Shown: positions 1 through 47,675 of the stretch, one piece after another
Numbering within the stretch: position 1 is the first letter of the stretch
Layout: each line of letters starts with the position of its first letter
Origin: Eledone cirrhosa
Lineage: Eukaryota
Direction: 5' to 3'
Assembly (NCBI GenBank): GCA_964016885.1
Contig: CAXHJY010000350.1
Span: forward strand, 1-47,675
Length of the DNA: 47,675 nt
Made by a program: the position numbers and the translations under genes
Notes under the pieces: model-generated
What the model was told of the DNA's origin: nothing
What the model saw: only the letters and a program-made list of their open reading frames with translations
Database searches by the model: none

Positions 1-128
1 TCATTTTATATTCATCTTTTCTACATTTTCTCCGAATATAATTTATACTCGTTGAGCAAACCTACACGGACGCTGTTCATCTCTAATGTGACGATATATT
101 ATCACTACATTATTGATAACCTGAAATT

Positions 129-207
<79 letters not shown>

Positions 208-278
208 TATATTATACAATATATATATAAATGTGTGTATACACACACACGCACACACACATATATATATATGTATAT

Positions 279-432
279 AATTGTTTCTACTTTATGGCAC
301 AAGGCCAGCAATTAGCCAGTGCATTACTGGTACTTTATTTTATCGACCCCGTAAGAATGAAAGGCAAAGTTAACCTCGGCGGGATTTGAACTCAGAATGG
401 CAAGGGCCGTGACTCTATGCGTCAAAGCATGG
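279..432 (-). mobile_element. tRNA-derived SINE, main family
   Basis: aattgtttctac...gcacaaggccagcaatt...tatcgaccccgtaag.atgaaaggcaaagttaacctcggcgggatttgaactcaga, shared with many other copies in the window. Confidence 0.85.
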
Positions 433-892
433 CGATATTTAATATATATATATTATGCATACATATATATGTATACATACACACACACACACACTCATAT
501 ATATATATATACCCACCCACACATACATAAATATTAATACCTCGGTGTAGATATGTTATTTATAGTTCTCAATCTTCCTAAGTGTGTCTCTTTTATAGAG
601 AGTGATAAAACACTTCTCCTCCAACTCTCTCTTTCTCTTTCTCTCACTTGCGCTCTCTCTCTCTGACCCATCTTCTTTACCGTATATATATGCGTATATA
701 TATATATATATGTGTGTGTGTGTATGTATGTGTGTGTGTGTATGTATGTATATATATAAATATATATATTATATATTTATATATATACTTACATATATAC
801 ATATATATATGTGTGTGTGTGTGTGTGTATATACATATATATATATATACATATATATATATATGTATATACATATATATATGTATATATAC

Positions 893-961
<69 letters not shown>

Positions 962-1143
962 ATATATATGTATGTATATAGATATATAGATATAGATATA
1001 TATATATACCATATATATATCTATATATCTATATATCTATATCTATATATATATATATACACATACATATATATATATACATGTATATATGTATACATTT
1101 CCTTTTGATTCTGATAAGACTGTTTAATCTTGATTTTAAATAC

Positions 1144-1174
<31 letters not shown>

Positions 1175-1411
1175 TAGAAATATGTATATGTATGTGTGGG
1201 GGTAGGGTCGGGGCGGTGTATGTATGCACGTATGACCACATTACTAATTAGTAGTAACACTGACATAGCGTGATTCACAATAAAGGCGTATACTAAAGCA
1301 TATACAATATGCTTATGCATTATATGCATACCGTATAAGCCCCATATACATATCTATTATGAAACACGCTATGTTAGTGTTACAATTAATCCCTCCGGTG
1401 TTTCATATGCA

Positions 1412-1448
<37 letters not shown>

Positions 1449-1450
1449 TG

Positions 1451-1481
<31 letters not shown>

Positions 1482-1784
1482 CATTCTACTCCCACTGTTG
1501 GTAAGGCTAAGGTCAGCACTAAGAGAGAAAGGAAGAAAACAACAGACAAAATGTGAACTTTTCTCCCTAAATATATATGTAAAAACAATGTTTTGCTCAT
1601 ATTCTTATTATTCTTATTAATATGCAATTTAGTTGCCTTATACACTTCCGTCGTGTGAAAAAGCTTACAAGCTGAAACCGGTACAATTAATGCGGAAATT
1701 CCTATTTTGTAAATAAATGTTGTGATGTTATTCTGATAGAAAATCGCTTTAGTATTATCTACTTTTTTTTTCTTTTTTTACTAT

Positions 1785-2140
<356 letters not shown>

Positions 2141-2705
2141 TGAGGGTCATATTGTTAGATTATTGCTAGAAATATATAATAAAACACACTCACTGTTTTG
2201 CTTGGGTTGGTTTTCGCTTCAGTATATTTTATATATCTATAATTAATTCAGCTGGCAATCAATGTTTGTCATTGATTGACCAACAGTTAAAAAAATATAG
2301 ATATAAATATAGTTTATCAGAGTTCTTTCGTCACACATCTGTGGCATCATTAGTGATATTATTATTATGTTTCCTCCCGTTGTATTGCTGTAAAATTACA
2401 GCAATATTCATATATGTTTGTATGAAAGTGATAGCGTATCTTAGCCTCAGTACCAAGCGTGTAACCATCACTGAAGATCGATAGAAATCAAGAAATACTT
2501 TGTACATAACTATATTGTACATAACTATATTGTATATGCTTTCATATATACGTCTTATATACATGCATATACGTATGCATACACATATACCCCCACACAC
2601 TCCCATATATATAAATATATATATATATGTATATATATATTCTTTTCTATTATGTATACATATATACATATAAACACACGAGAAAAAACTTACACTACTC
2701 TCCAC

Positions 2706-5280
<2,575 letters not shown>

Positions 5281-5354
5281 TCAGACTGTGTTATATTTTT
5301 TGCAGTCTGGCTACCTCTGCTTTGCTCCGCACGCTGATTCCTCTCACCTAGAGC

Positions 5355-5572
5355 AAAGAAGTAGAGGAGAAGGAAGAGAAGAAGAAGTAGAGGAGGGAGG
5401 AGGAGGAGGAGGAGGTGGTGGAGGAGGAGGAGGAGGAGGTGAAGACAGAGGAGAGAAAATCGTATGGCAAGAGGAGGAGGAGGAGGAAGATGAGGAGGTG
5501 GAGGAAGAAGAAGTGAAGGCGCCAGAGGAAAATGAGGAGGAAAATGAGGAGGAGAAGGAGGAGGAAGTTGAG
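5355..5572. repeat. Purine-rich (GAG/GAA)n low-complexity tract
   Basis: Directly visible. Confidence 0.9.
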
Positions 5573-5691
5573 GTGAGAAATGCACGTAAACACACCACCA
5601 TACACCAACACACCACCACCTCCATACACATACACACCACACACACACACGCAAACACAAATATATACATACACCATCACAACAAAAATAT

Positions 5692-6268
5692 AATTGTTTC
5701 TACTTGAGGCACAAGGCCAGCAATTACCAGTAGTACATTACTGGTACTTTATTTTATCGACCTCGTAAGGATGAAAGGCAAAGTTAACCTTGGCGGGATT
5801 TGAACCCAGATCGTAAAGGGACGTAACTTTGCTGGAAAGCATGTCCAACCCTCTATCACAACAAAAATATAATAGTTTTTAATTTAAGCGCAAGGTCAAC
5901 AATCTGGGGAAAGGGAAAATCGATTAAATCGACCCCAGTACATTGCTGGTACTTTATTTTATCGACCCCCGTAAGGATGAATATTCAAAGTTGGCCTCGG
6001 CTGGATTTGAACTCAGAACGTAAAGAGCTACAACTAAATACTGCGAAGCATTCTGTCCGGCGCTCTACCGATTCTGCCAATCCACTGCTTTAATAAAAGA
6101 AAATAATAATAATAAAATAATTGTTTCTACTTTTAGCACAAGGCCAGCAATTATCCCAGTGCATTACTGGTACTTTATTTTATCGACCCCCGTAAGGATG
6201 AAAGGCAAAGTTAACCTCGGCGAGATTTGAATTCAGATCATAAAGGGCCGTAACTCTATGCTGCAAAG
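5692..6268 (-). mobile_element. Three tandem copies of the main SINE family
   Basis: Copies start near 5692, 5871 and 6119. The middle copy retains the A-box end (reverse complement of ggattggcagaatcggtagagcg). Confidence 0.85.
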
Positions 6269-6284
6269 ACCCTTTTGAAATAAT

Positions 6285-6630
6285 AATGATTTCATGTATC
6301 GGCCGCAAGGGCCGACATAAAGGGGGAACACAATAACAACTGTCAATGAGGACCGGTTCCTCAATAGGGAGAGGGGCTGTACTTTAGGGTAATTCCAGTT
6401 ATAATTCTACACAAAATCCTGGATCGCTCTGTTGCCTCGCGGCCATTAAAATCACCCTTTTCTGGTTTCTTTCCACCTGCTTAGGAAAAAAACATAATCA
6501 GAGTAGGTCCATTCAAACTCGTCAATGTCAGTTCTCACCCATCTTTCATAGAATACACTAGAAGGCAGCAGCTCCCCTCCCTGCCCTCACCTTCCTCTTC
6601 AAGTGGAACCTGAAGAGGAAGGTGAGGGCT
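6285..6630 (-). mobile_element. L1/Tx1-like LINE 3' end with a small terminal inversion
   Basis: Minus strand reads FRFHLKRKVRAGRELLPSSVFYERWVR followed by a 3'UTR-like tail. A 19-bp inverted repeat gccctcaccttcctcttca / tgaagaggaaggtgagggc lies at the truncation point. Clade assignment is from recollection. Confidence 0.5.
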
Positions 6631-6762
6631 TGACCGGAAAAGATTGTAATAGAATCGATTTGAAAATGTCTGACCTTGTTTCTGATCTTAGATGTCATTA
6701 CTAAATCATAACATACTTAGATTGTTTGGTTAGTAAATAGACAGACAGACAGCCAGCCAGCC

Positions 6763-6813
<51 letters not shown>

Positions 6814-6930
6814 TAGAGATAGATAGATAGGATTGATGGGATTGATTGATTGATACATACATACATACATACATACATACATACATACATACATACATAC
6901 ATAGACAGATAGACAGACAGATAGATAAAT

Positions 6931-7171
6931 ATGTTTCTTTATTAGCCACAGGGGCACAAAAGAAGGGGACAAATACAAAGGGGGAAGTTTACATACAATA
7001 AAAACGTGTAAAATACTATCACAAATGCAATTTAAAAATTAATCGATTTTCCTCAATAGGAGGAGACATTTCATATGGGTAACACATACCCCCGAAAAAA
7101 TGAGCAACCTTCATCTCCAGGAGTACGAAGAGTTTGTACCCCTTTCCTCTCTTCCTCTTTTTCCTCAACAC

Positions 7172-7172
<1 letters not shown>
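6931..7172 (-). mobile_element. Related LINE 3'UTR fragment inserted in a (GATA/GACA)n tract
   Basis: Shares ctcc.ctattgaggaa and ttccccttt.tgt motifs with 6285-6380 and ends aataaagaaacat on the - strand; tetranucleotide repeats lie on both sides. Confidence 0.5.
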
Positions 7173-7232
<60 letters not shown>

Positions 7233-7298
7233 AAAAGTTGTTTTCTTAGATAAGAAAATAAACTGATCAATAATTCATTGTCGGTTGTTTCCTTACAG

Positions 7299-7324
7299 GA
7301 GAGAGAAACAATTATTTAAAAATG
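7299..7324 (+). CDS. Calmodulin-like gene, probable start-codon exon (ATG at 7322-7324 immediately followed by an intron)
   Basis: Acceptor tttccttacag ends at 7298 and the exon ends aaaaATG|gtaatc. An ATG|gt first coding exon is the established layout in calmodulin-family genes. Its phase 0 end fits the next exon. The upstream 23 nt may be UTR or coding (no in-frame stop). Confidence 0.55.
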
Positions 7325-7656
7325 GTAATCCTTCGTTTTAGCAAACAATTGGTGGCTAGACAATCAAACGTGATATCAATTTTATCGATAATAAATAACC
7401 GGAGAGTTCTATACTTCCTGTTTTTAACTGTTTTTATAGTTTTTAACTATAGACCAAGTCTGTTTGACCGAACAAATATGTGGTGAAAATGTGCTCCAAT
7501 TGTGACCACTCTGTACTTTTGAACACCTATGACTGGATTACATTGCCCAATATGTCTTTCAAGACGTTAAAAATATTTTTTAATTGTTCCTGAACCTAGA
7601 GTGAATACTATGTGTAAAATAAGATAAATCATGTATCATGAGAAGTGGTGGTAGCT

Positions 7657-8148
7657 CAGCGGTCGCCAATCGGTGGTCCGAGAGAAATGTTTGGTGGGCC
7701 ACTGAAAAATTTGTCTTATTAATAATAAAACAAAAATAATATTCGGTTAAAATATATTTTATAACAACCCTAAAAAATGTTTCTCCTTAGTAAAGAACTA
7801 ACATCCATGAAAGAATTTTACACATATGTATCATCTATCGACAATATGACACACGTAGGTTTTAGTATTGTTTAATAAAATGGAAGTTCTCTGGTCATTA
7901 TTTTACAATTACGTCCCTTTACGGTCTGAGTTCAAATCCCGTCGAGGTTAACTTTGCTTTTCATCCTGACGGGGTCGATAAAATAAAGTACCAGTAATGC
8001 ACTGGGTAATTGCTGGCCTTGTGCCAAAAGTAGAAACAATTATTTTACAAATGTATTTATCTTTTTTAAAAAATTCATATTAGTGGTTAACGGGATTTAA
8101 ACTTATGAATTTAGTGGTCCGTGAGGTCCGAAAGGTTGGCGACTGCTG
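7657..8148. mobile_element. Non-autonomous hAT-type element with a nested SINE
   Basis: TIRs cagcggtcgccaa / ttggcgactgctg; perfect 8-bp TSD tggtagct at 7649-7656 and 8149-8156. Confidence 0.88.
7909..8038 (+). mobile_element. 5'-truncated tRNA-derived SINE (main family) nested in the hAT element
   Basis: B-box gagttcaaatcc and core tttcatcct..ggggtcgataaaataaagtacc; 12-bp TSD attattttacaa at 7897-7908 and 8039-8050. Confidence 0.88.
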
Positions 8149-8276
8149 TGGTAGCTGACATTTCGACCAAGGGTACCTTGTCCGAAACCTTTAATTCCAC
8201 ATCTACTCACCGCATACGTAAAAAGTCTGTTGAACTTTGCATACTATTTCTTATTATATCTAAAAACAAACGGACC

Positions 8277-8489
8277 GTAGATCGGCAGTATCAGTAAAGC
8301 GTCGGACAATATGCTCTACGGCGTATAGTTACGTCCCTTTACGTTCTGAGTTCAAATCGCGCTGAGGTTAGCTTTGCCTTTCATCCTTACTGGGTCGATA
8401 AAATAAAGTACCAATAACGCACTGGGTCGATTTAATCGACTTTCCCTTCACCCCAAATCGTTGGCCTTGTGCCTAAATCAGAAACCATT
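8277..8489 (+). mobile_element. Full-length main-family SINE
   Basis: A-box-like atcggcagtatcagtaaagcg, B-box gagttcaaatc, core, and tail ggccttgtgcctaaatcagaaacc. Confidence 0.85.
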
Positions 8490-8943
8490 GTAGCTCAAAA
8501 CAAAACAAAAAGTACATAAAAGTAAATGGACCTTCGTTAGCTACGACGACGAGTGTTGTAATATTTTGGTCATTGGAACGGCTTAAACCTTAAATTAACT
8601 TAAGGAAACTAAAGGTGGTGATGTTGTTGTTGTTGTTGTTGTTGGCGGCGACGGTGGCGGTGATGGCGGTGGTAGTGGTCGTGGTAGTACTTGGGTGGTA
8701 GACTTAATCCATCACCCAGTTTAACATCATCACCTGGTTCTCGGTTTCATATGGTTTGTTAATTCAAATGTTTATATTATCTTTATTATTGGACAGGTTA
8801 CAATGGAATTGCAGTAAACTAAAATAAAGAATTTAATTTATAATTTGATGCAGTCGTAACACTGTCGTATACTTCGTAACAATATTTTGTTAATGTGGTT
8901 TCATGTGGTACAGGACGTTAAAAGTCTTACCTTTGTCCCTTAG

Positions 8944-8991
8944 GTCAATGAATCAGTTCAGCCGAAGGATAAAATACAGACGAAACAAACT
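8944..8991 (+). CDS. Calmodulin-like gene, N-terminal extension exon (VNESVQPKDKIQTKQT)
   Basis: Acceptor ctttgtcccttag, donor act|gtaagt, 48 nt, phase 0/0, open frame joining the ATG exon to the 14033 exon. No homology support. Confidence 0.6.
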
Positions 8992-9064
8992 GTAAGTTAA
9001 ATGTTTTCACAGATTTTATTTAATTCTTTTTTTACTTTTACTTATTTGAGTCATTAGACCACGG

Positions 9065-9263
9065 CAGACCTGTCAACTCTCCCCGTCGGACTGGGGTAGA
9101 TCACCCACCCACTTTGTGGTGGGTGAGAGATATCTTCTCTTGTGAAAATGGGTGTAGCTTTCATTATGTCAAATTCTCCCCATTTTGCCTCATTTCTCCC
9201 CGTTTTGGGGGCACTTTTTTTCATGGTACACGACGTTTGTGTTTTTAGAGGTTGGCAGGTCTG
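9065..9263. mobile_element. Short TIR element (MITE)
   Basis: TIRs cagacctgtcaac / gttggcaggtctg; flanks ccacgg / ctacgg suggest a 6-bp TSD with one mismatch. Confidence 0.7.
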
Positions 9264-9392
9264 CTACGGCCAAATTAGGCCACCGCATTAAAAGAAGGAA
9301 TTAGTTGATTATATCGACCCTAGTATTTATTTTATCAATCTTTTTTTCTGCTAAACCACAAATTTACTGGACATAAACACAGACACAGACGT

Positions 9393-9428
<36 letters not shown>

Positions 9429-10913
9429 AGGCATTACGTACGGCACTACGATAGTATAACCGTCTTGTTCTAAAAGATGAAGTCACTGCGTACGTGAAGG
9501 GAGACAGAGCCAAGAGGTGTTGAGGGCGGCGGTGGTGGTGGTGGTGGGGGAGGGGGGCGAATATATGTTGGGAAGCATCTTTATCCGACGACAACCTTAG
9601 TTTCGTTAATAGGCCCCACGCAAACACAGAACCCATGCAGGTGGCACAAACACGCATACACCCTCAAGCGAACACGATCAAGTCTTAGGTGTCGGTGGTG
9701 TGTGTTACATAAGTGCCTACATTACATTCATAAATAAATATATGCATAAATGATTACAAATATACAAGAGTCGACCTAAAATTTCTTAGGCTGAAAAGTT
9801 CATAGGCTGACCCAAATACTCACATGGAATGATCAAATGAGGTTTATTTTTAAACATAGTTCCTGAAAAGAAACAATGCAGTTAACGAAATGCACGGGGT
9901 ATAAACAAAAAATTCGTTGTAACGAAAACTTCTTTATAATGAGACCGACCGAAACAGATCGAGTATGTGGCCGGAAATTGAAAAAATGTTGTTATACTGA
10001 AAAATTCGTTCTAATCGTATTCGTTTTAACGGAATTTTACCTGTATTGGTAAAAAATATATTCGTAACAGCATATATTAGTAAAAAATATATATATTGGG
10101 TCATCAAGTATGAAATTTGTAGAAATTTGTAGATAAAACACAAATTTCTACAGATTTCATACTTGACAACCCAATATTAGTAACAACAGTAAAAAATATG
10201 ATAATAAAAAAAAGCATGTTAATAAAAAACATACAAGTAAAAACATATTAGTAAAATCATATTGATAAAAATAAAACATTTGTAAGCGGCTGACAACATT
10301 CCAGATGCCAGGCGCCCAATCTTGGCCTTAACCCAGGAGAGCAGCTTCGTCAAATAGATGAACAGTATGAAGAACCTGCCTGACAAACGGCTAACACACC
10401 TGTTCGCCGTTGGAGAACGTCTGCGAATGCCGCAGCCCCGGTACATGACAGGGAAGGTGGGCCTCTGTGGGATTTGAACTTAGAAAGCAGAGAACTAGAG
10501 ATAATACATACAACCATCGTTCTTTCTAATTTTTTTTTGTTTGTTTGTTTGTTTTGTTTTGTTTTTACCAACCTCTGAGCGGAACGTTTAATGCTTTGAG
10601 CAAACATATTTTAAATTCAAAGCTACTGTGTGGCAACATTTCAAAGCTACTAAACAACCAGATTTTGATGTGTGTGGCACCAATGTAGCGACTGTGCCGT
10701 TACGCATCCTCGTTTCTTAGAGGAAACGTTTACCAGAAAGCATCTCACCCATCCATCGCCCAAACAAACCCATTTAATCCAACATGCTACTTTATTTTTA
10801 AAGACCTGAAGAAAATAAAAAGAAATGTTAGAATACATAGACAGCTGGAACAAATACCATGAATTATCTCATCCGAAGTTTTAGCAATTTCACCCAATCC
10901 ATCTCCACGCTCA

Positions 10914-11650
10914 ATTGGTATTTTTATTGATCCCGGAATGAAAAGATCACAGGCAGCTGATCTCGACAGGATTTGAACTCAGAAGGTAGAGAGCTGGGAC
11001 AAATAGGTGCACTAGTACTATATTTTATCGACCCCGGAATGAAAGGATGAAAGACAAAGTTGATCTCCGCGGGATTTGAACTCAGAACTCAGAGAACCGG
11101 AACAAATACCCACGGGGCATTTTATGACGCTCTTAGTTCATAGTCTTGATATCAACCTCCATGAAACCGTCTCTGTTTGTTTTAAAGTGTTTATATTTAT
11201 CTAAAAATCCTCCTACATAATTTTATGTAAGAACCTTTGTTATATTTCAAACACCATCTTAATAATTATTTCTACTTTAGGCTCAAGGCTAATCATTTTA
11301 GTTGAGTTAAAGACAGTTAAATCGACCTCAGTACTTTACAAATATTTTATTCTAGATCAGGAGGATGAAAGGCAAAGTTGAGCTCAACAGGATTTGAAAC
11401 CAGAATGTTGAGGTCAACTTTGCCTGTAAGAAGATACTGCAGTGCATTTCATTTGATGCTCTACTGACTATGCCAATTCCTTGTCCTTAAACACAATCTT
11501 CATAATTGATTCTACCTTTAGCAGGAGGCCAGCAATTTGAAGGAAAGGAGAAAGTCGATTAAATCGACTTCAGTGCATTACAGGTACTTTATTTTATCGA
11601 CACCGTAAGCGTATTGTCCGACACTCTATCGATACTGCAAATCTAGGACT
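10914..11650 (-). mobile_element. Cluster of degenerate main-family SINE copies
   Basis: Repeated ggatttgaactcagaa, atgaaaggcaaagttga and tttattttatcgac motifs. Confidence 0.7.
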
Positions 11651-12188
11651 CTATACCACCTTAATAACGAGAAAAATATATTAGAAAATACCTCCAAATT
11701 CTTGGTTATTTTCAAAATAATTTCAGAATAATAGAGTTGTGTTTTTCATGAGAAATATGGTAAGGAAAGTAATAAAAGTGAATATTTAATGTTTAAACTA
11801 CGAAGCTTATTGATCACAACTAACGGTGGTTTGGTTAGGTTCTAATTTTGGATGTTTTAACCGTTATCGGCTGCTACACCTCTTCTCATTTCCCCATTCC
11901 TCCGCCAACACCTCACCCTCTTCTACCCCCTCCATTCCTCCACTAACACTTCGCCCCCCCCCCCCCCCCCCCCCACACCTCATCCCTATCAAAGAGGAGA
12001 TAAAAACTATAATCTAAAATGTCTGCTTTCTGCTAAGCAATAAAAATAGTTTAGTCCCCAGGCAATAAGTTGGTGTACTTCCTGGTGGTGGTGGTGTTAT
12101 GATAGAGGTAATAATGATAGGATAGATGTGGTTTTAGTGTTGGTGGTGATACTATTCCGATGTTCATAATTATTTCGATACCCTCTAG

Positions 12189-12241
<53 letters not shown>

Positions 12242-12289
12242 TATATAAATATGTGTATATATATATATAGATAGATATAGATATGTAAG

Positions 12290-12345
<56 letters not shown>

Positions 12346-12347
12346 TG

Positions 12348-12410
<63 letters not shown>

Positions 12411-12600
12411 GTATATAGGGGTGTGATCAGAGAATTAGATAAGATATGAAGATGATTAATGGCGAGGAAGTATGTTCAAGTCCAAATGAGAGTCAGTCAT
12501 TCGCCTTTGATCTTTTAGAAATCTGGAATTGAAGATAAAATAGTGGCGAAATCTTCAAAAGAACCCAATGTATTGAAACATGGAATATTGCCTTGGAGAC

Positions 12601-12686
<86 letters not shown>

Positions 12687-12704
12687 CATACGTATATATA
12701 CATG

Positions 12705-12990
12705 TGGAGGCACGTGGCCTCGTGGTAAGGGTGTTAGACTTACGATCATAATGTCGTGGGCTCGATTCCTGGGCTGCGTGTTGTGTTCTTGAACAAAACA
12801 CTCCATTTCAGGTTGCTCCAGTATACCCAGCTGAAAATGAGTACCAGCAATAGCTGGAGGGTTTAACCCTGCGATGGACTGGCGTCCTGTCCAGGGGGGA
12901 GTCTTATACTCTCAGTCGCTTCACGCCATCAAACCGGGATAAGCACCGGCCAAATGAGCCTTCTGGCTTAAGACAGACTTTAGACCTTTT
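12705..12990 (+). mobile_element. tRNA-derived SINE, second family with a conserved-core-like domain
   Basis: Head ggaggcacgtggcctcgtggtaaggg...gggctcgattcc (A and B boxes); body cctgcgatggactggcgtcctgtccagggg...ccgggataagc. Confidence 0.75.
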
Positions 12991-13143
12991 ATATATACAT
13001 GTATGTATGTATTGGGTTGTGTAATTATTGCATTTCCTTTGGGACTTAAAATCACTGAAGTGTAATTTTTTTAGATATTTTCTTGGGGTATATTTTTTAG
13101 AAAATATCTATCTCTTCTCTCTACCTCTCTACCCCATATATAC

Positions 13144-13182
<39 letters not shown>

Positions 13183-13193
13183 TATTCATACAT

Positions 13194-13231
<38 letters not shown>

Positions 13232-13275
13232 TTATACATATATATATATACATACATTTATACATATATATATAC

Positions 13276-13319
<44 letters not shown>

Positions 13320-13333
13320 GGTGTCCCAAAAAT

Positions 13334-13377
<44 letters not shown>

Positions 13378-13519
13378 AAAAAAACGAAAAATCAGTGATG
13401 CATCTGGACTTAGTTTATTTCGTGTTATAAATGTTTCGCCGTCATGTAGCTCGAGTCATGGTCCTTGTATGGATCTGGCTGATTCTACTTCTGCGGGTTC
13501 TTTCAGACATATATATATA

Positions 13520-13697
13520 TAGGTAAAATTCCATTATAAGGAATGCCATTATAACGAACTTTTCAGTATAACGACATTTTTTTCAATCCCCGGCCACACG
13601 GTAGACCTGTTTCGGTCGATCACGTTATAAAGAATTTTTCATTATAACGAATTTTTTGTTTATACCCTGTGAATTTCGTTATAACGGAATTTCATTG
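13520..13697 (+). mobile_element. Same MITE family (other copies at 15420-15579, 24598-24770, and about 9878-10043 on -)
   Basis: Same TIRs and internal gaatttttcagtata...ttttttcaatcccc.g; TA flanks. Confidence 0.85.
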
Positions 13698-13778
13698 TAA
13701 ATATTTGTTATACTCTTTTACTCTTTTACCTGCTCCAGGCATCCGACTGAGGTCATGCTGGGGGCACCGCCCTTGTAA

Positions 13779-13992
13779 TCGATCGACTTTCGTCAAATCG
13801 GACCGAGGAAACAATGTTTCCGTTGGTCTTTCCAGTTGCTAGTACTATCTATCGGTCGCAACTCCAGGTAGAAAGAGCAACGTGAAATAAAGTGTCTTGC
13901 TCAAGGACATAACGCATCGCCCGGTCCAGGAATCGAACGCACAACCTCAAGATTGGGAAGCCAATTCTCTAACCACTCAGCCACACGCCTTC
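13779..13992 (-). mobile_element. tRNA-derived SINE, third family (second copy at about 30469-30668)
   Basis: A near-identical block tcgatcgactttcgtcaaatcggaccgaggaaac...tgtcttgctcaaggac...ggaatcgaac...ctaaccactca occurs at both sites. It ends about 40 nt before the 14033 acceptor. Confidence 0.8.
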
Positions 13993-14032
13993 ACATATGT
14001 ATATAATTTTTCTTCTCTTTCTTTTTCTTCAG

Positions 14033-14072
14033 GAAAATATTCTCCAAAAGTATTCCGAATCTCAAGTTAAAG
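14033..14072 (+). CDS. Calmodulin-like gene exon (ENILQKYSESQVK-E), equivalent to calmodulin ADQLTEEQIA-E
   Basis: Long polypyrimidine acceptor (ttcttctctttctttttcttcag), donor aag|gtaaat, 40 nt. The phase 1 end supplies the G of the Glu codon completed at 15721; SESQVKE aligns with CaM TEEQIAE. Confidence 0.8.
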
Positions 14073-14083
14073 GTAAATATAAT

Positions 14084-14202
14084 TGTTTCTACTTTAGGCA
14101 CAAGGCCAGCAATTACGCAGTGCATTACTGGTACATTATTTTATCGACCCCGTAAGGATGAAAGGCAAAGTCAACCTCGGCGGGATTTGAACTCAGATCG
14201 TA
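14084..14202 (-). mobile_element. 5'-truncated main-family SINE inserted at a splice donor
   Basis: 11-bp TSD gtaaatataat at 14073-14083 and 14203-14213. Confidence 0.88.
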
Positions 14203-14307
14203 GTAAATATAATGACTTCCACTAACAAAATCTTTTTTCACACACTTCAAAAGTGAATATACCCGGAGCAGATGACTCTTTCTATATCACACACACACAC
14301 ACACGCA

Positions 14308-14350
<43 letters not shown>

Positions 14351-14358
<8 letters not shown>

Positions 14359-14515
14359 TAATAAATGTGAAGACTAAAATCCGAAGAGGGCTGGATAAGG
14401 ATAAATATATATATAAATATATATAAAAACCGTAGAGCAAATATTTATTAAAATAACAGATTAAGGTTTAAGCAATGAATCGCTGCTTTCACCCTTTTTC
14501 TTAAACTTTAATCTG

Positions 14516-14560
<45 letters not shown>

Positions 14561-14930
14561 TATCCTAAACAGGGATAGTGCGCAGCATAAAAACAATGAA
14601 CGAAAACAACGGAAAAGCAGACAGTCTCTTCTCTTCAGTCAACCTCTGGATATCACTATAGTTTCTGTAATTCAAAGATAATACTATTCTGTCCAGTGTA
14701 CATTACGACACAACAATACAAGTAGAGACAGGAGAAGTTGTGCCTTTCGGCGAATTACAAAAATAAAGACGAAAATATTTTTTTAAACGCTATAATCCTA
14801 AGTGCATTAACTGAAAAGGGAGAGACAAAAATGGGGTGCAGCAGTGCTCTAGGGTTCTTATATATTTGATATATATTTATCCTTATCGAGCCCTCTTTGG
14901 ATTTTAGTCTTCAAATTTATTATTATTACT
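14351..14930. mobile_element. Inverted pair of Penelope-like terminal fragments, same family as 17408-17480 and 22268-22386
   Basis: About 14351-14440 is the reverse complement of about 14845-14930. It shares aacagattaa.gtttaagcaa.gaatcgctgctttcaccct with the other copies and is flanked by (CA)n/(TA)n. Confidence 0.55.
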
Positions 14931-14931
14931 A

Positions 14932-14991
<60 letters not shown>

Positions 14992-15006
14992 AAGAATCAA
15001 TGCTAA

Positions 15007-15048
<42 letters not shown>

Positions 15049-15720
15049 TTGGTCCTAAAGCATTCGCGAAGAAGGAAGAACCACGAATATTGGACGTGGT
15101 CCATAAAAATGCTTATAAATGTCAAAATATAACGTAAAATATAATTAAAAAAAACAACAGGGAGCGTCCTATGCGAAGGAACGTCCAATAGGCCTGAAAA
15201 TACAGTATATTGTTATTAATAATTTAGCGTTAAAATATATATATATATATTGCCACGAAAAAGGCCATTAAAAAATCGTGGAAGATATTTACGTTTCCGC
15301 GAATATGCGGTGGTTTCCACGAGCAATTATGAGTTCGGTTCTAAGGAAAATTCCGCGAATTCTAAGGAAATTTCCGCGAATAACCGGAACCGGTGTTGGA
15401 GGTACACTGTATATATATACAGGTAAAATTCCGTTATATACGAATTTTTCAGTATAAAGAAATTTTTTTCAATCCCCGAGCACACGCTCGGTGTGTTAGG
15501 TCGATTCCGTTATAAAGTATTTTTCGTTACAACGAATTTTTTTATACCCCGTGAATTTCTTTATAACGGAATTTCACTGTATATATGTGTGTGTGTGTGT
15601 GTCTAGCATACCCCAATCGATTCCTGCAGTCGATGATGGTGTTTTTCTTAAAAAAAAAAAAAATGATTGTTAATATAAAATTACTGAATTAATTTTTTGT
15701 TTTGCTTTGTTGAAATCTAG

Positions 15721-15864
15721 AACTTAAGGAGTCGTTCCGATTGTTTGACAAAGATGGCGATGGTTCAATATCTACAGAAGAATTACGTAAGGTACTCCGA
15801 GACTTGGGCCAGTATCCTTCAGTTGATGAAATACGACAGATGGTACAGGAGATCGATATTGATG
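15721..15864 (+). CDS. Calmodulin-like gene exon: EF-hand 1 and start of EF-hand 2 (ELKESFRLFDKDGDGSISTEELRKVLRDLGQYPSVDEIRQMVQEIDIDG)
   Basis: Acceptor ...aaatctag, donor atg|gtaagt. 144 nt, phase 1/1, the same size and boundaries as the equivalent calmodulin exon. Canonical loop DKDGDGSISTEE. Confidence 0.96.
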
Positions 15865-17377
15865 GTAAGTAAAGAATATTTCATGTTATTTTACCCTTTA
15901 GCATTTAAACCGGCCATATCCGGCTAGAATTGTCTCACCTATTTCTGTTCAAACCGGCTGTAGTCGACCACTCATACTCATGTTAAGGTATTGTTCTCAA
16001 AATAAATAATATCCAGATTTCATAGATTGGATATTATGTGAGATAATTATGTGAGGTAAAGCCTTTACCACAAAAATACAATAGTATATCTAGAGTAATA
16101 AAGGGTTAACCCTTTAGCATTTACGATTTACTGTTTTCGATGTTCATCTACATACGGAATGGTCCTCTGTCGGTTTAAATGATGATATTTCAGGTGTCCC
16201 ATCAACTGTACGTCTAACTCGTGGAATTAACGTACAAGTCGATGAACATTCCACAGACATCTGTACCCCTTAACATAATTCTCAGGGAGATTCAGAGTGA
16301 CACAGTATGTGACAAGACTAATCCTTTGAATCACAGTCCATCTTTTACTACGTTAGCTCAAGAGTCGGACGATCGAATCGGATGACTGAATGAATACTCG
16401 TCGTCGAAACGGACGGAGGATTCAGGATTGTTATTAGGTGAGGAGAGTTTCGGAGGCCATATTGTGACTGAGAAACTCTCTCGAGATTCTGGTAACTTCT
16501 AACAGATATCATGATACATTCAACAAATCTTGAGACATTTCTTCTGGAAACAGAAATACCATTACAACAACAACAACAACTACAACACCACCAACAACAA
16601 CATCAACAATAAATTCTTTTCCATAAATCTAAAAGTTAAGAAAAGTGAAGTATAGATAGAAAAAAACAAACAAAAATAAACGGTGCATGATTCGAGCACG
16701 TGACTTCGAAATGAAATTCTTGAAAAATTTCGCAAATTCTTCACTTTAAAATTATTTTTTGTTATTTTTTAATTGAATTTTTTTTCAATTAAATTTCCTT
16801 TTTTTTTAAACTTTTTTTTTACTTTCCAAAGATTTGCAACGAGAAATCTTCAGTTTAGGCATTTTTTTTTTCTTCTTCTTCTTCTTCTTCTTCTTCTTCT
16901 TCTTCTTCTTCTTCTTCTATCTGTTGACAACATCGTTGACGTAGTTGTTTTTGTTGAGGTTCTTGCTGTTAATGTTAATTTTGTTGTTGTTGTATTTCTA
17001 GTTAGAGCGGATACTCAACTTATTTTATTGTTGTTATAAGTGTTGTGGTACATCTAATTGACTGAGTCGTTAAAACGTCGGGTAGAATGTTTTGCAGTAT
17101 TTGTACCACCGGTTAGCTGTGCTCCTTGAGTTCAAATCCCACAGAGGTCAACTTTGCCTTTCATCTTTCTGATGTCGATAAAATTAGGCTAATTAGCCAA
17201 TGTATACTTTAGAGAATACTATATGTTGTGTGAGAACACGACCCCCCCCCCCCCCCGGCGAGAATGGGCTAGACCACTTCATATAGATAGTAGCGGCCTG
17301 AGTAAGTGGGCAACTCTGTACTAGTTCCACAGTTCGTGTGTTGATAGTCGAAGTAGGTACGAATTCCACAGTTCGTG

Positions 17378-17413
<36 letters not shown>

Positions 17414-17429
17414 TAAAATAACAGATTAA

Positions 17430-17480
17430 AGTTTAAGCAAAGAATCGCTGCTTTCACCCTTAACGGGATCTTCTGAAACT
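17430..17480 (-). ncRNA. Hammerhead ribozyme motif with one core substitution (CAGAAGA); partial sister copy at 22268-22312 (+)
   Basis: Minus strand reads agttt-CAGAAGA-t-ccc-gttaa-ggg-t-GAA-AGCA-gcgattctt-TGCT-T-aaact. The 22268 copy retains TGAAGA but lacks the 5' strand of stem I. Confidence 0.58.
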
Positions 17481-17732
17481 AAACAAGTCAATCTGTGAAC
17501 GCAGAAGTAACTATTTCAAAAAACGTTGCAGCCGGAGGAAGACAGGAAGACGATATTTTGGTTCGTGGAAACGTTCCCTATACAAATAAGTAATGGTATA
17601 AACATAACATATACTTAGCTACCACATCAAGACGTAAAATATCCGCGTATAGTTTGTACTTTATATATATATAAACATTTTTGGAAGAAACAGGGAGCTG
17701 TGTGGTTATTTGATAAAGTGTATTTGAAAATA

Positions 17733-17868
17733 AAAGGAAAGCACAAACGGGGGACAATCCCTTCTTCACTTGTCTGCTGGAGATCACGGACATTTCAACG
17801 CATTAAATGTCCGTGATCTCCAGCAGACAACTGAAGAAGGGATTTGTCCCCCGCTTGTGCTTTCCTTT
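17733..17868. repeat. Near-perfect inverted repeat (about 63-bp arms, 9-nt loop) next to (TA)n
   Basis: aaggaaagcacaa...ggagatcacggacattt followed by aaatgtccgtgatctcc...ttgtgctttccttt. Confidence 0.85.
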
Positions 17869-17880
17869 CATTATATATAT

Positions 17881-18060
17881 GGATTGGCAGTATTGGTAGA
17901 GGGTCGGACACCATGCTTTCCAGCATAGTTACGTCCCTTTACGATCTGAGTTCAAATCCTGCCGAGGTTGACTTTGCCTTTCATCCTTACGGGGTCCATA
18001 AAATAAAGTACCAGTAATGCACTGGGTAATTGCTGGCCTTGTGCCTAAAGTAGAAACAAT
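17881..18060 (+). mobile_element. Near full-length main-family SINE (degenerate copy also at about 17055-17185)
   Basis: ggattggcagtattggtagagggtcggac...gagttcaaatcc...gtagaaacaat. Confidence 0.88.
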
Positions 18061-18227
18061 TATATATATATATATATATGAAATATATGGAGAATAGAAA
18101 TGGCTGTGTAGTTACTATTTAAGGTAACTTAAAATGCAGTGGGAATACGAAGAAAGCAAGAACAGGGGGGAGGGGAGTTTTCCTCATCAGTTGTCTACTG
18201 GGGTCTTGGATATTTCTGCGCTTTAAA

Positions 18228-18273
<46 letters not shown>

Positions 18274-18444
18274 TGGCCATACTCGATAACGAGGGGGCAG
18301 CCATCATATATATATATATATATATGTTTGTGTATATATATATATATATATGTTTGTGTATATATATGTATATATATATAAGTTTGTGTATATATATGTA
18401 TTTATATATATATATGTATGTATATATATATATATATATATATA

Positions 18445-18659
18445 CGTAGGTCCCGGGTTGAGTCGGGGATAACCACAGTAAGTAAGGTACTCAATACATG
18501 GCAGAGTAACATTTTTTTATTTTATAGAAGGAGCTTCTACAGGACTAGTACTGTTTCATTCAGATGAAATCTTCAGGAAGCTCCTGAAGCTTCCTGAAGA
18601 TTTCATCTGAATGAAACAGTACTAGTCCTGTAGAAGCTCCTTCTATAAAATAAAAAAAT
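18445..18659 (-). mobile_element. Penelope-like pseudo-LTR remnant with perfect 72-bp inverted duplication, embedded in (TA)n
   Basis: Arms 18511-18582 and 18588-18659 are exact reverse complements around a 5-nt loop and contain the hammerhead. The tail 18445-18508 recurs in the opposite orientation at about 47594-47655. Confidence 0.62.
18588..18638 (+). ncRNA. Type I hammerhead ribozyme motif (mirror copy on the - strand at 18532-18582)
   Basis: agcttc-CTGAAGA-t-ttc-atct-gaa-t-GAA-ACAG-tactagtc-CTGT-A-gaagct: 6-bp stem I, core CUGANGA and GAAA, short stem II closed by U.U, 4-bp stem III, GUA cleavage triplet. Confidence 0.72.
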
Positions 18660-18726
18660 ATATATATATATATATATATGTATGTGTATATATATGTGTA
18701 TGAATATATATGTATGTATATATATG

Positions 18727-18759
<33 letters not shown>

Positions 18760-19055
18760 TTGTATTTTTATCTAGTTCATTATGTCCTTCAATTATTCCT
18801 TCTGTCCCACCAAGAGCCCCTTCCTCCCAACTATTATCCTTAGAAATCGATCTCAACAGGAACATTTACCCTAATCCAAAATCAATATAAGCCACATGGC
18901 CAGGTACAACGAAGTTTATCATTTTCAGCTAATCTTGTCAATACCCTATCTCTTTTCTTTCTCTCTCTGTCTCACTCTCTCTATCTCTCTCGAACCACAC
19001 ACACACATGCACACACACATATATATATATGTATATACATATATATATACATATT

Positions 19056-19111
<56 letters not shown>

Positions 19112-19130
19112 AATAAATATATATACACGT

Positions 19131-19171
<41 letters not shown>

Positions 19172-19211
19172 TATATACACGTGTTTATATATATATATAT
19201 ATATATGTATA

Positions 19212-19266
<55 letters not shown>

Positions 19267-19349
19267 ATATATGTTTATTTATATATATATATATATATGT
19301 TTATATATATATATATATATGTTTATTTATATATATATATATGTTTATT

Positions 19350-19658
<309 letters not shown>

Positions 19659-19896
19659 GTGTTTATATATATATATATATATACACACACATATATATAT
19701 ATATGTGTGTGTGTATGTATAAATATATAAATATATATACGCACGTACATACGTATATTCCCGCCGTGTATGTGTGAATGTATGCATATGTATGTGTGCA
19801 TGTGTGCATATGTATGTGTATGTGTGTGTATGTAGAACCACTAACTACAGTGTTTAGTGTTTGGTCGCAGTAATTAGCAACCACATTGCAAAGGTT

Positions 19897-20002
19897 TCTT
19901 CTTCTTCTTCTTCTTCTTCTTCTTCTTCTTCTTCTTCTTCTTCTTCTTCTTCGCCCACGTATTCCTGAGAGAGCCGTGGGGGCAGAGTCCTCACATGCCG
20001 TG
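19897..20002 (-). mobile_element. Very short 3' end of the same RTE family with (GAA)n tail, opposite orientation
   Basis: The reverse complement ctgcccccacggctctctcaggaatacgtgggc(gaa)n matches ttgcccccacgactctctcaggaataagtggac(gaa)n at about 20789-20878. Confidence 0.8.
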
Positions 20003-20055
20003 TGTTCAGCTCCTTTCTCCTACAACGAGTTGTGTCAGGCAGACAGCATCAGCCA

Positions 20056-20370
20056 TGAAAAGACCAATAGAAACATTGTTTATTTGATCTGATCATCAAA
20101 TCAGCTCCTTTCTTCTGACAGGAGTTTTGACCAACAGATAGTATCAGTAATGGAAAGACCAATGGAAACATTGTTTCCTTGGTCTGACCATCAGATCAGC
20201 TCTTTTCTTCTGCCAGGAGTATCAGTAATTGTATCAGCAATCGAAAATCCAATGGAATCATAGTTTAACTGGTCCGATCTGAGGATCGACTCGTTTCTTT
20301 TCTTTTGCTATTAATAGTTACTGACATATTGTTTCAACAATAGAAGGACTAATAGAAACATTGTTTCCTT
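20056..20370. repeat. Degenerate tandem repeat of about 95 bp (3 units plus a partial)
   Basis: The motif gaaa.gaccaat.gaaacattgttt recurs near 20056, 20152, 20243 and 20343. Confidence 0.65.
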
Positions 20371-20424
20371 AATGAGATTTATCTTTCCGTTTCTTTTACC
20401 TTTTTTTTTTTACTGCTGTTGTCA

Positions 20425-20878
20425 GTAAAGAATACGATCGCGAATACAAACGGCCGAAATGGGATTCCTCCGAAGGTTCTTTGGAGTAACGTTACTCGAT
20501 AAAGTGCATAGCTCGGAGTTCGGAGAATCACTTCAGGCAGAGCTGCTACTTCTCCGAATTGGGAGATCGCAGCTGCAAAACTATGGACATAAGGTAGAAT
20601 GTCTCAGGAAAGAATCGCTGGACAGATTTTACAGACAAAACCAACCAGTAAGAGATCCAGGGGTAGACCCCGAGCAAGATGGCTGGATGACATCCATGAG
20701 CTTGGCTAATCACGCTTGGAGGATCCAACCGGATCAATTGGAGACGGTTGCTTCTGACAGGACTTGTTGGAAGGAGAGTTTAAAGATTTTGCCCCCACGA
20801 CTCTCTCAGGAATAAGTGGACGAAGAAGAAGAAGAAGAAGAAGAAGAAGAAGAAGAAGAAGAAGAAGAAGAAGAAGAA
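20425..20878 (+). mobile_element. RTE-clade LINE 3' fragment with (GAA)n tail
   Basis: RSRIQTAEMGFLRR..GVTLLDKV..LLLRIGRSQL..YGH and, after a frameshift, KRSRGRPRARWLDDI, typical of an RTE ORF C-terminus. Stop at 20815, then (GAA)n. Confidence 0.85.
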
Positions 20879-21272
20879 ATTGTCAGGTCACGGGCCAAAG
20901 AATTCCCATTCAGATCGTTATCTTATGTTATATGGGGTAATTTGGAGGTAAATTTAGCTGTTGTTTTTCGTGGCATATCAAGGGTATCAACGATGGGGTG
21001 ATCCTCATGAAGCAGGTATCATCTGTGTTAAGGTGTGATGCTTTATTTTATAACATAGTGTATTATTTCTCAAATAATCCTTGTTAATGATCTCGGGTGG
21101 AAGTCACTTATTTTAACCCATTTTTAAAACAATTTTGCTTAACTTATTTCATTTTTATGTTTTTTTTATTTCATTTTTATTTCATTAACATTTTGTTGTT
21201 GTTGTTGTTGTTGTTTCCTTCGTAAAATTCAAATGCAACACTTCAGCTGATCTTAATCCTGTGTCAAGTGAT

Positions 21273-21380
<108 letters not shown>

Positions 21381-21430
21381 ATTCTCTACTTCTCTACATA
21401 CCTATCTATATCTCTTATTCCTGCTCGCTC

Positions 21431-21532
<102 letters not shown>

Positions 21533-21534
21533 AT

Positions 21535-22187
21535 AGGTGGCTCGCTGTCTCATCCAAAGACGTGCCCAGAGTCATGCAGACAAAGTTTCCAGCGACAACA
21601 TTGGTGTTAGGTGTCGTCAGCAGTCAAGGTGACGTCATGCCACCTCACTTCTTCCCTGAGGGCCTTAAGCTGAACACCGATGGCTACATCCGCGTTCTGA
21701 GCGAAGTAGTAAAGCTCTGGATCGACCAGGTAGCTGCAGGTAGGCCGTACGTGTGGCAGCAAGACTCAGTGCCCTGCCATACCAGCCGAAAGACCCAAGC
21801 CTGGCTGTCAGAGAACTTCGTCGACCACACTTCACCTGACATCTGGCCTCCCAGCTCGCCTGACTGCAACCCCCTCGACTTCTTTGTGTGGGGCGCAGTG
21901 GAACGAGACACCAACAGATCTAGCTGCAATACGAAAGACGATCTGAAGGCCAGGATCACAAGTGCCTTTAGGAGCCTAAGTCAGGGGACAGTGACGAAGG
22001 CCTGTAGCCGGTTCCGAGGCCGCCTTGAGGCCGTTATCAAAGCCAATGGCGGGTTTATCGAGTGAGATCGAAAGAACAAGTCATGAAGACAAACTGACCC
22101 AAGTTTGATAAATAAATCTTAAAAAATAAAACTAGTGTTATTTTTTCCTAGACAGTAATCTTGCGAACAGATATCGTCCGCACCCTG
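21535..22187 (+). mobile_element. 5'-truncated Tc1/mariner transposon, DD37D (maT) transposase C-terminal half plus right TIR
   Basis: Open frame to the stop at 22065 with WQQDSVPCH...WPPSSPDCNPLDFFVWG; 37 residues counted between the 2nd and 3rd catalytic Asp. Ends ...gtccgcaccctg (CAGGGTG-type TIR) before (TA)n. The ORF-track N-terminus is only microsatellite. Confidence 0.9.
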
Positions 22188-22189
22188 AA

Positions 22190-22271
<82 letters not shown>

Positions 22272-22459
22272 GATCCCGTTAAGGGTGAAAGCAGCGATTC
22301 TTTGCTTAAACTTTAATCTGTTATTTTAATAAATATTTGCTCTACGGTTCTTATATATTTGATATATATTTTCCTTATCGAGCCCTGAAAGCAAAACCTT
22401 TTGCTTTTAAGAAACCACTGGTAAATGGAATAATTGCCTTATGTTGTTTATTACATAAT

Positions 22460-22518
<59 letters not shown>

Positions 22519-22887
22519 TCATCTCTGTCTCATCTCTCTCTCTCTCTCTCCATCGATCCACCCCCTCTCTATCTATTAATCTCTCATTATCTTTCTTTCC
22601 TTCTATTTCTCTATAAATCTTACCAAAAAATGTTTATATTTATTTTTTATTTTTTTTTTTAAATTTATTCTTTTTACTTTTTTTCCAAAACATTTTGTCT
22701 CCTTCTTACATCATTTTCGAAAGATTATTTTCATCTCAGTGACATATAGAAGATATTAAATCTAATCTTTTAATTCACGGACTACATCTTATATATGTAA
22801 CCGAAGCAGACTGGGTCTTAAAACTGTCACTGTCATTCTGGTGTCAGTAACAATAAACTGCTAACTACTGGGGGGGGGGGGGGGGGC

Positions 22888-23590
22888 AGAGGTGTGACTT
22901 CACTGCTCAGCTAAGATGACACTGACTAACAGACTACTGAGGGCTAGAGGTGTGTTTTTACTGCTCAAGTAAGGTGACACTGACTAACAGACTACTGAGG
23001 GCTAGAGGTGTGTTTTTACTGCTCAGCTAAGGTGACACTGACTAACAGACTACTGAGGGCTAGAGGTGTGTTTTTACTGCTCAAGTAAGATGACACTGAC
23101 TAACAGACTACTGAGGGCTAGAGGTGTGTTTTTACTGCTCAGCTAAGGTGACACTGACTAACAGACTACTCAGGGCCAGTGGTGTGTTTTAACTGCTCAG
23201 GTAAGGTGACACTGACTAACAGACTACTCAGGGCCAGTGGTGTGTTTTAACTGCTCAGCTAAGGTGACACTGACTAACAGACTACTCAGGGCCAGTGGTG
23301 TGTTTTAACTGCTCAGGTAAGGTGACACTGACTAACAGACTACTCAGGGCCAGAGGTGTGTTTTTACTGCTCAACTAAGGTGACACTGACTAACAGACTA
23401 CTGAGAGCCAGAGGTGTGTTTTCACTGCTCAGCTAAGGTGACACTGACTAACAGACTACTGAGGGCTAGAGGTGTGTTTTTACTGCTCAGCTAAGGTGAC
23501 ACTGACTAACAAACCACTCAGGGCCAGTGGTGTGTCTTCACTGCTCAGGTAATGTGACACTGACTAACAAATAGCTGAAGGTCAGAGATG
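22888..23590. repeat. 58-bp minisatellite, about 12 copies
   Basis: Unit gaggtgtgtttttactgctcagctaaggtgacactgactaacagactactgagggcta; period measured from 22921 to 22979. Confidence 0.93.
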
Positions 23591-23591
23591 T

Positions 23592-23770
23592 GTTTTCATT
23601 GCCCAGCTAATAATCGACCCCAGTACTAGGCTGGTACTTTTTTTAATCAACCGCCAAAGGATTAATGGTAAAGTTGACCTCAGTGGGATTTGAACTCAGA
23701 ACACAGAACTAGAACAAAGACTGTAAAACATCCTATCCAATATTCTAACAACTCTGCCTATTCGCCGCCA
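23592..23770 (-). mobile_element. Degenerate main-family SINE
   Basis: atcgaccccagtac...aaagttgacctcagtgggatttgaactcaga...ctctgcctattcgccgcc. Confidence 0.7.
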
Positions 23771-24902
23771 GTTCTACTGCGCATTTATATAAAACAGTTA
23801 TATATAATATAACTGTATATTACAGTTTTATAAACCATTTATATGATTTAGCTGTGTAGTCCAGTTACAGAAAATATCTGTATATAGTAGATATATATAG
23901 CTGAAAAGAGTAGAGCTTTATAAAACAGCTACACGATACACTAAGCTATATTACACACCATTTAGCTATAAAGATATCTAAATCTAGGATTAGAAATGAC
24001 AGAATCTAACAGATTAAATGAAATACAATGAAGATATAACACCATCTTATTTCTGATTTTATGAGATTTAACGTCGATGTTTGATTGGTTGAAGCTGAGA
24101 GAAGTAAAAAAAAAAAATAGATTCATCTTTTACACATAATTGTTATGGGGAAGTGAAAAGAAATTAAGAAATACTTCGCTATCTCACTGTTGTAAGTTCA
24201 AATCTTAACAAAATCAACCTTCTTTTACTGGCTGCTTCTTATTTTTGTTCGTTTTTGTTATGAAGGTAGGACCATATTAAACCATGACTGAGCCCTTATG
24301 TTTTCAGCTATTTCGGGGTTCCTTTCACCATCAAGCCATTAAAAGGGAAAACAAAAAGAAAAGAAAAAAAAAAAATTGTAGGCTCTTAGTTCCTGTAGGG
24401 CTCCAGGTTTCAACCTAGTCAGTATATGAATAATAACCCCCTTTATTGAAGGGGTGAAGAGGTACTTAGCTGTCCCACTGTCGTAAGTTCAAATATTAAC
24501 AAAATCAACCATTTTTTCACTGGCTGTTCATTTTTGTTGCTTGTAATTTTTTTTTTACTTGATTAATGGTTACGGGGTGGGAATGAATTTAGTAATACAG
24601 GTAAAATTCCGTATTACGAATACCATTATAACGAATTTTTCAGTATAGCGAAATTTTTTTCAATCCCCGGCCACACGCTCGATGTGTTAGGTCGATCTTG
24701 TTATAAAGAATTTTTCGTTACAACGAATTTTTTTATACCCCATGAATTTCGTTATATCGGAATTTCACTGTATTAACTTTGAACATCCTCTAATGATTTA
24801 GCAGAAAATGCATTAAAAAGAGTTTGTTAATTCAAATATTAACAATATCTTTACTAGTGGACAGATCATTGTGAACATTTATATTGTTAAAGTACAGACT
24901 TA

Positions 24903-25312
24903 AGGCGGTGGATTGGCGGAATCGGTAGAGCGTCGGACAACATGCTTAGTGGCATAGAGTTATGACCTTTTACGTTCTGAGTTCAAATCCCACCATGATT
25001 AGCTTTGCCTTTCATCCTTACGGGGGGGTCGTTGAAATGCAATACCAGTAATGCACTGGGGTTCGATTTAACCGACTTTCCATTTCCCCCCAAAATTGTT
25101 GGCCTTGTGCCTAAATCAGAAAACATTGGGATTGGCAGTATCGGTAGAGCGTCAGACACCATGCTTTGGAGTATAGAGTTATGGCCCTTTACGTTCTGAG
25201 TTCAAATCACGCCGAGGTTAACTTTGCCTTTCATCCTTACGGGGGGTCGATATAATAAAGTACCAGTAATGCACTGGGGTAATTGCTGGCCTTGTGCCAA
25301 AAGTAGAAACAA

Positions 25313-25315
<3 letters not shown>
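24903..25315 (+). mobile_element. Two tandem main-family SINEs
   Basis: Heads at about 24903 (ggcggtggattggcggaatcggtagagcg) and about 25128, each with B-box, core and tail. Confidence 0.87.
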
Positions 25316-25348
<33 letters not shown>

Positions 25349-25654
25349 TTTTTTTAATGTCTTGCTGATGTGGTTTCATGTGGTACAGGATGTTAAAAGT
25401 GAATACATAAGTTCTTTGAAATGTTCGTCAGAGGTGTCAACTGATATTAATTAACTATTATTTTTTCTAAGTAGATAGTGTTAGTATAATTAGTGTGTGG
25501 AGGTGGTGGTGGTGGGGTTACTGTGGTGGGGGGAGGGAGAATGAGTGCATAGCGGTGGTGGGAGTGGGGATAGAGGAGGTAGTAGGGCTGGAATATCAGA
25601 TTTATTGAAGGAAATGAATGAGCAGAAAGTCAGGAAAGCATTCTCATTGTACAT

Positions 25655-25720
<66 letters not shown>

Positions 25721-25724
25721 GTGT

Positions 25725-25760
<36 letters not shown>

Positions 25761-25846
25761 TGTATGTACTGTTTATATACACATACAGTATATACACACG
25801 CTCTATATATTGTATATATACAGTGTGTGTGTGTATATATATGTAT

Positions 25847-25909
<63 letters not shown>

Positions 25910-26018
25910 GTGTGTATATATATGTATATATATATATATATATATACACTATATGTATTGTTTATACACATACAGTATATACACACGCTGTATATATTGT
26001 TATATTGTATATATACAA

Positions 26019-26050
<32 letters not shown>

Positions 26051-26055
26051 CATAC

Positions 26056-26172
<117 letters not shown>

Positions 26173-26291
26173 GTATATATACACACTGTATGTACTGTTT
26201 ATTTACACACGGTGTATGTATTGTGTATATACATGTATACACAAACGTGTGTGTGTATGTACATGCATAAACGAGCATGTATATACATAGT

Positions 26292-26680
26292 GGGACGTAG
26301 TAAGGCTAAATGGTTAAGAAGTCCGCTTCGCAATCATTAGATCTCAGGTTCAATCCCACGACCTGGTATGTTGGACAAGTGTCATTTACCATAGCCTTGG
26401 TTTCACTCAAACCTTGTGAGTGAAATTGGGTAGACAGAAACTGTGTGGAAGTCTGTCAGATGGATTGTAACTGACATATTTATGAATTGTTTGCTGTTGT
26501 TGGACCTCCGTCAGTTTCGACCGCGAGTGTTCCGGTTGTTTAAACAACGGAAATGTCAGCTCGTGAAATTACTGAGCAAGTGCCTGAGCATTCCAAAGGT
26601 ACGTACACCTTTTAATGTATTATTCATGGAGCTACAGTGTTGCGTAGATGTAGCAAAGCTGTGTGGACTGGAGAAACATA
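26292..26680 (+). mobile_element. Degenerate SINE-type repeats (tRNA-like head plus a segment also seen at about 16163-16335)
   Basis: ggctaaatggttaagaag...caggttcaatccca head; ctcgtgaaatta...agcattcca...gtacacc.ttaa is shared with 16218-16290. Confidence 0.55.
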
Positions 26681-26753
26681 GAGCCACGAATCAAACTCCC
26701 CTTATGATCATTAGCCGAAAGCCCTAACCAAAAAACCACAAACTTTCATTACA

Positions 26754-27130
26754 CAGGTAAAATTCCGTTATAACGAATACCATTATAACGAATTTTTCAG
26801 TATAACGAAATTTATTTTCAATCCCCGAGGTAATAACAAACAAACGGTTGATTTATTTCGGTCGATCTCGTTATAAAGAATTTTTTGTTACAACGAATTT
26901 TTTTCATACCTCGTGAATTTTGTTATAACAGAATTTCACTGTACAGGTAAACATCCGTTATAACGAATACCATTATAATGAATTTTCAGCATAACGAATT
27001 TTTTTTCAATCCCCGAGGTAATGACAATCAAACGCTCAATTTGTTTTGGTTGATCTCGTTATAAAGAATTTTTTGTTACAGCGAATTTATTTTTATACCC
27101 CGTGAATTTCGTTATGACGGAATTTCACTG
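26754..27130 (+). mobile_element. Tandem dimer of an approximately 180-bp TA-flanked MITE (Tc1/mariner-pogo type)
   Basis: TIRs caggtaaaattccgttataacgaa / ttcgttataacggaatttcactg. The two copies (26754-26941 and 26944-27130) share one TA. Confidence 0.85.
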
Positions 27131-27134
27131 TATT

Positions 27135-27576
27135 AATGATTTCTAATTTAGGCACAAGGCCTGCAATTTTGTAAGGGAAAAGAAAGTCGTTTATATCAAC
27201 CCCGGTACTTGACTGGAACTTAATTCAACCATCTTGGAAGACTGAAAGGCAAAGGTGATTCCGGTGGGATTTGAACACAGGATATAAAATCCAGGAACAA
27301 ATTCCGCAAAGCATTTTATCTGACGCTCTAACGATTCTGCCAAACCACCACCCTCCTTTCATATCGAAAAGCCTAGCTTAACTGCTTTCAATATTTTAAA
27401 GATGGCAGTATCGGTAGAGGGTCGGATGCCATGCTTTCCAGCATAGTTACGTCCCTTTACGATCTGAGTTCAAATCCGGCCGAGGTTAACTTTGCCTTTC
27501 ATCCTTACGGAGTCGATAAAATAAGGTACCAGTAATGTACTGGGTAATTGCTGGCCTTGTGCCTATAATAGAAACA
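27135..27576. mobile_element. Divergent pair of main-family SINEs (about 27135-27350 on -, 27403-27576 on +)
   Basis: Family motifs in opposite orientations; the + copy has a 13-bp TSD aatattttaaaga at 27390-27402 and 27577-27589. Confidence 0.82.
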
Positions 27577-28282
27577 AATATTTTAAAGAGCATCTTCAGT
27601 AGGAAGAGCAAACAAAAATAATTAACAAATGCTGTGTTGACAGTTGTAGCAGAATAGCTCCCGCATATATATATTTGAATATAAATTTCTGCGACTCTAT
27701 CACAACACGTAAAGAGAGAGGAGTAGTTTGTCTACCTCATACTACTCCTCTCTCTTTACGTCTGTTACGTGTGTGAATGTATATGTGAATATAAAAGGAA
27801 GGAAGGAAGGAAGGAAGGGGATGGTGAAAAAACTACGCTGGGTGTGTGTGTGTGTGTGTGTATGTGTGTGTGTTTGTGTAAATGTATGTTTGTTTGAATG
27901 TATGTGTATTTTTCCAAAGTATGTCTGTGGGTGTATATTTTTCTAAGCGTGTCTGCGTTTGCATGTTTATATTTATATACTCACTAGCATTAAAGCCCGG
28001 CGTTGTTCGGGGTCAGTAAGTTACCAAAGTTAGGTTGCACCACCCATTTTATGGCAGCACTTTTTTGTCTGCCAGGCACTGGGTGAATGAATTGCAGACC
28101 TGGACTGCCGAAGCAGGAGCTGTGCCAGCAGTGACAATTGTAGTTTCGCCTATGGATATTATCTCTGTGCAAAGGAGTGTTGAAATTTATTGTTTCACAG
28201 TACTTGCGCAACACGCGCGTAGACGATGCCAGCCGAACAACAGAGCTGCGATGGAGTTGTTCTGCATGGTTGTCTAATGTGT

Positions 28283-28462
28283 GTTTTCTAAATTTAAGAC
28301 AGTAGGGAGGGGTGTGATATGGGGGAGAGTTAGCTGCTGTTTCTAGCAGTTTTAGTGACCTCATAGAGGATATGTTTTCTAAATTTAAGACAATAGGGAG
28401 TGGTGTGATATGGGGGAGAGTTAGCTGCTGTTTCTAGCAGGTTTAGTGACCTCATAGAGGAT
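28283..28462. repeat. Direct tandem duplication of about 90 bp (SINE-tail-like)
   Basis: tgttttctaaatttaagaca.taggga...gagagttagctgctgtttctagcag.tttagtgacctcatagaggata appears twice. Confidence 0.85.
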
Positions 28463-29299
28463 ATTATTGTGTATAGTAAATGAACTGATGCTTCTTTCTT
28501 CCACGTTCGTTGATAGATGTTTTAAAAAAGATTTATCGCTATTTTTTGTTGTTGTTGAATAAATTTATCTGTTGCTTTTGAATAATTGTTGTTTCGTATG
28601 AAATGTGATAAGTTCTCTTCGTTGTCATTGAAGTAAATAAATGTTTGACCGTTCCACACTCAAAAACAAACGTTCTCTCTCTCTCTCTCTTAAAGTTTGT
28701 AAGTTTAATCGTATATAAGAGAAAGTTGCAGCATGTATGTAGTTTTATCGAATTTTAAGAGGAGTAGAGAGAGGTAAACTGATTGTATTACAGGGGTAAA
28801 GCGTCATGTATTTAGTTTTATCGATTATTTCCGTAATTGTGGGTGAGTTTGAATGAAATAAATAGTCGTTGACCTAAGTTTGACCATTTACAACATTCTT
28901 ACAGACTTTGAGTCGAATCGGTTTGCAATTGTGCAAATGTATAAACATGGAACATGCACACACACACACACACACAACAACAACAATCTGCCTTTTATAG
29001 GTAATTGTTTCTACTTTTGGCACAATAATGATACATATAAATGTATGCATATGCACATACTCACACGCACGCACATATTCACATACTCGTCAGCTTATGG
29101 AAACAAATTCTAGTATTTGAATAGTTCGGGAATGTCCGTGACTGTACTCGTTCATCGCCGTATAAATTTGGAGCAATAATCTGCGATTAATTGCATATTT
29201 AGCTGAACCGGCGTTTCCATGCAACGACAAAGCTAATAGCCTCTCTATAACGACGATGACAACAACAACAACGACAACAACAAACAAGAAAAGGCACAA

Positions 29300-29444
29300 T
29301 ATTACACACATACACATACACACACACAGAGACACGGACACATACAAAAACAGATGCACACACAATACACACAATACACTCACACAATACTCTCACATAT
29401 GCAAACACACACACACCCACTCATAAATTCATACACGACGAGAC

Positions 29445-29489
<45 letters not shown>

Positions 29490-29729
29490 CTATATTAACA
29501 AGTGATATAGTTTAAAAGCCAATGTTTATAGTTTTACACACACATACAGACACACAGACAGGCTGACACACACACACACGCAGCGCGCGCGCACACAAAC
29601 ACACAGACACACGCGCGCACATACACACACACAGATATACATACAGACAGACAAACTCTCACACACATGCACGCACACACACACACACACACAGACATAC
29701 ATACATATATACAGAGAGACAGACAAACT

Positions 29730-29782
<53 letters not shown>

Positions 29783-30090
29783 CCGTTCAATTACATTTTC
29801 GGTTTGTCTTTTTCCTGAAATTGTGCTTATTATTGGTTTTGAAATTCAATTTATAATTCGTGTGTGTATGTGTGTGTGTATGTGTGTGTGTATGTATGTG
29901 TGTGTATACGTGTGTATGTATGTCTGTGTATGTGTGTGTGTATGTATGTGTGTGTGCATGTATGTATATGCGTGAATGTGTGTGTGTATATGTGTGTATG
30001 TATGTGTATGTATGTGTGTATGTATGTGTGTGTATTTATGTGTGTGTGTATTTATGTTTGTGTGTATGTATGTGTGTTTGTATATGTAAA
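29300..30090. repeat. Degenerate (CA)n block followed by a (TG)n block
   Basis: CA-rich at 29300-29780 and TG-rich at 29860-30090. Confidence 0.9.
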
Positions 30091-31419
30091 TGTCGTTAGA
30101 AGGCACACGTAAGAACATATCAAAGTTGTGGAAGAATCTTTAGGGAACCATTTTCTGGTCAATTTCCTTGCATCAGTGTTGTTTTCTCAACTGATGTCAT
30201 TACAGAATCGCTAATGGCATTTAATTAAAAATCGATTGTAATCTAAAAGCCTGATGTGTCCAATAACGAATGACACAGGAACAAATCCCTTGCTAGGTTA
30301 ATTCACTTTATATAGTTTTATACAGTGTGAGGTTTCCACTACGTTTAAAAATGATTCATACATCTCATTAACCAATGTATCGTTTTCATTTTTTAACTTT
30401 CTCTTTTTTTGAAATTTTTTTGAAATTTTTTTTTTTTATAAAAAAACAATCTAACATAAATCGACAGTCGATCGACTTTCGTCAAATCGGACCGAGGAAA
30501 CAATGTTTCCATTGGTCTTTCCAATTGCTAGTACTATCTTTCGATCGCAACTCCAGGTAGAAGGAGCAACGTGAAATAAAATGTCTTGCTCAAGGACATA
30601 ACGCATCACCCGGTCCGGGAATCGAACTCACAACCTCATGATTGCAAATCTAATTATATAACCACTCAAAATACAGAGAAATAGAAACGAACCGTTATTG
30701 TTTTTTGTTTTTTTTGTTTCGGGAGACAAAACTATATTACGAGGTGGGCCTAGTGAAATGCGGCAAATTAGCATGCTCTTTAGGGTGTCGGGTTGAATAT
30801 GGCTTGTTATTTGTTATTTGTTCTGGATCCTTGCGCTCCGAGTTCAAATCCCGACAGTATCAACTTTGCCTTTCATCATTTCGAGGTCGATAAGTGAAGT
30901 ACTGGGGTAGATTGTAGATTCTTTTCTCTCTCTCGCTCTCTCTCGCTCTCTCTCTCTCTCTCGCCTGTATTTTGACCTAGAGGAAGATGTACACAAGGTT
31001 TATAATGTCCCGAAAGACACCGTATGTCAGAACGTCGCTCAGATGACTCCATCTTAAGTCTTGAATGTATGACTATAATAATGTAGAAGAAAAATAATAG
31101 GGAAGAAAAGGAGCCAATTTTGTCCCTGCACCTGTAAATTCCTCTCTCCCTATCCAAACTCTTCCCTTCTTTCCTTTAAACTCTTCCCTTCCCCGCTAAA
31201 CCCTTCTCTACTCCATCTAAACTCCTGCCTCCCTATCCAAACTCCATCTAAACTGCTCCTTTCCCTCTCTAAACTCCCTTCCCCACTGAACTTCTCTAAG
31301 CTCCTCATTTTTTCTCCAAATTCCTCCTCTAAACTTCTTTCACCCAATATATTCCTGCTTTCACCCAATAAACTGCTCTTTTCTCCCTCTAAAATAATTT
31401 CTGTTTTGTAACATTCCAG

Positions 31420-31529
31420 GTGACGGCAGGTTTTCATTTGAAGAATTTATTCAGTTTATGGAAAACATTGGAGGAATCACAGAAAACAAGGAAGGGGATG
31501 ATGATGAAGAATTGCGACAGGCATTTAAG
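31420..31529 (+). CDS. Calmodulin-like gene exon: end of EF-hand 2 and central linker (GDGRFSFEEFIQFMENIGGITENKEGDDDEELRQAFK)
   Basis: Acceptor acattccag, donor aag|gtaggt, 110 nt, phase 1/0. Completes the loop DIDGDGRFSFEE; EELRQAFK matches CaM EEIREAFR. Confidence 0.94.
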
Positions 31530-31597
31530 GTAGGTAAGGTTCAGATGAGTGGAGTATGGGTCATTAGAGTGGAGTAAGGTTTTGAGGGAGGAGAAGA

Positions 31598-32208
31598 CCA
31601 CTGGTGCAGCCAGTTGTTGGGGTGCCACTCTAGATGTGCCACTGGTGCAGCCAATCATTGGGGTGCCACAGTAGATATGCCACTGGTACAGCCAGTCGTT
31701 GGGGTGTCACAGTATGTGTGCCACTGGTGTAGCCAGTTGTTAGGGTGTCACACTAGATGTGCCACTGGTGCAGTCAGTCATTGGGGAGCCACACTAGATG
31801 TGCCACTGGTGCAGTCAGTCATTGGGGATCCACACTAGATGTGCCACTGGATCAGTCAGTCATTGGGGATCCACACTAGATGTGCCACTGGTGCAGTCAA
31901 TCGTTGGGATGTCACTCTAGATGTGCCACTGGTGCAGTCAGTCATTGGGGAGCCACACTAGATGTGCCACTGGTGTAGTCAGTCATTGGGGAGCCACTCT
32001 AGATGTGCCACTGGTGCAGTCAGTCGTTGGGATGTCACACTAGATGTGCCACTGGTGCAGTCAGTCATTGGGGAGCCACTCTAGATGTGCCACTGGTGCA
32101 GTCAGTCGTTGGGGAGCCACACTAGATGTGCCACTGGTGCAGTCAGTCGTTGGGATGTCACACTAGATGTGCCACTGGTGCAGTCAGTCGTTGGGGAGCC
32201 ACACTAGA
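31598..32208. repeat. 41-bp minisatellite, about 15 copies
   Basis: Unit ccactggtgcagtcagtcattggggagccacactagatgtg; period measured from 31598 to 31639. Confidence 0.93.
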
Positions 32209-32214
32209 TTTGTT

Positions 32215-32686
32215 CACAGTCAGTCATTTCCACTGGTCTCTATTCTCCGTCATGTGTAGAAAGGTTTCGATGTTGTGACCACTCCAGTCTTTGATGCTGT
32301 CGGACCAGAATTTTCTTTCATTGCTTCTCTTTCGACCTCCATCGACTGTGCTCTGAAGAATGGATTTAGACAAGGAGTTGTGACGAGATATATAACAATA
32401 CCAAGCAAGCTCCTGTCTTTTCACCATCGCAAGAGGTGGTTCCTGTCTGCCAGCATATTTGTTAACTTGTTGCCTGACAAAGCTGTTTGTTTTGTATTCC
32501 GTGAATGGGATGTGTAGCAACGTTCTAAAGCACTTGAGTTCGAATGATTGGATCCTTCATTCCATGTCTGTTGTGAGGGTCCAGCTCCCGCACCCATGTA
32601 AAAGGATCAAAGTCACCAAGGACTTGTATAGTTTGAGATTCGTTGGGAAACTGACGGTGCTGCTTTTCCATATGACTTTCAGCTTT
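32215..32686 (-). mobile_element. RTE-clade LINE remnant, part downstream of the satellite
   Basis: Minus-strand translation AKLKVIWKSSTVSFPTNLKLYKSLVTLILLHGCGSWTL...RIQSFELKCFRTLLHI...LAWYCYISRHNSLSKSILQSTVDGGRKR...W...RDQWK, an RTE post-RT domain with a premature stop. Confidence 0.9.
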
Positions 32687-35600
32687 GCCATGGCAGAAGT
32701 GGCCATGGCAGAAGTGGCCATGGCAGAAGTGGCCATGGCAGAAGTGGCCATGGCAGAAGTGGTCATGGCAGAAGTGGCCATGGCAGAAGTGGCCATGGCA
32801 GAAGTGGCCATGGCAGAAGTAGCCATGGTAGAAGTGGCCATGGCAGAAGTGGCCATGGCAGAAGTAGCCATGGTAGAAGTGGCCATGGCAGAAGTGGCCA
32901 TGGCAGAAGTGGCCATGGCAGAAGTGGCCATGGCAGAAGTGGCCATGGCAGAAGTAGCCATGGTAGAAGTGGCCATGGCAGAAGTGGCTAAGGCAGAAGT
33001 GGCCATGGCAGAAGTGGCCATGGCAGAAGTGGCCATGGCAGAAGTGGCCATGGCAGAAGTAGCCATGGTAGAAGTGGCCATGGCAGAAGTGGCCATGGCA
33101 GAAGTGGTCATGGCAGAAGTGGCCATGGCAGAAGTGGCCATGGCAGAAGTGGCCATGGCAGAAGTAGCCATGGTAGAAGTGGCCATGGCAGAAGTAGCCA
33201 TGGCAGAAGTGGCCATGGCAGAAGTGGCCATGGCAGAAGTGGCCATGGCAGAAGTGGCCATGGCAGAAGTGGCCATGGCAGAAGTGGCCATGGCAGAAGT
33301 AGCCATGGTAGAAGTGGCCATGGCAGAAGTGGCCATGGCAGAAGTGGCCATGGCAAAAGTGGCCATGGCAGAAGTGGCCATGGCAGAAGTGGTCATGGCA
33401 GAAGTGGCCATGGCAGAAGTGGCCATGGCAGAAGTAGCCATGGTAGAAGTGGCCATGGCAGAAGTGGCCATGGCAGAAGTGGCCATGGCAAAAGTGGCCA
33501 TGGCAGAAGTGGCCATGGCAAAAGTGGCCATGGCAGAAGTAGCCATGGCAGAAGTGGCCATGGCAGAAGTGGCCATGGCAGAAGTGGCCATGGCAGAAGT
33601 GGCCATGGCAGAAGTGGCCATGGCAGAAGTGGCTAAGGCAGAAGTGGCCATGGCAGAAGTGGCCATGGCAGAAGTGGCCATGGCAGAAGTGGCCATGGCA
33701 GAAGTGGCATGGCAGAAGTGGCTAAGGCAGAAGTGGCCATGGCAGAAGTGGCCATGGCAGAAGTGGCATGGCAGAAGTGGCCATGGCAGAAGTAGCCATG
33801 GCAGAAGTAGCCATGGTAGAAGTGGTCATGGCAGAAGTGGCCATGGCAGAAGTGGCCATGGCAGAAGTAGCCATGGCAGAAGTGGCCATGGCAGAAGTGG
33901 CTAAGGCAGAAGTGGCCATGGCAGAAGTGGCTAAGGCAGAAGTGGCCATGGCAGAAGTGGCTAAGGCAGAAGTGGCCATGGCAGAAGTGGCCATGGCAGA
34001 AGTGGCCATGGCAGAAGTGGCCATGGCAGAAGTGGCCATGGCAGAAGTGGCCATGGCAGAAGTAGCCATGGCAGAAGTGGCCATGGCAGAAGTGGCCATG
34101 GCAGAAGTGGCCATGGCAGAAGTAGCCATGGTAGAAGTGGCCATGGCAGAAGTAGCCATGGCAGAAGTGGCCATGGCAGAAGTGGTCATGGCAGAAGTGG
34201 CCATGGCAGAAGTGGCATGGCAGAAGTGGCTAAGGCAGAAGTGGCCATGGCAGAAGTGGCTAAGGCAGAAGTGGCCATGGCAGAAGTGGCTAAGGCAGAA
34301 GTGGCCATGGCAGAAGTGGCCATGGCAGAAGTGGCATGGCAGAAGTGGCCATGGCAGAAGTGGCTAAGGCAGAAGTGGCATGGCAGAAGTGGCATGGCAG
34401 AAGTGGCCATGGCAGAAGTGGCTAAGGCAGAAGTGGCCATGGCAGAAGTGGCCATGGCAGAGGTGGCCATGGCAGAAGTGGTCATGGCAGAAGTGGCCAT
34501 GGCAGAAGTAGCCATGGCAGAAGTGGCCATGGCAGAAGTGGCATGGCAGAAGTGGCATGGCAGAAGTGGCATGGCAGAAGTGGTCATGGCAGAAGTGGCC
34601 ATGGCAGAAGTAGCCATGGCAGAAGTGGCCATGGCAGAAGTGGCATGGCAGAAGTGGCCATGGCAGAAGTGGCCATGGCAGAAGTGGCATGGCAGAAGTG
34701 GCCATGGCAGAAGTGGCATGGCAGAAGTGGCCATGGCAGAAGTGGCCATGGCAGAAGTGGCCATGGCAGAAGTAGCCATGGCAGAAGTGGCCATGGCAGA
34801 AGTAGCCATGGCAGAAGTAGCCATGGCAGAAGTGGCCATGGCAGAAGTAGCCATGGCAGAAGTGGCCATGGCAGAAGTAGCCATGGCAGAAGTAGCTAAG
34901 GCAGAAGTGGCCATGGCAGAAGTGGCCATGGCAGAAGTGGCTAAGGCAGAAGTGGCATGGCAGAAGTGGCTAAGGCAGAAGTGGCCATGGCAGAAGTGGC
35001 ATGGCAGAAGTGGCTAAGGCAGAAGTGGCCATGGCAGAAGTGGCTAAGGCAGAAGTGGCATGGCAGAAGTGGCTAAGGCAGAAGTGGCCATGGCAGAAGT
35101 GGCATGGCAGAAGTGGCTAAGGCAGAAGTGGCCATGGCAGAAGTGGCTAAGGCAGAAGTGGCCATGGCAGAAGTGGCATGGCAGAAGTGGCTAAGGCAGA
35201 AGTGGCCATGGCAGAAGTGGCCATGGCAGAAGTGGCCATGGCAGAAGTGGCCATGGCAGAAGTGGCCATGGCAGAAGTGGCCATGGCAGAAGTGGCCATG
35301 GCAGAAGTGGCCATGGCAGAAGTAGCCATGGCAGAAGTGGCTAAGGCAGAAGTGGCCATGGCAGAAGTGGCATGGCAGAAGTGGCCATGGCAGAAGTGGC
35401 CATGGCAGAAGTGGCATGGCAGAAGTGGCCATGGCAGAAGTGGCATGGCAGAAGTGGCCATGGCAGAAGTGGCATGGCAGAAGTGGCCATGGCAGAAGTG
35501 GCCATGGCAGAAGTGGCCATGGCAGAAGTGGCCATGGCAGAAGTGGCTAAGGCAGAAGTGGTCATGGCAGAAGTGGCATGGCAGAAGTGGCCATGGCAGA

Positions 35601-38600
35601 AGTGGCCATGGCAGAAGTGGCATGGCAGAAGTGGCCATGGCAGAAGTGGCCATGGCAGAAGTGGCCATGGCAGAAGTGGCCATGGCAGAAGTGGCCATGG
35701 CAGAAGTGGCCATGGCAGAAGTGGCCATGGCAGAAGTGGCCATGGCAGAAGTGGCCATGGCAGAAGTGGCCATGGCAGAAGTAGCCATGGCAGAAGTGGC
35801 TAAGGCAGAAGTGGCCATGGCAGAAGTGGCATGGCAGAAGTGGCTAAGGCAGAAGTGGCATGGCAGAAGTGGCCATGGCAGAAGTGGCTAAGGCAGAAGT
35901 GGCCATGGCAGAAGTGGCATGGCAGAAGTGGCCATGGCAGAAGTGGCCATGGCAGAAGTGGCTAAGGCAGAAGTGGCCATGGCAGAAGTGGCATGGCAGA
36001 AGTGGCTAAGGCAGAAGTGGCATGGCAGAAGTGGCTAAGGCAGAAGTGGCCATGGCAGAAGTGGCATGGCAGAAGTGGCTAAGGCAGAAGTGGCCATGGC
36101 AGAAGTGGCTAAGGCAGAAGTGGCCATGGCAGAAGTGGCATGGCAGAAGTGGCCATGGCAGAAGTGGCTAAGGCAGAAGTGGCATGGCAGAAGTGGCTAA
36201 GGCAGAAGTGGCCATGGCAGAAGTGGCATGGCAGAAGTGGCTAAGGCAGAAGTGGCCATGGCAGAAGTGGCTAAGGCAGAAGTGGCCATGGCAGAAGTGG
36301 CATGGCAGAAGTGGCTAAGGCAGAAGTGGCCATGGCAGAAGTGGCATGGCAGAAGTGGCCATGGCAGAAGTGGCTAAGGCAGAAGTGGCATGGCAGAAGT
36401 GGCTAAGGCAGAAGTGGCCATGGCAGAAGTGGCATGGCAGAAGTGGCTAAGGCAGAAGTGGCCATGGCAGAAGTGGCATGGCAGAAGTGGCCATGGCAGA
36501 AGTGGCCATGGCAGAAGTGGCCATGGCAGAAGTGGCCATGGCAGAAGTGGCCATGGCAGAAGTGGCCATGGCAGAAGTGGCTAAGGCAGAAGTGGCCATG
36601 GCAGAAGTGGCATGGCAGAAGTGGCTAAGGCAGAAGTGGCATGGCAGAAGTGGCCATGGCAGAAGTGGCCATGGCAGAAGTGGCATGGCAGAAGTGGCTA
36701 AGGCAGAAGTGGCATGGCAGAAGTGGCCATGGCAGAAGTGGCCATGGCAGAAGTAGCCATGGCAGAAGTGGCCATGGCAGAAGTAGCCATGGCAGAAGTA
36801 GCCATGGCAGAAGTGGCCATGGCAGAAGTAGCCATGGCAGAAGTAGCCATGGCAGAAGTGGCCATGGCAGAAGTAGCCATGGCAGAAGTGGCTAAGGCAG
36901 AAGTGGCCATGGCAGAAGTGGCCATGGCAGAAGTGGCCATGGCAGAAGTGGCCATGGCAGAAGTGGCTAAGGCAGAAGTGGCCATGGCAGAAGTGGCCAT
37001 GGCAGAAGTGGCATGGCAGAAGTGGCCATGGCAGAAGTGGCCATGGCAGAAGTAGCCATGGCAGAAGTGGCTAAGGCAGAAGTGGCCATGGCAGAAGTGG
37101 CCATGGCAGAAGTGGCATGGCAGAAGTGGCCATGGCAGAAGTGGCCATGGCAGAAGTAGCCATGGCAGAAGTGGCTAAGGCAGAAGTGGCCATGGCAGAA
37201 GTGGCATGGCAGAAGTGGCTAAGGCAGAAGTGGCCATGGCAGAAGTGGCATGGCAGAAGTGGCTAAGGCAGAAGTGGCCATGGCAGAAGTGGCTAAGGCA
37301 GAAGTGGCCATGGCAGAAGTGGCATGGCAGAAGTGGCTAAGGCAGAAGTGGCCATGGCAGAAGTGGCATGGCAGAAGTGGCCATGGCAGAAGTGGCTAAG
37401 GCAGAAGTGGCATGGCAGAAGTGGCTAAGGCAGAAGTGGCCATGGCAGAAGTGGCATGGCAGAAGTGGCTAAGGCAGAAGTGGCCATGGCAGAAGTGGCA
37501 TGGCAGAAGTGGCCATGGCAGAAGTGGCCATGGCAGAAGTGGCCATGGCAGAAGTGGCTAAGGCAGAAGTGGCCATGGCAGAAGTGGCATGGCAGAAGTG
37601 GCCATGGCAGAAGTAGCCATGGCAGAAGTGGCCATGGCAGAAGTGGCCATGGCAGAAGTGGCCATGGCAGAAGTGGCTAAGGCAGAAGTGGCCATGGCAG
37701 AAGTGGCCATGGCAGAAGTAGCCATGGCAGAAGTGGCCATGGCAGAAGTAGCCATGGCAGAAGTGGCCATGGCAGAAGTGGCTAAGGCAGAAGTGGCCAT
37801 GGCAGAAGTGGCCATGGCAGAAGTGGCCATGGCAGAAGTGGCCATGGCAGAAGTAGCCATGGCAGAAGTGGCCATGGCAGAAGTAGCCATGGCAGAAGTG
37901 GCCATGGCAGAAGTGGCCATGGCAGAAGTGGCCATGGCAGAAGTGGCCATGGCAGAAGTGGCCATGGCAGAAGTGGCCATGGCAGAAGTGGCCATGGCAG
38001 AAGTGGTCATGGCAGAAGTAGCCATGGCAGAAGTGGTCATGGCAGAAGTAGCCATGGCAGAAGTGGTCATGGCAGAAGTGGCCATGGCAGAAGTGGCTAA
38101 GGCAGAAGTGGCCATGGCAGAAGTGGCCATGGCAGAAGTGGCCATGGCAGAAGTGGCCATGGCAGAAGTGGCCATGGCAGAAGTGGCCATGGCAGAAGTG
38201 GCCATGGCAGAAGTGGCCATGGCAGAAGTGGCCATGGCAGAAGTGGTCATGGCAGAAGTAGCCATGGCAGAAGTGGTCATGGCAGAAGTAGCCATGGCAG
38301 AAGTGGTCATGGCAGAAGTGGCTAAGGCAGAAGTGGCCATGGCAGAAGTGGCCATGGCAGAAGTAGCCATGGCAGAAGTGGCCATGGCAGAAGTGGCCAT
38401 GGCAGAAGTGGCCATGGCAGAAGTGGCCATGGCAGAAGTGGCCATGGCAGAAGTGGCCATGGCAGAAGTGGCCATGGCAGAAGTGGCCATGGCAGAAGTG
38501 GTCATGGCAGAAGTAGCCATGGCAGAAGTGGTCATGGCAGAAGTAGCCATGGCAGAAGTGGTCATGGCAGAAGTGGCTAAGGCAGAAGTGGCCATGGCAG

Positions 38601-41600
38601 AAGTGGCCATGGCAGAAGTAGCCATGGCAGAAGTGGCCATGGCAGAAGTAGCCATGGCAGAAGTAGCCATGGCAGAAGTGGCCATGGCAGAAGTGGCATG
38701 GCAGAAGTGGCCATGGCAGAAGTGGCTAAGGCAGAAGTGGCCATGGCAGAAGTGGCCATGGCAGAAGTGGCCATGGCAGAAGTGGCATGGCAGAAGTGGC
38801 CATGGCAGAAGTGGCCATGGCAGAAGTGGCCATGGCAGAAGTGGCATGGCAGAAGTGGCCATGGCAGAAGTGGCCATGGCAGAAGTGGCCATGGCAGAAG
38901 TGGCTAAGGCAGAAGTGGTCATGGCAGAAGTAGCCATGGCAGAAGTGGTCATGGCAGAAGTGGCCATGGCAGAAGTAGCCATGGCAGAAGTGGCCATGGC
39001 AGAAGTGGCATGGCAGAAGTGGCCATGGCAGAAGTGGCCATGGCAGAAGTAGCCATGGCAGAAGTGGCCATGGCAGAAGTGGCCATGGCAGAAGTAGCCA
39101 TGGCAGAAGTGGCCATGGCAGAAGTGGCCATGGCAGAAGTGGCCATGGCAGAAGTGGCCATGGCAGAAGTGGCCATGGCAGAAGTGGCTAAGGCAGAAGT
39201 AGCCATGGCAGAAGTGGCCATGGCAGAAGTGGCCATGGCAGAAGTGGCTAAGGCAGAAGTGGCCATGGCAGAAGTGGCCATGGCAGAAGTGGCCATGGCA
39301 GAAGTGGCCATGGCAGAAGTGGCCATGGCAGAAGTGGCCATGGCAGAAGTGGCTAAGGCAGAAGTGGCCATGGCAGAAGTGGCCATGGCAGAAGTGGCCA
39401 TGGCAGAAGTAGCCATGGCAGAAGTGGCTAAGGCAGAAGTGGCATGGCAGAAGTGGCATGGCAGAAGTGGCCATGGCAGAAGTGGCCATGGCAGAAGTGG
39501 CTAAGGCAGAAGTGGCCATGGCAGAAGTGGCTAAGGCAGAAGTAGCCATGGCAGAAGTGGCCATGGCAGAAGTGGCCATGGCAGAAGTGGCTAAGGCAGA
39601 AGTGGCCATGGCAGAAGTGGCCATGGCAGAAGTGGCTAAGGCAGAAGTGGCCATGGCAGAAGTGGCCATGGCAGAAGTGGCCATGGCAGAAGTGGCCATG
39701 GCAGAAGTGGCTAAGGCAGAAGTGGCATGGCAGAAGTGGTCATGGCAGAAGTGGCCATGGCAGAAGTGGCTAAGGCAGAAGTGGCCATGGCAGAAGTGGC
39801 CATGGCAGAAGTAGCCATGGCAGAAGTAGCCATGGCAGAAGTGGCCATGGCAGAAGTGGCCATGGCAGAAGTAGCCATGGCAGAAGTGGCCATGGCAGAA
39901 GTGGCCATGGCAGAAGTAGCCATGGCAGAAGTGGCTAAGGCAGAAGTGGCATGGCAGAAGTGGCCATGGCAGAAGTGGCCATGGCAGAAGTGGCCATGGC
40001 AGAAGTAGCCATGGCAGAAGTGGCCATGGCAGAAGTGGCATGGCAGAAGTAGCCATGGCAGAAGTGGCCATGGCAGAAGTGGCATGGCAGAAGTGGCCAT
40101 GGCAGAAGTAGCCATGGCAGAAGTGGCCATGGCAGAAGTGGCCATGGCAGAAGTGGCTAAGGCAGAAGTGGCATGGCAGAAGTGGCCATGGCAGAAGTGG
40201 CCATGGCAGAAGTGGCCATGGCAGAAGTGGCCATGGCAGAAGTGGCCATGGCAGAAGTGGCCATGGCAGAAGTGGCTAAGGCAGAAGTAGCCATGGCAGA
40301 AGTGGCCATGGCAGAAGTGGCCATGGCAGAAGTAGCCATGGCAGAAGTGGCTAAGGCAGAAGTAGCCATGGCAGAAGTGGCCATGGCAGAAGTAGCCATG
40401 GCAGAAGTGGCCATGGCAGAAGTGGCCATGGCAGAAGTAGCCATGGCAGAAGTGGCTAAGGCAGAAGTAGCCATGGCAGAAGTGGCCATGGCAGAAGTGG
40501 CCATGGCAGAAGTAGCCATGGCAGAAGTGGCTAAGGCAGAAGTGGCATGGCAGAAGTGGCCATGGCAGAAGTGGCCATGGCAGAAGTGGCCATGGCAGAA
40601 GTGGCCATGGCAGAAGTGGCCATGGCAGAAGTAGCCATGGCAGAAGTGGCTAAGGCAGAAGTAGCCATGGCAGAAGTGGCCATGGCAGAAGTAGCCATGG
40701 CAGAAGTGGCCATGGCAGAAGTGGCCATGGCAGAAGTAGCCATGGCAGAAGTGGCCATGGCAGAAGTAGCCATGGCAGAAGTGGCCATGGCAGAAGTGGC
40801 CATGGCAGAAGTAGCCATGGCAGAAGTGGCTAAGGCAGAAGTGGCATGGCAGAAGTGGCCATGGCAGAAGTGGCCATGGCAGAAGTGGCCATGGCAGAAG
40901 TGGCCATGGCAGAAGTAGCCATGGCAGAAGTGGCTAAGGCAGAAGTAGCCATGGCAGAAGTGGCCATGGCAGAAGTAGCCATGGCAGAAGTGGCCATGGC
41001 AGAAGTGGCCATGGCAGAAGTAGCCATGGCAGAAGTGGCTAAGGCAGAAGTGGCATGGCAGAAGTGGCCATGGCAGAAGTGGCCATGGCAGAAGTGGCCA
41101 TGGCAGAAGTAGCCATGGCAGAAGTAGCCATGGCAGAAGTAGCCATGGCAGAAGTGGCCATGGCAGAAGTGGCCATGGCAGAAGTGGCCATGGCAGAAGT
41201 AGCCATGGCAGAAGTGGCCATGGCAGAAGTGGCCATGGCAGAAGTAGCCATGGCAGAAGTGGCCATGGCAGAAGTGGCCATGGCAGAAGTAGCCATGGCA
41301 GAAGTGGCTAAGGCAGAAGTGGCCATGGCAGAAGTGGCCATGGCAGAAGTAGCCATGGCAGAAGTGGCCATGGCAGAAGTGGCCATGGCAGAAGTAGCCA
41401 TGGCAGAAGTGGCCATGGCAGAAGTGGCCATGGCAGAAGTAGCTAAGGCAGAAGTGGCCATGGCAGAAGTGGCTAAGGCAGAAGTGGCCATGGCAGAAGT
41501 GGCCATGGCAGAAGTGGCTAAGGCAGAAGTGGCCATGGCAGAAGTGGCATGGCAGAAGTGGCTAAGGCAGAAGTGGCCATGGCAGAAGTAGCTAAGGCAG

Positions 41601-44409
41601 AAGTGGCCATGGCAGAAGTAGCCATGGCAGAAGTGGCTAAGGCAGAAGTGGCCATGGCAGAAGTGGCCATGGCAGAAGTAGCCATGGCAGAAGTGGCCAT
41701 GGCAGAAGTGGCCATGGCAGAAGTAGCCATGGCAGAAGTGGCCATGGCAGAAGTGGCCATGGCAGAAGTGGCTAAGGCAGAAGTGGCCATGGCAGAAGTG
41801 GCTAAGGCAGAAGTGGCCATGGCAGAAGTGGCCATGGCAGAAGTGGCTAAGGCAGAAGTGGCCATGGCAGAAGTGGCATGGCAGAAGTGGCCATGGCAGA
41901 AGTGGCTAAGGCAGAAGTGGCCATGGCAGAAGTGGCTAAGGCAGAAGTGGCCATGGCAGAAGTGGCCATGGCAGAAGTAGCCATGGCAGAAGTGGCCATG
42001 GCAGAAGTGGCCATGGCAGAAGTGGCTAAGGCAGAAGTGGCCATGGCAGAAGTGGCCATGGCAGAAGTAGCCATGGCAGAAGTGGCCATGGCAGAAGTAG
42101 CCATGGCAGAAGTGGCCATGGCAGAAGTGGCTAAGGCAGAAGTGGCCATGGCAGAAGTGGCTAAGGCAGAAGTGGCCATGGCAGAAGTAGCCATGGCAGA
42201 AGTGGCCATGGCAGAAGTAGCCATGGCAGAAGTGGCCATGGCAGAAGTGGCCATGGCAGAAGTGGCCATGGCAGAAGTAGCCATGGCAGAAGTGGCCATG
42301 GCAGAAGTGGCCATGGCAGAAGTGGCCATGGCAGAAGTGGCCATGGCAGAAGTAGCCATGGCAGAAGTGGCCATGGCAGAAGTGGCCATGGCAGAAGTGG
42401 CCATGGCAGAAGTGGCTAAGGCAGAAGTGGCCATGGCAGAAGTGGCCATGGCAGAAGTAGCCATGGCAGAAGTGGCCATGGCAGAAGTAGCCATGGCAGA
42501 AGTGGCCATGGCAGAAGTGGCTAAGGCAGAAGTGGCCATGGCAGAAGTAGCCATGGCAGAAGTGGCCATGGCAGAAGTGGCTAAGGCAGAAGTGGCCATG
42601 GCAGAAGTAGCCATGGCAGAAGTGGCCATGGCAGAAGTAGCCATGGCAGAAGTGGCCATGGCAGAAGTGGCCATGGCAGAAGTGGCCATGGCAGAAGTAG
42701 CCATGGCAGAAGTGGCCATGGCAGAAGTGGCCATGGCAGAAGTGGCTAAGGCAGAAGTGGCCATGGCAGAAGTAGCCATGGCAGAAGTGGCCATGGCAGA
42801 AGTGGCCATGGCAGAAGTAGCCATGGCAGAAGTGGCCATGGCAGAAGTGGCCATGGCAGAAGTGGCCATGGCAGAAGTAGCCATGGCAGAAGTGGCCATG
42901 GCAGAAGTGGCCATGGCAGAAGTGGCCATGGCAGAAGTAGCCATGGCAGAAGTGGCTAGGGCAGAAGTGGCCATGGCAGAAGTGGCCATGGCAGAAGTAG
43001 CCATGGCAGAAGTGGCCATGGCAGAAGTAGCCATGGCAGAAGTGGCCATGGCAGAAGTAGCCATGGCAGAAGTGGCTAAGGCAGAAGTGGCCATGGTAGA
43101 AGTGGCCATGGCAGAAGTGGCCATGGCAGAAGTAGCTAAGGCAGAAGTGACATGGCAGAAGTGGCCATGGCAGAAGTGGTCATGGCAGAAGTGACATGGC
43201 AGAAGTGGTCATGGCAGAAGTGACATGGCAGAAGTGGTCATGGCAGAAGTGGCCATGGCAGAAGTAGCCATGGCAGAAGTAGCCATGGCAGAAGTGGCCA
43301 TGGCAGAAGTGGCCATGGCAGAAGTGGCCATGGCAGAAGTGGCCATGGCAGAAGTAGCCATGGCAGAAGTAGCCATGGCAGAAGTGGCCATGGCAGAAGT
43401 GGCCATGGCAGAAGTGGCTAAGGCAGAAGTAGCCATGGCAGAAGTGGCCATGGCAGAAGTAGCTAAGGCAGAAGTAGCCATGGCAGAAGTAGCCATGGCA
43501 GAAGTGGCCATGGCAGAAGTGGTCATGGCAGAAGTGGCCATGGCAGAAGTGGCCATGGCAGAAGTAGCCATGGCAGAAGTAGCCATGGCAGAAGTGGCCA
43601 TGGCAGAAGTGGCCATGGCAGAAGTGGCTAAGGCAGAAGTAGCCATGGCAGAAGTGGCCATGGCAGAAGTGGCCATGGCAGAAGTGGCCATGGCAGAAGT
43701 AGCCATGGCAGAAGTGGCCATGGCAGAAGTGGCCATGGCAGAAGTGGCCATGGCAGAAGTGGCTAAGGCAGAAGTGGCCATGGCAGAAGTGGCTAAGGCA
43801 GAAGTAGCCATGGCAGAAGTGGCCATGGCAGAAGTGGCCATGGCAGAAGTAGCCATGGCAGAAGTGGCCATGGCAGAAGTGGCCATGGCAGAAGTGGCCA
43901 TGGCAGAAGTGGCCATGGCAGAAGTGGCCATGGCAGAAGTGGCTAAGGCAGAAGTGGCCAAGGCAGAAGTGGCTAAGGCAGAAGTAGCCCATGGCAGAAG
44001 TGGCCATGGCAGAAGTGCATGGCAGAAGTGGCATGGCAGAAGTGGCATGGCAGAAGTGGCCATGGCAGAAGTGCCATGCAGAAGTGCATGCAGAAGTGGC
44101 ATGGCAGAGTGGCATGCAGAAGTGGCATGCAGAAGTAGCCATGGCAGAAGTGGCCATGGCAGAAGTGGCCATGGCAGAAGTGGCGCATGGCAGAAGTAGC
44201 CATGGCAGAAGTGGCCAGGCAGAAGTGGCCATGGCAGAAGTGGCCATGGCAGAAGTTGCATGGCAGAAGTGGCCATGGCAGAAGTGGCATGGCAAAAGTG
44301 GCCATGGCAGAAGTAGCCATGCAGAAGTGGCCATGCAGAAGTGGCCATGGCAGAAGTGGCCATGTCAGAAGTGGCCTTGGCAAAAGTGGCCATGGCAGAA
44401 GTGGTCATG
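32687..44409. repeat. 11.7 kb tandem array of the 15-bp unit GCCATGGCAGAAGTG (roughly 780-790 units)
   Basis: Directly visible. Recurrent variants are GTAGCC, GCTAAGG, GTCATGG, ATGGTAG and a 14-bp unit (GGCATGG). Confidence 0.99.
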
Positions 44410-44470
44410 ATAAATCTTGTTAGTATCTTCCTTTTGAGATCTGGCGTCTTTGTCCAGAGTGGACACCTTC
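44410..44470 (-). mobile_element. RTE-clade LINE remnant, part upstream of the satellite
   Basis: Minus strand reads STLDKDARSQKE(frameshift)ILTRFIMTTSAM, the segment expected before MATSAMAKL in RTE ORFs. Confidence 0.65.
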
Positions 44471-44524
44471 TATACTGTTCCATTACTCCCATCTTCTATG
44501 TTTCCCCTTCTATTACTGTTGCAG

Positions 44525-44615
44525 ATGTTCGATAAAAGTGGTACTGGGTACATCTGTGCATCTGACTTGCGAGTTGTGATACAGTGTTTAGGGGAAGACT
44601 TGACCGAAGAAGAAA
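44525..44615 (+). CDS. Calmodulin-like gene exon: EF-hand 3 (MFDKSGTGYICASDLRVVIQCLGEDLTEEE); gene continues past this exon
   Basis: Acceptor ttctattactgttgcag, donor aaa|gtaagt, 91 nt, phase 0/1. Aligns with CaM [30 protein letters not shown]. Confidence 0.94.
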
Positions 44616-44688
44616 GTAAGTCATCACATACACATCATTTTTCTTTCTCCTTCTCACCTTCATCTCCTCCAGCTCTCTCATTCATCCC

Positions 44689-44773
<85 letters not shown>

Positions 44774-45043
44774 TCGCTTTATATCTCTTCTCTCTTTCTG
44801 CCGTCCATATTCGTTTCATAAGCCTTCTCTTTCACCATGCTTATGTCTGTATGTTCTGGTTTTATAATTTCACACTTTTTACCATAATAGAGAGAGAGTC
44901 GGTTTCTAACATAGACACAAGACTCTATCTTGGAATTTACACAAACAACAGCTAGGTAGATTATGTATGCATGTCTGCATGTGTAGATATGGATGTTATT
45001 GTATGTGTGGATGTGGATGTTTTGAGTTGTATGTGTGCATGTT

Positions 45044-45339
45044 ATGTATGTATGTATGTATGTATGTATGTATGTATGTATGTATGTATGTATGTATGTA
45101 TGTATGTATGTATGTATGTATGTATGTATGTATGTATGTATGAGTGTACGTACGTACCTATGTATATATGTATCCATGTATGTATGTATAAATATGTATG
45201 CATATTTTTTCTCGTGCAATGGCCATACTCGATAACGAGGGGGGCAGCTATCATGTATGTATGTATGTTTGTATGTATGTATGCATGAAGGTATGAATGT
45301 ACGTACGTATATATGTATGTTTGTATATATGTTTGTATG

Positions 45340-45373
<34 letters not shown>

Positions 45374-45455
45374 TGTATGTATGTATGTATGTATGTATGT
45401 ATGTATGTATGCATGAAGGTATTAGTGTACGTACGTATATATGTATGTTTGTATG

Positions 45456-45489
<34 letters not shown>

Positions 45490-45535
45490 TGTATGTATGT
45501 ATGTATATATGTATGTATGTATGTATGTATGTACG

Positions 45536-45569
<34 letters not shown>

Positions 45570-45607
45570 TGTATGTATATATGTATGTTTGTATATATGT
45601 ATGTACG

Positions 45608-45641
<34 letters not shown>

Positions 45642-45762
45642 TGTATGTATGTATATATGTATGTATGTATGCATGAAGGTATGAATGTACGTACGTACGT
45701 ATATATGTATGTTTGTATGTTTGTTTGTATGTATATATGTATGTATGTATGTATATATGTAG
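45044..45762. repeat. (TATG)n compound microsatellite
   Basis: Directly visible, with repeated gcatgaaggtat interruptions. Confidence 0.95.
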
Positions 45763-46017
45763 ATATCCTGTCCGAGGTGTGGAGCTGACAGGGGATGCAA
45801 CACCCTACGGCTTAATTAAATGGCAGCCAGTTAATTAAGGAGGAGGCGCCAAAATAAGTTTTGCCCTAGAGCACCGAAAACTTTTTTCTCCATCGCCATG
45901 TTACATGTGAGTGTGCATGTATCAATGTGTCTGGAACTACACAGGTGAAACTCCAGAGTAACAAAACTCATCACTTAGCCATAATAAAGAATATATATGT
46001 GTATATATGTGTATATA

Positions 46018-46095
<78 letters not shown>

Positions 46096-46100
<5 letters not shown>

Positions 46101-46517
46101 GAGAGTAAAACAAAGAATCCTTTAATACATCAAAAGTTTTTATTAGCCGACAAAACTTTTGATGTATTAAAGGATTCTTTGTTTTACTCTCTTAATTTTT
46201 TGGCTCTGTTTAACTGTATTGAGCTATACCTTTTACTGTCATTTCTATAATACGAAGAGGGTGTTTGACTCAAACACGCTCCAGTATTCTAATCCTTATA
46301 TATATATATATATAGGAACGAGTAGGACCCCCGACGGCTGAGCTCAAGCCGTTTCGACGGCTAATTCTGGACCAGAATTTGGTCCAGAATTAGCCGTCGA
46401 AACGGCTTGAGCTCTGCCGTCGGGGTCCTACTCGTTCCTATTACCCACTCTACTACCCTAAGTATTGAGTACTTTGGTGCGTTATGGTCCACTTGGTTCC
46501 TTACCACATTTCCTTCG

Positions 46518-46561
<44 letters not shown>

Positions 46562-46790
46562 ATGTTTACATATGTGTGTATATATATATGTGTGTGTATG
46601 TGTGTGTGTAAAAGGTAAACAGAAATAACAACACAATCGGTACAGTATATGGAAGGAATATATTAGGTTAACGCTTGATATAGCAGGAAGAGGGTCTTAA
46701 CGTTTCGGACGTTGATCGGATCAACTGGAACACTCGTCGTCGTAACCGACGGAGTACTTTCCACACACACACACACACACACACACACAA

Positions 46791-46875
<85 letters not shown>

Positions 46876-47045
46876 ACTATAATTCTGGACTAAAATATAG
46901 TCATTTTAGTTCAGAATTAACCGTCGAAACGGCTTGATCTCAGCCGTCGGGGTCCTACTCGTACCTATTACCCACTCTACTACCCTAAGTATTGAGTACT
47001 TTGGTGCGTTATGGTTCATCTGGTTCCTTACCATATTTCCTTCGT
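46096..47045 (+). mobile_element. Cluster of fold-back Penelope-like remnants between (TA)n tracts
   Basis: Inverted repeats at 46096-46140/46152-46196 and 46312-46374/46380-46441. The latter and a second copy at about 46872-47045 carry the 3' half of a hammerhead (GAA-ACGGCT...AGCCGT-C-ggggtcc). Confidence 0.55.
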
Positions 47046-47076
<31 letters not shown>

Positions 47077-47117
47077 GTAATAAACGAAAGATATATACTT
47101 TATATCATCTCTATTTA

Positions 47118-47191
47118 TTTCATTATATATATTTCGAAGATGTAAAGTTTTATGTACTACATAAAGAAAAACATGTCCTCCTCAGATAAAA
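47118..47191 (-). ncRNA. Type I hammerhead ribozyme motif with extended stem II and palindromic minimal stem III
   Basis: Minus strand reads ttttat-CTGAGGA-ggacatgt...acatcttc-GAA-ATATATAT-A-atgaaa: stem I 6 bp (one G.U), stem II base 7/8 paired plus an inner hairpin tttatgt/acataaa, AUA triplet. Confidence 0.68.
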
Positions 47192-47388
47192 TACATAGAA
47201 AATGTATAATGTTTTCATGATATGTTGGTAGACAAACGAGCTGGACATATCGGTGACCAGCAAGCCCATACATATGCTTGGTGATGATATAAAGTATATA
47301 CCTTTCGTTTATACCGTTGAGTGTTTGGCATCCGTTATATAAAAGAATGAATTGATTACAAATCAACTAACTCTTTTTTTTTCATTGA

Positions 47389-47471
<83 letters not shown>

Positions 47472-47529
47472 CTATATATATCTATGTATCTATGTATGTA
47501 TGTATATATGTATGTATGTATATGTATAT

Positions 47530-47571
<42 letters not shown>

Positions 47572-47675
47572 GTTTTAATATTAAAACTTTTATACTCTGC
47601 AATGTATTGAGTACCTTACTTACTGTGGTTACCTCCGATTCAACCCGGAATAACGTACTATACTAATATATATAT

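Follow-up and report, generated by a model that had tools for sequence, protein, structure and literature searches.

A perfect head-to-head duplication of a hammerhead repeat in an intron of a calmodulin-like gene, most likely from a Penelope-like element

The window analysed here, a stretch of 47,675 nucleotides, contains a perfect head-to-head duplication of a high-copy repeat that carries a hammerhead motif. With a probability of roughly 85%, we read it as the 3' end of a Penelope-like element, truncated at the 5' side in both copies, likely of the Hydra type and inserted into a TA microsatellite, the locking of the ribozyme in a hairpin being a predicted by-product. The single locus matters little: it is probably a young copy left by a mobile family, in an arrangement known since at least 2013. 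It is a clean and tiny specimen for how Penelope elements make head-to-head insertions, and also for whether self-locking lets ribozyme-bearing elements survive in introns. The motif adds a hammerhead family that the Rfam models overlook.

The fold-back, its hammerhead motif and the host gene

The arms of the fold-back are exact reverse complements over 72 bp, without a mismatch and with a 5-nt loop between them, see Table 1. The element is thus joined to its own antisense copy, as the original prediction had it. The free energy of the fold-back is -120.7 kcal/mol (z = -25.9), and none of 200 shuffles is as good. The complete identity of the arms suggests a recent insertion. The long 3' end of the element sits on the antisense arm, while the copy that is sense to the host gene is a shorter duplicate.

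Dropping 9 nt from 18577 results in a perfect palindrome centred on AAGCTT, as in other copies of the family. In un-inverted copies the loose ends differ upstream of AGCTTC, and therefore the loop CCTGA is best read as a slipped duplication and not as native sequence. In the minus copy, the loop adds three pairs to stem I (18583-85/18529-31), which are incidental to the junction. A native 9-bp stem I in that copy was considered and dropped, given the same difference upstream of AGCTTC in the loose ends of runs X4, X5 and X10. No 18-mer of the arm is found elsewhere in the window, so there is no cis target for siRNAs within it. The Rfam miRNA models match the fold-back below the gathering score, as a generic hairpin only. 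An AATAAA lies at 18649-18654, in the A-rich linker of the sense arm, and is predicted to be paired within the hairpin.

The type I hammerhead and its mirror stand where they had been placed from the sequence, with the same motif parts and the same predicted cut after 18632. A type I descriptor has exactly two matches in the window, the motif on the plus strand and its mirror on the minus strand, and no match in 400 shuffled windows (100 block shuffles at each of four stringencies). CUGANGA, GAAA and UH occur in order with three helices. Positions 10.1-11.1, which usually hold a G-C pair, are U·U. This is a known variant, to judge from an axolotl retrozyme, HHR_Amex2, with U·U at the base of helix II (in the available part of PMC7229834) and, by eye, from the Hydra consensi discussed below. 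The Rfam hammerhead models had been named as one way to check the motif, and none of them recognises it, either at the gathering score or even at E <= 10. A pattern scan of metagenome contigs gave one match (L001), to the 21-letter pattern only and within unrelated coding DNA, i.e. a chance match, and a scan of viral contigs gave none. Positions 1-1047 of L001 read by eye like phage recA and resolvase genes and are unrelated to the hammerhead.

Judged by energy alone, the active fold of the isolated 51-mer reaches -6.7 kcal/mol versus -9.8 kcal/mol for the minimum, with a probability of 0.001 and a z-score of -0.88; its UUUC can pair with the core GAAA. Loop III retains a CUAG palindrome, and two 51-mers are predicted to co-fold at -30.0 versus 2 x -9.8 kcal/mol, with stems I and III pairing across the strands. 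Such a dimer arrangement is described for animal type I hammerheads in the accessible part of PMC4209133, where Penelope hammerheads are also found to be weak in vitro. According to the part of PMC11167929 at hand, an Anolis Penelope hammerhead requires its protein.

Table 1. Positions of the fold-back, its hammerhead motifs, its flanks and the host exons in the window.
Feature	Position	Strand	Remark
Host exon upstream of the intron, EF-hand	15721-15864	+	Pfam PF13499, 6e-12, above cut-offs
Left (TA)n-type microsatellite, likely target site	18306-18444	.	Repeat composition
One-sided 66-nt tail	18445-18510	-	Family 3' end at about 18450-18453, then (TA)n
Tail hairpin motif CTCT...GTATTGAG	18490-18506	-	5 occurrences in the window
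Left arm, exact mirror of the right arm	18511-18582	-	Antisense-strand copy
Mirror hammerhead motif	18532-18582	-	Predicted cut at 18538/18537
Loop CCTGA	18583-18587	.	Likely slipped 9-nt duplication rather than native upstream sequence
Right (short) arm, sense copy of the element 3' end	18588-18659	+	Runs straight into (TA)n
Type I hammerhead motif, sense to the host gene	18588-18638	+	Descriptor match; predicted cut after 18632
Stem I AGCUUC/GAAGCU	18588-93/18633-38	+	Hammerhead copy on + strand
Core CUGAAGA	18594-18600	+	Hammerhead copy on + strand
Stem II, 3 bp closed by a U·U mismatch	18601-12	+	Hammerhead copy on + strand
Core GAAA	18613-18616	+	Hammerhead copy on + strand
Stem III ACAG/CUGU	18616-19/18628-31	+	4 bp; GUA at the cleavage site
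Loop III, palindromic	18620-27	+	Hammerhead copy on + strand
Right (TA)n-type microsatellite, likely target site	18658-18749	.	Repeat composition
Host exon downstream of the intron	31420-31529	+	In frame; no Pfam match alone
Third host exon	44525-44615	+	EF-hand match below the curated cut-off

The three exons join as one open calmodulin-like frame on the plus strand with AG/GT ends. Together with the Pfam EF-hand match, this agrees with the intronic location in a calmodulin-like gene proposed originally. The hairpin is inside the 15.5-kb intron 15865-31419, at a distance of 2.6 kb from its donor site and of 12.8 kb from its acceptor site.

The window is otherwise rich in repeats. The largest is an 11.7-kb intronic minisatellite at 32687-44409 (15-bp unit, 787 copies, 92% matches, 57% G+C), which has a strong strand skew and several open frames and ends 115 nt before the third exon. 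Two further minisatellites are found at 22883-23610 (58-bp unit, 12.6 copies) and at 31598-32209 (41-bp unit, 14.9 copies), the latter beginning 70 nt after the second exon. Positions 21538-22065 resemble the 3' part of a Tc1/mariner-type transposase (Pfam DDE_3, E 0.005, below the cut-off). Decayed frames at 20429-20812 (plus strand) and 32227-32556 (minus strand) look by eye like the ends of LINE reverse transcriptases, with no Pfam match at E <= 0.01. A direct duplication of 3553-3793 at 4418-4642, with 865-bp spacing and inside a long TA tract, is possibly an assembly repeat.

Relatives in the window and copies in sequencing runs

Both outer ends of the fold-back lie in (TA)n and are unequal, the right arm stopping 66 nt before the end of the left arm. 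In all four runs the loose ends before 18450-18453 are TA-rich, and no target-site duplication is readable within (TA)n. The tail has a second copy at 47593-47648 (93% identical over 56 nt).

Outside the 15-bp satellite, the remaining 35.9 kb of the window hold 10 fold-backs scoring at least 16, versus 2 in 30 shuffles (0.07 expected); those other than the hammerhead fold-back carry mismatches or indels. The tail hairpin CTCT...GTATTGAG, a motif defined after inspecting these loci, is common to five elements of three sequence families. In four of the five the short arm ends 0-7 nt before it, the exception being the 46880 element, and 45-73 nt beyond the hairpin there is a run of TA.

Apart from the locus itself, the TA-flanked fold-back elements with this tail hairpin are at 46096-46298, 46314-46520, 46870-47050 and 47565-47660. 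The last is a tail-only copy of the hammerhead family described here. Within the second, a further type I hammerhead survives at 46314-46441 as its 3' half (GAAA, stem III, UC), the CUGANGA having been lost at the junction. A separate fold-back family on the minus strand (17733-17868 and 18140-18235) has (G)AAA-UGUC preceding GACA-CUGAAGA/CUGAUGA, i.e. in reversed strand order. A third repeat family with a hammerhead-like CTGAAGA...GAAA is present at 14380-14520, 17410-17480 (minus strand) and 22268-22385 (plus strand). Its sense intronic copy at 22268 is cut at C3, its antisense copy at 17470 has an altered core, and 14453-14519 is a fold-back. More fold-backs, with arms of 16-38 bp and some mismatched, are at 1254-1383, 6583-6629, 10093-10177, 11370-11425 and 27707-27761.

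Public sequencing runs contain many copies of the family. The 216-nt stretch is found in 5223 contigs of run X1 and in 4568 and 4681 reads of two reduced-representation runs, all from organism A and mostly less than 95% alike, as well as in 2496 contigs of organism B and 768 of organism E, where read or contig depth does not equal copy number. No RNA run containing the stretch is among the matches listed. Most family reads have one arm only, with unrelated sequence upstream, and these upstream loose ends are heterogeneous (agreement 0.42-0.65).

Four runs from the three organisms (A, B and E) were aligned to the right arm, with reads chosen at 80% likeness or more. At a threshold of at least 10%, the arm shows 16 differences at 12 positions, nine of which are within the 51-mer: N7, all four letters of loop II, one in loop III and three in stem I. 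Among the loop and N7 positions 6 of 13 vary, versus 0 of 26 in the core and stems II and III (Fisher p = 5e-4 at this threshold), so that among these reads stems II and III have no variable position. In stem I, 18593 C>T retains a G·U pair and the other changes are at 18636 and 18638; the two arms of this stem are unphased and the 5' arm is thinly covered. Compared with the common letters of the family, the hammerhead of the 18511-18659 copy has A against T at 18598 and 18621. A signature of A-to-I editing was considered for this copy and rejected, as it would be G against A.

The inversion is also seen in other copies. Of 24 joints in all, 15 are listed; 14 of these lead out of the left part into the right one, at differing places, and one runs back as a tandem would (18636 to 18599); most joints have sides of less than 30 letters, and X1 record 6 alone clearly has 31 letters on each side of the centre. 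The centre is crossed with 6-11 gaps in three of eight X1 pieces listed and with 7-10 gaps in four of eight X5 pieces listed, and the omission of 9 letters at 18577 appears in three X5 contigs and one X10 contig. The AGCT palindrome where stem I has its 5' edge is a recurrent site of the join, a hint that two cDNAs annealed through microhomology. In organism E (run X10), the loose ends before 18588 and 18601 show that some copies have a 10-12-nt palindrome, AAGCT AGCTT, at this edge, and it could compete with stem I and favour the fold-back there.

The exact piece with the CCTGA loop is absent from the eight X4 pieces listed; X4 contains the exact right arm and has no depth crossing the loop. 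As no independent run shows the exact loop, the locus may be a polymorphism, may lack coverage or may owe its perfection to polishing. The best run contains 0.59 of the sampled words.

Origin of the inversion and fate of the ribozyme

The locus matches a Penelope insertion on every structural test, and no coding frame is linked to the family. A Penelope-like origin, as proposed from the sequence at the outset, is the most likely one given the inverted, 5'-truncated head-to-head copy, the one-sided 3' tail and the (TA)n target, features that also characterise the Hydra clade. No reverse transcriptase or GIY-YIG frame was linked to the family in reads reaching 30 letters upstream, or by eye in the frames adjoining the locus.

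We suggest that the element's reverse transcriptase-endonuclease would cut both strands in (TA)n and that each of the resulting DNA ends would prime cDNA synthesis on the element RNA, starting at either of two sites some 66 nt apart. The unequal outer ends, one long and the other short, support two such sites. The available part of Frangieh et al. (2024, PMC11167929) shows a Penelope protein cleaving AT-rich DNA on both strands and extending both, with two reverse transcription start sites that bound the tail. Both cDNAs would stop just past the hammerhead and could then anneal through the self-complementary AGCT, giving the palindrome that is seen in other copies. A 9-nt slip would subsequently create the CCTGA loop of the 18511-18659 copy. 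Within the Penelope reading we lean slightly towards this twin priming, and give a smaller share to the snap-back by self-priming that PMC3846280 puts forward.

A perfect 72-bp duplex is a plausible ADAR or Dicer substrate, and the hairpin in the host pre-mRNA would amount to common dsRNA of repeat origin. The original prediction held that the antisense arm, transcribed first, sequesters the ribozyme, and the folding predictions agree with this. In the full context the hammerhead pairs have a probability of 0.0 on either strand and can be forced only at a cost of 79 kcal/mol, and the hairpin dominates from the transcription of nucleotide 18600 onward. No cleavage of the intron is expected, because the hairpin would already have formed by the time the core is finished. 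The nearest-neighbour energies leave out tertiary contacts, Mg2+ and proteins and handle inosine only roughly, simplifications that do not matter as the energy gap is too large. The lock is symmetrical, since the antisense arm is transcribed first from either strand.

It had also been proposed that editing could release the ribozyme, and the simulations do not support this. With A read as G, 71-72 fold-back pairs remain in 1000 of 1000 molecules. Five of the core letters are A, and the core stays intact in 116, 45, 9, 0 and 0 of 200 molecules at 10, 25, 50, 75 and 100% simulated editing. Even when every A of the left arm is made unpairable, 49 fold-back pairs persist and no hammerhead pair forms. 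Editing of such hairpins is plausible, and ADAR may thus wreck rather than free the ribozyme, the lock being predicted to be permanent and not a switch. It can be speculated, tentatively, that the joining of cDNAs at the stem I palindrome acts as a safety catch. Sense ribozymes in introns would then be neutralised in advance and escape purging, and fold-backs every few kb could be a main source of intronic dsRNA for ADAR and Dicer in the lineage; we hold this to be possible, on balance doubtful.

Among the alternatives, the one that survives best is that the parent was not the end of a coding element, and that a non-autonomous hammerhead element (a non-LTR retrozyme or a SINE-like pLTR derivative) was mobilised by Penelope enzymes. 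The full 4-bp stem III, the palindromic loop III and the predicted dimer, which resembles a double hammerhead, would suit such an element. The same is true of the U·U shared with the axolotl retrozyme, and the available part of a preprint (bioRxiv 10.64898/2026.07.22.740005) proposes that retrozymes are pLTR derivatives. Against it, there is no tandem monomer at the locus, a tandem-like return is seen only in the one joint among the 15 listed, and the upstream ends are heterogeneous. We regard it as a minority possibility; it overlaps with the Penelope reading and alters the parent only, not the verdict on the hairpin.

An assembly or library artefact, in which chimeric reads or arm-homogenising polishing produced either the whole fold-back or just the 5-nt loop and the perfect symmetry of the arms, is improbable. 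The absence of the exact loop-spanning piece from the X4 pieces listed and the incomplete word content of the best run speak for it, while near-identical junctions occur in short-read contigs of three organisms, the tail is asymmetric, and the other fold-backs of the window carry mismatches or indels.

Still less probable is a TA-targeting fold-back DNA transposon (MITE) with a hammerhead-like string in its inverted repeats by chance. The locus is short, palindromic, of high copy and TA-flanked like a MITE, but the inverted repeat is not terminal, as one arm extends 66 nt further, the breakpoints of the inversion differ between copies, most family reads have a single arm and unrelated upstream sequence, and conservation tracks the ribozyme fold.

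A special, regulatory role fits poorly with a symmetrical lock, a published Penelope layout, the many breakpoints in other copies and the predicted failure of editing to release the ribozyme. The least probable reading of all is a domesticated switch, in which the fold-back shuts the sense ribozyme until editing, unwinding or a loop-initiated transcript releases it, whereupon it would cleave the intron and adjust the host gene: the core is intact in the sense copy, the position is in an intron of an EF-hand gene and CPEB3, an intronic ribozyme, reportedly has a host effect, but the lock of 79 kcal/mol, the simulated editing that retains the duplex and strikes the five core adenosines, the recent insertion suggested by the mismatch-free arms, the layout common to nine other fold-backs of the window and the distance from both splice sites all argue against it.

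Comparison with known systems

The HH9/HH10 hammerheads and CPEB3 are host-conserved, single-copy ribozymes of introns. Like them, the locus has a self-cleaving motif, here a predicted one, that is sense to the pre-mRNA. Unlike them, it belongs to a mobile family, of which it is probably a young copy, and is predicted to be folded shut. A search of the literature, covering few subscription papers, turned up no paper on this hammerhead family and none on the control of a hammerhead by an inverted copy of itself.

The metazoan non-LTR retrozymes, as described in the accessible parts of PMC7229834 and of bioRxiv 10.64898/2026.07.22.740005, are likewise type I, with a 6-bp stem I and thousands of copies. 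They are often intronic (about 43% of the Xenopus copies). However, they are defined by direct tandem monomers, of which the locus has none.

The Penelope hammerheads of Cervera and De la Pena (2014, PMC4209133) are, in the part of the paper at hand, type I with a palindromic loop III suited to dimers, as here. They are mostly minimal, with a long helix II and G10.1-C11.1, whereas the locus has a 4-bp stem III and a weak stem II closed by U·U. In Schistosoma, pairs of hammerheads on opposite strands are 100-700 bp apart, compared with 5 nt at the locus.

Head-to-head repeats with a junction palindrome are the most frequent arrangement in Arkhipova et al. (2013, PMC3846280), as far as the available text goes. 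The Adineta vaga Penelope elements share with the locus the head-to-head inverted pLTRs, the junction palindrome and a tail on one arm; they differ in having target-site duplications and full frames. The authors explain the inversion as self-priming on an antisense template.

The closest likeness is to the Hydra clade. The accessible part of Craig et al. (2021, PMC8557442) describes EN+ Penelope-like elements with an inverted, 5'-truncated copy and, at one end, a tail of 30-40 bp. In this account the Hydra clade targets (TA)n and has canonical hammerheads, and a Hydra family from octopus is listed. The locus differs from this clade in retaining only about 140 nt of the 3' end, with no coding frame, and in its tail of 66 nt versus 30-40. 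Its sequence also differs from Hydra-1_Obim and the other five consensi. Seven family motifs of 11-12 letters had no match in the supplement as obtained, so none of the published consensi searched there represents the family. In common with the clade it has the inverted, 5'-truncated copy, the one-sided tail, the (TA)n flanks and a type I hammerhead near the 3' end. By eye, three of the six published consensi have a stem II closed by U·U, and one, Hydra-1_Amil, has the same ACAG/CUGU-A stem III. The 3' end of another, Hydra-2_Amil, carries the same tail motif: GTATTGAG occurs three times in the 583,918 characters of the supplement, once in this consensus.

Follow-up and report, generated by a model that had tools for sequence, protein, structure and literature searches.

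The window analysed here (the whole stretch of DNA, 47,675 bp long and without a single N) carries on its plus strand part of a neo-calmodulin-like gene that is conserved in octopods. Three exons, namely an earlier EF-hand exon at 15721..15864, a second at 31420..31529 and another EF-hand exon at 44525..44615, have canonical splice sites and matching phases, and they align to consecutive parts of the public protein P0061 with 46 of 47, 35 of 36 and 30 of 30 residues identical, respectively. P0061 is the neo-calmodulin of Octopus bimaculoides, and its cluster also includes proteins of O. vulgaris, O. sinensis and Argonauta hians. Two residues differ in the window, at positions where all five public proteins agree with one another, so the window probably comes from a further octopod. 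The gene spans at least 29 kb here, with weak hits at about 8944-8997 and 14033-14070, while a search of the window did not turn up its last exon. A degenerate (TA)n tract of 2.5 kb with about 10% GC (2775-5279) also lies inside the host gene region.

The exons at 31420-31529 and 44525-44615 are contiguous in P0061, and in the window they are separated by a plus-strand GT-AG intron of phase 0 (31530..44524; 12,995 bp). A LINE remnant and two tandem arrays, all antisense to the gene, fill 99% of this intron (31598-44463, 12,866 bp), and an array of 15-bp units makes up 90% of it. The DNA resembling host intron amounts to about 129 bp, 68 bp of it next to the donor site and 61 bp next to the acceptor, and the LINE with each array reduced to one unit measures 593 bp. 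A simple motif scan of the array's sense strand found neither a GTRAG donor nor a pyrimidine-tract acceptor. A search for a target-site duplication strictly outside the LINE element yielded no shared 7-mer. The same 8-mer is present close to either end of the insertion, at 31566-31573 and 44456-44463; it is a possible target-site duplication, but it overlaps LINE codons and is within chance expectation (about 0.07).

The 15-bp array occupies 32687..44408 on the minus strand, and its unit corresponds to the codons M-A-T-S-A of the LINE ORF. Tandem Repeats Finder, run on the window, reported a period of 15 with 787.4 copies and 92% matches at 32687-44409. A wrap-around parse of the minus strand from 44408 down to 32692 gave 787 full units followed by a 5-bp partial unit, a length taken from the assembly. 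The original prediction, made from the sequence alone, had proposed that one 15-mer was amplified about 780-fold with a boundary at 44409; both the copy number and the extent hold in the assembled sequence, with the start corrected to 44408. Perfect units number 426 of 787, and seven variants (124, 103, 70, 24, 9, 5 and 5 copies) account for most of the imperfect ones. The enzyme NcoI, expected to shred the array, has 567 predicted cuts in it, and RsaI, HinfI and MboI have none. The plus-strand unit contains GGCAGA, and 10-bp pieces of the unit had no match in the window outside the array. A coding role for the array was considered and ruled out, as 86 of the 787 units have a length other than 15 bp, the ORF contains stops and the array is antisense within an intron.

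Sequence comparison identifies the element hosting the array as a decayed, 5'-truncated copy of an RTE-like LINE, a label that we take from the domain layout of its relatives and from C-terminal motifs. On the upstream side lies the 5' end of the truncated copy (44409..44463, minus strand). Its 18 or so codons contain one frameshift and line up in register with the stretch ahead of the motif in intact relatives. On the downstream side (32210..32686, minus strand), the C-terminal 160 or so codons of the ORF follow, interrupted by two in-frame stops. The 54 bp of the upstream flank (44463-44410) and the approximately 480 bp of the downstream flank match consecutive residues of intact APE-RT proteins. 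Translation thus reproduced the predicted entry of LINE coding sequence into the array and its resumption in register beyond it, apart from the upstream frameshift. The downstream translation (179 aa, with X at the two TGA stops) matched the C-termini of six RT or APE-RT proteins of 708-1021 aa (9 hits among 181 candidates), with 47-55% identity over 97-99% of its length. Both of the closest full-length relatives scanned (1017-1021 aa) contain AP endonuclease and RT domains (Exo_endo_phos and RVT_1), while the copy in the window consists of the last 190 or so codons only, and the RT domain is absent from it. The relatives looked up included no named reference elements.

The 3' UTR of RTE-clade LINEs is very short and built of simple repeats. 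Here, the end of the LINE ORF passes into a second array, of 41-bp units, beyond which no simple-repeat tail is visible. RTE-clade elements are described as encoding both an AP endonuclease and an RT domain in one ORF (PMC2887409), and RTE-BovB has been reported as expanded in cephalopods (PMC10294476). With one homologue, an alignment reaching upstream as far as 44523 scored 43, where shuffles peaked at 39, but such a continuation of the LINE was rejected because this stretch is the host acceptor tract. Elsewhere in the window, at 20430-20730 on the plus strand, a more decayed second fragment weakly resembles these RT proteins at their C-terminus (E 0.004-0.3). It adjoins a 95-bp repeat of 2.5 copies, and sequences similar to the unit of that repeat are dispersed at 13800 and 30500.

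Twenty-three protein relatives were fetched, and 16 of them span the motif with at least 10 upstream residues. In all 16, a single [MIL]-A-x-x-x unit follows a K-E-I-x-x-R-type stretch, as had been expected of intact relatives, and the 15-bp unit corresponds to the conserved motif [MIL]-A-T-[SA]-A of this RT protein family. In three of the 16 homologues an A precedes the M (A-M-A-T). At the DNA level, family copies aligned to 32170-32770 comprised 371 contigs in run X1 and 194, 121 and 71 reads in runs X2-X4, mostly with 80-90% identity to the window. In none of the four runs did they give any depth over 32716-32770. One family contig, of 2,063 bp, matched at 32386-32709 and continued beyond the match; therefore, the family copies have one unit. 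As the four runs share at most 0.07 of the locus words and are probably from other species, the absence of the array from them says little about this genome. In addition, tandem repeats can be lost through contig filters. A search for related loci in metagenomes returned 3 of 26 stretches, all distant, one of which (L003) is without the motif region.

The 41-bp array (31598..32209, minus strand; 14.9 copies, 88% matches) starts within the final codons of the ORF in this LINE copy, and these codons align with the C-terminus of the relatives. Run X1 contains four contigs with the tandem joint at 32209 and eight with matching loose ends, and its depth is raised over the 41-bp unit, even though this run appears to be without the locus studied here; the 15-mer was not seen in tandem in any of the four runs. 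The 41-bp array may therefore be older than the 15-bp array, or it may be carried by a LINE subfamily.

As the 41-bp joints show that arrays of this LINE family exist elsewhere, the 15-bp unit might itself belong to a dispersed family, first duplicated in another LINE copy or subfamily and inherited, or gene-converted, into this locus as a short array; the locus would then be one member of that family and not the birthplace of the array. RTE elements are also reported to make short repeats at their 3' ends, and to spread them, by slippage during retrotransposition (PMC2887409). However, this explanation is improbable in our judgement. No record with two or more tandem 15-bp units was found in any of runs X1-X4, two tandem units had no match in metagenome contigs, and the translated array matched none of three candidate proteins as a protein repeat; all three are weak tests, the first sampling what are probably other species and the other two not sampling this one. 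The lack of a 10-bp match elsewhere in the window points the same way, again weakly, and the variant structure described below indicates mostly local growth under either explanation.

Several other tandem repeats were observed in the window. A 58-bp array of 12.6 copies (22883-23610; 91% matches) lies between a G run, which precedes it, and a dispersed repeat present about 15 times in the window. At 26753-27132, 188 bp of a dispersed element with four other window copies is tandemly duplicated, and at 28282-28464 there is a tandem duplication of 91 bp. The two duplications and the other arrays suggest that repeats in this genome often undergo tandem duplication. Inspection by eye also showed a fragment of a dispersed repeat that is duplicated in inverted orientation near 46330-46420 (46356-46413 and 46960-47080), with a near-copy of that fragment about 540 bp away.

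Within the 15-bp array, the variants are inherited. After unit 35, a 14-bp form was present in 67 of 483 consensus-type units as against 0 of 122 T-type units (p 1.5e-7), so that this variant is heritable and not a random error. The distribution of three of the seven variants over the array is uneven (KS p of 0.001 or lower), and blocks of variants recur exactly, with 24 units at lag 69 and 18 at lag 17, while five shuffles reached 10-12. A regular higher-order period was sought and dropped, as no lag stands out. One rare variant is confined to units 2, 8, 732, 734 and 743, which suggests that the array grew from the middle. Slippage or unequal exchange, as originally proposed, fits these clustered and locally duplicated variants.

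The first 35 or so units (43900..44408, minus strand) are divergent edge units with scattered single-base indels absent from the rest of the array. Thirteen of these indels are at sites never hit in the other 752 units. This edge may reflect read error, great age or both, and the assembly may therefore be weak here. The resemblance of these indels to unpolished read error, and the fact that the array length is known from the assembly rather than from spanning reads, leave some room for a real array of the wrong length, either a shorter one inflated or a longer one collapsed by noisy long-read assembly. We regard this as very improbable, since the variant string has no exact repeat beyond 24 units (360 bp), meaning that no large block was duplicated by the assembler and that inflation is unlikely; this argument counters inflation, not collapse. 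In addition, the inheritance and clustering of the variants speak against an artefact of assembly, the variant frequencies shift along the array, and there is no N gap.

The upstream flank is short, and its assignment was examined with a profile. Anchored at the junction with one frameshift allowed, it scored 22.7 against a control maximum of 17.2, and none of 23,796 control window positions reached its score. The profile had 19 columns from 13 homologues, with the number of columns and the frameshift penalty chosen after the alignment had been viewed. Without anchoring, only 2 of 12 homologues gave the flank a score above those of all 15 shuffles. The idea that a foreign satellite was inserted into the LINE, or that two unrelated fragments flank the array by chance, can draw on the shortness and frameshift of this flank, but it is largely refuted and scarcely credible given that the flank outscores every control position and that the unit is a conserved motif of the protein family. 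The unit is thus the element's own sequence, as the original prediction had it.

The LINE copy is old. More than 70% of the X1 family depth stood against the window in at least 24 rows, among the 40 listed of 182 difference rows, so its divergence is at least about 5% of 481 bp, to which subfamily differences may contribute. A published calibration equates 0.09 substitutions per site with 25 million years (PMC13282606). As an order-of-magnitude estimate, the LINE would have inserted roughly 14 million years ago or more. The array body (752 units, 11,210 bp) contains 3 singleton unit types, and its turnover, again to an order of magnitude, may have taken about 0.1 million years or less, an age based on singletons, which polishing and gene conversion both erase. 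As the LINE copy is old and broken, whereas private mutations are almost absent from the array body, the array probably did most of its growing well after the LINE had inserted. The locus therefore records a late or continuing expansion in an old LINE fossil, rather than the birth of an array of which the original prediction had seen a snapshot.

The 15-bp unit is bounded by the 8-mer GCCATGGC, which encodes A-M-A and is a palindrome. Because the bounding repeat is also palindromic, the array is predicted to form hairpins. For ten units, folding predictions give stems of 8 bp closed by loops of 7 nt, both for either DNA strand and for RNA. Eight copies of the unit fold at -33 kcal/mol. Repeated eight times, 8 out of 300 shuffled versions of the unit and 9 out of 461 15-mers from the flank are as stable, which places the unit in the top 2-3% of fold stability. 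Fold stability was judged by this shuffled-unit control and not by z-scores against dinucleotide shuffles (-7.7 to -9.0), because the latter are overstated for a tandem repeat. The four commonest unit variants (32687-44408) are all altered in the first six bases, the site of the palindromes, though these changes stem from few independent events.

The microhomology ATGGC, originally proposed as bounding the unit, is present at the downstream junction and inside the array and is missing from the upstream junction. The latter reads ATC-ATG-ACC, with 4 bp shared and no palindrome, and the 8-bp repeat lies at the downstream junction. That the ancestral LINE had a pair of 8-bp repeats is inferred from the one contig that reaches 32709 and from the three homologues with A-M-A-T. 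Speaking against such a seed are the present upstream junction and a second pair of direct 8-bp repeats in the flank, which are spaced 30 bp apart and did not expand.

Most likely, five codons of an antisense intronic LINE were repeated in place, in an array that was seeded by slippage and enlarged long after the insertion. We propose that: about 0.6 kb of the 3' end of a LINE would have inserted into an intron of about 130 bp; the codons for A-M-A-T-S-A-M-A would have put GCCATGGC twice into this sequence, 15 bp apart; the 8-mer would have provided both a slip register and an 8-bp stem with a 7-nt loop, so that the looped-out strand was stabilised and a first duplication favoured; and a single slippage between the two 8-mers, aided by the hairpin and occurring either in the chromosome or during reverse transcription, would have been that first duplication. 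Further growth, seen in variants that are inherited in blocks and locally duplicated, would have come from repeated events of slippage and unequal exchange, each involving between 1 and about 70 units, with the array built mostly from its middle. The array is probably functionless, and it might persist because it spared the pyrimidine tract and the two splice sites.

A bolder version of this proposal would treat the codons of the conserved RTE motif A-M-A-T-S-A-M-A, which carry a repeat both direct and palindromic, as a built-in hotspot, from which RTE fossils of octopods repeatedly and independently spawn the array, with the locus still unstable and polymorphic in length. We consider this doubtful. 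If it were true, an intron of about 130 bp in a conserved calcium-sensor gene would have been enlarged 100-fold by an unstable array, and most of the array's units would have been replaced over approximately the past 100,000 years. As the LINE family has many copies, the idea of a hairpin hotspot can be tested across them, and the eight common unit variants provide a barcode for tracing mutation of the array.

Returning to in-place repetition of the five codons, the parent sequence survives on both sides of the array and the host exons mark its outer limits, so the states before and after are readable: an intron of about 129 bp before insertion and about 720 bp after it, as inferred, and 12,995 bp now. 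The locus illustrates one route of intron growth in octopods, and it reveals no new mechanism and no function. A literature search that covered few subscription journals found no report of the 15-bp unit, of the locus or of an array derived from an RTE ORF in cephalopods.

Minisatellites derived from Alu, B1 and MaLR elements are known, and in the model of Haber and Louis (1998) such TE-derived minisatellites are seeded between direct repeats of 5-10 bp and then expand (PMC6947457). The array described here is alike in that a TE-internal unit is probably bounded by a short direct repeat and slippage or unequal crossover and expansion are invoked; in keeping with the Haber-Louis criteria, TE sequence lies on both sides of the unit, and other family copies have a single one. 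However, the unit here comes from the coding part of an RTE-like LINE, its bounding repeat is also a palindrome, and the array lies in an intron of a mollusc host. Moreover, the array has 787 units, as compared to roughly 100 given for minisatellites in PMC6947457. In the mouse, Ms6-hm arose from a MaLR LTR and (GGCAGA)n from a B1 SINE (PMC9659126, PMC6947457). Like the present array, both are long arrays of a short unit inside a retroelement remnant, and GGCAGA also occurs in the plus-strand unit here, although the unit here is 15 bp rather than 5-6 bp and comes from a LINE ORF rather than an LTR or a SINE. The Ms6-hm and (GGCAGA)n loci are hypermutable, a property that goes with a high rate of length mutation in the germline and with length polymorphism; the indicators of instability here are indirect, namely block duplications of recent date and the presence of 3 singleton unit types among 752 units.

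A satellite DNA family has many long arrays, takes up a sizeable share of the genome and is usually heterochromatic, and most claims of TE-to-satellite conversion are based on monomer similarity. The array described here lies in a gene intron, and the word satellite in the original prediction, if taken to mean a genome-wide family, says more than the evidence from this locus supports. Satellites from the ORF2 or 3' end of LINEs have been described as chicken HinfI/CR1, Phodopus PROsat/L1 and the cetacean L1 satellite (PMC9659126). These are likewise tandem repeats of LINE sequence, coding parts included, but they are genome-wide and were recognised by monomer similarity, whereas here both flanks survive in codon register at the locus described. 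The satellites of Lathyrus sativus derived from Ogre elements are described as arrays that lie within retroelements and at times grow to many kb (PMC7004042), and the present one resembles them in being within a retroelement and at the kb scale. In contrast to our locus, where the relatives have one unit and the array is intronic, the short array of Ogre is reported to pre-exist in the LTR element family and to expand mainly at centromeres (PMC7004042). TE-seeded minisatellites are thus already known, and the one described here is unusual in its size and clarity; what makes it notable is its size, its preserved codon register, its intronic setting and its palindromic seed.
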